In this document: positions 1 through 64,000 of the stretch, in pieces
How positions within the stretch are numbered: the first letter of the stretch is position 1
Layout: each line of letters starts with the position of its first letter
Source of the DNA: Plasmodiophora brassicae
Lineage: Eukaryota
Assembly (NCBI GenBank): GCA_036867785.1
Contig: CP145428.1
Coordinates: forward strand, 124,001 to 188,000
DNA length: 64,000 nucleotides
Direction: 5' to 3'
Notes under the pieces: model-generated
Database searches by the model: none
What the model was told of the DNA's origin: nothing
Seen by the model: only the letters and a program-made list of their open reading frames with translations
Position numbers and translations under genes: made by a program

Positions 1-2034
1 CGAGTTCAGCAACGTTACGGATGTTCGCCCCCGCCGCATGACACACACGCCCGCCGTCGTCCGTTGCTCTAACGATGCGCCAGGTTATCGAAGCGGTTCG
101 CAACGGGACGGCCGACGTGGGGATGGTCTGTGCCGGCCGTTGCGCATCATGGGCTTCCTCACTGATTGCCTGCCGGGTGCGGTGCAGGGCGCTGTGTCGA
201 TAACGAAGAGCCGGGAGGAGGTGATCGACTTCTCGCTCAGGCATGCAGTGTCCCGCCGCCGACCGAGCGCTGCCTGTCCCGCTAACACCAGCGTGTCGCA
301 GCTACTTCGAGAGCGGTCTGCATCTTCTGGCTCGCGCTGATCGCGGCCCCTCGGCCGCCTTGTGGGCCTGGGCCGCCAGCGGGATGACCTGGCGGAACGT
401 GCTCATTGCCCTGTTCGTTGTCGAGATTCTATTCGCCCTTGCGCTGATCCTCTGGGCGATCGAAAGCGCAACGGGCCCGACGGACGGCACGCCGACGTTC
501 TTCTCGTCGAACCCGATTCGGGGTCGGGACCGCGCGCTCTGTACCTTGTGCATGCCAATCACGCGCGAACGACAGGCGTCCTGCAGGCGTTCCAGTGGAT
601 TGTCGTCAGCTGCATCCAACGGAACCGATATGCGCCCCGGCGATGTGTGACCCGATCCCTGAGCATTGGTCTGACGCTGGCGTCCATGTTGGTACGTCAT
701 ACGTGGCCGGGCATCGCGCCACCGCGCTTCCGGCCCGCGCCTCATCCGCCTGGTTCGCAGGTGTTTGCGTCCGTGACCGCGTACCTGACAACGGTCGTCC
801 TGAGCATCGTCCGGTCCACGACCGTCACGTCGCTGGCCGATCTCCGGGGCAGGCGCATCGGGACCGTGATGCAGTCGACCTCCGAACGGTACGATCACCT
901 CTTTCGCTCCGTCTCTCCATCCATCCGCCAGGCGACGGATGCTGATCCGTTCGTGCGACCCTGACATGACGTCATGTGTAGGTTCCTCGACTTGGAAGCC
1001 GTCCAGGCCCAGGTGTACCGGTACTACACCGTGCAGGACATGGTGGCCGGGTATAATGACGGGCAGGTGGACGCCCTGCTATACGATTGTCGGTTATAGA
1101 GCGATGATGGCGTCTGAGCAGATGCACGCCCGTCTGACTATATGCGTTTGTGCCCGGGTCGCAGTGCCCATCCTGCAGCACCATTACCTGCTGGGTCCGC
1201 TCGACTGCCAGTCGGTCGTCGTCCATCCGGCTCTGGCCGCACTGTCATGTACACTTGATTGGGCGGCGCGCCGCTGCCACATCCTGACAGCTAACCTTTG
1301 TTCGTCTGTGCTTGGTTCAGACGGGTTCCTGTTCCGGGAGAAGGACGACCCCGGGCAGTACCAGTTTCGCGAGCGAGGTGGGTCGACCTTATACCCGGGC
1401 TGCCTCTGCCCTTCCCGCCTTGCTAACCGTCGCGCCTGCCCGGCAGTGAACCGGGCCGTCCTGAGCGCTCGGGAGCTGCTGGCCTACAGGCGCCTCGTCG
1501 ACGCGTACTTTACGCGCCCCGGCCAGGCCGGCGTCGCGCGCTGCGATCGGTCCCGGCCGTCGTTCCATGGCGACACGCTGCTCCTGGCCGTGTCACTCGC
1601 CCTGCCCATCGTCATCGCAACGGTATGGCGACGTATCGCGCTGCAAACGCAATGTGCCGACGACGATGCTGACCGTTGGCGTGTGCATGCGTCGCCGACA
1701 GCTGTGGATCTGTTATCGCCAGCGCTGCCACGCCCTGACGCGGGAGCGGCGCCCCGCACCTGTCGGTGACGACGACGACGACCTGCTGCTGCTGCTGCGG
1801 CAACAGCGGCGGCGCCAGAAACCGGGCGACGACGACAGGGTGCAGGCGGCGCCCGTTGTGGACTTCGAGGTCATGCGCGCCATCTGGTCACTGGCCACGC
1901 TGGTCCACCTTGAGTGCAACAAGGAGCGGTCGTCCACGTACGAGGCGGTCAGCGACAACGAGCACCGCGCCCTGATCGACCGGCAGCGATCGCGCCTGCT
2001 CGCCTACTGCCTGCACCAGCACGACCGCGCCTGA
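1..2034 (+). CDS. Ionotropic glutamate receptor-like / ligand-gated ion channel, multi-exon, 5' end probably outside the window
   Basis: Exon translations give AVSITKSREEVIDFS-SYFESGL (S1 lobe), hydrophobic VLIALFVVEILFALALILWAIE (M1), VFASVTAYLTTVVLS (M3-like), VTSLADLRGRRIGTV and GQVDALLYD (S2), and LLLAVSLALPIVIAT (M4). Exons are separated by short introns. The last exon and stop at 2034 are tentative. Confidence 0.75.
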
Positions 2035-2675
2035 TCGTTGCTGTGCGGCGTCCCTAACGGGCGTGTGTGTCGGTGCATCCTCATCTCCTGCGTCGAGCGG
2101 GGCACATGCGTCGAACATACACCGCGCCGTGTCGTGTAGATAAACGGTACCATCTAACTGCGTCTCGCTTTGCTCCTCGTATGAATGGCATGTCCGTTTC
2201 AAGTAAGAAGGACGTGTTTGCTTCGCGTATGAACGAGATGTGCTCATTGCTCTGTCCGTTGTCGATTGTGTTTGCGTTTGCGCTGGTTGTCTGGACGACG
2301 TTCTGTGTTCGTCGGATCCGATTGCGGGTCAGGACCCCGCTCCCCACCTATATCCGTACCGTTCCTAGCATGCTAAGCAACCGCATCAGCGCGAGAAACC
2401 GGGCGACGGCCATCGATCGCTGGCCGCGCTGGTCCACATGGAGTGCAACAAGGGGCTCGCGGTCGTTCACGTACGAGGCCGCCTGCGACCGCGAGAACCG
2501 CGGCGCCCTGATCAACCTCTGCCCGCCTGCTGTCTGCAACAGCAGCGTCGCCGCCCCCCCCCTGGCTAAACTGGCGTGTGCGAGAAACGCGTCGACGTCG
2601 TCGCCAGCTCAATTAACAGCAACACCGCGCCGCGTGTCGTCGTATATTCTTATAAAAGGGGTCTAAAATATGTAT

Positions 2676-5087
2676 CTATAGATAGAGCTTTTCCGACAGG
2701 TTATGGTTATGGTCAGCAACATCGGCGCCGAGTGCACGACGACGAAGGCGCGCTGCCGCCAGCAGTGACGACGACGACGACGTCGCGATCGACAGGTTGG
2801 CGCGGACGGACGCCCAGACGGGATCGTCGGCGGGCATCAGGTCGAGGGCCGTCCGGTTCTCGTGGTTGCGCAGCGCCAGCAGGTGGGGGACGCGCGCCGG
2901 CGCCTGCCGCTGCAGGCAGGCGACGACGAGGTCGAAGGCGCGCGCGTTCTGCTCGTCGACGGCAAAGTGCAGGGCGCTGCGGTTGTGCCGGTCCTGGACG
3001 CTGAGCAGCGCCCAGATGTCATCGGGCGACGCGTGCCGCTCCAGGTAGTCGAACAGGATGCCGATGACGCTGTTGAGGCCGGCGGCGATGGCGCCCATCA
3101 GCGCCGTCCGCCCGTTGTTGGTGCGCACGCTGACGAACGGGACCAGGAGGCGCAGGGCGACCGCCCGGTCGCACAGGGCGCGGACGACGTCCTCGACGCG
3201 GTCCAGGGCGACCGGGACGACCTGCTCGCGGTACCGCCAGCCCGAGTAGACGGCCAGGTGCAGGCACGTGTGGTTGCCGGCGTCGACGGAGAGCAGCAGG
3301 GCGTCGGGGACGACCCAGTCGGTCTGGCGGCGCTCGCCGTCGAACGACACGTGGTCGAACAGGTCGACGACGCCAGCGCTGCAGGCCGTCAGCAGCGCGT
3401 TCCTCCACTTGGGCATCGCCGACCGCATCTGCCAGGCGGACGACGGCGATTCCGGGTTGACCAGGGCGGCGATCAGGGCGACCGAGGGCCAGCGCGCGCA
3501 CCGGACGGCGAACAGGAAGGCAGGCTCGCCGGTCGGGTCGTGCAGGACGCGCGCGTCCATCCGCGCCAGGTCGTCGACAACGCCGACCTGGTCGCGGAAC
3601 ACGGCGCGCTTGACGGGCGTCAGGTCCTGCTCGTCGGGCACCAGCAGCGAGACGTCGCGCACGCCATCCAGGAACGACACCGGGTGGTCCAGGTCGAGAG
3701 CGATGCCCGCCAGGCTGCTCTGGAAGTGGCGCAGGGGCGACCCGTGCGCCGCCGCCGACATGTAGAAGTACAGGGGGCCGGAGAGGACCCGGTCGGGCAG
3801 GCGGGCGCCGCCCTCCTGCATCGTCGTCGCAGCATCGTCGACGAGCAGGCCGGCGGGCACGCCCTGCATCATCAGGTGCATGACGTTGCAGGGCAGGGCG
3901 TCGCCGTGCGTGTCGCCGACGTACTCCGCCGGCAGGTACGCGAAGTCCTGCTCGTCCAGGGCGAGCCGCAGGTGGGCGACGGCAGCGTCGACGTCCTCCG
4001 TCGTCGTCGTCGGCGACGGCACCTTCAGCGTGCTGTTCGTGGCGGCGCATCGCGCCCGGAGCAGGTCCAGGCACTGGCGGGTCCGGCGCGTCAGGCAGAC
4101 CTCGGCGAGGGCACGCAGCAGGAACTCGGGGGTGGGCGCCTCGATCAGGCGGTCCAGGCGGTCCAGGAGCGCCGCCCGCGACGTCGCCAGCGGCAGGATG
4201 GCGTCCAGGACGGCGTAGACGCTGTGGAAGTGGATCACGGCCGGGATGCGCTCGGCCAGGTGCTTCAGGTGGACGGCGCGCGTCAGGCCGCGGTCGGCGA
4301 AATCCCGCATGAACACGTCGAGCTGGGCGACGACGCCGGCCCCGGTTAGTTTGCCGGCGGCGTCGCCCCCAGGGAACACCTGGTGCAGGATGCTCTCGTA
4401 GCGGATGCGCCGGCCGGACGGGCCGTCGAACATGCCGCGCGACACGCTCGCCAGCGCCATGCGCGACCGCAGGTCATCGGCGGCGACGTGCGTCGCGATC
4501 ATCTCCCACAGCTCCGGCGGCAGCGGGGGGACGACGACGCCGCCGCCGTCGCGCCCCGCATCGGCGAGCGACGACGACGACATCAGCGACTGCTTCGGCT
4601 TCCGCTGCTGCGGCTGATGGACGACCGGGGACGTGTCGACATCGTCGTCGACGGTGGTGGTGGTGGTGCCGGGGCCGGGCGTCGCCAGCGACAGCAGGTG
4701 GAGGGCGGCGAGCGCGACGGACCCGTACGAGGCGGTCGTGCGCGGGGACGGCCACCTGCTGCGCGGGTCGGGGGCCGCGGGCGCCCACCTGGCCGCCGCG
4801 TTGGCGGCCAGGTGCCCGGCAGCGGCGCCGACCGCGATGGCCGTCAGCGCCGATCGCACCTGGGACGACGCGCGACGACGATGCGGGTGCAGGCCCCGTT
4901 GATGTTGTTGGTGTTGCTGTGGGGCGGGCGATGCGGCCGGCGCCGGCAACGGCTTCCGGGCGCCGGCGGCGACGAACAGCATGGCGAACAGGGCGACGGC
5001 GGCGCAGGCAACGGCGACGACGACGGCGGCGGCGCGCCACCGCGACAAGGTCGTGGCGCCGTGTGCCTCGAACTCGATCGAGTACAT
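2676..5087 (-). CDS. Ankyrin-repeat protein with N-terminal hydrophobic segment and F-box-like motif
   Basis: Long ORF from ATG 5087 (MYSIEF). It has a hydrophobic AAAVVVAVACAAVALFAMLFVAAG, an F-box-like LPPELWEMIATHV...LASVSR, and ankyrin starts GNHTCLHLAV, GRTALMGAI, NRSALHFAV and NRTALDL. Confidence 0.75.
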   Translation of the reverse strand: MYSIEFEAHGATTLSRWRAAAVVVAVACAAVALFAMLFVAAGARKPLPAPAASPAPQQHQQHQRGLHPHRRRASSQVRSALTAIAVGAAAGHLAANAAARWAPAAPDPRSRWPSPRTTASYGSVALAALHLLSLATPGPGTTTTTVDDDVDTSPVVHQPQQRKPKQSLMSSSSLADAGRDGGGVVVPPLPPELWEMIATHVAADDLRSRMALASVSRGMFDGPSGRRIRYESILHQVFPGGDAAGKLTGAGVVAQLDVFMRDFADRGLTRAVHLKHLAERIPAVIHFHSVYAVLDAILPLATSRAALLDRLDRLIEAPTPEFLLRALAEVCLTRRTRQCLDLLRARCAATNSTLKVPSPTTTTEDVDAAVAHLRLALDEQDFAYLPAEYVGDTHGDALPCNVMHLMMQGVPAGLLVDDAATTMQEGGARLPDRVLSGPLYFYMSAAAHGSPLRHFQSSLAGIALDLDHPVSFLDGVRDVSLLVPDEQDLTPVKRAVFRDQVGVVDDLARMDARVLHDPTGEPAFLFAVRCARWPSVALIAALVNPESPSSAWQMRSAMPKWRNALLTACSAGVVDLFDHVSFDGERRQTDWVVPDALLLSVDAGNHTCLHLAVYSGWRYREQVVPVALDRVEDVVRALCDRAVALRLLVPFVSVRTNNGRTALMGAIAAGLNSVIGILFDYLERHASPDDIWALLSVQDRHNRSALHFAVDEQNARAFDLVVACLQRQAPARVPHLLALRNHENRTALDLMPADDPVWASVRANLSIATSSSSSLLAAARLRRRALGADVADHNHNLSEKLYL

Positions 5088-5553
5088 GGCCTGGGCTAGC
5101 GCGCGTGCGCCCCCGGCAACAGGGACGGCAGCAGCACGGTGGGTCGATCCGGCAGCGCAGACACTGCCGCGTGTGTGCGAGCCGGTGCTCGCGGCGTCTC
5201 CCACACCGGCGCCATTTTTAGCCTTCTCGCGGTATACAGGGTCGCCCCGACGGGCGACGGGTGCAGCTTGTGCGCAACTGCGTGACTGTAGGGGTCGGGC
5301 GCGCCGCGGCCCAGTCCGCGACTGCAGGCCGCCCCGGACCAAAGTCCGACCCGGGCGGCCACACGACGTTCACGCGGTTTTAACCCACCCACACGGGCAG
5401 CAGCGGGAACATTCCGCGCGGCATTCCCGGCGATCCCGAGTGGGGCGCTCCCGCGTCCGGTAATACATCGTGCTGATGACCGCGAACGCAGGCACGGCGA
5501 CAAGCCGTCCGTGTCCCGTTGCGAACGTACGACTTGGTGTATGTACTGCGTGC

Positions 5554-7586
5554 CTAGACGGCCACGGCCCTGGCCTTGCTGCTGAAGAACTTGGTGATCT
5601 TCTTCGGCGTCGGCACCGTGGTCGACGCGGCCGCCGCCAGCCGCTCGACGACATCTGCGCCCGCACAGCGGCGTTCAGGACCAGACCATGTCGACACGCG
5701 GACACGACGCCCTACCAGCGCAGACGATGCGTCGGAACGCGCCGAGCGCTTCGCGATCGGGTTCGGCCAGCAGGGTCACGTCCTGGACGGGGCCGATGAT
5801 CCTCAGGTTGACGTCGTGGGCGGGCGCCGGCGCCGACGGCTCGCCGGCGTCGCCGACGTCGCCCTCGGGTTCCAGCCAGCCGTCGTCCTCGAGGCCGTCG
5901 CGACGCAGCTCGACGTCGCGGTCATCCGAGTCGTCGGACAGCACGCCGTCGTCGTCGTCGGTGATGACGTCGGCGTCCTCGACGTCGTCCTGCTCCCATT
6001 CGTCGTCGCTGTCCACCGTGTAGTCCAGCGAGGGGTCCCGGGCGAACGGGCGCCGCCCGCCCACCACCGTGCTCGTCCTGGCGAGGCGCCCGACGAACGG
6101 CGGCCGAACCTGCCAACCCGGCGCGGCGCGCGTTCAGTACGACGACGAGCAACAGCAGGCGCGACGTACGTCCGTGTGGAACTGGAGCAGGCGCTTGCGG
6201 GTGGACACTGGCGGGCGATGGCGCCGACGACGACGACGCCCGGCAACGTGCAGGGCGACGTCCGCCTGGACGTTGAACCGCAGCGGCGCGTCGGTCGTCC
6301 GCGCCGACCCGCGCTGCGGCGCCAGCGTCGTGTGCTCCTTCAGGTAGAACGGCATGAACATGCCGACCTGGCCGCCGCCGGATCGTTCGTCTGCGACGCG
6401 GAGACCGACGTACGTCAGAGGCAGGACGGCCGTCGAGTGGCAGCAACAGCAGCAGACGCACCTTGCGGCCTGGCCTTGGCGGGCGACGACCGAACCAGGA
6501 ACGCCTCCATGAACGACCGCGACTTCTCGACGTTCTGTGCAAACGCTGTCAGCGACGGCGCCGGGGGGAGGGGAGGACGGCCGACCCGCCCGGCGTACCT
6601 TGACGCTCTCCTCGGCGGCCTTCTTCCGCTGGCTGACGCTGGCCTTCTTGATCGACCTGCGAATCTCGTCGGCGCGCTCGCTGGCGTTCTGGGCGATGCG
6701 CGCCTCGACGTCGTTCTGCGCCTTGGCCAGGGCGTCCATCGCCCGCAGCAGCTTCGTGTGCAGGCCGTCCCTGCGTTTCGCGGCGCCCAGCCGGACGGCC
6801 GCCTCGCAGGCCTGGACGACCCGGCGAATGGCGGCGTCGATGCCGCGCTCGCGCTTCACCCAGGGGCGCAGGCCGCCCGGGATGTGGTCCAGCTGGGCCA
6901 CCTCCCATCGCCACCGGTACCTGGCGTCCGTCGACGCGTGCACGTCGACATCGGCGCCGCCCTTCTTGCAGCCGTGCGCCTTCCGGTCCGCGACCTTGAC
7001 GATCGCGTCGCGAACGGCGTCGGGCGCCCAGCCCCCATTGGACATGGCCAGGAACGCATCCTGTTTGTGGGGTCGCGGTCAGCCTGATGACAATGACGGC
7101 ACGGGGGGCGCGCGCGTACCACGTGGTGCTGGAGCGGGTCCGGCGATCCTTCGAGGTGAGCGGCGAGGAGAGGCAAGTGCTCCAGGGCGGGTCCGCCACT
7201 ACCGGACGACGACGACGACGACGACGACAGCAGGGCGTCGCGGATCGGGGCCAGCGAATCGTGGCCGACGAGCGCGTCGTGCAGGTCGACGGCGCTGGGT
7301 CGCATCGGCGCGTTGCACAGCGACTCCATCGTGCGCGAGAACGTGTCAATCAGTGCCTGCGATGGCCACAGGGCGGCGTGTGGGTGCGCGTGTCAGCGGG
7401 GAAACGGTGGCGCGCGCGTGTTGAACGCACCTGGTCGTCCGCGTCGATGGGGTCGCCGGTGCGCGCCTTCTTGGCCGGCGGTGCCTGCACGTCCGCATCG
7501 ACGCCGGGCCCCGCTGCGTCCTGCGTCAGGTCGACGACGACGGCGGCGACGGCGGCAGCGCCGTCCGCAGATGGCGGGACGGCCAT
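5554..7586 (-). CDS. CHAF1A: Chromatin assembly factor 1 subunit A (p150/Cac1/FAS1-like), multi-exon
   Basis: Signature GRRPFARDPSLDYTVDSDDEWEQ plus acidic tract and EDDGWL. It has a K/R/E-rich coiled coil upstream, and the last exon ends KKITKFFSSKARAVAV-stop (PIP-box-like). Confidence 0.8.
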
Positions 7587-7922
7587 GGATGTATCGGGTC
7601 CGGGCGCGGGTGGTCTCCAAGGCGCGAAGGTGGCGATGCAGACGGCGCACCCCGCGACGAATGCGATGGGCTTCGGACTTGCCGCGCCGCCCGCGCGCCA
7701 CACTGCCGACTGCAACAGGGGCCCGCACGTCTGACCCATATAGACAAGGGCGCCAAACGTCCAGAGACTGGCGCTGCGCATACGTTTACCGAAAGGACAT
7801 GCTGTCGGGCGGCCCCTAACGCCGCCAGCAAACCGATAGCCCATACTGTTCGCTTCGAGGCGTCTCTGTACGAGCTCTCGGCGGTCAACGGTTGCTTTAT
7901 GAATACGACGACAGGGTGACGG

Positions 7923-10081
7923 TCATGATTGTTGCGTCGCCCGGAACGCGTCATACTTACGGGCCAGGTTCGGGGAGGCGCCCGGCGCCGCCCGGCGCTC
8001 GCCGATCAGGTCGAGCACGCGCGCATCCGCCGCGTGCGTCGTGAAGTAGCGCGCGCGCGCCGCCGGCGACAGCGCGGCCAGCTGCCGGGTCCAGCAGTCG
8101 AGGACGTCGCACAGCTTGTCGTCCGCCTCCGCGTGACGCCCTAATGAGAACGACGACGACGACCGGTCAGCGATTGGCGGGGCGCAGAGCGAAACGCCAA
8201 CGTTACCGAGGTGCTGGAGGGCGCGAGCCACCTGATAGTGGCTGTCGGCGTGGTCGGCCCGGAGGCGCGCCAGCTGCGTGAACTCGTGCAGGGCGCGGGC
8301 CCAGTCGCCGTCCTGCGCGTACAGCTTCCCGCGCAGCAGGTGCGCATTCTGCATGCCGGAATCATCGACGGCCAGCGACAGCGCCCGGTCGCAGGCGTCA
8401 GCCGCCTCCTTCAGCTGCCCGGTGCGGTACAGGCACAGGGCCAGCTGGTACTGCGCCTGCGAGTCGTGCGGCTGCAGCAGGGCCGCCTTCCTCAGCGCCT
8501 TCAGCGCGCCGCTCGTGTCGTCCAGCTTGAGCAGCAGGCGGCCCAGGGCCAGGTGCGCGCGCCACAGGCCGGGGGACGCGCGGATGATGTCCCGGTAGAC
8601 GCGGCAGGCCTCGCTGACGCGGTCGAGGCGGTCCAGGGTGCGCCCCAGGAGGAACATCAGGTCGAACTTGTTCGGGTGCGACGGGTCGATCATGGGGATC
8701 GCGTCCGACATGCGCTTGACGGCCTCGAGCATGTCGGCGCGGGACCCGTGCGTCGTCAGGTTGACGGCCAGGTTGTACTGCGCCTCGAGCAGCCCGGGCG
8801 CGTACTTGATCGCCTCACGGAACGCGTTGTTCGCCGCCGCCAGGTTCCCGTCCATCTGGTACAGCTGCCCGAGCGCGTTGTGAATGTTCGGGTTCGTCCC
8901 GTCCAGCGTCAGGCTCGTCTCGAACGCGTCGATCGCCGCCGACCGGTTCCCCTGCTGCACGTACGACTGCCCCAGCCTGATGCGCGCGCGCGCGCGTACG
9001 TCAGGGTACGCACGACGATAGCGGAGCGGGCGGGCGCCGGGCTTACTGGGAGATCGCCGCCACGATCGACTGCCGCTGCTTCTTGTCCAGGGATCGCGCG
9101 AGGCGATCCGGGTCCGGGAACGCCTTGACAATGGACCCGATGGTGGTGCAGGCCACATGCGCAATGTCCAGGTCCGGGTGACGGACGGCCGCCGTCAGGC
9201 GCGGGATGGCACCCGCGTCGAACGCGGCCAGCTTGTTGCCGACGGACGCCCCGCACAGGATCGTCAGCGCCAGCAGGCTGTTCATGGCGACCTCCTTGTG
9301 CGGGTCGGAGATGTTGTTGATGACGGCGGGCAGCAGACCCGGGGTCGATGCGACCTCGGCGGCCAGCGACGCTGTGCGGACGCTAATGGTTAGCACGGGG
9401 AGATGGCGACACGGCGTCGAGCGGCGCCATCGTACAGTACTGGGAGACGTCCATGACAATGGCGGCGGACAGGCGCTTCAGCTCAACGTCCTCCGACGAC
9501 AGCATGGGCGCCAGCGTGGACAGGCCGTCCGACACGATAATGCCTTCTTTGAGGGCGTCTAACAGGTCGCGGTTAGCCTGGGCGACACGCAGCCGAGTCC
9601 GCTGGCGCACGCACCGGAGGTGGCCGTCGCCATCTGCAGAGCGGAGAGCAGCGAGGCGCGCGACTCGTCCGACCCGGCATGCTGGACCTGGGCCATCATG
9701 AACCTGGCGGTCTTCTCCGGCGTGCCGACGTTGTCGTAGACCCAGTAGGACCCCAGGCCGACCAGCGCCAGGCCGATGGCCTGCTTCACGCGCCGCCCGT
9801 ACGCATCTACATAGGACGCTCAGGTCAGGCCCGCGACACGGGACCGTTCGGCGCAGGGCGGCACCTGTTGATTTCCTGTGGATTGCCCCGGAGGCGGCGG
9901 CGACCGTTCGGCCCGCTTCGCCGACGGACGCCGGGACGGGCGCCCCCGTCGCTGTCGGCGTCGACGACAGCGACGACGCCGATTCGGTCGTCAGCCGCCT
10001 GGGCACGGCCCGCGCCGCCGTCGTCGGCTCGACGAACAAGGCGCGCGGCAGTGTCCCGCGACGCGCAAATCGCAGCCACAT
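7923..10081 (-). CDS. Armadillo + TPR repeat protein with possible mitochondrial presequence and one TM segment, multi-exon
   Basis: N-terminus MWLRFARRGTLPRALF is R-rich and poor in acidic residues. TM-like AIGLALVGLGSYWVY, ARM-like NKLAAFDAGAIPRL...ACTTIGSI, and many TPRs (HNALGQLY, AQYNLA, AHLALGRLL, AQYQLALCLY). Joining these into one gene is inferred. Confidence 0.7.
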
Positions 10082-10373
10082 ATTGGCGGCGCGGGGCAGC
10101 AGTCGCCGACGGGCCGCCCGAAGATGCCGCTGCTGCTGCTGCTGCTGCTGCCTGCGCTACAGGGGGAGCCCACGGACACCGCCACGCAGTGTTGTACGGT
10201 CCACCGCCCGTCGGGCGGGCCGGTTCCTGTAGCAGTCGCCGCGAAAGGTGCGCCACTACTGCTCCTGCAGCTGCGGCTGGCGGCGGCTGCAGCCTGCAGC
10301 GACGGCGGCACGCGCGCACATTTTTGCAAAGTCGACGTTGCCAGCCGCCGCCCCCCCCTCCGCACATTCAACG

Positions 10374-11369
10374 ATGACGGGGTCGTCGCCGGCGATGCGC
10401 GTGCTGATCACGGGTGCGGCCGGCCAGATCGGGTACAGCCTGATCCCGCTGATCGCGTCGGGGCAGGCGCTGGGCGCCTCGCAGCCCATCGACCTGGTCC
10501 TGCTGGACATACCGCCGGCGGCCAAGACGCTGTCGGGCGTGGCCATGGAGGTCGACGACTGCGCGTACCCGCTGGTCGTGTCGTGCACGGCGACCACGGA
10601 CCCGGCCGAGGCGTACGCGGGCGTGCAGGTCGCGATCCTGGTCGGCGGGTTCCCGCGCGGCCCCGGCATGGAACGCAAGGACCTGCTGGCGAAGAACAAG
10701 CCCATCTTCCAGGCGGCGGGCGAGGCGCTGAACGCGCACGCCGACCCGGACTGCAAGGTCGTGGTCGTCGCCAACCCGGCCAACACGAACTGCCTGATCG
10801 CGGCCCAGGCCGCCCCGCGCCTGCCCAAGGCGAACTTCACGGCGCTGACCCGCCTGGACATGAACCGGGCGGCGGCCCAGATCGCCGCCCGGGTCGGGTG
10901 CAACGCGGCCCGCGTCCGCAACTGTGTCATCTGGGGCAACCACTCCAAGACGCAGGTGCCGGACGCGTTGCACGCGACCGTCGACGGGCACAAGTCGGTG
11001 CAGGCCGCCATCGGCAGTGACACGTGGCTGCTGGGCGACTTCATGACGACGGTGCAGAACCGGGGCGCCGACGTCATTGCGGCCCGCGGCCTCAGCAGCG
11101 CCATGTCGGCGGCGAACGCGATCAAGGACCACCTGCGCTCGTGGCTGGTCGGCACCGACGCCGACGAGTTCGTGTCGATGGGCGTCTACACGACGGCGAA
11201 CGCGCCGTACGGCATCCGCCCTGGCATCGTCTTCTCGTACCCGGTCAAGTGCACCAAGGGCACGTACCAGATCGTGACGGGCCTGCCGCTGCACGACAAG
11301 GTCGCCAAGGCCATCCAGGCGACCGAGGCCGAGCTCGCCGAGGAGAAGGCCGAGGCCGGCCTGCAGTGA
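10374..11369 (+). CDS. MDH1: Cytosolic NAD-dependent malate dehydrogenase
   Basis: Intronless ORF with RVLITGAAGQIGYSL, GFPRGPGMERKDLL, VVANPANTNCLI, LTRLDMNRA, IWGNHSKTQVPD and ARGLSSAMSAA. Confidence 0.97.
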   Translation: MTGSSPAMRVLITGAAGQIGYSLIPLIASGQALGASQPIDLVLLDIPPAAKTLSGVAMEVDDCAYPLVVSCTATTDPAEAYAGVQVAILVGGFPRGPGMERKDLLAKNKPIFQAAGEALNAHADPDCKVVVVANPANTNCLIAAQAAPRLPKANFTALTRLDMNRAAAQIAARVGCNAARVRNCVIWGNHSKTQVPDALHATVDGHKSVQAAIGSDTWLLGDFMTTVQNRGADVIAARGLSSAMSAANAIKDHLRSWLVGTDADEFVSMGVYTTANAPYGIRPGIVFSYPVKCTKGTYQIVTGLPLHDKVAKAIQATEAELAEEKAEAGLQ

Positions 11370-11493
11370 CACACCGACGACAAGGGCAACGGTTGTCGTC
11401 ACCGCCACCACCCTGCCCGACGAACCATGGAGCACGACGTCGCTAGGTAGGCAGACCCATCTGGAATATACAACGTGTGCGCGCACTAGTAAA

Positions 11494-13108
11494 TTATTCG
11501 CTGGCGTCGTCGTCCTTGGCCTCGCCGACCACAACGACAACGCCTTCCGCGTTGCTGTCGTCGACGACGACCTGTTCGGCGGCGTCTTCCTCCTCCAGGT
11601 GCGCTTCACCGTCACCAGCAGCAGCAGCAGCGTCGATGTTGCCGGCGCCGGCGTCGTCGTCGTCGCCGTTGTCGACAACAACGGCAGCAGCAGCAGCAGC
11701 AGCGTCGTCGACGACCATGTCGGGAGCGTCGCCATCGTCCGCACCGCCAGGGGCAGGCGCCGGCTGATCACCTTCGGGTTTCTCACCGGCCTGCCGGCGA
11801 CCGGCACGACGCGCCGGGCCGGTCGCCTGCGCCTGCACGTGCTGCTTGGCCATGTCCTCCAGCTCGTCAAAGTTCACGTCCTTGATGTCCTGAGCGGGCA
11901 AGAACCGTCACTTATAACGTCGCAGCGGAGCAGGACGCGAAACAAAGACGCACAAGTTTGCCAACGGCCTCCCGCAGGCCCTTCTTGGTCTCCTTCCGCG
12001 ACCGGAGCATCAGCTTCTTGGTCTGCGACGTGTGCTGCCCCGGTTTCCACATGACGGGCGGCGTGGCCTTCGTCTGGATCAGGCCCGACATGCGGACGTG
12101 CCGGATGATCATCCGCAGGGCCTTGACCTTGGTCTCCTTGTCGAACAGCTTGTCCATGACGTCCTTCATGGCCTGTCAGCAGACGGTCAGCAGCGGACAC
12201 AACGCACGCACGGGTCGGGCGACGTACGGCCTGCTCGTTCTCCAGATCCTCCTGCAGCTGTTTCATTTGTTCCTCGCGTAACTGGACCGACTCGGTCTGG
12301 ATGCGCTCCTGAACATGCTGCTCGATGCTCTGCCATGGGACCGGCGGTCAGACGGGGACGCACGGGCACACAACAGCCAACGCCGAGTTCGGTACCGCTT
12401 TGCGCCGCTGCCGTTCGGCCTCTTGCTCCTCGGTGAGGTTCTCCTTTGCCTTATTCAGGTGACCGAGCAGAGCACCGAACATTCGCTTACTGCGTGCCGC
12501 GTCGGCCTGCCTCGACAACCGCCTACCGCCATTACCGCTTGTGGCGCCGGTCGCGCTCGACCGGGGCGCGTCACCGTCGTCAACGACAGTGGTGGTCGTG
12601 GGTCCCGTCTGCGCCGTCGCGGCGGCGGCGTCGTCCTCGGGTGGTCCCGCATCGTCAATGACGACATTGTCGGGAGCGGCGTCTGTCGCCTCGGCTTCGG
12701 GTACGACCCTGGCGACGAACGACGACAGCTTCGGCTGCATCGATGCATCATCAGTACAACGGGGACGATGCGCTTGGGGCACGCGGAGCAGACCTTCTTC
12801 GCAGGTTGCTCCTCGTCCGGTTCCTGCGGTCGAGCAGCTTGATCGGCGGTCTCGTCGACAGATCCACGCTGCGACCGCTTAGCGTCCGTGTCGCGGTTGC
12901 GCTTCTGCCCAGACCTGGGGGAGCGGGCGCGCCCGCGGTTAGATAACCATCCCAATCGGATCATGCAAGGCGCAACGCCTACGTACGCCGTGTACAGTGA
13001 GGCGGTGCGATTCGCGATCGCGATCTGCCGTTTGATGGCGTCGACGCGCGAGTACGCCTTCTTGCGAGTCGAGCGCAGCGCGTTGATCTCGGCGTACAGC
13101 GCCTCCAT
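11494..13108 (-). CDS. Pinin/SDK/memA family splicing-associated protein, multi-exon
   Basis: SKRMFGALLGHLNKAK and LIQTKATPPVMWKP match the conserved pinin domain. It has an acidic C-terminal tail and starts at MEALYAEI (13108). Confidence 0.75.
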
Positions 13109-13426
13109 ATCGGCAGCCCCGGCGACCAGCGGCGACGGTCGGCACTCGTGTGTGTGTGTGTGTGTGTGTCGCACACACACGACGAAGCACGCGCAAAGTC
13201 CGCGGCGCACTGCGCACGACGCGTTATGTCCCGCCTGTGTGCTGCTGCTGTCTGCAGGCGGCACTTTCGCACTTGCCCATTCCGGTCGCTGCCTCCGCGA
13301 CATGAGCGGCCCGTCGCCTTCAGCGTGGCCCCCGTTCCACGTCTCGCCCGGCTCGCGTCCTGATTCCCAACAGGTCGACCTATTACTATCCCCAGATCGA
13401 CCTGCTCGATCAACTTCCATTCCGTC

Positions 13427-13959
13427 ATGTCGCAGCTTCGCTCCGGGTACGTGGGCGCGCGCCCTGCGATGACGACGATGACGACGACGAGAACGACAAT
13501 TGATTCGCCCGTCTGCCCTGCGCAGGTATCGGTTCAATCTCTGGAACTGACGTCTATCGCGACGATGACGTCGGGTTTCGCGCCGACCCGCGGCAGCTTC
13601 TCGTTCGTGGTCGGCGCGCGCGTGCCCCGACCTGGGCATCCTCGCGGCCAACGTAACCGTCTACGATCGGTTCTTCTGCCCGAGCGACACCAACTGCGAC
13701 GTCGCCGGTCACTACGAGTTTGCCGGCTCCGTCACGACGTCGTCGATCCCTGACAGCCCGCACAACGTGTCGACCATGCATCGTGGCGCACCTGGCGACC
13801 ACCGGGTTCAACGCGGTCCGTTTCGACGCCGCCGACGCGTTCTACTTGTACGCGACGCCCTGGTCTACCACGTACGGCCGGCAGAACGACAAGGTCGGCA
13901 TGTGCGCCCGTACGCCCCAGGACTCGGCCGACTTCGCCAGATCAATGGCCTCCAATTAG
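13427..13959 (+). CDS. Hypothetical small spliced protein
   Basis: ATG 13427 with apparent GT..AG introns and a coding-like last exon (AHLATTGFNAVRFDAADAFYLYATPWSTTYGRQND...). No family recognised. Confidence 0.4.
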
Positions 13960-14987
13960 GCGCAAGGCGGCTCGAGCCTGATCATGAGCTGGACCGTGCA
14001 AATCGGCGAGGCTGGTATTTATCAACGTTGACGGTTCGTTAGTCCATAATAACGAACCCGCCGTCAGTACGCGAGTGCCGCGCTGGATCGACAAGGAAAG
14101 CCTTGCCGGCCGCGGGTTTGCCCACTATCGGCCTATCTGTAGGGTTTGGCGCTTTCGCACGCGCTCGGGATAACGTCACTGCCCGATAGCGCCTCGAGGT
14201 TCCTCCGCCTCGCGGCGCCAGTCTTGACCTCCAGCCGACGACGTCGGCCAGACGATAGCAACCGATGAAGTCCATTTGTTCGGACATATACACCATGGGC
14301 GTGCGCTGGACTGCTCCAGTAGTAAATGCTATTTGGGCGCGCCCTCGAAGGATATCGTTCTGGGTGCAGATTAGTTCAAATGGCTGGCGGGTTATCAGGT
14401 GGTCATCTGGTGTACTCCAAAGCACAATGGGCGCAGGCACCCCCATACCAGCGCTTGGCGTTGCTGCCCATCGAGACCGAATTCGGTCGCGCTGACGCCT
14501 CCCGACGTCGCCGCACAGCGAACAGGACGAGCAGACTGAAGAGGTGCGAACGCACACGGCACGCAACAGGAAGGGGCGCGCACAGGCCCCAATCCTGACG
14601 CTGGAGGAGAATCCATGTCATGTCGAGGGATCAATGACGGCCCTGCAAATGGTTGCTGCCGTGGATGGCGGGGGACATCGAACAGGCGCGGGCGACGTTA
14701 CCCGTGTCGAATCGCGGCAAATGGGGCGACGTTCACCCACAGATATGACAAACCCGACGTCATGATACTCGGGGGCTAAGTAACACGTCCCAAACGCACT
14801 GGCCAACGGATAGGCGTCCACGTCGATCGGTACCAGGCCTGCATATAGAAATAAATGGTCCCCGCCACTGCGACCCGTCGTACGTTCGCAGCGTTGCAGA
14901 ACGTGTAGCAATGCGAGCCGGCGTGTGCTGCATTGCCGACGCCGGCCGACTGGCCTATAATATCGACGGGGACGATCGTTCCCTGGG

Positions 14988-16802
14988 TTAAAAGAACCTA
15001 TCGCCCGCCTTCCAGGGCAGCAGGTCCGCCAGACGCTGTTCATGGTCGCGCCAGGTGGCCGGCTGCGGGAAGTCCTCGCAGATATGGTCGGCCAGGGGGC
15101 GGAACAGGCGGCACGACGGCAGCAGGTCGCAGATCTCGGCGCGGAACACCAGGTCCGGGTCCACCCACAGGTACGTCAGCGACGGGCACAGGGCCAGCGG
15201 CGCCAGGCTGAACGGCGGGTCGTCGTCCTGGTCCCGGGCCAGGTTCCGCATGTCCAGGTACTGCAGCGCCTTCAGATGCGACAGTGGCGACAGGTCGACG
15301 ACGGCCGTGTCGGAGATGTCCAGGAAGGTCAAGGCCGGGCACGACCGGCACACGTCCGCCAGATCTGCAGGGGACCCTGGTCAGTTCGCGCCCGTCGACA
15401 AACGCAGGCAGAACAACAACAACAATGGCGGACCTTGGACGGTCGTGTCGGCGACGCTCAGATGGGTCAGGCGCCGGCAGTTGGCCAGCGGTGAGATGTC
15501 GTAGACGGCGGACGAGTTCAGCAGGACGACCTGCAGGTGGGGGCAGTACGCGACGGGCGCCAGGTCGACGGGCGCCAGGTCGACGGCCTGGTACGACCCG
15601 GACAGGTCCAGGTGCGTCAGGGCCGGGCAGCCGGACAGCCAGTCCAGGTCGGCCAGGCCCTCGCAGTACGACAGGTCCAGGAACTGGAGCGCGGGACAGG
15701 CCGGCAGGGTCGCCACCGACGTCATGCGCAGGCTCAGGAACTCGAGCTGCGGCAGCTGGCTGACGAACTGGCAGTCGATCAACAACAGGTCGGTGTTGTC
15801 GTTCGCGATCCACAGGCGGCGCAGCGTGGGCGGCAGCGATAGCGCCGAGCTGGCGTCCAGGCAGAGCTCGAGTTCGACCAGGGCCGGCATCTGCTGCAGC
15901 CAGTCCAGGTCGTCCAGGTCGGCCGCCCACAGGTACTGCAGGTTGGAGCAGTCCCTGGGCACACGGCGCACCGGCGTCAGCCGATTCAGGCCCAGCAGTT
16001 CGATCGAGGCGGGCAGCGCCGACAGATCCTCGCACGCGGCCGCATGCGTGTACAGGGCGCGCAGGCGCCGGCACGCGGCCAGCGGCGATACGTCGACGAC
16101 GGCCGTCATCGACACGTCCAGCGACAGCAGGTCCGGCAGTGACGCCAGCGCCCGAATGCTGTCGATCGACGTCGCCGACAGGTTCAGGAACTGGATGCCG
16201 GGGCAGGCGACGATCGGGTCGACGTTGTCCACGGCGGTGTCGCTGAGGTTCAGCGTGACCAGATGCGGCAGGCGACGCAGGAAGCCGGTCTGCGAGACGA
16301 CGGACGACGACAGGTCCAGGTGTGTCAGGTGCGGCGCCGCGACCCGGTCCATCTGCAGCGTACGGCGAATGCCGACCAGCGACAGGCGACGAAGGTGGGC
16401 GCCGTTCTGCAGGATGCGTTCGAGGCGGTCGACGCTGACGGGCCCCGGGCGGGACTTCTGGCGCGTCTCCTCGACCTCGTACCCGATCGGGCGCGTGTAG
16501 TGGAACGGCCTGCGGTCGACCATGAGCGACGTCAGGTGCCGATAGCAGGACTGCGACAGGCGACGGCAGACGGCGAGCAGATCGGACAGGGCGGCCTGCT
16601 CCGGGCCGACGCACGCCCAGATCGCCGTCGAGATCGGGCTCTGCGCGTCCAGCAAATCCAGCAGGGGAAGCGCCGGCGTGCGTTCGCCTCCGCCCTGTTC
16701 GCCGTTGCGTGCCGCGTCGAGCTGCGCCCGCAACTCGGCGTTGTCCCGTTCGAGCTCGGCGATCCGCTGGAGCAGCGCGCCGACGTCGACGTCGCCCATC
16801 AT
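14988..16802 (-). CDS. Leucine-rich repeat protein with N-terminal coiled coil, one likely intron near 15370-15435
   Basis: Repeated LxxLxLSxTxV motifs (LTHLDLSSS, LVTLNLSDT, LLSLDVSMT, LTFLDISDT). Start MMGDVDVG at 16802. Confidence 0.85.
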
Positions 16803-17083
16803 GCGGCAAATCGCGGGTGCGGCACGACGACTCGCGATGACACGTGACGGGGCTATCGGGTGTGCCAGGCCATGAAGGTGCGCGTGTGTGTGTGTCTGTG
16901 TGTGTGTGTGCGTCGGGTTGGATGCGGTCCAGGAGAGAGGCGCCCCGAGGAGGCGATGGGCGCGGTTGTGAGCCGAGTCGAGAGCTGCAACGAACTCCGT
17001 GCGGCCCGAAAGTCCGCGACAGCGGCGGCGGCGGCGGCGGCGGTGTGGGGCGCGCACAGACACAGAGGCCCGCACACGACGTC

Positions 17084-18350
17084 ATGGGCGACGACGAGCC
17101 CCAGGCCGATCATCGCGATGCCGGCTCGGTCGAGCCGTCCGACCCAGCGACCGAGGCGCCGGCGCCCGCCGAGTCGGAACCCGTGGGCGACGGCAGCGCC
17201 GAGGACGTCCCGCATGTCGCGGCGTCCGACGATGCGGTCGTGACGCAGACGACGGGCGCGAAGCGTCGCTGGGCGCGGAAGCAGGCCGAGGACGTGCCGA
17301 CGAGCAAGTACCAGCGGGCGGAGAGCCAGCAGGGCGAGTATAACATCTGGTACCACCGGTACCTGGGCGATCAGCAGCGGGTTCGGGAGCGCGCCACGAC
17401 GCGGTGCGTGCCGGAACGGGACGCCGGTGCGACACGCGCCGACGAATCTAGGCCGGACACGTACATCTGCCTGTACTTTGCCAAAGGGAACTGCGTCCAG
17501 GGCCGCAAATGCAATTTCCTGCATCGCCTGCCGACCGCCGACGACGACGCCCGGCTCGACATCATGCACGACGTGTTCGGGCGCAAACGCCATCAGACCG
17601 ACCGGGAGGACATGGGCGGCATCGGCTGCTTCTCCAAGGAGTGCAAGACGCTCTACATTGGCAACATCCCCATAGGTAGGCGGATCGTCCGGGCGCGCGC
17701 CCACAGCGGATCGCTCATTGTCGTGTGCCCCGTTGCATGCAGACGCGATCCCGGACACGTATGCGAAGCTGGCGAAGCATTTCGGTGTGTTCGGGCCGAT
17801 CGAGCAGATCAACGTGAAGCCGAAGCACGGGTGCTGCTTCGTGCGGTTCGTGTACCGGGCCAGCGCCGAGTTCGCCAAGGTGGCCATGGCCGAGCAGGCG
17901 CTGGACGGCGAGGAGCAGCTCAACGTACGATGGGCGTACGAGGACCCGAACCCTCGCGTCATCAAGCAGGTCCAGGCCGAGAAGGAGCAGCGCGTCGTCG
18001 ACGCGCTGCGCAATGCGGGGTACTCGCAGGACATGGCCCGGTATAATGCGCCGGCGTCGTACCGGCCCAGCGGACCGCAGCAGCAGCAGGGCGCGTACCC
18101 GGCGGACCCGTATGCGTACCCGGATACGTCCGGGCAGTACGCGGGCGACGCGTACCAGGATCCGTACAACCAAGCGTATGCGCAGTACTACTATCAGTAT
18201 GCGGGCGCGCAGGCGCAGGCGCAGGCGGCAGCGCCGGCCCAACACGCGCAGGCGCCGAGGCGGCCTGCCGCACCGCCTGCCGTCGACAAGCACACGCCAA
18301 TGACACGGGAAATGTACCTGGCGCAGCTGAACGGGGCGTCACGAAAATAG
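17084..18350 (+). CDS. CWC2: Pre-mRNA splicing factor Cwc2/Cwf2 (Torus/CCCH zinc finger + RRM), intron 17676-17742
   Basis: GEYNIWYHRYLG, CLYFAKGNCVQGRKCNFLH, DVFGRKRH..REDMGGIG, KTLYIG and FAKVAMAEQAL..LNVRWAYEDPNP. The GTAGGC...TGCAG intron restores the frame. Confidence 0.92.
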
Positions 18351-20920
18351 ACAAACCCATCCGCAGATGGATTGTCCAGGTCTGCGTGCGGTACGTGTTG
18401 TGATCCCAGCCATGTCCAGTGGGCGTCCTTCACCCGGGGGGATGACTGTGCCCGACGTGGCGGCGCGAGCGCTCTGGGTCCGTCCTGTCTGCCCCTATCT
18501 GCATATCTGGCTTGTTTCTGTATCTCAGATCTGTTCCTGTTCACGTTACACCGAATCGACCGTCGCCAGGATGACGCGCTCGCGTTCCGGCCCAACCGGT
18601 TGCATCGGCGAGTAACTGAATCAGGCCGCATTCTTCATCGAAATGCGGGCCCGCGCCGAGGAGAAACTGAAATGCGGCAATCGCAACGGCCAACGCCGGT
18701 CGCGTGGCATAAATTAGGGCACACGCCATAGATCAGTAACGCTGGCTCGCATTTCTGGGCGTCGTGAGCTGTGTATAGTTTCATTCTTGTCGTGGTAGGA
18801 CGGTAAACACCACCAAAGTTAGCGATCTCCTGATGGAGTCTTTCGCGGACCTCCCCAGGAGATTTTTTGTGGAGTCTCCTGTGGGGAATTACGTTCCAGG
18901 ATCTCCAAACCGCATCCCGGCATCCGCCAGACCTTCCATGACTGCACCTACGACTGTAGTTAACTACCAGAGTCCTAGGCATATTATCAGCACGACTATA
19001 GCTAACTACTCGGTAGTGACACCCTCCAACTATACAGCTATAGTTAACTATTGCGATTCTCAGTCAGGTGAAATGGAACTGCGACGCCTAACCCGTCGCA
19101 GTCCGCGACGGGTGCCACCACCCATAGCATTGAATGTCTCTGTCGTTATGTGAAGGATTCTGTCGCGATTGACGCGGAACACGGGTCGGTTAGTACTAGG
19201 CTGCATGCGGTATATGCATATTTCTTCCTGGGGTTCACGATTCCCATCCGACTGGAGATTAGCTCCGTACTTGTTGACGTGCATCTCGACGATGCTTGGG
19301 ATCAGGCTCCAGTTTAGTTTAGTTTAGTTTATTTGTGTTTCGCGCTTTTCAGGCAGGCGCCTCGGTCTCGGTTCCGAGGACCGTAGGATCGCTTCCAGAA
19401 CGGCAGCTTCTCCCGGCCTGGCAGTGCCGGCCTGTCACCTTTGTGCTGGGATCTCGCAGGTTGGCGACTCCGGGGCGAGTCTGGGGGCTCAAAGAGCACC
19501 CCACAGGCTCGTAGACTTTGATCTTCCTCACTGTGGTTGATCTGGCTACACTAGTACTGACGACGTCCACCTCCACGTGGGAGGTGGTCACACTGTTTTA
19601 CAGGCGCCCCTTCGCCTTCCAACCTGCTCAAGTGATCCCATAAGAAAACTCCTAAACGACACCTACTGGGCTGTCGGGCACCCATAACAATTTAGGCCCT
19701 GTGGCCTAGGCGGGGCAGGGTAACCTGCACCGCGAGATCTCGTTGGTCGTGTCACGGTCGAGTCGCTGTCTTGGCGACTCAGCCGGCACCTAATTGGGCG
19801 CAGCGCACTACTACAATAAACGTCCACGGCGTTGGACCGACCTCAGTCGGTCAATCCGTGTGGTTGACACATCTTGCTCTGTCGTCACATTTTGACCGAC
19901 TACCCTTCGGTCGTACGCGTATCGTCTCGTCTCGTCTCGGCCCGTATCGACTCATATCGTATAATTGCACCGCGTCCTAACAACTGTTCCGTCTAGTGTA
20001 TCATCGCAGCTATGGCGGGAGGTGATGGGTTGATTCCGGCGTTGTCGGACCCGCCATCATCCGCGAATCCGGATGTTGCAGCTGCGGCGGATGTTGCTGG
20101 CGCTATCGAGCTGCGCGACCTGAAGGCGGAGATCCTCGACCTCTTAGCCCAGTTGAAATTCGCGCATGGCTCGCTGCCTAGGGCCAGCCCCCCCGCAGCG
20201 CCAGCTGTCTCGTCTCCCGAAGTGCGCAACGACTCGTCGGATTCTCCGGTCATCAGCGCTGTGCCTTCCCTATTGCCTCTCCACGCTTCTGTGGCTTCGT
20301 CTCTGCCGAATTCCGTCGCCCCGTCGACGCAGCATCCCGTGTCCCCGTCGCCGCCGCCTATTGTTGTCCAGTCCCACGATATCCCGCGATTTTCGGGGGC
20401 GGACGGGCTGTCGACGATGCGTTGGTTGACCGCCTTCGCGCGGATCACCCAGACGCCGTTAACGTCTACCAGTCCGCTTTCCGACGCTGTGCAATGCATC
20501 TTGACGACGGCCTTGAAAGGATACGCCTTGGAGACTTATCTTGACCTTTCCGAGGACGCGTCAATGGCGGACGTGGCATCCGCCCTGCTTCATGATTTTC
20601 CGGAGCCGTCGTTAAAGCGGGTCGAAGCTGATTTTGACAATTTGAAGCAGACTTCCAGTGTGGTTCACCATTCGCGGGAGTTCCAGCGCTTGTACAAGAA
20701 GGTTCAACAACTCGACCCCTTGTATAGGCTGAGTCCGTCCCGTTTGGCGGAAAAGTTCCGCATGTCCTTGCACCCTGCACTTTCTGATGCCCTCTTCATT
20801 TACAACTACACCGAGTACGACAAGATGTTCGAGATGGCGATCCATCTCGAACCGAAGTATCCGATCGCCGCTGTCAACGCTATCGAGGTCGGAGGGGCGC
20901 AACCTTTGGTCTGCCACTAT

Positions 20921-21063
20921 TGTGACGACCGAACACGATGAGTCAACCACACGGATTGACCGACTGAGGTCGGTCCGCGCCGTGGACGTTTATTGTACCT
21001 AGTGCGCTACGAAGGAGCCCAATTTGGTGCCGGCTGAGTCGCCAACACGACTCAGTCGTGACA
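20921..21063 (-). mobile_element. Solo LTR of Gypsy family B inserted in gag of family A copy 1
   Basis: Reverse complement of the LTR at 27054-27199 with a small deletion. TSD ACTAT. Absent at the same position (~61207) in copy 2. Confidence 0.95.
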
Positions 21064-21603
21064 ACTATTGTCGCGAGGCTGGACATTTCATTGCGTCCTG
21101 CCCCAAGCGACCTCCGTGCCAGCACTGTCACAAGGTTGGTCACCGCTCCGCGCTGTGCCCCGAGCGGCCTGCCGCTGCTGGTCCTCCGCCGCCCCCACCC
21201 AGCGCCAGCGTCCCGCAGGCTGGTCCCCCGGGAAATGTGCCCGGGCGTCTGGGAACGGGTTCCCCAGTCGCCCAGTAAACACTTCTTTTGGTTCCGAACC
21301 CAACTTTCTTCATGTTACGGATTTATTCTTTACGTCGGCTACATCTATACCACATCTATTGGTACCGGTCTGTCTCGTTATCGGCTCACGTCGCGTCAGT
21401 ACGCTCGCCTTGTTAGACTGTGGCGCGACGTCCAATTTTATCGACTGGTCGTTCTGTCGTCATCACGAAGTGCCTGTTCGCTCCAAATCGCGTGCCATTC
21501 CGGTTCGCGTCATTGACGGCCGTCATCTGGCCCCAATTACTCAGGAAACCGCCCCGCTACGAATCACCGTCGACGAATGTTTCGACAGTGACGTCGTCCT
21601 GAA

Positions 21604-22552
21604 TGTCGAGGACCATGTCCTACCACCGGCACACGATGACGCTGTGACTGTGCGCGGCTGTGTCACGTCCACAAAAGAGGCTCCGCCACCGTCGCCGTTG
21701 CCGGTAACGGCTTTGGCAAGCCCTGTTACACTGCGTTACGTCGCCATCGTCTCGCGCCGATGTCAGTGGAATAAATCACTTCGTTATCGTCTTCATCAGA
21801 TTAACAGTCGTACGCGTTCTACGCGCTTCGAGGCGGCGAGCCCGCCGGCGCCCCGCGCGCCGGTGCCATCCAGTGCCAGTCCCGCGTCACTGTGTCTCTG
21901 CCCTGACCCTGCTTCTGCACAACGCGCCACGAACGCCCACTCCAGACCGCGCCACGCGCAAGAGAGTCCAGGCAGATCGCGCTAGCAGGGCAGGTCGTCC
22001 TACGGGAATCCAGAACCATTACCGGAACGTAAGCGCCAGGCGTACGCCGGTCGTACGGGCCTCAATCGCTTGCCTCAACCTCTTCTCGATATAACGTTGT
22101 CCGCCGGCGCCTTCGGCGTCGGTGTCGTCCCGAGCCAGGTCCTCCTCTCTGTGTCGTCATTGACGACTTTGCCCCAGCATATCGCGCCACACCTGTCAGC
22201 TCTAGCTACGCCACGATCCGTCTCGTGTCGCGTCAACAAGCCAAGACATACGAGCACGAGCAAGGTCGTGTTGTACATGATCCAGAGTCGAAGGTCCAGC
22301 CGGGACACGTCCGTTCGACCGCCTTCCGCATGCAACCGCGTGCCGTTGGAGGGGGCGTGTCGAGGACCATGTCCTACCACCGGCACACGATGACGCTGTG
22401 ACTGTGCGCGGCTGTGTCACGTCCACAAAAGAGGCTCCGCCACCGTCGCCGTTGCCGGTAACGGCTTTGGCAAGCCCTGTTACACTGCGTTACGTCGCCA
22501 TCGTCTCGCGCCGATGTTAGTGGAATAAATCACTTCGTTATCGTCTTCATCA
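21604..22552 (+). mobile_element. TRIM-like non-autonomous LTR element (949 bp), Copia-related
   Basis: 195-bp LTRs at 21604-21798 and 22358-22552, TSD CTGAA, PBS GATTAACAGTCGTA, PPT GGAGGGGGCG. No coding domain recognised. Absent from copy 2 of the host element. Confidence 0.95.
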
Positions 22553-25500
22553 CTGAACATGATCCATTCGCCGCAGCATCCTGTCATCCTCGGCCTGCCG
22601 TGGTTGGCGGATACAAACCCTGACATCGATTGGCGGAGCCACCGTCTCCAGCATCGCGGCCCTCGCATCGCGGGGATCTCAATCCCGGCAGGAGACCTCC
22701 CTGCGTCTACGCATGCAGTTGATTCGGCGGCATCAGTCGAAACATTGCCGACTGCCTCAGCATCTGAGGTAGCCGAGGTGGAGGTAATTGCCCTCCCTGA
22801 GTTGGCCTCCGACGACGACGACGACGACGATTACTCCGAGTTCGGGACCGTCCCGGCTGCGGGCGTCGATAGCTCTAGCGCTTCCGTCATCGCTCCCGAT
22901 TGCCTCTCGGAGGTCGCTGTCACTGATACGGTGGCCGCCGGTCACAGTGAACCGCCTGCTGCTGTTGTCGACAGCTCTACCTCTCCCGCCCTCGCGCATG
23001 CCTGCCTCTCCGAGGTCGCTGCCGCTGCTACTGTGGCAGCGTGCCACAACGATCCGTTATTATCGTTCCCCTCGGGCCCCGAGCCGTCGTGCGTCCGGCA
23101 CCGTGGACCCGTCCGTCGAGGGGCGGGACAACGCCTCTCGCCGCCTCGCCCCTCTGGCGGGCTTCGTGGTCGCCACATTATTAATCTTTTGATGACTGCA
23201 TCCTTGGTCGCCCTGGCCTGGGTCCTTGGGTGGACTTATCTTCCATTCACGCGGCTCCCTTCCGGCGCCTCTGCGGAGCCCCTGATCTCGAACGCCGCCG
23301 ACGAGTCCTTCTTTACGCCCCTGGTCTCACCAGACGGTGACCCGGGGTCATCAACCTCGATTGCGTTCGTCAGCGCTGAGCCGTTTCTGGATGCTATCGT
23401 TGACGACGCAGCTTGTTACCTTCTGCATTATACTTGGACCGAACTCGACTCGGACTCAGTCTCCGGGCCTGCGCTTCCTGACGCCTATCGTGAGTTCTCG
23501 GACGTTTTCGCCACTGGCAGCCCGGCGTGCCTGCCTCCTCACCGCGCTTCCGATTGCCCCATCGATCTTAAGCCCGGCAAGGAGCCACCATTTTGTCGGC
23601 TATATGGTCTCTCCCAACGAGAGCAGGTGGCCCTCAAGCAGTATCTGGAAGCCAATTTAAAGTCGAATTTCATTCGCCCTTCCCGTTCTTCGGCCGGTGC
23701 GCCTATTCTGTTTGTACGCAAGAAAGACGGCTCGCTGCGACTTTGTGTCGATTACCGCGGCCTAAATTCTGCCACGATCAAGAACCGGTATCCACTGCCT
23801 CTTATTGACCAACTTCTTGCCAACCTTAGTCGGGCCACGATCTTCACGAAAATCGACCTGCGCAGCGCGTATAATCAAATTCGTATCCGCGAAGGGGACG
23901 AGTGGAAGACGGCGTTTCGCACCCCGTATGGACTCTTCGAATATTTGGTTATGCCGTTTGGCCTCGCAAACGCACCGGCTTCGTTCCAGTCGTTCATGAA
24001 TGATATGTTCAAGGATTACCTCGACCAGTTCGTTGTCGTATATCTGGACGACATCCTTATTTTTTCTGCGAACGTCGCCGATCATGAACACCATGTGCGC
24101 CTCGTCCTGGAACGACTTCGGGCTAGCAGTCTTACCGCTAAAATGGAGAAGTGTGTTTTCGGCGCCAAGGAGGTTGAGTTTCTCGGCTACCTCGTTTCTC
24201 GAGACGGACTGCGCCTCGACCCTGCCCGTATCGACACTATCCTGTCTTGGCAACCGCCACGAGATATCCATGGTCTCCAAGTATTCTTGGGATTCGCCAA
24301 TTTTTATCGCAAATTTATTCCTCACTTCGCGGAAATTGCTCTACCACTCACAAACCTGACGCGTGACGGTGTCGCCTTTATCTGGGATGCTGACGCTCAA
24401 GCTGCATTCGGCTCTCTGAAGGTTGCGTTCACATCGGCACCTGTCTTGGGCCATTTCGATCCTCATCAACCGTGTGATGTTTGCCATCGCTATGGTCCTT
24501 TCGCAAAAGGGCGGCGCAGATGGGGAGTTGCACCCGATCGCCTACTTCTCGCGGAAGCTGATTGCTGCCGAGATTAGCTATCCCATTTACGACAAGGAAC
24601 TCCTGGCGGTTGTGGAAGCGTTCACTAAGTGGCGGCAGTTCCTCGACTCAGATCAGCACCAAACGGTCGTGCATAGCGACCATCGTAACCTCGTCCACTT
24701 CATGTCTACCCACAAGTTAAACAGACGTCAGGTTCGCTGGTCTCAACTGCTTAGCGAATTCGATTTCGTGATTCATCATCGTCCGGGGCGACTTCATGGG
24801 AAGCCGGACGCCCTCACTCGTCGTCCGGAATACCAACCTTCGCCTGGTGACGAAGAAATTCTAGCAATGTCTCAACAGCTGCTTCCACCGCATCGCTTCT
24901 TCCGCCCGGACCCAGCTATTCTCTTTCTCCAGACCGGTACATCAGGCATCTCCCTTGTCGAACGTATTCGTCGCGAACAAGCCGATGACCCCTTCGTCCA
25001 GAAGACGTTATTATCGCTGGACGGGCCTCGTGGACGACGTTTCTGCGTTGCCGATGGTCTCTTATACAACGGAACCGCTCTCGTCGTCGCTGGTGAGGCC
25101 TGCAAGCTGGAAGTTCTGCACAGCCTTCACGACAACGTTACCGCCGGTCATTTTGGGGTTCGCAAGACATTGCAGCTCGTCAAGCGCGAGTTCTGGTGGC
25201 CCAAGATGTCCTCGTTCATCAAGTGTTACGTGGCGACCTGTGACACGTGTCGCCGCGTCAAACCTCCTCGCCATCGACCATCCGGCCTGCTACTTCCGCT
25301 ACCAATTCCAACCGCTCTCTGGTCCTCCATCTCAATGGACTTTATCGTCAAGCTCCCCTCCTCCCGCGGCTATGACTCTGTACTGGTCGTGGTCGACCGT
25401 TATTCGAAGATGGCAAACTTTGTGGCGTGTCGAGAATCCATTTCCGCGGATCAGCTTGCCGATCTGTTTCTTCAGAACGTGTTCCGTCTGCATGGCCTGC

Positions 25501-27053
25501 CCGACGACATTGTCTCGGATAGCGGACCCCAGTTCGTATCGTTGTTCTGGAAGCACCTCCTATGCCGTCTCGGCGTTGAACGCCATCTGTCATCATCCCG
25601 CCATCCCGAATCTGATGGCCAGACCGAGCGCGTCAACCAGATATTAGAGCAATACCTTCGCTGTTATGTGTGCTACCTGCAAGACGACTGGGAGCCATTA
25701 TTGCCGCTGGCCGAATTCTCTTACAATAACGTCGACCATTCGTCCACTGGAATGTCTCCCTTCTTCGCGAACTACGGCTACCACCCTCAGCTACGCGACC
25801 CTCGTCCTTGCAAACACGGTAGCTCCAATCCCTCTGCCGATGAACGCGTGGAGAACTTGACGGCCATTCGCCGTTACCTACACCGCCAACTGCATCGTGC
25901 TGTCAGCACCATGAAACGAGCTGCGGATCGGAAACGCCGACCTCATCCCGACTTCAAGATCGGGGAGTTGGTCATGCTCCGTCGAGGGGCAATTGCGACT
26001 GGCCGGCCATGCGGTAAGCTGGATGTCCAAATGCTCGGGCCTTTCGAAGTTAGTCGCATCGTTAATCCGGTCGCCTACGAACTCCTGCTCCCGGCATCCT
26101 TCCGCATCCACAACGTCTTCCACGCATCCCAACTGGAACCGTACGTCCCGAACGTGATACCCCATCGTGTGCAGCCTCCGCCACCCCCGATTCTGCTCGA
26201 CGACGACGACCAACCGCTGTTCATCGTGAAGGAGGTCCTGGACTCTCGATACCGTGCTGGTAAGCTGCAGTATTATATCGACTGGGAAGGGTACCCTGCA
26301 TCCGAGCACCTGGGAACCCGCCTCCAACTTGCAGGGCACCGGCGGATTCGATCGCCTGCTCGCGGCATTCCACGCTCGGTACCCAGACAAGCCCGGACCC
26401 CGTCTTCGACGCCCGTAAAAGGGGACTATTATGTCACGGTCGAGTCGCTGTCTTGGCGACTCAGCCGGCACCTAATTGGGCGCAGCGCACTACTACAATA
26501 AACGTCCACGGCGTTGGACCGACCTCAGTCGGTCAATCCATGTGGTTGACACATCTTGCTCTGTCGTCACAGGTCGGATATCAGCACGGATTTGTTCTTC
26601 GTTCTGGGTGGTGTTGGTGATCTTGGCGTGTTTGTTAGATGTATAGGCACTTTTTGTCCTTTGCAGACTTGAGAATGTTAATCATCTCGTCTTCATATTT
26701 CCAGAGGGCTTCTGTGAAGGAGTTTTTCCATAGTCTCGCGTATACGTCGCGTTCTTGTTGTAGTTTGTGGTGCAATGCGGTGCAGTGCAGGAGTTGATGC
26801 TCAATGGTTTCGGTTGCGTTCCCGCAGGCCGGCATTGAGATGACTCTCCGGCCATGTCTTGCAATTGGCTAATGTTATAGAGGTGCTGCCGTGCGCCGCA
26901 GTGTCCCGAGCGGGCGCGATTCAGCAGGGGGTGGGTATGGATTTTTCTGCTGTCGTATGCTATGTTTTTTTGCGTCGTCTCGATATCGTTGTCGGTTGGG
27001 AATTTCATCCCATTTGCTTTCTTTGAGGTTGTTCTTTAGATGATCTTCTAATC

Positions 27054-30000
27054 TGTCACGACTGAGTCGTGTTGGCGACTCAGCCGGCACCAAATTGGGC
27101 TCCTTCGTCGTAGCGCACTAGGTACAATAAACGTCCACGGCGCGGACCGACCTCAGTCGGTCAATCCGTGTGGTTGACTCATCGTGTTCGGTCGTCACAT
27201 TTTGACCGACTAACCTTCTGTCGTCGTCTTGTCTCGACTCGTATCGTATTGTGCCGTATCGTATCGTATTGTGCCGTATCGTATCGTATTGTGCCGTATC
27301 GTATCGTATTGTGCCGTATCGTATCGTATTGTGCCGTATCGTACCGTGCCGTACCGACTAACCTTCTGTCGTCGTATTGTCTCGACTCGTTTCGTATTGT
27401 GCCGTATCGTATCGTATTGTGCCGTATCGTACCGTGCCGTACCGTTTCTATCGTTGGTACTGTATTGCATTCATGGCAGGAGGCGATGGGTCGATTCCGT
27501 CATTGGCGGACGACGTCCCATCGTCCGCGAATCCGGATGTTGCGGGTGCGTCGGATTTTGCTCTCGGTCCCCTGTCGCATCTGCACTTCGCGCGGGGTGT
27601 TCTGCCACTGGCGAATCATCTCCCTGCACGACCGCTCACCCCGCCTTCGCTCACTAGTACCGCTGCCGATTGGCCCGACGACTCTCTGTCCTGTTCGGAC
27701 CCTCACTCCCCGCCTGCCTTATCGTCCCTACACGTTTCTGCCGCCTCGACGTCTCTGCAGGACCCCGGCGGCGCGCCTCGGCATGACCCTGTCTCCTCGA
27801 CGTCGCAGCATATTGGCGCTTCGTCCGTTGGGGCTCGGGTGCCGGCGCCACGGGTGTCTCCGGGCCTACCCTTAACGTCTATTGTTGTCCAGTCACAAGA
27901 CATTCCGCGTTTTTCGGGAAGCGATGGTCTGTCGACGACGCGTTGGTTGACTGCGTTCTCTCGGATCACCCAGACATCGTTAACGTCTACAAGTCCTCTA
28001 TCCGGCGATGTGCAATGTGTCTTAACGACAGCCTTGCAAGGTCAGGCCCTTGAGACTTACCTCGACTTGCCTGCGGACGCGTCTATGGCGGACGTAGCGT
28101 CCGTCCTGCTCCATGACTTCCCGGGACCTTCGTTCAAGCAGGTTGAAGCGCAGTTTGACAACATGAAGCAGACTGCAGGTGTCGCTCACCACGCACTGGC
28201 ATTCCAACGCTTGTACAAGCACCTTCAACGGCTTGACCCATTTGTACAGACTCAATCCGGCCCGCTTGGCGGAAAAGTTCCGCCTCTCGTTGAACCCTGC
28301 GCTCTCCGAAGCGCTGTTCTTCTACAACTTCAGAGACTACGACAAAGTTCTCGAGATGGCGGTTCATCTTGAGTCGAAATACCCAATCGCCGCCATCAAC
28401 GCTGGCGGTGATGCAGGGGCACAACGCCTGGCTTGCCACTATTGTCGCGAAGTTGGGCATTTTATTGCGTCCTGCCCGAAGAGGCCACCGTGCCCGCACT
28501 GTCATAAGGTTGGCCACCGCTCATCGCTGTGTCCCGAGCGGACCGGCAACCCTCTCCGCGTCACTGATCTGTTCCTTATGACGTCTCCCTCAATACCGCA
28601 TCTATTGGTATCGGTACGCCTCGTTATCGGCTCACGCCGTGTCAACACTATCGCCCTGTTAGACTGTGGTGCGACTTCCAACTTCATCGACTGGTCGTTC
28701 TGTCGTCACCATGAAATACCGGTTCGCTCTAAATCGCGTGCCATTCCTGTTCGCGTCATCGACGGGCGACACCTGTCTCCAGTAACTCAGGAAACCGTCC
28801 CGCTACGTGCTACCGTCGGCGGATGTTTCGACAGCGATGTCGTCCTGAACATGATCCACTCGCCTCAACACCCTGTCATTCTTGGGCTGCCTTGGTTGGC
28901 GGATACAAGCCCAGATATCGATTGGCGTCAGCGCCGCCTACAGCGCCGCGGAGATACCCTCGTGGGGATCCGTACAGGAGACGTCCATGAGTCTGGGTCC
29001 TTCGTCTCTTCGGCGGGAACAGGAGACGTCCATGGGTCTGGGTCCTTCGTCTCTTCGGCGGGACCATTTGCAACAGTAAAGCGCAAGGATAGTCTCTCAG
29101 CTGGGGTCTCACCTCCTGCACGAAGCGTTCCTGCGCCTGCGTGTGCCATCCCTTCAGCTGAATCACTCGAAACGTTGCCGCTTACATCCGTGTTTGTCGA
29201 CGGCAAGCTGGCTTCCGTAGCTAATGACGACCACCCGGAGTGCCACATTGCCACTGCTGCCGTCGACGACAGGCCGAGTCCTTCCGCTTTCGATTATGGT
29301 ATCCCGGGGGTCGCCGCCTTCAATGACACTGTTGCCACCAGCCGCACCGATCTCTTATCATTGCCCCGTTCAGGCTCCGAGTCCACGCCCCTTATGTCCT
29401 CCTTCCGGAACTGGGGCCCCGTTCGACGAAGGGTGAAACGGTCTCTCCCGCCGCCTCCCTCCAATGGTGGCTTCCGAGACGGCCACAGCCTCAATCTTCT
29501 GATGTTCGCAACCTTTGTCGCCCTGGCCTGGATCCTAGTTGGGTGGCCGTATTTTCCAATAGCACAGCTGTGTACGAGCGCCTCTGCGGAGCCCCCGCCC
29601 TTGAATGCGCCCGCCGAGTCCTTCTTTGCACCTTTTGCTACGTTAGAGGATGACCAGGCCTCATCAACCTCGATCGCGTTTCTCAACAACGATCTCATGT
29701 TCTTGGACGCCGCCGCACGTGCGTTTGCCCACAAGCTACATCGACGACAGATTCGTTCACCCCAATTCCTTAGCGAAGTTGATTTCGTTCATTGGACACC
29801 TGACGCCCTGACTCGTCGACTGGAGTACACACTGTCGCCTAATGATGAAGCAGTTCTTGCTAGGCCTCACCAAATGCTTCAACCCAGACAAGCCCGCAGC
29901 CCGTTCCCGGTGCGGCTAGAAGGGGACTATTATGTCACGACTGAGTCGTGTTGGCGACTCAGCCGGCACCAAATTGGGCTCCTTCGTCGTAGCGCACTAG

Positions 30001-30078
30001 GTACAATAAACGTCCCCGGCGCGGACCGACCTCAGTCGGTCAATCCGTGTGGTTGACTCATCGTGTTCGGTCGTCACA
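27054..30078 (+). mobile_element. Non-autonomous Gypsy family B element (gag + protease; RT and IN deleted)
   Basis: 146-bp LTRs at 27054-27199 and 29933-30078 with one mismatch, TSD TAATC, PPT AGAAGGGGA. Gag and LLDCGAT protease are homologous to family A; only scraps of RH and the chromodomain end remain. Confidence 0.95.
27239..27445 (+). repeat. Tandem 20-bp repeat (TCGTATCGTATTGTGCCGTA)n in the family B leader
   Basis: About five consecutive units followed by a second shorter block. Confidence 0.9.
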
Positions 30079-31189
30079 TAATCGGTCGGCTGCCAGGCGT
30101 CTCAAATGGAGTTTGTAGGAGGATATGAATGGGGAGTGTTCTACTCCGCATAGTCCTTTCTTGGCCGCCCGTTTGGCCAGTTTGTCGATTTCTTCGCTGT
30201 GCCCTATTTCAAGGAATTTCCTTCTGCGGGGGGTGGCGGAGTCCGAGTCTGAGTCATCGTCGCTGCTGCTATCAGAGTCGTTGGGCTCGCTGGGCTCTAT
30301 TTGGATGGGGTGGGTTTTGTCTACGTAGGCGGGTATTGGATTCTCACTGCTACTGTCCGTGTCGGAATGGTCGTAGTTGGTAGGAGAGGGCGGTGTCTGG
30401 TTTTGGATTTCTTTCAGTGTAAGACACGGGGGTTGCGAGTTGGCACAGTCATTCATCTTTTCACCGTCTGCTTCCGATAGGTCCTTGCGGTTTTCTACAG
30501 GTGTTCTCGGTTATGGTTTTGTTTCTGCACTGGGCTCAGGTCTTGTGTGCTTCCGCAGTCGCTTTGTGCTTCGGTGTCGTCCGTGGTTTCCCAGCGGGCT
30601 GCTCGGAGCTGGTTCGTCTTTCGGTAATGGCCAATGGGACGTGGCTAGGGATGAAGTGTACGTGTACCTCATTGTTGTTCGCTACCAGTTGGGCCAGTTT
30701 ATCTGCGCAGGCTGCCACCTCGTCATGTACCCTGTTGGGTCTTGTTGGGAGGGCCTGTAGTTGTCTGATCCTCGATAAAGAGTCCGAAAATATGTGTACT
30801 TTGGTGTCTTTGACGTCTTGTTCGGCGGCTGTGTCCAGGCCACATCCTAGTAATGAGTTCCGTCTCGTAACTGGATTGCACTATGATGGAGCTAAGTGCA
30901 GTTTCCCTTCCTCTGTAGGCGGGTCGGTCCTGTTATCAATATACAGGGCGGCTGCCCCTGCATTTTCTCCCGGTGTAAGGCTTCCGTCAGTCCATATTTC
31001 TACTGGTGCTTCTTGCGGTAGTAGTTCCCCTGCAAGGTGTTTGTCTATAGCCTCTGCTCTAGAACTTGTGTGGAATTGGACTCGGTAGAGGTTTTCTAGT
31101 ATCTGCTCGTCGATTTTTACTTTCGGGTGGACGTCCGTGTACGCTCTGGGCATGTATTCAGAGAGGGTATTTTCCATTATTTTGGGCAA

Positions 31190-33637
31190 CGTTCAGGAAA
31201 ATAACCCTCCCTCAAGGCAAAATAAAGCGCAGGCAACCAGCAACCAGGCAGGCAACCAGGTTGTCAACCAGGGACCGCAAGCAACCATGGGCCGCGCAAT
31301 CACTCGGAGTGCGTCGCGGATTGGGAACCCTCAGCCTGTCGCTCGAGCCGCCTCCCCGACCGGTGATTCGCACGCCTTCGCCATGGCACGGCAACGCGAT
31401 CGGCGCCGTCCCCGCACGAAACGTCACCGGCTGCCGGCGTCCCAGGTTGAGGCCATCAACGCGCTCGCGGAATCCGGTGTCCTCGCCGCCATGAATCGGT
31501 ATGGCTTGGCCATTCTCAACGAACCACTCAACTTGTTCGAGAGGACGGGCACCGGTGTGGAGAACACCAAGAGGGCTTACGCGAAACACTGGAGAGGCTT
31601 ATCGACGTTCTTTGCTGTCATTGGCGACTACGACTCGATGCTGATTCTGGATCCGCGTATCGCCAATGACGCCGCGTGCCCGTCGATGAAGCTGGACAGC
31701 ATCCGGTTGTATTTGGACTACAAGCTGCTCCCACCGGGGACCCCGATGTTCGGTGCATCTGGACGAGCATTGCATACGGCAACGGGCGAACAGCTGATCG
31801 CTGAGGGCGGGTGGAACGACCCGAAGATCTGCGAGCAACTGGGCAGCGCCGTCTTCGCCATCCATGTCGAGCGTGGGCACACTGGCGACTACTTGGAGCC
31901 ATGTTCGAACTGCGTCGCTCTATATGCTGACGACCGTTCGACGCCTGGCTGCGAACGCCATCAGTATTGTCGACGGATTTGGCGATCTGGCAATCCGCGT
32001 CGACATCCTGACATGGGCAAGGCGTTGCAGCGTCAGGCTCGAGCACATGCCGCCTACGTCCCGCAGGGCGACAGCGCGCTGTCGCCATTCGAAGTCGCTC
32101 GCCTTCGGAACTACGTGTTCGAGTATGGTGGCAATGACTGGAGACACCTGGGGATGTACGCCATGTTCCGGATCGGTATCGACCTGGGCCTTCGTTCTGA
32201 CGAGCTGTGCTCGATTCGGTATGATGACTTCCTACCGGCGCTGACGACGGTCCGTGACGATGGGGTCGTTGAGTCCCTTGGAATCAAGGTCTTCGGCAAG
32301 GACCAGAAGTGGCGCACTCGAATCCTGTTCCGGAACGACGCGATCCCATCTCTGTGTCCCGTGCGACATCTGTTGGGTTATATCGCGGCGTTCTCCATCA
32401 AGGAGGAGTATATCTTCCGTGATGATCCTGCAGATCCATCGAAACCGATCTCTTATGACGCGTTCAACAATTGGGTCAGCGACACTTGCTCTCATCTGTT
32501 CGAGCGAGGTGGCCCATGGGGGACACACGTCATGCGCAAGTCCCATTACCATGACGGCCGATGGCGTGGCGCATCGTTCGGGGACCTGATGAAGTCCGCT
32601 GGTCATACATCGGTCCCCAATGCACTCCGGTATTACCAAGACGCGGACACGGTCTACCACATCGCACTTCTGAACCCTCAAGTGAAGCAGTTCACAACGA
32701 TGATGTCGCCATGGCGCTCTACCCACATTGACAATTTCAGCATGGCGGCTGCACATGCTGCCGGATCCAGGACCACAACCACGTTGTTCGATCTCGCGGA
32801 CCGGATGTCCAACGACCTGGATCTGTACTCAGAGGAGAATGTCACGCTGCGTGTCTTTGGGGAGAAGTTGCTTCAGAACCCGTCGACTAACAGCGTTGAC
32901 CAGCAGATCGATGAGCTGCTGTCGAGTGTTCCGGCGGACAAGGCCGAGCAATTGCGTGCGTTGATCAGCAAGAAGTTGTTGGAGGTCGCGACGTCAGTCC
33001 AAGCACCTGCTCCCCACAATGCCGTTGCTGCCGCCGTCGATGGCAGTGTTGCTGGCGGTGCTGAATCAGGTGGGCAAGCGTGTCACGATACCATGAATGG
33101 ACAAGCAAGCGCCCAACGGAACGGTGGGTCTGTGCCGCAAGCGAATATTCCGCCGGAAGCGCCGCTGCCGAACCCTGTCGCCAAACGTCGCGGGGGGACC
33201 TTCGATGCGCCATCCCGTGGTTTGCTGAAAGATTGCGGCAGTGCCAGGGAACGGCTGGACATCGTCCTTCGTGTTGCTGATGAGCTCAAAGAACGGCAAT
33301 CAAAAGAGCTGACAGAAACGTGTCGGCAGTTTCAAAGTACAGCGGTGAAGCCTGTCATCGCCTGCTTCCAGCGGCATCACGGGTCCAATCCTGAGGCGTT
33401 TCTGGCGCAATGGCCAACATTCTTTCCGTCCCGATTCGCCTACAAGTGTTGCGACGCGTCTACCGACGATTGCGGTACTATCAAGTCGAACGCCAGGTCT
33501 ACAGGGTCCTAACGCCCATACATACACAGTCAGGCATGTCACCTTGTGTTGCACCATTTATAGCGGGATTGATCCTCGGACTAGTGTACGCGCATTTTTT
33601 GTGACCGCAAGCAACCACGTTCAACCACCCTCGTTAC
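31190..33637 (+). mobile_element. Tyrosine-recombinase DNA transposon (Crypton-like), 2448 bp, inserted in the LINE
   Basis: Flanked by GGCAA direct repeats (31185-31189, 33638-33642). No TIRs, LTRs or RT. Removing it restores the LINE reading PYLPKIMEN. Confidence 0.88.
31287..33512 (+). CDS. Tyrosine recombinase (741 aa from ATG 31287), intronless and uninterrupted
   Basis: Catalytic set GLRSDEL (R), GKDQK (K), LCPVRHL, THVMRKS (HxxR), AGH (H), ALRYYQ (Y). Also a Cys/His cluster CSNC..CERHQYC and a distinct C-terminal domain. Confidence 0.9.
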   Translation: MGRAITRSASRIGNPQPVARAASPTGDSHAFAMARQRDRRRPRTKRHRLPASQVEAINALAESGVLAAMNRYGLAILNEPLNLFERTGTGVENTKRAYAKHWRGLSTFFAVIGDYDSMLILDPRIANDAACPSMKLDSIRLYLDYKLLPPGTPMFGASGRALHTATGEQLIAEGGWNDPKICEQLGSAVFAIHVERGHTGDYLEPCSNCVALYADDRSTPGCERHQYCRRIWRSGNPRRHPDMGKALQRQARAHAAYVPQGDSALSPFEVARLRNYVFEYGGNDWRHLGMYAMFRIGIDLGLRSDELCSIRYDDFLPALTTVRDDGVVESLGIKVFGKDQKWRTRILFRNDAIPSLCPVRHLLGYIAAFSIKEEYIFRDDPADPSKPISYDAFNNWVSDTCSHLFERGGPWGTHVMRKSHYHDGRWRGASFGDLMKSAGHTSVPNALRYYQDADTVYHIALLNPQVKQFTTMMSPWRSTHIDNFSMAAAHAAGSRTTTTLFDLADRMSNDLDLYSEENVTLRVFGEKLLQNPSTNSVDQQIDELLSSVPADKAEQLRALISKKLLEVATSVQAPAPHNAVAAAVDGSVAGGAESGGQACHDTMNGQASAQRNGGSVPQANIPPEAPLPNPVAKRRGGTFDAPSRGLLKDCGSARERLDIVLRVADELKERQSKELTETCRQFQSTAVKPVIACFQRHHGSNPEAFLAQWPTFFPSRFAYKCCDASTDDCGTIKSNARSTGS

Positions 33638-36340
33638 GGCAAATAAGGCGTCACTATTCCGAGGGGGGTCCAGCCATCGCCCTCCCCATCCCATGTGTCG
33701 TACTCTTGTCCTAATAGGGTGTCGTTAGCAATTGCCGATAGTACCGCCGTAGTTGTACTTGTGCATATGGCATCTCGTAGTAACGGAAATCCTGTCATTG
33801 CGTGCAGCAGAGGTGTTGGCGTGGAGCAGAACGCACCAGCATATGCTCTCATGTACTCATTGTATGCAATTTCTAACGGGCGAAGAACGCTTTTCATTTC
33901 TTTCCCAGTTTCCGCTCCTAGTATCGGCAGGTAGTAGTTTAGTTTCCCCCCAATGAATCCTTTGCATATTTGATGGTATGTCTTGATGGGAAAATTGTAT
34001 TTTAGGAGTGACCTGACTGCTCTGCACATTTGCCTGATATTGGCTGCTATGCCTGTGAGGCCGATCATCATCATCCCGCTTCTGTCTTCCTCATTTGCGC
34101 GCAACGTGATTCCCAGGTACTTAACTTCTGGGGCCGTCGTAATTCTGGTTTTGTTCGTCTTTAGGCAGTCATCTGGGCTATACTCATTGAAAAGTATCAC
34201 CGTTTTGTCCCAGTTGATTTTGATGTGATTGTCTTCACACCATTTCATTAAGGCTGCGTTCTTCCTACGCAAGATGCGTTTCACCTGTTTCTTTGTTTGT
34301 CCGGTTGCCCAAGGGGCGATGTCATCAACGTAGATGTTGCTAGTGTCTTCTTCAAGGGGAGCATCATATACATATATTGCCCATAGGAGTACACTCAGAC
34401 TTGACCCTTGTGGGATCCCGCTCGTTTGCTTTCGTTGTCTGGACGTGGTTCCGCGGTGTGATACTTCAAATTTCCTGTTTGAGAGCCATTCGTCAATTAT
34501 TAGTATTAGGTAGGGGTCAATTTGCATCCTTCGCAACTTTTCGATTAGCTTAACATGTTTCACTCTGTCGAATGCTTTTGTGAAGTCATAGAATATGGTT
34601 GCGAACTGTTTGTCTTTAACTGTCGCGCACCCCGCGTGGTGAAGTAGGCGTATCAGCGCCTGGGACGTGTTATGGGCCTCCCTACCCCCTTTCTGGTTTG
34701 GTGGTAGGTGTTTTTCGGCTTGGTGGCGTAATGGGGTTTCAATTATCGATTCGACTAGTTTGGCTAAGTTAGACAGGAGGGCTATCGGTCGGAATTCGCC
34801 TGGCTTTGCCTTCGGTAGGGGCCGGACTTTGGCGATTTTTAAGTCGTCTGGGAATTTTCCATCTTTGACGATGTCGTTGTTGATGGCTGCCAGGATATAT
34901 TCCGCTGTTGTTTCTTCTTCGCATGCTCTTTTGAGGAGCACGTTTGTGATGCCGTCTACTCCTCCGGCGGAACGAATTTTGGCTCGCTTCAGGGCTTTTT
35001 CAAGTTCTCTTCGAGTGATAGGTGTTGGCCTATTGCTTTCTTTCTCTGTTTGGAGAGCTTTAATTAACGCGTCGTGTTCCATCCTTTCTTTCTCTGTCGT
35101 TTCAAGGTCGTTATCGTCGTATATGCTGGTAAATTTTGTTGCTATTTCTTCAGCCTCCTCGTCGGCTCTTTTGGATTTGATTGTTCGTGGCGTTCGTTTG
35201 CTGTTAAGTTCAGGGTTGATCTCTCTTATTAGTTTCCACGTCGTGGCGCCTGTGGAGTCAGCAACCGCTGTCTCTGCCAGTTCAGTGTATCGTTGTACCT
35301 TGGCTGTTTTGTATTCTCTCAATACTTCAATGCTTTCATTACGGAGCGTTGTTTTCAGGGCCTCCATGTAGGCCTCAGGTTTTTGGTCTCGTCGCGCTTT
35401 TTGGAGTGTTTCTTTCGCCTGTTCTTTCCTGCGACAGGCGTCTCGGAGGCCTGTAGTCCAGAATTTGTGGTTTTCTCGGGGTGTTTCTTTATAAGCAGTG
35501 CTATTTCTGATTATGCTGCTTAGTTTGCTCAGGCTCGCTTCGGCGATGTTTTCGTATTCAAGCCATAAGGTGATGTTCTCGGTCGTAAGGTTGATGTCGA
35601 CTGTCGATTTGTGGTCATTTCCATCGAAAAGTGATTCGGGTTCGGTGATTGTTAGTGCAGTCTCCATAATCGTGAATTTGTGGTCGCTATCCAGGTCGGG
35701 ACCTAGCCTCCATGCAAGGATGTTTTCGCGCGCGTCACTATTGCACATGCCAATGTCAAGCACACTCCCTTTTTCCTCGTTAGCGGGGTCGTATCTAGTG
35801 GACTGCGTTATATCGTTCAGGACTTCGAACTCAATAAGGATTGGGTCTAGGTAGGGTCTTCGTGCTCTAACCGAGGCATCTAGTCGGCAGTCCCGTGTGT
35901 TGAGGTCGCCTGTGATGATTGTAGGTCTGTTTTCACTTGTGACAAGCCGATCTACTTCGTTCCAGTATGCTTTGCGTGTTCGCTGCTTAACGTCAGGGGG
36001 ATGTAGGGGTGTATGAGTAGCGTTTCGCCATTGATTAGGACCATTTGTGTTGTTATCCTTTTGTTTTCAAATTTCTGTAGCTGCTTCGCTTTGATTCGTT
36101 CTGCGTTTATGTTCTTTGTCCAGAATATTCCCGACTGGGTATTCAGGTCCGAGAATTCGTAGTTGGGGAAGTGGGCGATCTTCCTTCTAGGGCCTAGTTC
36201 AGATATGCATAGTATGTGGATTTTGTTCAGTTTCGCGAATTCTGCCAGTCGCTCAGCTTTGAGTGTAGTCAGTGTCCGGGCGTTCCACTGTCCGACGTTT
36301 AGCCGGTTCTGGTCAGCGTCTTGTGAATTTGAATCCTGTA
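33638..36340 (-). pseudogene. LINE ORF, endonuclease + reverse transcriptase portion (frameshift near 35990)
   Basis: ORFs 35952..37217 and 33634..35763 carry APE and RT motifs. The frame continues as LPKIMENT at 31189 once the YR element is removed. Confidence 0.88.
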
Positions 36341-37785
36341 GGTTGAGGTCGTTCATCTCTGCATTACTTTGGATGTACTCCAGTATAGAGGTCTGTCTAG
36401 CGTTATGTTTGTTCCTGGTTCCGTTGCCTGGTGGGGGGATTCTGTATATTGCGTCACGCGGTTCTTCCAATCTCTTGTTGTAGGGTGGGTTTGTTCCGGT
36501 CTTTTCGTATTCTACATTCGGCGTTCTTCGGGTGCTGTGCATGTCATTGTGACCACTGGTGTCGGGTGAGCAAGAGCAGTGTGTCACGGACGTCGTTGAG
36601 GTTCTGTTATAGGTTAGGGCGAGTGTGCCTCTATGAGTTCTATCTCTGTTATGGGTACTTCTTATATCGGACAGTCTTTCGTGCGAGGTTCTCCGAGCTT
36701 CTGGGGAACCTGTGGTTTCAGTTCTGCTAGTGGTTAGAGTGAGTTGGATGCTGTCGGTGGTGTGCGGGACTCGGTCCAACACTGTGGGGTTGGGCAGGTC
36801 TCGATGCGTCGAGGGGGGTCCGGAGAAGTGCGTCACGGACTTGGCAGCCGTGTTCGAGGGCGGGGGTCTGTCATGGGTTAGTAGATTGGCGTATGCGGTG
36901 GGCGGGCTAGCTCTTTTAGGATATGGGCATCGTTCACGTACTGATCTCAAGGCACCTCGGAGGTCAACGGGCGTGATACTGGGTGTGGTGTTTGGTATTT
37001 CGGTATATGTTATGTCGGTTTTCGGTATTTCGGTTTTTGGTGTGTTGTTCGCCAGTTTGGCAGAGTAGGCGCCACAGGCGCCTCCCACGACCTGAGTTTC
37101 ACGGAATCCCAGGTTGAGCCTCGGGCAACTTCCCTTGGCTGGGCCCTTCTGGTCGCAGACCGTCAGGGTGCCCTTCAGGTCACAGACCGTCAGGGTGTCG
37201 GAGAGGGCACGGCCCAATCCGGTGGGTGCGGCCAGGTCATTGACCCAGCGTGCGGCGAGCCGCCTGGTTTCCCACGCGAGGCGGGCGCGACGGGGGCTTC
37301 CACTATGGTGTCAGCGCCCCACGGGTCACGGACCCAGCACCGCGCTACCTCGCCGCGGCACCCTTGTCGTTCGCGCTTGTCCTCGCTGCACCGCCCTCCG
37401 CTCGACGTCGTCATCGCCACGGCATTTGCGTACTGAACGGTCGAAGTTAACGCCTTTGTACAACGCGTCACGTCTCGATATGCCACGAACTTCGATACCT
37501 CGTTACGCTCCACAGACTTCGAATGGGCATATATCGCTGGTGTTTGTAAAATCGAAGATACATCTAAAAGGATTCTGCTAGACATCGACAATATGTGGCG
37601 CAACGGTAGAAGTTCAGCTCTGACGTGTCCGACCACGCTAATTCTGACCCGGGATACGCTGGGCGTGCCGTACGCAGATTCCAGGTCGGTGTCGTCGAGG
37701 CATTCGGCAGATATCAAGTGGGTTCCCAGTCGTCAGACGAAATGACAGGGCATTCCTCCGATTTGAAAAAGTTCTTGTTTAACGC

Positions 37786-38240
37786 TGATGAAGACAATAA
37801 CGAAGTGATTTATTCCGACCGACACCGGCGCGAGACGGCGGCGACGTAACGCTACGTAACAGGGGCTTGCCAAGCCGTTACCGACAACTGCGTCAGTGGC
37901 GGGGCCTCTGCCGTGGACGTTACGCAGACGCGCACAGTCCCGGCGTCACCGTGTGCCGGTGGTACGACATGGTCCTTGACACGCCCCCTCCAACGGCACG
38001 CGGTTGCATGCGGAAGACGGTCGAACGGACGGGTGCCGGCTCGACCGTTGGCTCTGGATCATGAACAACACGGACTTGCACGTGCACATATGTCTTGGCT
38101 CGTTGACGCGGCACGAGACGGATCGTGGCGTAGCTAGAGGTGACATGGACGGCGCGATTTGCTGAGGCTGCTGTCGACGATGACAACGCAGGGCTCCGGG
38201 TCTGGCTCAGGACGACACCGACGCTGAGCGCGCCGGCGGA
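37786..38240 (-). mobile_element. TRIM family copy, partial (3' LTR 37786-37981 plus internal part), interrupted by Copia
   Basis: Reverse-complement match to the LTR, PPT and internal region of 21604-22552. Confidence 0.9.
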
Positions 38241-41200
38241 TGTCGAACTCCATATCCAGCAGCACACTCGTGCAGCACACCGACGCTGCCACGCACTCCG
38301 CAAGTCTGGTGTCAGCGCCGCCCGCGATGATGTAACGTGCACCGCGTCTCACGTCTACGACGTTGCCCGTCACACCCAATATCTTCGCTCTATATCCATC
38401 AATATATCTCACTCTGATTTCGTCGTTTCAGATTAACAGTCGTAACCGCGCTCTGGGCGTCTCGCTCGCGTCCAACGTCATGGCCGATCGCGGCCGAACG
38501 GCGGAATCAGATGTCCAAGATCTCGACTCGCAGCTCGCTGAGGCCGAGCGACAGGAGAAGATCGCGCGCATCGCATTCCTGCGACAGCAAACCGCATCGT
38601 ACTCCTGCATCGCCACGACGCCGACGACGCAGCCTCGCCCAACCATTGTGGACGGCGTAGAGCGTCCAGGTACAGATCGCGTGCCTCCACCTCGGTTCGA
38701 CGGCAAGCACGAATCGTTTGCCGCTTGGGCGCCCGCCGCCGCGTCTTGGTTTACCAACCGTGGATTCGCGGGAATTGTCGGCATCGATCTGGACGGATCG
38801 CCGACTCCGAGTATCCCCGATCTGGAGGCAACTGCTCGGGAGATACTCTTGTTTCAGATGGTCGACAAGACCGTTCTGATCGGCGACAACTTGCTGTACG
38901 CCGGTACATCGGCGCAATGCTGGCGCGCTCTCTTCCGCATGCTGCGACCTTGCACGTTTTCGTCGGTCATTCGTGCTTCTAAAGATTTGTTCAGTGTTCG
39001 ACAGCAAGCCGGTGAATCGGTCGCCTTGTACGCGGCTCGTCTGCAAGCCGCTGCCCAACTTTTCCGTACAACAGTCCCGAACGACATGCTTCACATGACG
39101 GATTCCTTCCTGGCTGTCCTGATGGCTGGCAACGCCTCATCAGAATTGGACACGGCCGCATCCAACCTGCACAGTCGTGGACTCGAACCGCGGCCTACTG
39201 TCACTGAGGTCGTGTCCACGCTCACATCAGAAGAGCAGCGCATTCAAGAGGCTCATGCTGACCGGGAGATATCGTTCGCAACGGCGAACAGTGCAAGCGC
39301 CACCGCACACCCGATCAAGGCTCCCGAACGCGATGGACTGTGCGTCCTACATACGACCTTGAGGAAGCCGCACACGAATGGCAACTGTTTCCTACAGCGC
39401 TCGTTGTGGCGGACGACATCGAATACATCGTCGCAACCTGATCAGTACGTCCCGGTTCGCGCCATGTCTGCCCGTCACCCCGCCGTAGACAACAGTTCCG
39501 TCGGCCTGCTCGATTCTGGATGTTCCACCACAATGACGCCCCTGCGCGAGCATCTCGGCGCTTACCGACATGTCGCCGGACCGACTGTTGAACTTGCAGA
39601 CCTGTCTCGTACGACCACTTCCGGACGTGGCGTGACGTCATTGGGCGCTGATCAGTCCCAGATGGCGCCTATCGATTCGCTGCACGTCCCACGACTCGGC
39701 CAAGCGCTCGTCTCCGTTGGACAGATCACCCGATCCGGGCACAAGATCGTCTTCGATGGGCCCAACGCGACTATCTATTCCAAGGACAACTGGACGTCCC
39801 CAGTCGGGACCCCGCTAGCGGTCAGCACGCGAGGAGCCGATAATCTCTACAGGATCGCCCTGCGTGCTCCCGCTGCCCCATCGTCAACTGAAATTTATTC
39901 ATCGGCTGCGCCCAGCGTGTCCTGCCGCGCCGCCACAGTCGCCTCCGCATCACCCGCCCTTTGGCACGAGCGCGTTGGACATCTCGGCTACGTCAATCTG
40001 CGTCTCCTGCAGCGCCGCTGTCGGGGAATGGCTTTCGATCAGCCCATTCCCAAGCTTCAGGATCGATGTCCATGCGAGGCCTGTCTTCTCACGAAAGGCA
40101 AGCGCTCATCGTTCCCTCCCAGTACGTCGCGAGCACGTCGCGTTAGCGATCTCGTCCACAGTGACCTCTCCGGGCGGTGGCCTGTCGTCGGTATTGGCGG
40201 TTTCGAGTATTACCAGACCATGCTGGATGATTCAACGCGCTACCTGACTGTCTACCTGCTCCGTCGGAAATCGGACGCCCTCGATGTCATCAAGCACTAC
40301 GATGCACGTCTACGCAATCAGGAGGGACGTGGCATTTCCGACTTACAAACAGACGGCGGGGGCGAGTTTAATTCCAAGGCATGCGTTACGTTCTACAATG
40401 AGTCCGGCATCCTTCATCGCAAGTCGGTTCCGTATACGCCCAAGCAGAACGGCCGAGCCGAAATTGTCAACTACAGCCTGTGCTGTATCGAAGGCGCTAT
40501 CCGGTGTCACGCGCGTATGCCCGATTTCACCTGGCCCTGGTCGCTCTCGTATTCTGCCGTCCTCTACAATGTCCATCCTCGATCCGTCCTTCCGGGGCGT
40601 CGCTCATCGTTCCAGGCGGCTCGCTTCGCTAAACCTGATGTCTCTTCCCTGCGCGTCTACGGCTGCGACGCGTACGCCATGCGCCCTCACCCCTCTTCGA
40701 AGAAGCCGACCAAGCTGGATCATCGTGGCGTTCGCGCTGTATTCATCGGCTTTACACCAGGGATGAAGGCATGGCGCTTCTATGACGTCGAACGAGGTGA
40801 CACATTCGAGAGCACGACGGCCGAATTCCTGGAAACGTCGTTCACCTTCGGCTTCAGGCGGTCGAACTCTGGTCTTGAGTCTTCACAGGCTGCGCCCGTA
40901 CTCGCCGCCAGTTCCCTGTCCACCGTTGCCGTTCTTACATCATCACCCGCTGCTGCCGACGCCGTTATCCCACCGCTACCATCAGCATCCCCCGTTCCGG
41001 TGTCATCCAATGTCGTGTCGTCTCCGTCATCTGATCGTCTTCAACCATCTGCGCATAACCATCATGCTCCCCTGCCTGATCTCGCCGGCAACGTCGGTCA
41101 TTCTGGTAACGACGCTGCTGTCGACGCTGATAACCACGACGGCAACCGCGCATCCAGCATCGTTGATGCCGACGTTAAGGACCATCAGGAGGCCGGCAAC

Positions 41201-41632
41201 GACGCTGATGCTGATTCTCCTGCTGACATGGATATTGACGCCGCTCAGCCGTCCGCCAACGACGGTGCTGATTCTCCTGCTGACATGGATATTGCGGCTG
41301 ATGCCGCCAACGATGGTGATGACTCTCCTGCTGACATGGATATTGCGGCTGATGTCGTCGCCGACGACGATGTTCTGGACATGCCGCATCCTCGTCGATC
41401 TACACGTCACCGTCAACCACCGGGCGAATGGTGGAAGGGTCCCGCGAAGGCAAACCGGTCCTCCACCCGGTGGGCGTCAACGGTGGACACCTGGTTCCAG
41501 CACCCAGTGCTGACAGCCCCAATTCAACGTCCGCCACGCCCATCGCGCCGCCAGATTCACCACTGGCAACAGGTCGAAGAACGCCGGCTCATCCGCGAGG
41601 CCATCCGATCCCATCGACCGGCCGCTCGTGGT
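38241..41632 (+). mobile_element. Ty1/Copia element 1: 5' LTR + gag-PR-IN, lacking RT/RH and 3' LTR
   Basis: LTR 38241-38430 (TGTCGA..TTTCA), PBS GATTAACAGTCGTA, ORF from ATG 38480. Motifs: PR LLDSGCSTTM, IN WHERVGH..CEAC, HSD, TDGGGEF, QNGRAE, KLDHRG. IN directly follows PR, which is the Copia order. Confidence 0.93.
41200..41375 (+). repeat. Coding tandem repeat (ND..DSPADMDI)x3 in the Copia post-integrase spacer
   Basis: GA(T/C)TCTCCTGCTGACATGGATATTG occurs three times. Confidence 0.85.
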
Positions 41633-41815
41633 TGAGAAAGACGATAATGGAGTGGATATATTACGTACGGCGTGTGCGGCGGACGTTACAGTGGCGACGT
41701 AGTCGCCGACGGTGTAACGGTTGCCAACGCCGGCGGGCACGGAGTCGCGGAGTGCGTGACGGCGTTCACGTGCTGCAGGCATGTGCTGCTGGTCGTAGTG
41801 GATACGTTGTTCGCA
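41633..41815 (-). mobile_element. Inverted LTR of a related Copia family
   Basis: TG..CA ends and patchy similarity (GCGGAGTGCGTG, TGTGCTGCTGG) to the reverse complement of 38241-38430 and to 45979-46186. The flanks do not form a TSD. Confidence 0.7.
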
Positions 41816-43760
41816 TGCCATGAACCATACGCCTTCAAAGCGTCGTGGAGGTCATGCACCGGTGACGGCGGCGTTTGGCATCCAACCGGAGAATCCTCTA
41901 GACCTGATCTGGGACTTGAAGGCTAGCGATTGGCGACCTGTGAATCCTGCGACCATTACTCAGCACATCGAGAAGATGAAGGACGATTTCGGCAACATAC
42001 ACAAGGATGTCGAGATGGGCAAAGAGAAGCGGCATCGAGCCAATGTCCAGCAGCGCAACAGGCAGCTGCGTCCTGGAGACGATGAAGCGTTCATTCCAGG
42101 TGACTACGTCTTGTGCGCACGACCGAACATGGGCCCGGGGAACAAACTGATCGCCAAGTGGAATGGCCCGTTCCGTGTGCTGCAGCGACTGAACGATCAG
42201 GTGTACCTGCTGTACGATCCTCTTCACGAGAAGGAGTTTCGGGCACACATCCAACGGATCAGACGATACGCTGATGGGAAGTTGAACATGACGGCGACGA
42301 TGAAGAAGCATCTTCAGCACTCGAATCACAAGCTCTTGGTGGAGAATCTAGCTGACTGCCGATACAATGCGAGCGAGAAGCGAATCGAAATCAAAGTGCT
42401 CTGGCAAGGATTCGAGGAATCGGACGCCACATGGGAACTGGCGGACATCATAATCGAGGACGTGCCAACGATGGCTCGTGATCTGTATGACCGACTGGGA
42501 GATGACCACCCTCAGGCGGAGGAGTTGCGAACACTGTTGAACTCGGCGGCGACGAACGGGAATCGCCAGCCTGCCTCGAAACGACGTCAAGCAAAAGGAG
42601 CGCGACGTCAGAGGACTAAACGACAACGGAATTGACGATATGATGATGAACCGGCTGGAACATGGTAAAGTAGCTGGTCGAAGGTTGCTAACCGTACATA
42701 GGCAACGAGGAACAACGACGCGAAAACGGAAAGGACGTCGATCGGACGCACGGTGCGCGGAGCACCTGCGTGGGCACGGGGCCCGAACCACTGGGCCCGG
42801 GACTCAGTCTGGGAACATTCAGCAAATTGGCCACTGAATGGGATCATGTACCAAATGGAAACCAACGGTACGGAACTCGCATATGCATGGGGAAACACTC
42901 CACCACAGTCGGATCCTAAAGATTGGACTTCGGCTAACCCTGGTAGTCAAACGGACGCCAGTCATCGGACTCCTAAAGATTGGGCTTCGGTGAACCGATA
43001 TCGGATGGGAACGGAACTAACTACGGATGCACATGGCTGGACGCGGTGTGGGTATTCGTGGTGGTTGAGAGCGGAACTTACTGGACGCAGTAGTGAGCTC
43101 ACAACCGGCGCTGATGTAGTGTGTTGGACGCAACTCACAGAATCAGTGCATGGGGAACGGGAACTGGAATTGGATGGAACTGGGTGCGAATTGGGAACTG
43201 TGGAATTGGAAATGGTGCCTTAATGTCGGCGTATGACCTGTCGTACACCACATGGGGACGGTTGGCTGGATCACTGGGAAATATGGAACGTTTGGTGACT
43301 CGCTGGAGTGATTTGGAAAGGATCGGTGCCTGTAACGAGGTGACCACCTCCCACGTGGGGGTGGATGTCGTCAGTATGGCTGAGAACTGTTAGCACTATG
43401 CTGACATGGTCCGGCGAATCTGATTCACTCAACTACGTCCTTATTGCGATGAGTCTAACCTCAAGAAACGGGCGTGACCAATCTGAACGCGCACACGAAC
43501 CAAGTAACGCCTACGTGTCGCACGAATGCAGCAACGAGCCTACGTATCTCTACGTCTGCATCCAGGTCATGTTCGGAAAAGGGTAGTGTAGACGGTGGAG
43601 CAGTGCAGCATGCCCTGTCGCAGCCAGAGATACCAAGAACAGCGTCTAGGAGAGGCAGCCCTAAGACCAGGAGAGTCCGTACGGCATGCGGGAAGGCCGG
43701 ACGGCAACGGGGAGAAGGATCAGGAGATCTGGGAACGAGGACGCTGAGGTTCTCTATACA
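41816..43760 (+). mobile_element. 3' fragment of a distinct Gypsy chromovirus (family G): IN C-terminus, chromodomain, long 3' UTR, putative 3' LTR 43587-43760
   Basis: ORF to 42635 with KLIAKWNGPFRV and IKVLWQGFEESDATWE. A purine tract GGAAAAGGGTAG precedes TGTA...TACA. Confidence 0.82.
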
Positions 43761-43769
43761 CGATCTATA

Positions 43770-44811
43770 TGACGCGGGACTGGCACTGGATGGCACCGCC
43801 GCGCGGGGCGCCGGCGGGCTCGCCGCCTCGAAGCGCGTAGAACGCCTACGACTGTTAATCTAATGAAGACGATAACGAAGTGATTTATTCCGACCGACAC
43901 CGGCGCGAGACGGCGGCGACGTAACGCTACGTAACAGGGGCTTGCCAAGCCGTTACCGACAACTGCGTCAGTGGAGGGGCCTCTGCCGTGGACGTTACGC
44001 AGTCGCGCACAGTCCCAGCGTCACCGTGTGCCGGTGGTACGACATGGTCCTTGACACGCCCCCTCCAACGGCACGCGGTTGCATGCGGAAGACGGTCGAA
44101 CGGACGGGTGCCGGCTCGACCGTTGGCTCTGGATCATGAACAACATGGACTTGCACGTGCACATATGTCTTGGCTCGTTGACGCGGCACGAGACGGATCG
44201 TGGCGTAGCTAGAGGTGACATGGACGGCGCGATTTGCTGAGGCTGCTGTCGACGATGACAACGCAGGGCTCCGGGTCTGGCTCAGGACGACACCGACGCT
44301 GAGCGCGCCGGCGGACAACGTTATCTTGAAAGGGGAGTGTTTCAAGCGATTGAGGCCCGTACGACTGGCGTACGCCTGGCGCTTACGTCCCGGCATTGGT
44401 TCTGGATTCCCGTAGGACGACCTGCCCTGCTAGCGCGATCTGCCTGGACTCTCTTGCGCGTGGCGCGGACTCGAGCGGGCGTTCGTGGCGTGTTGTGCAG
44501 AAGCAGGGTCAGGGCAGAGACGCAGTGACGCGGGACTGGCACTGGATGGCACCGGCGCGCGGGGCGCCGGCGGGCTCGCCGCCTCGAAGCGCGTAGAACG
44601 CGTACGACTGTTAATCTAATGAAGACGATAACGAAGTGATTTATTCCGACCAACATCGGCGCGAGACGATGGCGACGTAACGCTGTGTAACAGGGCTTGC
44701 CAAGCCGTTACCGACCACGGCGACAGTGGCGGAGCCTCTGCCGTGGACGTTACACAGTCGCGCACAGTCACAGAGTCACCGTGTGTCGGTGGTACGACAT
44801 TGTCCTCGACA
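43770..44811 (-). mobile_element. Tandem TRIM array (LTR 44617-44811, internal, shared LTR 43861-44056, start of a second internal region)
   Basis: Both LTRs are followed on the minus strand by PBS GATTAACAGTCGTA. The middle LTR is also preceded by the PPT. Confidence 0.9.
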
Positions 44812-46186
44812 GACGGCGCAGGGGTGTCATCGTGGTGGAGCACGCGGAGTTCAGAAGGCCTACTGAGCTTGGTTCGGTGTCGAGGGGATGTCGTGCCGAC
44901 AGTGCATGCATCGGCTCGGGTGCCTGATCTGTCGGGAGCGCACCGGACGAGGGATACTCGTGGGACGTTGGGGACGATGTATAGGTGTTGTTGCTGTCGC
45001 GACGCCAGATGCTGCGCTGCAGGTTGCACTCGCCGTTGGTGTGCTTCGACCCTGGATGGAAGACGCAGGCCTCGTTGCGTCGCTGTCCACGGGCACGCGG
45101 GGTCGTACTGCAACTGGAGCGGTTGGCCGTCTCGAATGATTCCTGCCGGTCGCGAACGTCTCGAATGCGAATCTCTTGGCTTGTCAGTGACGCAACCACC
45201 TCGGAAACACTGGGCAGCGTGCCCAGTGCACGGTTGTGCAGGCCGGCGACGACCGCGCCCAGGTCGGATGACGCATTGGCCAGAATGAGGAACAGCATTT
45301 CGGTCGGTACCGTTGCCCGGACCCGGTGAGCTGCGGCTTGAACTCGGGCGGCGTATGTGGCGACAGACTCACCGGGTGTGTGATGGATCGTGCCGAGGTC
45401 GCGGACGGCGCGCACGCCAGCGACGACGGGCTGTACGCCTGGAACAAGACGCGCCAGCACTTGGCAGCCGAGCCTGCTTGGAACAGGGACAACGCAGACG
45501 CGATCTTGTGATCCAGCATGTGGACGAGTAGAATCTCGCGCGCTGCCGCTTCCAGAGCTGGGTCATGCGTCGTATCAGTTTTCGTGGTCGGCGAGCCGTC
45601 TTCATTGATCCCGATGACGCTTGCGTATCCTTGCGGAGCCAGAGGGCAGCGGTCTGAATCCAGGACGTGAACGAGTCGGGCGTCCCGTCAAACTTGGGCA
45701 TCGGCAGCCGACCTGCGTCGCCTCGGGCGTGCGCCTCGGTGACGGTCGGCACGGATGGGATCGGTGGACAGCTGGTCGGACGCGCCAGTTGTTGCTGCAG
45801 GACGCGAAGACGTTCGATCTTCTCCAGCCTTGCGATGATTGCCTCCGCTTCGGCAATTTCGGTGTCGATCTCGTTGAGCGTCAGATGGCTCAGCGGGTCG
45901 TCATCCGCGTCTGGCGTCGCCTGGCGCTCGTCCATGGCGAGTAGGGGCTCGGCGCCTGCGCCTATACGACTGTTAATCTAAGAAAGCCAATAGCGAAGTG
46001 ATGTACTGAGGTAGATACGGAGCGAAGATATTGGACGACAGTGAACGTGATAGACGGCGCCACAGTGGCGACGGCGCAGTGCACGTTACACCTGTGACGG
46101 CGCTACCACAGGACTTGCGGAGTGCGTGGCGGCGGCAGTGGGCTGCACGAGTGTGCTGCTGGTCGTACTGGACATGGAGTTCGACA
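44812..46186 (-). mobile_element. Ty1/Copia element 2, degenerate 5' part (LTR 45979-46186, gag to start of protease)
   Basis: Same PBS as element 1. Frameshifted gag from ATG 45935 is homologous to element 1 (PKFDG, GESVATYAARVQAAA, HTNGEC, VGLLNSACSTTMTPLR). Confidence 0.88.
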
Positions 46187-47261
46187 GACTGCTGTTATCC
46201 AACCATGGACGCCCCTAGCGCAGCCCCGCTCGTCGCCCAGCCTGCTAACATAACACAAATGGCGCCAGATCTGGGAGTCATTCCAGATTCAACTTCCGCG
46301 CAAGACCTGATCCTGCCAACGTTGCCACCTGCGCCCGACTATGAACGTCGGGTAACAGGTTCCATAGAGCCAGTCGCATTCGAGACTCAGGACAGCGCCT
46401 GTGACAGCCTGGAAACGGCTGAGACCGGGAACACGCCTGTGAACTACGGAACGGAGCAAGAACCTTCCCCAGTCCAGCCAGCCTTGCTGACCTCGCAGAC
46501 GCGGGAGCAGCGCCACAGGCGTGGAGCCGGCCGACGCCTACCGGACTGTCGTTGGGACGACGGTTCTAGGGAACGTCAGGTGGTCAGCCTGCTGATGTGC
46601 TCATCCATAGTGGCGGCCGCTTGGGCGCTTGCCTTCGCCACTACTCTCCGCGAACCCGAACGTGTCGACATTCGTGCGTATTTAAACACGTCACTTGACG
46701 ATGCCTGCCCGGACGACCCGCCAAACGCGGGTCTTGATGTTCTAGCCGGAGATGCTTCACGTTTGTCGCGCGATGTACGGCTCAGCGATTCTACTCAGGG
46801 CGACGGGACGCAGCCCGACCGCGAACCCTTGGTGGCCCCACGAACTGACCAAGAATCACTGGCGCCGGAAGACGTTTCCTTTCATCTCGTCGACGCCGAG
46901 CCGTTCCTTGACGCACTCGTGGACGACGCTCACTGCTACCTCATCCATTATACGTGGACCGAGGAAACCAGACGAAGATACCTGAGAAACGAAGAGGCCA
47001 ACGCCACATCCTTACCGCCGCACCGCGCCTCTGACTGCTCGATCGACCTGAAACCGGGGAAGGAGCCTCCATTCTGTCGCCTCTACTGCTTGTCCCCCCG
47101 CGAACAGGTGACCCTCAAGAAGTACTTGGAAGATAACCTCCAGTCGAACTTCGTCGGCCGTCGCGCTCATCCGCCGGCGCGCCGATTCTTTTCGCGAAGA
47201 AGGACGGTTCGTTACGACTTTGCGTTGATTACCGAGGCCTGAACTCTATCACTGTGAAGAA

Positions 47262-47457
47262 TGATGAAGACGATAACGAAGTGATTTATTCCGACCGACA
47301 TCGGCGCGAGACGGCGGCGACGTAACGCTGTGTAACAGGGGCTTGCCAAGCCGTTACCGACAACGGCGTCAGTGGCGGAGCCTCTGCCGTGGACGTTACG
47401 CAGTCGCGCACAGTCACGGCGTCACCGTGTGCCGGTGGTACGACATGATCCTCGACA
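47262..47457 (-). mobile_element. Solo LTR of the TRIM family
   Basis: 196-bp LTR with TSD AAGAA interrupting KN/RYPLP of the family F RT. Confidence 0.95.
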
Positions 47458-48105
47458 AAGAACCGCTACCCACTTCCGCTCATCGACCAGCTGCTTTCGA
47501 CACTTGGTCAAGCAAGGGTCTTCTCCAAGATCGACCTACGAAGTGCGTACAACCAGATCCGCATTCGCGAAGGTGACGAATGGAAGACAGCGTTCCGGAC
47601 ACCGTATGGATTGTTCGAGTACCTGGTTATGCCTTTCGGGCTCGCCAACGCCCCGGCTTCGTTTCAAGCTTTCATGAACGAGACATTCAGCGACTTCATT
47701 GACCGTTTCGTTGTTGTCTACTTTGACGACCTCTTGGTCTTCTCCACGAATTCTGAGGAACATGAGCAGCACGTGCGTTTGGTGCTCGAGCGTCTACGTT
47801 CCGCCCGCCTGACGGCTAAACTGCCTACATTAGTGCTTGTTCGACGCACCCGAGGTCGAATTCCTCGGCTACTTAGTGTCCAAAAACGGCCTTCGGTTGG
47901 ACCCAAGCCGATTAGACACCGTACTCGCCTGGGCCCCGCCGCGTGACCTACACGGGCTGCAAGTCTTCTTTGGGTTCGCCAACTTCTACCGAAAGTTTAT
48001 CCCGCATTTCGCTGAGATCGCGCTTCCATTGACGAATCTGACCCGCGGAAACACCGAATTTAATTGGAACAAGGCTGCTTCGACCGCATTCGCAACCCTG
48101 AAAAG

Positions 48106-51100
48106 TGTCAGGTTCAACTGACTCACGCGTTGACCGACTGCCGTCGGTCCGCGGTCGTCTCGGACTTTATTGCCGTCGGCGCCATTTGAGGCGCCATTTG
48201 CCAACGCGCCCGTTCAGGCGTTACATCAGATTCGGTCTATTCCTGGCACGTCTGCGGCCAGGCCCGGGCTTGTCTGGGTAGCGTCGGTGGAATTCTGCGA
48301 TTGCGCGGTCAAGTCCCCCGGTGCCTCGTAGGGAGGTGGCCGGTTCCCAAGTCCGTTCTGAGGCCGGGTATCCGTCCCAGTCGAGGAAGTAGAACAGGCG
48401 GCCGTTCCGGAATCGCGAATCGAGGATGTCGTTGACCACGTACAGCGGCGCATCTTCCCCTTCGAGAACGATCGGATCTGGTGGTGCCGGTTGACGCCCA
48501 GGAATAACGCTAGGAACGTATGGTTCCAGCAACGACGAGTGAAACACGTTGTGCATGCGGCACGTGGCGGGCAGCGCGAGTTCGAATGCGACCTTGTTGA
48601 CGACCTTCGTTACCTTGTAAGGTCCGAGCATGGTGACGTCCAGTTTGTCGCAGGGTCGGCCAGTTTGCAGTGCGCCTTTACGTAGCATGACGAGATCACC
48701 TGCCTTGTATGTCGGGCACGGTATCCTGCTCCGATCCGCGAAGTGCTTCATCGATCGCACCGCTCGTTCGAGGTTCCGTCGCAGGGCCGCGTGAAGTTTG
48801 TGGAGGAACTCAGCGCGGTCGTCTGCGGTGGGGTTGGACGATACGGTCTTGCGCGGGCACAGATCATGAAGGCGGGGATGATAGCCGTAGTTGGCCATGA
48901 AGGGGGACATACCGGTAGCGCTGTGGCTGGCGTTGTTGTAGGCGAATTCTGCGATCGGTAGGCGTTGCGCCCAGTCGTCTTGTTGATAGTTGACGTAGCA
49001 TCGCAGGTACTGCTCCAGAACTTGGTTAACCCGTTCGGTCTGGCCGTCACTCTCAGGATGCCGAGCGGAAGACAGGTTGCGACGGGTGCCGAGGCGGTCC
49101 AGGAGCTGGCGCCAGAACTTGGAAACAAATTGGGGTCCTCGGTCAGATGTCACATCGTCTGGAAGACCATGAAGGCGGAACACGTTGCTGAGGAACAGGT
49201 CTGCCAGCTGTTCTGCTGTGGTGGTCTCCTTGCAGGGAATGAAGTGCGCCATCTTGGAGTACCTGTCAACCACCACCAGAATGGAGTCCCAGCCTTGCGA
49301 CGTTGGTAGCTTCACGATGAAGTCCATGGAGATTGACGACCACAGCTGAGTTGGAAGGGGAAGTGGCATCAGAAGTCCCGACGGTTTGTGGCGTGGCGTT
49401 TTCGACCGGCAGCAGACGTCGCACGATTTGATGTAGTGCTTGACGTAGTCGCGGAGGCCTGGCCACCAGAACTCGCGGAGCACGAGGTGCAGCGTCTTTC
49501 CGAGGCCGAAGTGTCCAGCTGTCTGCGCGTCGTGCAGCGATTTCAGGATTTCCAACTTGCAATCGTCGCCGGAGACCACCACGCGATCGTCCCGGTAGAG
49601 GATGCCGTCGGCCTGGCGGAAGCGACGGTTCCGTGGTGTCGGGGCGGCTAAGCGTGCGAGTACCTTCTGAACAAAGGGGTCCGTTGCTTGGTTAGTTCGG
49701 ATGCGGGCCCACAAGCTCTCGGTGCTGCGCGGTTCGCCAATCAAGTTAAGAACGTGGTTGGTAACGGGGGAATCAGTGGTGATGAAGTGAGCTGCCGTCA
49801 ATACTTGGGTTGCTTGCTGGGCTGCTTCGGCCTCCGCCTTCGTTGGCCGGTACTCTGGTCGACGCGTCAATGCGTCCGGTTTGCCGTGAAGGCGTCCCGG
49901 ACGATGGGCGATGCGGAAGTCGAATTCGCCCAAGAGTTGCGCCCAGCGAACTTGTCGTCTCGACAACTTTTGGCTGCTGAGAAACCATTGCAGGTTCCTG
50001 TGGTCGCTGTAGACGAGCGTCTGGTGCTGCGCCGAGTCCAGGAACTGGCGCCATTTCTGGAAGCCTTCCACGATCGGTAGTAGCTCCTTATCGTGCATCT
50101 TGTAGTTAATCTCTTCCGGGGTCAACTTCCTCGAGTAGAACGCAATCGGGTGCAGTTCGCCGTCGTCGTCGCGCTGCGACAGTACCATGGCGAGGGCGAA
50201 GTCGGATGCGTCCGTCTCGACTTCGCACGGCCGGTCGGGATTGAAGTGCGTCAGGATCGGAGGAGACGTGAACGCGGCTTTCAAGGTGCGGAATGCGGCA
50301 TCTTCTTCAGCTCCCCAGTGAAAGTCCACGTTGTCCTTCGTGAGGCCGGTGAGTGGCAAGACAATCTCTCCATAATGCGCGATGAACTTGCGGTAGAAGT
50401 TGGCAAACCCCAGGAAAACTCGGACAGCGTGCGCATCGCCGGGCGGCTCCCAAGCTAGGATCGTGTCGATTCGGGCCTGGTCTATTCGGACGCCGTTGTG
50501 AGAAATGACGTAGCCGAGGAACTCGACCTCGGAAGCGTCGAAGGCGCACTTGCTGAGCTTTCCAAAGAGCTTCGCCTCGCGGAGACGTTCCAGGACGAGG
50601 CGAACGTGGCGTTCATGGTCCTCCGGATTGCGAGAAAATATCAAGATGTCGTCGAGGTACACGAGGACGAATACGTCCAAGTAGTCCCGGAACAGGTCGT
50701 TCATGAACCCTTGGAATGCGGCGGGTCCATTGGCCAGCCCGAACGGCATCACCAAGTACTCGAAGAGTCCAAACGGTGTGCGAAACGCGGTTTTCCATTC
50801 GTTGCCTTCCCGGATCCGGACTTGATGGTAGGCCGAGCGGAGATCGATCTTGGTGAATATCTTGGCCGAGCTTAGTTGGGCAAGGCTCTGGTCGACGAGA
50901 GGAACGGGATACCGGTTTTTGATCGTTACGGCGTTCAGCCCGCGATAGTCGACGCAAAAACGCAACGATCCATCCTTCTTCTTAGCGAACAGAACGGGGG
51001 CGCCAGCCGGGGATTTCGACGGGCGAATGAAGCCGGACTCGAGGTTGGTCGTCAGGTACACCTTCATAGCTTCCTGCTCACGTGGCGATAGTCCATAAAG

Positions 51101-53760
51101 GCGGCCGAACGGCGGTTCCTTCCCGGTGTGCAAGTCGATGGCACAATCGAAGGCCCGATGTTCCGGTAGTCGAGACGCGGCCGCTTCATCGAACACGTCG
51201 GCGAAGTCTGCATACTTGGCGGGAAGCTGCGTGTCTTGCGTGGAACCAGGCGTCGTCCATGTCGTATGGATCATGTAACAATTCGTGCCATCCTCGTGTG
51301 CGTCGTTGAAGAACTCGTCCGGCGCCACCGTGCGAATGTGGAAATCGTCAACAGTCATGTCGGGGGGTGCCGTGGCCATCTCCTCCGTGTCGTCGGTGGT
51401 GGCCGGTAGAGGATGCTGCGAAGTGTCGCCTCCGCCCGGAGGGTCGACCGTCCGGTCGCATGGGCTCAGATCCAGCCATTCGTCAAAGGATGCGTCGTGC
51501 GCGCGCAGGGCGGACGCCATGCGGGAGACCTCCAGGAAGGCCCGCTTCATGTCGAGTCGGGGGTCTGCCTCCCTGAGAAGGCCCCAGAGCACCAGTGCCT
51601 GCAGAGTGCAGCGGTCCGTCGACGGCCGCGATTCACAGGGTTGGGCTAAGGCTGAGGCCCTGGACGCATCAGAGCTGGTTCGGCGGCGAGGGGGCGAGGT
51701 CCGGCGACCCGCCCTCCACAAGGCAGGTGTGCTCGTGAACGCCGGTCGTCGCTCATCTCGGTTTGTTCTGTCCTTCATCTGTGCGGACGTCATTAAGTTC
51801 GGAGCCTGGCTCGTCGGCACTTCGCGGGGCGGCGACAAGTTGTGAATGGTCAGCGGCAGCGCGTGTTGCAAGGGGGAACAATCGGCAGGCGCGACGCGAC
51901 TCCAGTGCGGCCCCAGGAGCAAGGACGTGACGTGAACGGCATGGTGCGTAGTCCAGTCCGGTCGGTCGGTAGGGGCGCCACGTAGCGCGTCTCTAACGGC
52001 AGCTGTCTCTAACGCTGGATGCCGCGGCGTGGCGTCCGCCGGCGCTAGTGGTGGCGATCGCGGCATAGGACTGTCGTCGTCTCGTGGTATAGGGTCGTCG
52101 GGCACAGGTTCCGGCTCAGGCCCATGCTCGTCTCCCGGTGAACTAGTCTCCGTCGCGGTGGCGACCATGTTGGCGCCCGTCGCTCTCGAGATCGGCTCGC
52201 TGTGATCGGGACTCGGGGCGGCGTTGCCGCAGCGGCAGGCGTAGCGTCGCGTCGTCGATCTCAACCGCCAGTTCACATCGGGATTGTGGAAGTCCAGCCA
52301 CGGCATGCCCAAGATAATGGGGTGATTCGGCGAATGGATGACGTTGAGGACGAGGTGTTGATCGGCGAATTCCCCATTGACCACAGAGGAGAGCGGAACG
52401 GTCTCTTGCGAGATCGGCGTAAGTGCTCGCCCATCAACGACCTTGACGGATACAGGGTCCGGTTTGCGTCGACAAGGGATGCCGTGCTGTCGCACCAGAG
52501 CCCAGTCGATGAACGAGCCTGTCGCGCCGCAATCCAGGAGGGCCTTCGTCGTGAACGTGATGCCTCTGCATGTGATGGAGATGTCCACGATAGGCGATTG
52601 AACGAACGGGCGTTGGGCGAGATGAAGCGAAGTAAGGATTAAGCAGTCGGGTTCGTGGAATGAGGAATTTAATGGGTGATCGTCGAACCCGGGTCCGATC
52701 ACCCTTCCCCGTTTCCCGGCTGGGCGCGGAGAGGGCACTCGCGCGACCGGTGACCGTGCGCCTTGCATCGGAAACAGCGTCCCTCGCGTAGGCATCGCGC
52801 GCGCTCGTCGTCGGTCAGCGGTACCCGTCTGCTGGTTCACCTGCGGCGGGACAAACGGGTATGCGGGCTCTAGGTGCCGGGCCTTCGCGATCATGGCGCC
52901 CAAGGTGACGAGCTGCCATTTGTAGAGTTCCTCGCTCAGTGCGGCGTGCAAGGAATTGCGAAAGTATTCCGCTAGCGTCTCCTCGGTGTAGTCGCATTCC
53001 CGCGGGTTCAGCCGGCGGGCCCGTAGGTACAGGCACCGGAATCGCACGACGTGCACGTCGATGCTGGGCGTCGTCCGGCGGAAATGCTCGAATGCCTCCT
53101 TGGCGGCACATGGTGTCGATTCCGGGAACGCACCAGTCAGTGACGCTGTCAACTCGGTCGGCGTCGTCGGCGCCGCCGCGAAATAAAGCTCCCGCGCGTC
53201 GCCGACCAGGCGGGACGAGAGCAGGTTTCGGGCCGTGCGAGGCAACGGTTCCTGCGAACGCAGGTCGAGCCCTGCGAGTCGGAGAACATCTCTAGCCAAT
53301 CCCGGGCGGTGATGGCGTCGATTGCAAAGTTGCCCGAAAATGACTGCAAATCGACGGTGACGTTCAGCGTCCGCGTTCCTAGGTCGTCGATATGTGCCGG
53401 CGGTTGGGAGCGTATCGCCTCGGTCGCAGCAGTCAACGCCCGTTCCGCCCGCTCCCGTCGGAGCATCTCCTCAAATTCGGCCCTCTGGGCGCGGAGCGCG
53501 TCCGCCACTGCCTTCGCGATCCTCTTCTCCATCGCCCCCTCGTCAGTCGTCTCGATCCCGTCAGTCGTTACCGTCTCGGCGGGCTTGTCGTCGTTCGTCT
53601 TCCGGGTTGCTCGCGTCTCCGGCATGATAGTCGGTCAAACTGTCAGGTTCAACTGACTCACGCGTTGACCGACTGCCGTCGGTCCGCGGTCGTCTCGGAC
53701 TTTATTGCCGTCGGCGCCATTTGAGGCGCCATTTGCCAACGCGCCCGTTCAGGCGTTACA
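48106..53760 (-). mobile_element. Gypsy chromovirus family E, full length, recent insertion
   Basis: 120-bp LTRs at 48106-48225 and 53641-53760 that look identical, TSD AAAAG. Gag starts at ATG 53625; pol is open through PR, RT (YLDD), RH (ETDAS), IN and chromodomain (YFLDWDGYPASERTWEP). Confidence 0.97.
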
Positions 53761-53970
53761 AAAAGCGCGTTCACACGTGCCCCGATTCTCGCCCACTTCG
53801 ATCCGAGCGTGCCGTGCGAGATAGAAACCGATGCCCCCGATTTCGCCATTGCCATGGTCCCTTCGCAACGGGGCTGTGACGGGGACTTACATCCTCTGGC
53901 GTTCTTCTCGAGGAAACTGAATTCCGCCGAGATCCGATACGCTGTTTACGACAAAGAGCTCCTGGCCATT

Positions 53971-56900
53971 CACAGGCAGCATATCGGCTACAGCGGGGAT
54001 ACAATTTTGCGAAGGAGTTACAAATCGGCTACATCAGTGGACACATTGGTGATACATTCTTCCGCCTGCCCACGGACTGCGCTGATGGGGATACAAATGT
54101 GCTACAAGCCTTCAGCACCGCGCTTGGACGTACAACCAAACATCGTTTACTTATCCACTCGTAGACCATGCAACGGACGACGCCACAATCGCATTGGCCC
54201 TCGGCAGCACACAGACAAAGCTGGCGCGCATGTTCGACCCACTGTGCGAGATCATCTCTGGAATTTCGTGGGCACCAAGACGACGTTCGCCGGAACCGAC
54301 TGATTGATCGGGAAGAACGGCGACAGTTCACGTCCGGACGCCAAGCCATCCCCGGTAATATATCGTGGCAGCTTTAACTCGACGCGCCGATTCCCAACTC
54401 GCAGTTTCTTGGGACGTACATCCTCCACCAACTGTGTAAATGACCGGATTCAAATGCAGACACTTGGGTAACAGCAGTTTCTCCCAATTACCGTTGACAG
54501 ATGAACACGTTGAACGGCGGGCCGCCAGGGAATTCGAACTGACCAATCGCTTCGATCTGGCCGGTGTAATGTTCGTCTCCTGATATCGTGTAGACCAGGT
54601 CATTCTGGCTCCCTGGAAACGTGCGATCCAGCTGCGTCGTCCTCCATAGCACATTGCCTAAAGCAAAGTAAGGACAACGTTGTGAAAGGCGCTGATGCAG
54701 CGGGTTCGTACCATAATACGCCCGGTGATACACTTTGACTTTCGTGGGAAGCAACCGCCGACCGAAGTTGGTTAAACACCACTCGTCAAAGGCGTCGACG
54801 TCGCGGAACATGTCAACGTACTCGCGTACAGAGTGACCGACGTCGTGCGCAAACTGATGACATGCATCACGGTACTCGTCGAAGTATGGATGAGCATGGG
54901 CAGTGCGCCATTCCTGACTGCCGTACATACGGCGGTGCAGCCAAGCCCGATCGTGTCTCGACAGTAGCAGGTCGCTGGCGGGTTGGTCCACAGGTAACGC
55001 CAACACGAGCCCGTTCTGATCCTGCTCGTCGACCCCTTCTGCATCTCCGAACGTAAACCGGTTCCCAGTTTGCGTTGGGAAACAATCGGCAGTCAGCCCT
55101 GACAAAGTGCTCGGTAAATAACTCAATGATGACAATAACCTGGTGCTGTTCTCTTACCGGTTCCTCGCTGTCGCCGACATCACCTGGAACGCTTGTACGA
55201 TGTTACGCGCGAACCCGATCGTCGCGGATAACGCGCGTTTCATGTAGTGCATCCATCGCTCCACGTAGTAATTCCAGACAAATCCCTTGATTGGGCCGAA
55301 TTGTTTAACGATATCAGGGATGTGCATTATGGAATGGGCCTACGACCAGCCGTCAACACAATCAAAGCACTCGTGTGAAGCATTTCTTACTGATATGGTC
55401 ATCATGGTCGCTGGCCCTAAATACTCCATCTCAGCGAGAGCGGCGCGAAATTCCAAAACGATATTGTCAAGGGCAGACTTGGGAATTGCCTTTGACAAAA
55501 GGAGGTTTGCGCAGTGAAGAAAGGTAAAGAATGCCGACCAGAAACGCCTGCAATGCAACCGTGCGTGTTACCTCAGCGATAGATTCCCCAACGCACTGCA
55601 ACTTTGCCAGCTTCGCCGTAGAATGAATAACTTGAGACATGCGAGTAAACGCGGCGTCGGACAGGGAGGACTTGCACATCTCGTCGAGGACGAAGAAAGT
55701 CTGCTGCAGACCAATGCTAGGCTTGACAAACCCGGTAATGCGGGCTTTCAGCAGCGCCGCTAGTGCTTCGGAGCACTCGACTAGACATTCATCAGCATCG
55801 GGCGGAAGGGCTTCCCCGACATCAAAATCGACATTGGATATGTTCGATTCAGCATCATAGGTAGCATGCATCTTGGCGGCGCCCGCTGATGCATGGTCGG
55901 AGTCATACGACGAATCGGAAACAGATGAATCGGAATCCTCAGGCGAATGATCGACGACAGGAGTGTCGACGATGGGCATTGGGGACGATGGACTAGTGCT
56001 GTCCGATGGTGGAATCGAACTGGCCGCATCAGTTCGTGCAGCCTTCCTGGCACGAAGAAGACGTGGGGTCAGACGCATGTCGATGCAGCGAGGCGACTCA
56101 GGTTGCGGCAAGTGACAAGTCCGAGGAAGCCGACGAAACTGGCGCGTACCGGTACACTACCCAGCGGCGGACCGCAGGCGTACACGTCGAGACCGTTATG
56201 TACAAATGTAATACGAAATAGAATCTGACGTGGGTACGTTAGGGTAAGCAGATACTGTATTGTTAATCCTGCTCAAATCGTGGAATACGGAAAGAAGCCT
56301 TGTGACGAGAAGTCGTAGTGAGCGGCGTTTTGCAAGATTCAGTGCGACCGGCTCGGGAGAGGGTGCCGGCTCGGGAGAGGGGTGCTGCATGAAGGCTGCG
56401 CAACCCCAGTGGACTCGACCCAGTCAGAGTCCGATCCGGGCTGCTCATTCGTGACGTGCGCCCACAACCACTCAAAGTGATATTGGGCGGTGTAGGTCGA
56501 GATGTCGCGACGAAGACGAGCATCGTCGATGTACAAGTACGTCGGCCCTCTTGTCAGGTATCTGACTGTTGGCATTCGAACACAGACCTTCACGGGAAGC
56601 CCGTTCAGAGACTCAACGGTCAACGTCACCCAGTCCTGGCCCTACTCGTGATCCGTTTTCGGGCAGGAGGAAAGAACCCTTGCCACAGGGGCCGATTGCG
56701 GAATACCTGTCACCGGAGAATGTCAGGGCAGCAATGACGCCCCAGCGCAACGCGCTGCGGAGCGGGATGAAAACTCTGTGTGCCGCGTAGGTCAGGCATG
56801 GTTTGATATGACCTTATAAAATCTGACGAAACCGTGGTTGTATAGCTATTACAGTGACGAGTATTTGCTGTCGATGGGCGGACAGAAGAAGCCCACCACG

Positions 56901-57768
56901 ATGAAGATCCATAATGACTTGAAGGACTGGTTGAGGCATCGCGATGATCTCAGTGTAGAGGATGTCGACCAGTACTCCTATAATCATACGAATCTTAGTA
57001 AGTGCGTATTTCCATGTAAACACCACTGTTTCTGAATGTGTTAACTGCTCTTAGTGATCAAAACTGAGATTGCGAGGCGCCGAGATGATCTGGGGATACG
57101 CCATCACCAAGAGGGATCTCAGGTGCGTCGGAAGAATCGCATGACGATGATGATGATGAGGATTACACCTGGGTGCATCCCGACCTCGTTAAGATGACGG
57201 CTCGTCATATAAAGCGCGCCCAGCAAGAGCTGAGGAATCGGTAATACAGTTTCACGCTCCGGCGGGGTGCGATTCGTCGCAATGGATACGGGTTTCGTGC
57301 TTCGAATGCGCTACGAAATACGGTAGTAGAAGGGCTACAGCTGGGCTACATTAATGTAGCCGGTCTGTTATCGAACGGCTACATTTACTCTACATTAATG
57401 TAGCGTAACTGTAGCCTTCCGGCTACATCCAGACTACAAGTGTTGTAGCTAAAATGTGTCCAATCGGCTACATCTCAGATACATTGAATGTAGCGTGTGT
57501 GCGTCCGAAAGGCTACATTTGAGATACATTAATGTAGCATTCACGTGCCCGGGGTGCTACATTTGAGCTACATTCATGTAGCATGTTTGTGGCCGAAAGG
57601 CTACAAACACGCTACATCGAATGTAGCACAAATGTAGCCAACACGCTACAAACGTGGCACATGCATGTAGCACCTCTGTTGTCGGGCGGCTACATGAATG
57701 TAGCGCCGATGCACCATTGCAAAATACCAAAATAATGTAGCGCGCATGTAGCGCATCTGCTGCCTGTG
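53971..57768. mobile_element. TIR DNA transposon, CACTA/CMC-like, 3.8 kb
   Basis: TIR CACAGGCAGCA...TGCTGCCTGTG, apparent 3-bp TSD with one mismatch (ATT/GTT), and subterminal GCTACA/TGTAGC repeats. It interrupts KELLAI/VESF of the family F RNase H. Internal minus-strand ORF pieces at 54029-56111. Confidence 0.8.
57330..57752. repeat. Dense subterminal array of GCTACA / TGTAGC in both orientations
   Basis: Many copies, often as inverted pairs such as GCTACATTAATGTAGC. Confidence 0.9.
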
Positions 57769-59982
57769 GTTGTTGAGTCCTTCGAGAAATGGCGCCGGTT
57801 CCTGGATTCGGATGAACATCAGACACTAGTGCACAGCGACCACCGCAACCTCAAGTACTTCATGACGACCCACAAGCTTATTTCGCGTCAAATCCGCTGG
57901 TCGCAACTGCTTAGCGGCTCCGACTTCATGATTCAGCACCGACCTGGCCGCTTGCATGGCAAACCGGGCGCCTTGACGCGCCGCCCGGAGTACGTTCCGA
58001 CGGCGGATGAAGAAGGCATCCTGCAACAATCCGTACAACTGCTTCCGCTTCATCGCCTAGTGCCTTCCCTCGTGGTGGACGCGTTCACCGTCCACGCGGA
58101 GGTGGCTCCGTCAGAATCTCTCCTGGACCGTATCTGGCGACACCAAGCGAGTGATCCGTTCGTCGCCAAGATTGTCGGCCTGCTTGATCGGCCTCAAGGC
58201 AGGAAGTATTGCCTGATGGACGGTCTCCTGTACAAAGGACGTTCCTTGATCGTTTCCGGCGACGAATGCAAAGTTCGAGATTCTCCGACAACTCCACGAT
58301 AATAAGGCGGCTGGTCACTTTGGTATCAGCAAAACGCTTGGGCATATCCAGCATGAATTCTGGTGGCCAGGCATGAGGGCCTTCATCAAACAGTACGTCT
58401 CATCCTGCGACGCTTGCCAGAGAAGCAAATCTCCGCGCCACAAACCGTCCGGGCTCCTACTGCCTCTCCCCTTGCCGAGTTCGTTGTGGTCCTCGATATC
58501 AATGGATTTAATTGTCAAGCTCCCAGTTTCCGAAGGCTACGATTCGGTCCTTGTTGTGGTCGACCGATTATCGAAAATGGCCCACTTCATTCCGTGCAAG
58601 GAGTCCCTCACGGCGGTCGAGCTGTCTGACCTGTTCTTGCAGCAGGTATTCCGCCTGCATGGCCTACCGGACGACATCGTTTCCGACCGGGGCCCCCAGT
58701 TCGTGTCGGCCTTTTGGAAACACTTGCTGGACCGTCTCGATATCCAACGGAACCTGTCTTCATCGCGGCACCCGGAATCCGATGGCCAGACGGAACGCGT
58801 GAACCAGATCCTTGAACAATACTTACGCTGCTACGTTAGCTACATGCAGGACGACTGGATGCAACTTCTGGCTATGGCCGAGTTCGCGTACAATAACGCC
58901 GACAACTCGGCCACCGGCATGTCGCCGTTTTTCGCCAACTACGGGTTTCACCCGAGGGTGACGGAGCCTCGACCCAGGAACGGTCAGGTCTGTAACCCAG
59001 CCGCCGATGAGCGTGCCGAATTCCTTGGGAAGGTTCGCCGCTACTTGAAGGGTCAACTACAACAGGCGGTCGACGCTATGAAACGCTCTGCGGACCGCCG
59101 CCGCCGCGAACCTCCACCACTACAGGTGGGCGATCTATCGACTGGCCGGCCGTGTGGGAAACTGGACGACCGTCTGCTGGGGCCCTTCCAAGTTGTTCGA
59201 ACCGTTAACCCTGTGGCATACGAAGTGAAATTGCCTCCTACATCTCGCCTACATAACGTGTTCCATGTATCACAGCTGGAACCGTATACGCCTAATGTCT
59301 TTCCGCATCGCCTTCAGCCGCCACCACCGCCTATTGTATTGGAAGATGATGACCAGCCCCTGTTCATTGTTAAGTCGATCCTGGACTCCCGATACCGGTA
59401 GGGGCGGCTGCAATACCTCATAGACTGGGAAGGATAGTCCCCGTCCGATCGAACCTGGGAACCCGCGGGCAACCTCCATGGGACAGGGGGTCTCGACCAA
59501 GCGATTGCTGAATTTCATGCTCGGTATCCCGAAAAACCCGGCCCTCGCTGTCGAATCCAACGGAGGCGAAGTCGCTACAAGAGGACTATTCTGTGAGGAC
59601 TGAATAAATCTCGAACCCCGCGACGGACTTCGCCAGTCCGTCAAAGCGTTCGTTGCATCAGCTTGCCTGATCTTGACAATGTATGTTCTCTCGGTCGTCT
59701 CTTTTCAACGTCTGTGCACGTTCGTCAGCGTTCAGGCGCGGGCGCTGGACCGACGTTGACCGCGCGCGGAATACCGGAAGAATGAGAGAAGTTTATTCCC
59801 GTAGGGCGTAGATTGAGAGATATATGCAGCCGGCGGCGCTTTAATGGCGGTGGATCTTGTAGTCGTTGTGCTTGTTCGTCTGATATGTTCGATACCAATT
59901 GCATGACGTTCGGCGGTCGTGTGAAGGCCAGTCTGAATGTGACTCCGACTTCGCGAGCGAGTTCTGCATCGTTAAGCGTTTG

Positions 59983-62900
59983 TGTCACGGTCGAGTCGCT
60001 GTCTTGGCGACTCAGCCGGCACCTAATTGGGCTCCTCCGCAGCGCACTACTACAATAAACGTCCACGGCGTTGGACCGACCTCAGTCGGTCAATCCGTGT
60101 GGTTGACACATCTTGCTCTGTCGTCACATTTTGACCGACTACTCTTCGGTCGTACGCGTATCGTCTCGTCTCGTCTCGGCCCGTATCGACTATCGTCTCG
60201 TCTCGTCTCGGCCCGTATCGACTATCGTCTCGTCTCGTCTCGGCCCGTATCGACTATCGTCTCGTCTCGTCTCGGCCCTGTATCATCGCAGCTATGGCGG
60301 GAGGTGATGGGTTGATTCCGGCGTTGTCGGACCCGCCATCGTCCGCGAATCCGGATGTTGCAGCTGCGGCGGATGTTGCTGGCGCTATCGAGCTGCGCGA
60401 CCTGAAGGCGGAGATCCTCGACCTCTTAGCCCAGTTGAAATTCGCGCATGGCTCGCTGCCTAGGGCCAGCCCCCCCCCGCAGCGCCAGCTGTCTCGTCTC
60501 CCGAAGTGCGCAACGACTCGTCGGATCCCCCGGTCATCAGCGCTGTGCCTTCCCTATTGCCTCTCCACGCTTCTGTGGCTTCGTCTCTGCCGAATTCTGT
60601 CGCCCCGTCGACGCAGCATCCCGTGTCCCCGCCGCCGCCGCCGCCTATTGTTGTCCAGTCCCACGATATCCCGCGATTTTCGGGGGCGGACGGTCTGTCG
60701 ACGATGCGTTGGTTGACCGCTTTCGCGCGGATCACCCAGACGCCGTTAACGTCTACCAGTCCGCTTTCCGACGCTGTGCAATGCATCTTGACGACGGCCT
60801 TGAAAGGATACGCCTTGGAGACTTATCTTGACCTTTCCGAGGACGCGTCAATGGCGGACGTGGCATCCGCCCTGCTTCATGATTTTCCGGAGCCGTCGTT
60901 AAAGCGGGTCGAAGCTGATTTTGACAATTTGAAGCAGACTTCCAGTGTGGTTCACCATGCGCGGGAGTTCCAGCGCTTGTACAAGAAGGTTCAACAACTC
61001 GACCCCTTGTATAGGCTGAGTCCGTCCCGTTTGGCGGAAAAGTTCCGCATGTCCTTGCACCCTGCACTTTCTGATGCCCTCTTCATTTACAACTACACCG
61101 AGTACGACAAGATGTTCGAGATGGCGATCCATCTCGAACCGAAGTATCCGATCGCCGCTGTCAACGCTATCGAGGTCGGAGGGGCGCAACCTTTGGTCTG
61201 CCACTATTGTCGCGAGGCTGGACATTTCATTGCGTCCTGCCCCAAGCGACCTCCGTGCCAGCACTGTCACAAGGTTGGTCACCGCTCCGCGCTGTGCCCC
61301 GAGCGGCCTGCCGCTGCTGGTCCTCCGTCGCCCCCACCCAGCGCCAGCGTCCCGCAGGCTGGTCCCCCGGGAAATGTGCCCGGGCGTCTGTGAACGGGTT
61401 CCCCAGTCGCCCAGTAAACATTTCTTTTGGTTCCGAACCCGACTTTCTTCATGTTACGGATTTATTCTTTACGTCGGCTACATCTATACCACATCTATTG
61501 GTACCGGTCTGTCTCGTTATCGGCTCACGTCGCGTCAGTACGCTCGCCTTGTTAGACTGTGGCGCGACGTCCAATTTTATCGACTGGTCGTTCTGTCGTC
61601 ATCACGAAGTGCCTGTTCGCGCCAAATCGCGTGCTATTCCGGTTCGCGTCATTGACGGCCGTCATCTGGCCCCAATTACTCAGGAAACCGCCCCGCTACG
61701 AATCACCGTCGACGAATGTTTCGACAGTGACGTCGTCCTGAACATGATCCATTCGCCGCAGCATCCTGTCATCCTCGGCCTGCCGTGGTTGGCGGATACA
61801 AACCCTGACATCGATTGGCGGAGCCACCGTCTCCAGCATCGCGGCCCTCGCATCGCGGGGATCTCCATCCCGGCAGGAGACCTCCCTGCGTCTACGCATG
61901 CAGTTGATTCGGCGGCATCAGTCGAAACATTGCCGACTGCCTCAGCATCTGAGGTAGCCGAGGTGGAGGTAATTGCCCTCCCTGAGTTGGCTTCTGACGA
62001 CGAGGACGACGACGATTACTCCGAGTTCGGGACCGTCCCGGCTGCGGGCGTCGATAGCTCTAGCGCTTCCGTCATCGCTCCCGATTGCCTCTCGGAGGTC
62101 GCTGTCACTGATACGGTGGCCGCCGGTCACAGTGAACCGCCTGCTGCTGTTGTCGACAGCTCTAGCTCTCCCGCCCTCGCGCATGCCTGCCTCTCCGAGG
62201 TCGCTGCCGCTGCTACTGTGGCAGCGTGCCACAACGATCCGTTATCATCGTTCCCCTCGGGCCCCGAGCCGTCGTGCGTCCGGCACCGTGGACCCGTCCG
62301 TCGAGGGGCGGGACAACGCCTCTCGCCGCCTCGCCCCTCTGGCGGGCTTCGTGGTCGCCACATTATTAATCTTTTGATGACTGCATCCTTGGTCGCCCTG
62401 GCCTGGGTCCTTGGGTGGACTTATCTTCCATTCACGCGGCTCCCTTCCGGCGCCTCTGCGGAGCCCCTGATCTCGAACGCCGCCGACGAGTCCTTCCTTA
62501 CGCCCCTGGTCTCACCAGACGGTGACCCGGGGTCATCAACCTCGATTGCGTTCTTCAGCGCTGAGCCGTTTCTGGATGCTATCGTTGACGACGCAGCTTG
62601 TTACCTTCTGCATTATACTTGGACCGAACTCGACTCGGACTCAGTCTCCGGGCCTGCGCTTCCTGACGCCTATCGCGAGTTCTCGGACGTGTTCGCCACT
62701 GGCAGCCCGGCGTGCCTGCCTCCTCACCGCGCTTCCGATTGCCCCATCGATCTTAAGCCCGGCAAGGAGCCACCATTTTGTCGGTTATATGGTCTTTCCC
62801 AACGAGAGCAGGTGGCCCTCAAGCAGTATCTGGAAGCCAATTTAAAGTCGAATTTCATTCGTCCTTCCCGTTCTTCGGCCGGTGCGCCCATTCTGTTTGT

Positions 62901-64000
62901 ACGCAAGAAAGACGGCTCGCTGCGACTTTGTGTCGATTATCGCGTCCTAAATTCTGCCACGATCAAGAACCGGTATCCACTGCCTCTTATTGACCAACTT
63001 CTTGCCAACCTTAGTCGGGCCACGATCTTCACGAAAATCGACCTGCGCAGCGCGTATAATCAAATTCGTATCCGCGAAGGGGACGAGTGGAAGACGGCGT
63101 TTCGCACCCCGTATGGACTCTTCGAATATTTGGTTATGCCGTTTGGCCTCGCAAACGCACCGGCTTCGTTCCAGTCGTTCATGAATGATATGTTCAAGGA
63201 TTACCTCGACCAGTTCGTTGTCGTATATCTGGACGACATCCTTATTTTTTCTGCGAACGTCGCCGACCATGAACACCATGTGCGCCTCGTCCTGGAACGA
63301 CTTCGGGCTAGCAGTCTTACCGCTAATATGGAGAAGTGTGTTTTCGGCGCCAAGGAGGTCGAGTTTCTCGGCTACCTCGTTTCTCGAGACGGACTGCGCC
63401 TCGACCCTGCCCGTATCGACACTATCCTGTCTTGGCAACCGCCACGAGATATCCATGGTCTCCAAGTATTCTTGGGATTCGCCAATTTTTATCGCAAATT
63501 TATTCCTCACTTCGCGGAAATTGCTCTACCACTCACAAACCTGACGCGTGACGGTGTCGCCTTTATCTGGGATGCTGACGCTCAAGCTGCATTCGGCTCT
63601 CTGAAGGTTGCGTTCACATCGGCACCTGTCTTGGGCCATTTCGATCCTCATCAACCGTGTGATGTCGAGACCGACGCCTCAGACTTTGCCATCGCTATGG
63701 TCCTTTCGCAAAAGGGCGGCGCAGATGGGGAGTTGCACCCGATCGCCTACTTCTCGCGGAAGCTGATTGCTGCCGAGATTAGCTATCCCATTTACGACAA
63801 GGAACTCCTGGCGGTTGTGGAAGCGTTCACTAAGTGGCGGCAGTTCCTCGACTCAGATCAGCACCAAACGGTCGTGCATAGCGACCTTCGTAACCTCGTC
63901 CACTTCATGTCTACCCACAAGTTAAACAGACGTCAGGTTCGCTGGTCTCAACTGCTTAGCGAATTCGATTTCGTGATTCATCATCGTCCGGGGCGACTTC
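59983..64000 (+). mobile_element. Gypsy chromovirus family A, copy 2 (runs off the window end)
   Basis: 5' LTR 59983-60128. Nearly identical to copy 1 but lacks both nested inserts and keeps ETDAS. A longer C-run at ~60470 shifts the gag frame. Confidence 0.96.
60157..60278 (+). repeat. Tandem ~32-bp repeat (CGTATCGACTATCGTCTCGTCTCGTCTCGGCC) in the family A copy 2 leader
   Basis: Three to four units here against about one in copy 1 (19918-19951). Confidence 0.85.

What the first reader, a model, noticed from the sequence alone, without database searches (positions are those of the whole stretch)
19555..19608. Same ~50-nt hairpin motif in the 3' UTRs of two unrelated retrotransposon classes (LINE and Gypsy)
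Seen: the LINE 3' UTR (minus strand, 19555-19608) reads GGCGCCTGTAAaacagtGTGACCACCTCCCACGTGGAGGTGGACGTCGTCAGTA. The family G Gypsy 3' UTR (plus strand, 43325-43376) reads GGTGCCTGTAAcgagGTGACCACCTCCCACGTGGGGGTGGATGTCGTCAGTA. The core is 35/37 identical and lies in the sense orientation of both elements. Surrounding sequence is unrelated apart from short upstream blocks in the same order (TGTCGT, GGATCACT, TTGGAA). The core folds as CCACCUCC/GG(A/G)GGUGG, the A/G change keeps pairing (U-A to U-G), and the stem is closed by UGA...GA as in tandem G-A (k-turn/SECIS-type) modules. Inference: a mobile or convergently retained cis-acting RNA element (ribozyme, stability, export or translation signal) shared between retroelements. 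CCAC-CUCCCAC-GUGG recalls P3/L3 of HDV-like ribozymes, but I could not build P1 and P2, so the class is unassigned.
Basis: partly seen in the sequence, partly recalled or inferred. Interest (0 to 1): 0.8.

Follow-up and report, generated by a model that had tools for sequence, protein, structure and literature searches.

The report
Hairpin block shared by two retroelements
A 53-base stretch holding a short hairpin really is shared by the tail regions of a LINE and a Gypsy-type retrotransposon in a clubroot-pathogen-like genome, but whether it is a working RNA signal or a leftover of recombination between the elements remains open.

Summary
A discrete 52-54-nt block lies in sense orientation at 19555-19608 (-) and 43325-43376 (+). 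Its 37-nt core is 35/37 identical, and no such match was found in 100 shuffles.

- The first copy is in the 3' UTR of a nested-interrupted APE/RT/RNase H LINE. It starts about 200 nt after the ORF2 stop and ends 223 nt before the (AAACT)n tail.
- The second copy is in the 1.2-kb non-coding stretch between the chromodomain end of a Gypsy-type pol and its 3' LTR.

The protein hits (95% and 86% identity) are named Plasmodiophora brassicae.

No Rfam family matches, even at E<=10. The HDV-like, k-turn and SECIS readings are not supported.

Contigs from four public runs show the block at 5-50x the depth of its LINE flanks, with contig breaks at its edges. It occurs with LINE-type and Gypsy-type flanks, and possibly others.

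I saw no covariation, and the fold energy is ordinary. The miniature (TRIM-like) derivatives of the same LTR family lack the block.

Best reading (0.4): a portable RNA hairpin module exchanged between retroelements, which helps expression of the full-length transcript. The main rival (0.35) is a neutral recombination patch. Interest is moderate.

The parts
19555..19608 (-). Copy 1 of the shared block (54 nt), in the LINE 3' UTR
   Evidence: 86.5 bits with model R1.
43325..43376 (+). Copy 2 of the shared block (52 nt), in the non-coding stretch between the Gypsy-type pol end and the 3' LTR
   Evidence: 80.3 bits.
19567..19587 (-). Hairpin of copy 1: 8-bp stem CCACCUCC/GGAGGUGG with loop CACGU
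43344..43364 (+). Hairpin of copy 2. It has the same stem with one U-G wobble, and its apical 10 nt, CCCACGUGGG, are self-complementary.
   Evidence: direct reading.
33634..36146 (-). LINE ORF2, endonuclease and reverse transcriptase part
   Evidence: Pfam Exo_endo_phos_2 and RVT_1. It is 95% identical to a protein that the source names Plasmodiophora brassicae PBRA_008749. tblastn.
30079..31132 (-). LINE ORF2, RNase H-like part, degraded by stop codons
   Evidence: tblastn of P0002 aa 593-812; three-frame reading.
26635..27053 (-). LINE ORF2 C-terminus with a Cys/His knuckle-like stretch. The stop codon is at 26635-26637.
   Evidence: direct reading. Continuity across the two Gypsy insertions follows from their target-site duplications.
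19332..19749 (-). Main piece of the LINE 3' UTR. It follows 26577-26634 once Gypsy A is removed.
   Evidence: The duplication GGTCG flanks Gypsy A, 19750-26571. Public contigs bridge 19749/19750 (records 5, 15, 29).
19311..19331 (-). LINE 3' tail, 4.2 copies of a 5-nt unit
   Evidence: Single-copy flank follows from 19303 downwards (record 17).
41799..42635 (+). Gypsy-type pol C-terminus (integrase SH3 plus chromodomain) upstream of copy 2
   Evidence: Weak Pfam hits SH3_Tf2-1, Integrase_p58_C and Chromo. Colinear BLASTP with a complete Gypsy pol, E 0.016. 86% identical to PBRA_008748 (rve+Chromo), and distant hits are full Gypsy pols.
42636..43862 (+). 1,227-nt stretch without a recognised domain between the pol stop and the 3' LTR. 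Copy 2 starts 689 nt into it and ends 486 nt before the LTR.
   Evidence: no Pfam hit in its ORFs.
37786..37981 (+). 5' LTR of the Gypsy-type family that hosts copy 2
   Evidence: Self-BLAST and end sequences.
43863..44056 (+). 3' LTR of the same element. It is followed by a TRIM-like internal part and a third LTR, up to 44811.
21604..22552 (-). 949-bp TRIM-like derivative of the same LTR family. Its 195-bp LTRs are 99.5% alike and its target duplication is CTGAA. It lacks the block.
   Evidence: Model R1 finds no match there at E<=10.

Best explanation
The block is a portable RNA module of about 53 nt. It consists of a conserved 5' arm (GGYGCCUGUAA), a variable 4-6-nt spacer, a GC-rich 8-bp hairpin with a 5-nt loop, and a conserved 3' arm (GAYGUCGUCAGUA).

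It has been copied between unrelated retroelement lineages of one genome: an APE/RT/RNase H LINE and a chromoviral Gypsy family. The most likely route is reverse-transcriptase template switching or illegitimate recombination between their RNAs or cDNAs. The stable hairpin would favour pausing, and that would explain why the breakpoints fall at its edges.

It is kept in the sense transcript of the protein-coding (autonomous) forms, in the non-coding stretch after the last ORF. There it most likely serves as a binding site for a host or element protein that helps the long intronless transcript be exported, stabilised or translated. It does not act as a signal needed in cis for packaging, reverse transcription or integration.

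Shown: the block, its discreteness, its orientation, its position, and its presence in further copies and contexts.
Inferred: the transfer mechanism, the RNA-level action and the function.
For: 1. The block is real and discrete: 0 of 100 and 0 of 1000 shuffles reach it, while both flanks are at chance level.

2. Both copies are in sense orientation and both lie after the last ORF.
- In the LINE the block starts about 200 nt after the ORF2 stop and ends 223 nt before the tail.
- In the Gypsy-type element it starts 689 nt after the pol stop and ends 486 nt before the 3' LTR.

3. It is over-represented in public contigs (4 of 4 runs). Depth over 19557-19598 against the downstream flanking bins 19494-19556:
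- X1: 114-150 against 17-29
- X2: 91-117 against 11-21
- X11: 1244-1463 against 23-48
- X15: 1273-1452 against 778-969

4. Contigs break at the block's 3' edge. There are loose ends 'before 19555' in 3 contigs each of X2, X11 and X15.
- The X11 consensus equals the window's Gypsy-type downstream flank bar one letter.
- The X2 and X15 consensuses agree only 0.63 and 0.55 among their contigs, so the flanks are diverged or different.
- X15 records 20 and 22 carry the block with LINE-type flanks.

5. Both core differences alternate Watson-Crick with G-U on the sense RNA (U-A/U-G and G-C/G-U). On the antisense strand they would be A-C mismatches.
- By depth arithmetic, the Watson-Crick letters belong only to the single-copy contig of this locus: 11 of 149, 11 of 116.7, 22.9 of 1257.6 and 90 of 1373.
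- All other copies, including those in LINE context, have the G-U form.

6. It is the only small isolated inter-family match among the 8 short self-BLAST hits of this TE-rich window.

7. Two TRIM-like derivatives of the same LTR family keep the LTR, the 259-nt leader and the last 93 nt but not the block. One of them moved recently (LTRs 99.5% alike, target duplication present). This points away from a cis replication signal.

8. Precedent: a transport element that binds NXF1 has been reported at the ORF2/3' UTR border of human L1 (passages of PMC3045867, citing Lindtner 2002, which I did not read).
Against: - No compensatory double change was seen. With two window sequences plus variant tables, covariation cannot be tested.
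- Fold energies are ordinary, with z between -0.2 and -1.0. The z of -2.67 for the Gypsy 85-mer comes from a second, unshared hairpin.
- Perfect 8-bp hairpins are common in the window: 34.
- A diverged LINE-tail contig (X15 record 20) differs from the window at about 5-6 of 54 block positions against about 17 of 114 flank positions. That is no clear excess conservation. These counts are mine, taken, whose tables leave 23+5 rows unshown.
- Only contigs at least 80% alike were laid, so decayed copies of the block would be missed. This is an ascertainment bias.
- One X15 contig joins 19523 to 19608 ('between: not known'), so the block may be dispensable in the LINE.
- The copies may be up to 37/37 identical between families. 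That fits a recent, possibly neutral transfer as well.
- No Rfam family matches.
- No copy was found outside this organism: 5 chance hits in metagenomes, 0 in viral contigs, 0 in prokaryote genomes.
Confidence: 0.4

Rival explanations
1. Neutral mosaic patch. A short piece of one retroelement was copied into the other by template switching or as filler DNA during repair. It was inherited by that sub-lineage and has no function. The hairpin only made the breakpoints fall where they do.
For: - Copies appear nearly identical between families (arithmetic), which fits a recent event.
- There is no covariation, and fold energy is ordinary.
- 8-bp hairpins are common.
- There is no clear excess conservation in the LINE-to-LINE comparison, and one contig joins across the block.
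- The LINE tail as a whole looks mosaic, with depths from about 1x to several hundred x along 450 nt.
Against: - Moving exactly 53 nt needs two switches without flanking homology.
- The block recurs with several different downstream flanks (agreement 0.55-0.63 among contigs).
- Differences cluster in the spacer: 5 of 8 differing columns fall in 8 of 54 columns.
- Both copies are in sense orientation and both lie in post-ORF non-coding regions.
- No other such patch was found in the window.
Confidence: 0.35
2. Both elements independently took up a piece of a third sequence, either a small non-autonomous repeat or a lineage-specific host non-coding RNA, which is the real owner of the block.
For: - Depth at the block exceeds that of both kinds of flank in some runs.
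- Downstream loose ends in X15 and X2 agree poorly, so further contexts may exist.
- The apparent 84-nt presence/absence unit in the LINE tail is longer than the 53 nt shared with the Gypsy copy (all).
Against: - Neither copy is flanked by a target-site duplication (direct reading).
- No tRNA is in the window and no Rfam family matches at E<=10.
- The X11 loose-end consensus is simply the Gypsy-type flank.
- No free-standing copy is in the window.
Confidence: 0.12
3. The block acts at the DNA level. The palindrome centred on CACGTG (CCCACGTGGG in the commoner form) would be a binding site for a dimeric DNA-binding protein, or a recombination-prone palindrome.
For: - Direct reading shows an 8-10-bp perfect palindrome at the hairpin tip in both copies.
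- The window's copy 1 is a 21-nt near-perfect inverted repeat.
Against: - Conservation covers 37 nt or more, including the asymmetric arms, which is far more than such a site needs.
- The commoner form has T-G mismatches in the long arms, which pair only as RNA.
- A position after the ORFs is unusual for a retroelement promoter or enhancer (general knowledge).
Confidence: 0.08
4. Self-cleaving ribozyme (HDV-like or other) or a k-turn/SECIS-type module.
Against: - There are 0 matches to any of 4227 Rfam families at gathering score or at E<=10.
- P1 and P2 cannot be drawn: there is no upstream complement to the strand after the would-be P3.
- The block lies in the 3' UTR, whereas such ribozymes in LINEs sit at the 5' end (recalled).
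- The loop lacks the unpaired A's of SECIS.
- The contigs of the two runs guessed to be RNA cannot show ends.
Confidence: 0.03

Closest known systems
Transport elements of retroelements: the constitutive transport element between the last ORF and the 3' LTR of simple retroviruses, and the NXF1-binding element at the ORF2/3' UTR border of human L1
   Same: - They are sense-strand RNA structures after the last ORF.
- They occur in both an LTR-type and a LINE-type element.
- They serve expression of the unspliced full-length RNA rather than reverse transcription (PMC3045867 passages; listings and abstract starts).
   Different: - There is no sequence or family relation.
- Here the very same sequence is in both element classes.
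- It is much shorter (about 53 nt, one 8-bp stem).
- Binding and export are untested.
- In the synthetic L1 of PMC3045867, the 3' UTR and that element were not essential for retrotransposition (section title and Table 2 legend).
Shared 3' tails of LINEs and their partner SINEs (stringent 3'-end recognition by the LINE reverse transcriptase)
   Same: A stem-loop-bearing 3' UTR segment is shared between different retroelements through recombination or template switching (PMC5135761, search listing and abstract start only).
   Different: - That signal lies at the very 3' end and is shared with elements that use the LINE's enzyme.
- Here the block ends 223 nt before the tail.
- The partner is an LTR element that has its own, mechanistically different reverse transcription.
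Dimerisation hairpins of retroviral and LTR-retrotransposon RNAs
   Same: A GC-rich hairpin whose tip is self-complementary (ACGU in the loop, CCCACGUGGG in the commoner form). Two RNAs could therefore pair loop to loop.
   Different: - Those hairpins lie in the 5' leader (recalled) and are needed in cis.
- Here the block is in the 3' part and is absent from the mobile TRIM-like derivatives.
HDV-like self-cleaving ribozymes of LINEs
   Same: Association with a LINE, and a C-rich loop closed by a short GC stem.
   Different: - No P1, P2, P1.1 or P4 can be drawn.
- There is no Rfam match.
- It lies in the 3' UTR rather than at the 5' end.

Membership tests
HDV-like ribozyme | Nested double pseudoknot: the P1 3' strand directly after P3 pairs with the 5' end, and P2 and P4 are present | tested here: not met
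   Direct reading: the strand after the would-be P3 has no complement in the 30 nt upstream. cmscan gave 0 matches at E<=10.
Any Rfam self-cleaving ribozyme (hammerhead, twister, pistol, hatchet, hairpin and others) | Match to the family covariance model | tested here: not met
   0 matches among 4227 families at gathering score over 64 kb, and 0 at E<=10 over 461 and 411 nt.
SECIS / k-turn module | Tandem sheared G-A pairs (UGA...GA) at the helix base. For SECIS, also unpaired A's in the apical loop and a longer upper helix. | tested here: not met
   The loop is CACGU. The upper helix is 8 bp. The 3' A pairs with U in the consensus fold. No Rfam match. The feature list itself is recalled.
Retroviral-type constitutive transport element | Lies in the sense RNA between the last ORF and the 3' LTR or 3' end | tested here: met
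Retroviral-type constitutive transport element | Direct binding of the mRNA export receptor and rescue of export of an unspliced reporter | not testable with these tools
   Needs bench work.
LINE 3' recognition stem-loop (stringent type) | Stem-loop directly upstream of the 3' repeat tail | tested here: not met
   The block ends at 19555 and the tail starts at 19331, a gap of 223 nt.
Dimerisation / packaging hairpin of LTR elements | Retained by non-autonomous derivatives that are mobilised in trans | tested here: not met
   The TRIM-like copies at 21604-22552 and 44057-44811 lack it. The first of them has a target duplication and LTRs 99.5% alike.
Dimerisation / packaging hairpin of LTR elements | Self-complementary loop | tested here: met
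   ACGU lies within the loop, and there is an 8-10-nt palindrome at the tip.
Structured functional RNA in general | Covarying base pairs and stability beyond composition | tested here: inconclusive
   Only G-U/Watson-Crick alternation at 2 pairs, with no double changes. z is -0.2 to -1.0. There are too few sequences.
Mosaic (chimeric) retroelement segment | Discrete shared patch with unrelated flanks in two families of the same genome | tested here: met

The most novel reading that the evidence does not exclude
The block is a cross-class 'handshake' module. Its self-complementary tip would let RNAs of different retroelements (LINE and Gypsy) pair loop to loop. One element's RNA could then be co-packaged or co-localised with the other's particles. 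This would give a LINE access to a Gypsy capsid, or the reverse, and would make the block a hotspot of inter-element recombination that spreads itself. That would be a selfish RNA module moving among retroelement classes.
Probability: 0.06. Interest if true: 0.8.

Novelty: new variant of a known kind. Interest (0 to 1): 0.35.

Why it matters
LINEs and LTR retrotransposons replicate by different routes and are not known to share cis signals. If one short RNA module is kept by both, it points to a step they have in common, the handling of a long intronless transcript by the host. It would give a handle on that step in plasmodiophorids, obligate crop parasites in which RNA biology is hard to reach by genetics. 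It would also document modular exchange between retroelement classes.

If the block is only a recombination patch, it is an ordinary sign of mosaic evolution inside a TE cluster. It would still be useful for TE annotation, because it can make repeat libraries chimeric.

Tried and rejected
- Whole genome: none is held for this window. Copies could therefore not be catalogued directly.
- Metagenome scan with the 21-nt core: 5 loci, all in 53-74% GC contigs whose flanks do not match the block. These are chance hits.
- Viral contigs: 0 hits. Prokaryote genomes: 0 hits.
- Rfam: 0 at gathering score and 0 at E<=10.
- Covariance model R1, built from the two copies with a proposed 16-pair structure and run with filters off over the window: it finds only the two copies. 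The next hits (13 bits, E 0.21, at 37537-37595, and 46309-46365) show no hairpin on reading and were rejected as chance.
- The outer helix proposed by the consensus fold (CUG/CAG, AC/GU): it is invariant or broken by the spacer variants seen in contigs. I do not rely on it.
- Coding reading: the sense frames are stopped, or shifted by the 2-nt spacer indel. The antisense frame is open over 17 codons only. Rejected on direct reading.
- tRNA-like or primer-binding reading of the 3' arm: no tRNA gene in the window to compare with. Not pursued.
- RNA evidence: no RNA holder is listed on record. X1 and X2 are only guessed to be RNA and are contigs, so they say nothing about expression, ends or strand.
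- Parts of the stretch without cover in some runs (19263-19325) are not interpreted.
- Literature: searches turned up no paper describing a hairpin shared by LINE and LTR elements or this motif. These are word searches of open-access text only. Supplements were not opened.
Full report
**1. What is there**

- A degenerate 37-mer with R/Y at the two variable sites matches only 19555-19591(-) and 43340-43376(+). It does so with 0 mismatches, even when 3 are allowed, and 0 of 100 dinucleotide shuffles give any match. The 21-nt hairpin core behaves the same way.
- blastn between the two 3-kb neighbourhoods gives one real alignment, 19635-19555 vs 43300-43376 (75% over 81 nt, E 1.9e-10).
- In local alignment against shuffles, the 54/52-nt block scores 71 (0 of 1000 shuffles reach it). 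The roughly 110 nt upstream score 16 (331 of 1000) and the downstream flank scores 12 (959 of 1000).

The shared thing is therefore a discrete block of about 53 nt.

Within the block the layout is:
- a 5' arm (10 of 11 positions identical),
- a spacer that differs in length by 2 nt and in most letters,
- the 37-nt core (35/37 identical).

**2. The hosts**

The organism is Plasmodiophora brassicae or a very close relative. The LINE ORF2 piece is 95% identical to PBRA_008749, and the Gypsy-type pol piece is 86% identical to PBRA_008748. Both names are as given by the source.

*The LINE (minus strand).* It is broken by nested insertions but can be followed through them.
- The endonuclease and RT part lies at 36146-33634.
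- An RNase H-like part lies at 31132-30079.
- Gypsy B (27054-30078, target duplication TAATC) interrupts it.
- The ORF2 C-terminus with a Cys/His knuckle-like stretch follows, with the stop codon at 26637-26635.
- Gypsy A (19750-26571, duplication GGTCG, 140-bp LTRs 99.3% alike) interrupts it again.
- The rest of the 3' UTR runs 19749-19332, and a 5-nt-repeat tail lies at 19331-19311.
- The block starts about 200 nt after the stop codon and ends 223 nt before the tail.

*The second host.* It has 196-bp LTRs at 37786-37981 and 43863-44056.
- Its only pol remnant is 41799-42635, the integrase SH3 plus chromodomain end of a Gypsy-type pol.
- The large ORF at 38336-41635 has Copia-type domains and is bracketed by 51-nt inverted repeats. 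It looks like a separate insertion.
- The block lies in the 1,227-nt stretch without recognisable domains between the pol stop and the 3' LTR.

Both copies are in the sense orientation of their hosts.

**3. Other copies**

No genome is held. I therefore laid contigs of four public runs that hold the LINE tail on 19200-19800 at 80% likeness or more. The numbers of contigs laid were 35, 26, 41 and 109.

- *Depth rises sharply over the block.* Over 19557-19598, against the 19494-19556 flank, the depths are X1 114-150 against 17-29, X2 91-117 against 11-21, X11 1244-1463 against 23-48, and X15 1273-1452 against 778-969.
- *Contigs end at the block's 3' edge.* Three contigs each in X2, X11 and X15 have loose ends there. 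The X11 loose-end consensus is the window's Gypsy-type downstream flank bar one letter. In X2 and X15 the three contigs agree only 0.63 and 0.55, so their flanks are diverged or different.
- *Some contigs carry the block in LINE context.* X15 record 20 (19462-19629) and record 22 (19555-19684), and X1 record 7, carry the block or part of it with LINE-type flanks.
- *The window's LINE letters are private to this locus.* This follows from depth arithmetic. The letters at the two variable core sites are carried only by the contig of single-copy depth that is identical to this locus: 11 of 149, 11 of 116.7, 22.9 of 1257.6, and 90 of 1373 or 1529. Every other copy, including those in LINE context, has the letters of the Gypsy copy.
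- *One contig may lack the block.* One X15 contig joins 19523 to 19608, skipping 84 nt that begin one base inside the block's 5' edge. What lies between is 'not known'.

The block is present in further copies in both contexts, but a LINE-tail form without it may also exist.

Caveats:
- The tables are cut (23+5 variant rows, 76 loose ends and 188 pieces are not shown).
- Depth is one figure per contig.
- Copies less than 80% alike cannot appear.

Outside this organism I found nothing: 5 chance hits in metagenomes, 0 in viral contigs and 0 in prokaryote genomes. In the window, a covariance model built from the two copies finds only those two.

**4. Structure**

The only robust element is the 8-bp GC-rich stem with the loop CACGU.
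- The two core differences alternate U-A with U-G in the stem, and G-C with G-U in a possible 2-bp extension.
- Both keep pairing on the sense RNA and would give A-C mismatches on the antisense strand.
- Given transitions at paired sites this has about a 1 in 4 chance, so it is weak evidence for the strand and none for function.
- No double compensatory change was seen.
- Fold energies are within 1 sd of shuffles (z -0.2 to -1.0).
- The better z of the Gypsy 85-mer (-2.67) is due to a second hairpin that is not shared.
- Perfect 8-bp hairpins are common here: 34 in the window against a mean of 8 in shuffles.

The tip is self-complementary: ACGU in the loop, CCACGUGG in both copies, and CCCACGUGGG in the commoner form.

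**5. What it is not**

There are no matches to any Rfam family at gathering score or at E<=10.
- *HDV-like ribozyme.* If CCAC/GUGG were P3, the strand that follows would have to pair with the 5' end. No complement exists upstream, so this membership is not met.
- *SECIS or k-turn.* The loop has no unpaired A's, the helix is short, and the 3' A is paired in the consensus fold.
- *LINE 3' recognition stem-loop.* It is 223 nt from the tail.
- *Coding sequence.* The spacer indel shifts the frame.
- *A third element.* There is no target duplication around the block in either copy (direct reading).

**6. How it most likely works**

The block is discrete, with contig branch points at its edges. It occurs with several different flanks, and the block itself is nearly identical between families. 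This says the module has been moved between retroelement lineages. Template switching of reverse transcriptase at a stable hairpin is the simplest route. This is an inference.

A clue to function comes from the non-autonomous relatives. The 949-bp TRIM-like elements of the same LTR family keep the LTRs, the 259-nt leader and the last 93 nt before the 3' LTR, but not the block. One of them moved recently: it has the target duplication CTGAA and LTRs 99.5% alike. The block is therefore not needed in cis for packaging, reverse transcription or integration.

What autonomous LINE and Gypsy RNAs share, and short derivatives do not need, is the expression of a long intronless coding transcript. My best reading (0.4) is a protein-binding RNA hairpin module that aids export, stability or translation. 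It is analogous in position and role, not in sequence, to retroviral transport elements and to the NXF1-binding element reported at the ORF2/3' UTR border of human L1 (passages of PMC3045867; the original paper was not read).

Rivals:
- *A neutral recombination patch (0.35).* It is favoured by the near-identity, the lack of covariation, the lack of clear excess conservation in the LINE-to-LINE comparison, and the generally mosaic depth profile of the LINE tail.
- *A third owner of the block (0.12).*
- *A DNA-level palindromic site (0.08).*
- *A ribozyme, k-turn or SECIS (0.03).*

**7. Novelty and verdict**

Word searches of open-access text found no description of a hairpin shared by LINE and LTR elements, or of this motif. 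Sharing of 3' segments is well known between LINEs and SINEs (PMC5135761, listing and abstract start only). Sharing between a LINE and a Gypsy element would be a new variant of that kind.

Interest is 0.35. The matter can be decided by a genome-wide catalogue in the complete public assemblies; a 2026 preprint reports 55 of them, with TEs at 11-14% of the genome dominated by Gypsy and Copia (passages).

Noticed in passing
window 31089-33512 (+): An 807-aa open frame fills the gap between the RT and RNase H parts of the minus-strand LINE. Its only Pfam hint is a weak tyrosine-recombinase match (Phage_integrase, E 0.0058, below the cut-off). It may be a Crypton- or DIRS-like insertion.
   Followed up: partly
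window 38256-41792 (+): A 1099-aa ORF has Copia-type gag-pre-integrase, rve and SH3_retrovirus domains but no RT hit. It is bracketed by 51-nt inverted repeats that are 78% complementary, and a related end lies at 46075-46172. This is an odd architecture: integrase-bearing, with inverted ends. It sits inside the Gypsy-type element and replaces most of that element's pol.
   Followed up: partly
window 21604-22552; 37786-44811: A 949-bp TRIM-like element has 195-bp LTRs (99.5% alike) and the target duplication CTGAA. The empty site is seen in the sister Gypsy copy at 61738-61742. Separately, there is a tandem LTR-internal-LTR-internal-LTR array at 37786-44811.
   Followed up: partly
window 19346-19493 and 19641-19682: The last ~150 nt of the LINE tail have contig depths 10 to several hundred times that of the single-copy contigs. 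In X11 the figures are 2650-10353 against about 23. A second ~40-nt segment upstream of the block is also very deep in X11 (2313-4668). This suggests SINE-like users of the tail or many truncated copies, and a mosaic UTR.
   Followed up: no
window 19524-19607: One contig of run X15 joins 19523 to 19608. This is an apparent 84-nt presence/absence unit that starts one base inside the block's 5' edge and runs 31 nt past its 3' edge (table 5).
   Followed up: no
window 2676-5369 (-) and 19.7-64 kb: A weak ankyrin-repeat ORF lies in a 63-71% GC stretch, followed by more than 44 kb of nested retroelements at 51-60% GC. A 2026 preprint describes a TE-rich block near ankyrin effector genes in this species (passages). 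I did not test whether this is that place.
   Followed up: no
protein P0002: The second-best relative of the LINE ORF2 (36% identity; APE+RT+RNase H) is filed under Beta vulgaris. It is far closer to the LINE than any other hit (303 bits against 116 bits or less). It could be a sugar-beet LINE or come from a beet-associated organism.
   Followed up: no

What the first reader, a model, noticed from the sequence alone, without database searches (positions are those of the whole stretch)
31178..33650. Intact Crypton-like tyrosine-recombinase transposon with att-like TT-N5-AA sites at target and circle junction
Seen: a 2448-bp element with one open YR gene and no RT or TIR lies between GGCAA repeats. 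The reconstructed empty LINE site is TTATTT-TGGGC-AAATAA, a perfect 6-bp inverted repeat around a 5-bp spacer. Joining the element ends gives CGTT-ACGGC-AACG, an inverted repeat in the same register whose spacer shares the 3' GGC. Known: tyrosine recombinases act on inverted binding arms around a short overlap, and Cryptons are proposed to move via circles with short direct repeats. Inference: this insertion shows the crossover-site rule of a compact and possibly active eukaryotic site-specific integrase.
Basis: partly seen in the sequence, partly recalled or inferred. Interest (0 to 1): 0.75.

Follow-up and report, generated by a model that had tools for sequence, protein, structure and literature searches.

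The report
Active Crypton transposon with corrected junctions
This is a young, still-moving jumping gene of the clubroot parasite that encodes only a Cre-like enzyme, and its true ends reveal a landing rule, shared by three sister families, that points to how this poorly understood class of transposons copies itself.

Summary
A 99.4% copy on C14 and empty LINE paralogs place it at 31177-33653 (2477 bp). Public contigs give an empty C14 allele in two studies and two further insertions that are empty in this genome. True rule: target TA-N5-CA|N-T(A/C); joined ends TA-AGGCGT-CA-T-TA, 14-bp arms (10/14), one base longer than the target. Three sister families (25-36% protein identity) follow it: left TA 12 of 16 sites, right N-T 16 of 16; right-end spacer fixed in 16 of 17 copies, left spacer unlike it in 14 of 15. 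The protein is a Cre-fold recombinase with intact catalytic residues, CryptonS-like, host Plasmodiophora brassicae. Best mechanism (inferred): one-strand exchange beside the 2-bp match, resolved by replication, as in bacterial strand-biased elements. No circle was seen. Earlier scan notes report other Cryptons in this genome, none this rule.

The parts
31177..33653 (+). Complete element (family A), 2477 bp, no target-site duplication
   Evidence: Second copy L002 same length, 13 substitutions; empty LINE paralogs
31168..31176 (+). Left half of the target left in place: TA, 5-base target spacer, shared CA
   Evidence: Matches empty paralogs L015/L016 except that they read TC for TA; TA at this offset in 12 of 16 sites
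31178..31191 (+). Left 14-bp binding arm (inferred recombinase half-site)
   Evidence: 10/14 complementary to 33632-33645
31234..31287 (+). Five subterminal CAACCA repeats, same orientation as the two at the right end; candidate accessory binding sites
   Evidence: 5 left, 2 right, 1 in 2257 interior bases, none on the other strand; each sister family has its own hexamer
31287..33512 (+). 741-aa tyrosine recombinase: Cre-like core with R303, K338, H414, R417, H440, Y449, a Cys/His insertion and a separate conserved C-terminal domain
   Evidence: (PF00589 E 0.0049, below cut-off)
33612..33627 (+). Two subterminal CAACCA repeats at the right end
33632..33645 (+). Right 14-bp binding arm ending in TA
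   Evidence: identical in L002
33646..33653 (+). Fixed 8-base right-end spacer ending in the shared CA; crossover lies directly after it
   Evidence: Same in both genomic copies and in run contigs with other flanks, whose loose ends start behind it
33654..33659 (+). Right half of the target (N-TA arm)
   Evidence: Empty paralogs; N-T in 16 of 16 sites
33654..36066 (-). Host LINE, 5' part (endonuclease and reverse transcriptase frame)
   Evidence: PF14529, PF00078; 98% to L016
30079..31176 (-). Host LINE, 3' part
   Evidence: 94-96% to L015/L016

Best explanation
A young, polymorphic, YR-only (Crypton-type, CryptonS-like) DNA transposon of Plasmodiophora brassicae. SHOWN: it inserts without duplication at TA-N5-CA|N-T(A/C); its joined ends would form arm-TA, 9 bp, TA-arm against 8 bp in the target; the right-end spacer is a fixed part of the element while the left junction keeps the target's spacer; three sister families do the same with their own 2-bp match (AA, CT, CA). 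INFERRED: the recombinase binds the arms like Cre; because donor and target overlaps differ in sequence and by one base in length except for the 2 bp beside the crossover, only the strand cut next to that match (the bottom strand, by the usual tyrosine-recombinase polarity) is normally exchanged, and the Holliday junction is resolved by replication. Excision then copies out a circle that always carries the right-end spacer and can leave the donor in place; integration puts target spacer left and element spacer right. Same-strand subterminal hexamers may set this polarity through the C-terminal domain (speculative). Element and junction geometry about 0.95; the one-strand, replicative mechanism about 0.55.
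For: Ends. Filled/empty pairs: C20 against L015/L016, family B against L096/L097 and family C against L083-L088, C14 against contigs of runs X12 and X13, two studies; C12 and C11 sites filled in runs and empty in G000. Tally: TA at one offset in 12 of 16 left flanks (at most 2 at any of 12 other offsets; binomial p about 1e-10 even at 8% background), T at +2 in 16 of 16 and TA in 13 of 16 right flanks. Right spacer invariant within family in 16 of 17 right ends in G000; left spacer differs from it in 14 of 15 filled left ends. Three family-D sites with a mismatched dinucleotide all keep the target's letters left and the element's right, placing the crossover after it. Cre structures are the top 13 fold matches. 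Precedent: IntDOT makes its first exchange beside a 2-bp match (PMC2817482, passages); Tn6283/SE circles come from one strand with the donor retained (PMC5991714 passages; PMC9345347 Discussion); a Chlamydomonas Crypton gains copies despite excising (PMC9977147, passages).
Against: No circle junction was listed in four runs (contigs drop rare forms). The C14 copy carries the element's spacer at both junctions and the 4 target letters are replaced by 5 (26), which one-strand exchange alone does not give; it needs a second exchange plus repair, an earlier footprint or a tandem intermediate. Four of 16 left flanks lack TA; arm symmetry is strong only in family A (10/14; B 4, C 6, D 6). Copies within a family are close kin, so a fixed spacer is expected under any model in which it is simply the element's end. 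The filled left junction at C12 was not seen and that at C11 is read from a two-contig consensus (28 of 30 letters explained). A diverged family-C copy (L044) has other ends and was left out.
Confidence: 0.55

Rival explanations
1. Goodwin-type conservative cut-and-paste: both strands cross over in or beside the 2-bp match, the fixed 8 bases are just the element's end, and copy gain comes from ordinary repair or replication timing.
For: Most economical reading of 14 of 15 junctions; matches the donor-motif/target model and the clean excisions reported for CryptonF-1_cRei (PMC9977147, passages) and Starships (PMC10104507, passages).
Against: Tyrosine recombinase sites are described with 6-8 bp between arms (PMC3212892); the match is imperfect at 4 sites yet letters never swap sides; it does not explain replacement of the whole target spacer at C14 (26) or the conserved one-base offset between donor and target.
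Confidence: 0.27
2. CTnDOT/Tn916-type two-strand exchange with heteroduplex coupling sequences, followed by replication or biased repair.
For: 2-bp match at one edge plus about 5 free bases is the IntDOT layout (PMC2817482); C14 shows that the whole spacer can be exchanged.
Against: Unbiased resolution should leave the target's spacer at the right end, or a former flank's spacer at the left, in about half of insertions; right spacers are invariant in 16 of 17.
Confidence: 0.16
3. One reading: 2448-bp element between GGCAA repeats, TT-N5-AA target and circle junction.
For: The letters exist and the reconstruction keeps the LINE frame open.
Against: Second copy extends past both GGCAA words in unrelated flanks; real empty alleles lack the 24 bases; four targets show a different consensus.
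Confidence: 0.01

Closest known systems
CryptonS (Kojima and Jurka 2011, PMC3212892; passages and Additional file 1 read)
   Same: YR-only, about 2.5-3.7 kb, no GCR1_C, conserved C-terminal region; named relatives of this protein are in the oomycetes Saprolegnia and Aphanomyces. The listed termini TATGG and TTACTG are the reverse complements of the right arms of sister families D and C.
   Different: Rhizarian host; relatives also in chytrids; family A has no TATGG; only 2 bp are shared across the crossover rather than a 5-6 bp direct repeat. No labelled CryptonS protein was available for a tree.
CryptonF-1_cRei of Chlamydomonas (PMC9977147 and its preprint; passages)
   Same: Active; fixed donor motif at one end, related target, no true duplication; copy number rises.
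   Different: 5-bp near-identical target (CAYCG) and CryptonF group; no bipartite arm/spacer geometry reported in the passages read.
Starship Hephaestus (PMC10104507 passages; 10.64898/2026.09.21.753150 first quarter)
   Same: Eukaryotic YR element, bipartite target TTAC(N7)A, circle shown by junction reads.
   Different: Giant cargo element with DUF3435 captain; no DUF3435 hit here; different spacing; clean excision.
CTnDOT / IntDOT (PMC2817482, passages)
   Same: Overlap with a conserved 2-bp match on one side and free bases on the other; first exchange beside the match.
   Different: Bacterial conjugative element; coupling sequence varies from site to site, whereas here the donor spacer is fixed and one base longer than the target's.
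Strand-biased circularizing elements SE-6283/SE-6945 (PMC5991714 passages; PMC9345347 passages and Discussion)
   Same: YR elements whose circle derives from one strand, whose spacer ends up on one side after integration, and which can leave spacer footprints.
   Different: Bacterial, four core genes with two YRs, near site-specific; here one gene, and the strand bias is inferred from junctions only.

Membership tests
Crypton | Single tyrosine recombinase with catalytic R-H-R-Y, no other transposase | tested here: met
   R303, K338 invariant and H414, R417, H440, Y449 at least 90% conserved in 74 sequences; Cre fold; one long ORF (2)
Crypton | No reverse transcriptase, LTR or long TIR | tested here: met
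   only a 14-bp imperfect arm pair (55)
Crypton | No target-site duplication | tested here: met
   Filled/empty pairs
Crypton | 4-6 bp direct repeats at both termini | tested here: not met
   2 bp shared at C20, C11, C12; 14 bp at C14. Published repeats may be arm matches, not tested
Crypton | Circular intermediate (proposed) | tested here: inconclusive
   No go-back joint in contigs of 4 runs; contigs drop rare forms
CryptonS | No GCR1_C domain; conserved C-terminal region | tested here: met
   No GCR1_C in 22 scans; C-terminal block conserved among relatives; identity with the published CryptonS C-terminus not checked
CryptonS | TATGG termini in most members | tested here: not met
   Absent from family A ends; sister family D has its reverse complement as right arm
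CryptonS | YR phylogeny groups with named CryptonS proteins | not testable with these tools
   No labelled Repbase sequences; named hits are unannotated oomycete and chytrid proteins
CryptonF | C-terminal GCR1_C domain | tested here: not met
CryptonA/I | DUF3504-type YR without C-terminal domain | tested here: not met
   No DUF3504 hit; C-terminal domain present
Starship | DUF3435 captain, large cargo region | tested here: not met
   No DUF3435 hit; 2477 bp (55)
DIRS/Ngaro/VIPER | RT/RNase H and split or inverted long terminal repeats | tested here: not met
   Complete uninterrupted copies of four families are 2.5-2.7 kb (55, 78); no RT inside the element (7)
Tn916/CTnDOT coupling-sequence elements | Donor spacer varies with the previous flank | tested here: not met
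   Right spacer fixed in 16 of 17 ends
SE strand-biased elements | Circle from one strand, donor retained | not testable with these tools
   Needs circle reads or an assay; junction pattern is compatible

The most novel reading that the evidence does not exclude
CryptonS-type elements are eukaryotic copy-out/paste-in transposons: a single Cre-like enzyme uses a donor joint mis-spaced by one base and polar subterminal repeats so that only one strand is exchanged and replication finishes the job. The published 'TATGG/TTACTG direct repeats' are then recombinase binding arms, published ends are off by a spacer, and the copy gain of active Cryptons is explained.
Probability: 0.35. Interest if true: 0.82.

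Novelty: new variant of a known kind. Interest (0 to 1): 0.62.

Why it matters
How Cryptons move has stayed a model since 2003, and the one observation of active copies found an unexplained gain in number (PMC9977147). Here four co-resident families give exact ends, real empty alleles, a shared arm/spacer geometry and an intact 741-aa enzyme in a 2.5-kb element, so nick positions, strand bias and circle sequence can be tested with short substrates. A one-gene integrase that needs 2 bp of match and a loose bipartite site would also be a tool lead, though with about 0.4 sites per kb it is not site-specific. The polymorphic insertions are markers among clubroot isolates.

Tried and rejected
My first reading of 6-bp arms around a 7-bp spacer was refined to TA|8 or 9 bp|TA once C14 and the sister families were compared; my first left end for family C was 5 bases too far in and was corrected by empty paralogs. 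Circle junction in public contigs: none listed. No RNA holder listed. Search for a third left flank with a degenerate pattern: no match; the pattern assumed both differing letters came from the flank. Element end in metagenome contigs: 0. Relatives in phage records and viral contigs: none. Testing the rule in a distant host: only 2 loci came back, too few to define ends. Word-index protein searches found 3 and 4 hits; the full scan found 921. ESM Atlas neighbours at 0.94-0.96 span oomycete, NDC10/GCR1, DUF3435 and DUF3504 clusters and do not pick a subgroup. No tree was built, for want of labelled references. Contig depths were not used as copy numbers. Literature searches without a description of this element or rule: 18 (0 papers), 70 (1, unrelated by listing), 77 (0), 81 (the SE paper and a review not read), 17, 47, 69, 82 (listings); the 2026 clubroot pangenome preprint has no 'Crypton' or 'recombinase' in its main text. 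Goodwin 2003 and Repbase entries were not available and preprint supplements are closed, so either may already note parts of this.

Full report
Observation. The window holds one open frame at 31287-33512 (741 aa) inside an antisense LINE whose upstream part encodes endonuclease and reverse transcriptase. The genome (G000, 25.3 Mb, 20 contigs) holds a second full copy on C14 that matches window 31175-33656 at 99.4% in unrelated flanks, so the shared unit runs past both GGCAA words. Two LINE paralogs without the element read TTTTC-CA-CTA(A/T)TC with an open frame. The element is 31177-33653, 2477 bp. The two copies differ at 13 positions; 8 lie in the frame, 6 silent and 2 replacing.

TTATTT and AAATAA are the outer parts of a 14-bp imperfect inverted repeat at the element's ends (31178-31191 and 33632-33645; 10 of 14 match; 0.00047 of 200,000 random pairs from the element reach this).

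Mobility. Contigs of four runs from four studies (4 of the 20 holders listed) were laid on the C14 locus. X2 and X3 carry the insertion; X12 and X13 have a contig across the empty site. Loose ends behind the element's last base gave a new right flank in X12 and a two-contig consensus in X13. The first maps to one place on C12; a degenerate pattern for the second maps to one place on C11, and the column-wise blend of the two flanks reproduces the X13 row at 30 of 30 letters. Both places are empty in G000. The family is therefore polymorphic at three sites at least. No circle joint was listed; contigs drop rare forms.

The rule. The four family-A targets read TA-N5-CA|N-T(A/C). The joined ends would read arm-TA, AGGCGT-CA-T, TA-arm: 9 bases between the TAs against 8 in the target. 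A protein search found further young families (best-stretch identity 28-37%, 25% over the length for C), B, C and D, with copies mostly 95-99.9% alike. Empty paralogs fix the insertion point for B (L096, L097) and C (L083-L088). All share the layout, with AA, CT and CA as the matched pair. Over 16 independent left flanks TA stands at one offset in 12 and at no other offset in more than 2; over 16 right flanks the second base is T in 16 and TA follows in 13 (background TA 0.029). Left out: the diverged copy L044, two 5'-truncated copies (L058, L064), an eroded end (L014), the D left flank on C9 that a C copy later hit; three C copies at one repeat site were counted once; the C11, C12 and C14 left flanks are the empty alleles. 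The right-end spacer is invariant within each family in 16 of 17 right ends (A 2, B 2, C 7 of 8, D 5). The left spacer differs from it in 14 of 15 filled left ends and equals the empty target in the three filled/empty pairs at C20, B and C. At three D sites the pair is mismatched, and each keeps the target's letters left and the element's right, so the crossover lies just after the pair. The exception is C14: the element's spacer stands at both junctions, 4 target letters are replaced by 5, and the stop codon of a 154-codon host frame changes from TAG to TAA. Each family also has its own hexamer 4-5 times at the left end and 1-2 times at the right, on one strand (CAACCA in A); none of up to 5000 interior draws per family reached the count, though the interior is coding and so an imperfect control. 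The A target is loose, about 0.4 per kb.

Protein. Pfam gives only a weak phage-integrase match (E 0.0049). A full scan found 921 relatives. In a 74-sequence alignment R303 and K338 are invariant and H414, R417, H440 and Y449 at least 90% conserved. The model (mean pLDDT 85.9) matches Cre in its top 13 ranks, E 1.5e-7 at best. An 85% relative and the cluster of a 42% relative are labelled Plasmodiophora brassicae, which I take as the host. Of 30 proteins looked up, named members of the other clusters are from Saprolegnia, Aphanomyces, the chytrids Zopfochytrium, Physocladia and Polyrhizophydium, and one bacterial-bin label; most have no taxon. No GCR1_C, DUF3504 or DUF3435 hit in 22 scans.

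Mechanism. Shown: ends, no duplication, bipartite target, one-base longer donor joint, fixed right spacer, crossover after a 2-bp match, polymorphism, intact active site. From established knowledge (recalled, no call): tyrosine recombinases cut the two strands at opposite edges of an overlap, and Cre's site has an 8-bp spacer with a 6-bp overlap. On that polarity the cut after the matched pair is on the bottom strand, and the pair is what the incoming end must anneal to. The top-strand exchange faces a mismatch and a length difference. If only the bottom strand is exchanged and replication resolves the junction, excision yields a circle that always has the right-end spacer and can spare the donor, and integration gives target spacer left, element spacer right, as seen. 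IntDOT makes its first exchange beside a 2-bp match (PMC2817482, passages); Tn6283 and SE-6945 circles come from one strand with the donor retained, and spacer footprints occur (PMC5991714, passages; PMC9345347, passages and Discussion). Against: no circle seen; C14 needs an extra step; a fixed end is also what a short-overlap cut-and-paste would leave. I put 0.55 on one-strand copy-out, 0.27 on conservative short-match crossover, 0.16 on two-strand coupling exchange.

Known kinds. It works like a Crypton and meets the YR-only, no-RT and no-duplication tests, but not the 4-6 bp direct-repeat test (PMC3212892, passages; PMC13465315, passages), so I file it as Crypton-type and CryptonS-like, not as a member of CryptonS. 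Additional file 1 of PMC3212892 (read whole) lists TATGG and TTACTG as CryptonS termini; these are the reverse complements of the right arms of D and C, which suggests that published repeats are binding arms. I could not test that. A bipartite target has precedent in the Starship Hephaestus (PMC10104507, passages), whose circle is now reported (10.64898/2026.09.21.753150, first quarter). An active Chlamydomonas Crypton gains copies for unexplained reasons (PMC9977147 and preprint, passages).

Novelty. Searches and the main text of a 2026 clubroot pangenome preprint (passages) gave no account of these elements or this geometry; Goodwin 2003, Repbase and preprint supplements were not seen. Earlier scan notes list other Crypton-type copies in this genome; none matched this protein or the rule. 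Verdict: a real, active element whose corrected junctions give a testable mechanism; new variant of a known kind, interest 0.62.

Noticed in passing
L069:2047-4164 (G000:C11): A 705-codon frame ends in this element's C-terminal domain (77% identity) fused behind unrelated sequence with repeated Cys-x-His motifs; no Pfam hit. Possible capture or domestication.
   Followed up: partly
L014:1501-1615 (G000:C9): The element's first 115 bases, with an eroded left arm, lead into unrelated sequence; the same flanks appear as loose ends in three runs.
   Followed up: partly
L002:1031-1495 (G000:C14): The second copy sits at the stop codon of a 154-codon host frame without Pfam match and leaves the protein unchanged.
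   Followed up: partly
L060 (G000:C9): A family-C copy inserted, in reverse, into the left junction of a family-D copy: one family's junction serves as another's target.
   Followed up: partly
L080-L088: Three family-C copies occupy the same site of a repeat whose six empty copies lie near contig ends; repeated targeting or co-duplication not resolved.
   Followed up: partly
L030-L032: Family B copies show two in-frame TGA five codons apart in the recombinase frame; a short intron or a shared lesion, not examined.
   Followed up: no
window:30878-30880 and 27362-30056: The host LINE has an in-frame stop in its 3' part, and it abuts a Ty3/Gypsy-like remnant with zinc knuckle and protease matches.
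   Followed up: no
run X13, left loose end: Two letters of the consensus are not explained by the two assumed flanks; one is the base after the TA arm and equals the element's base, as at C14.
   Followed up: partly
window:33588-33602: A GCATTTTT-TGTGA-like word about 60 bases from the right end is shared by families A, C and D.
   Followed up: no
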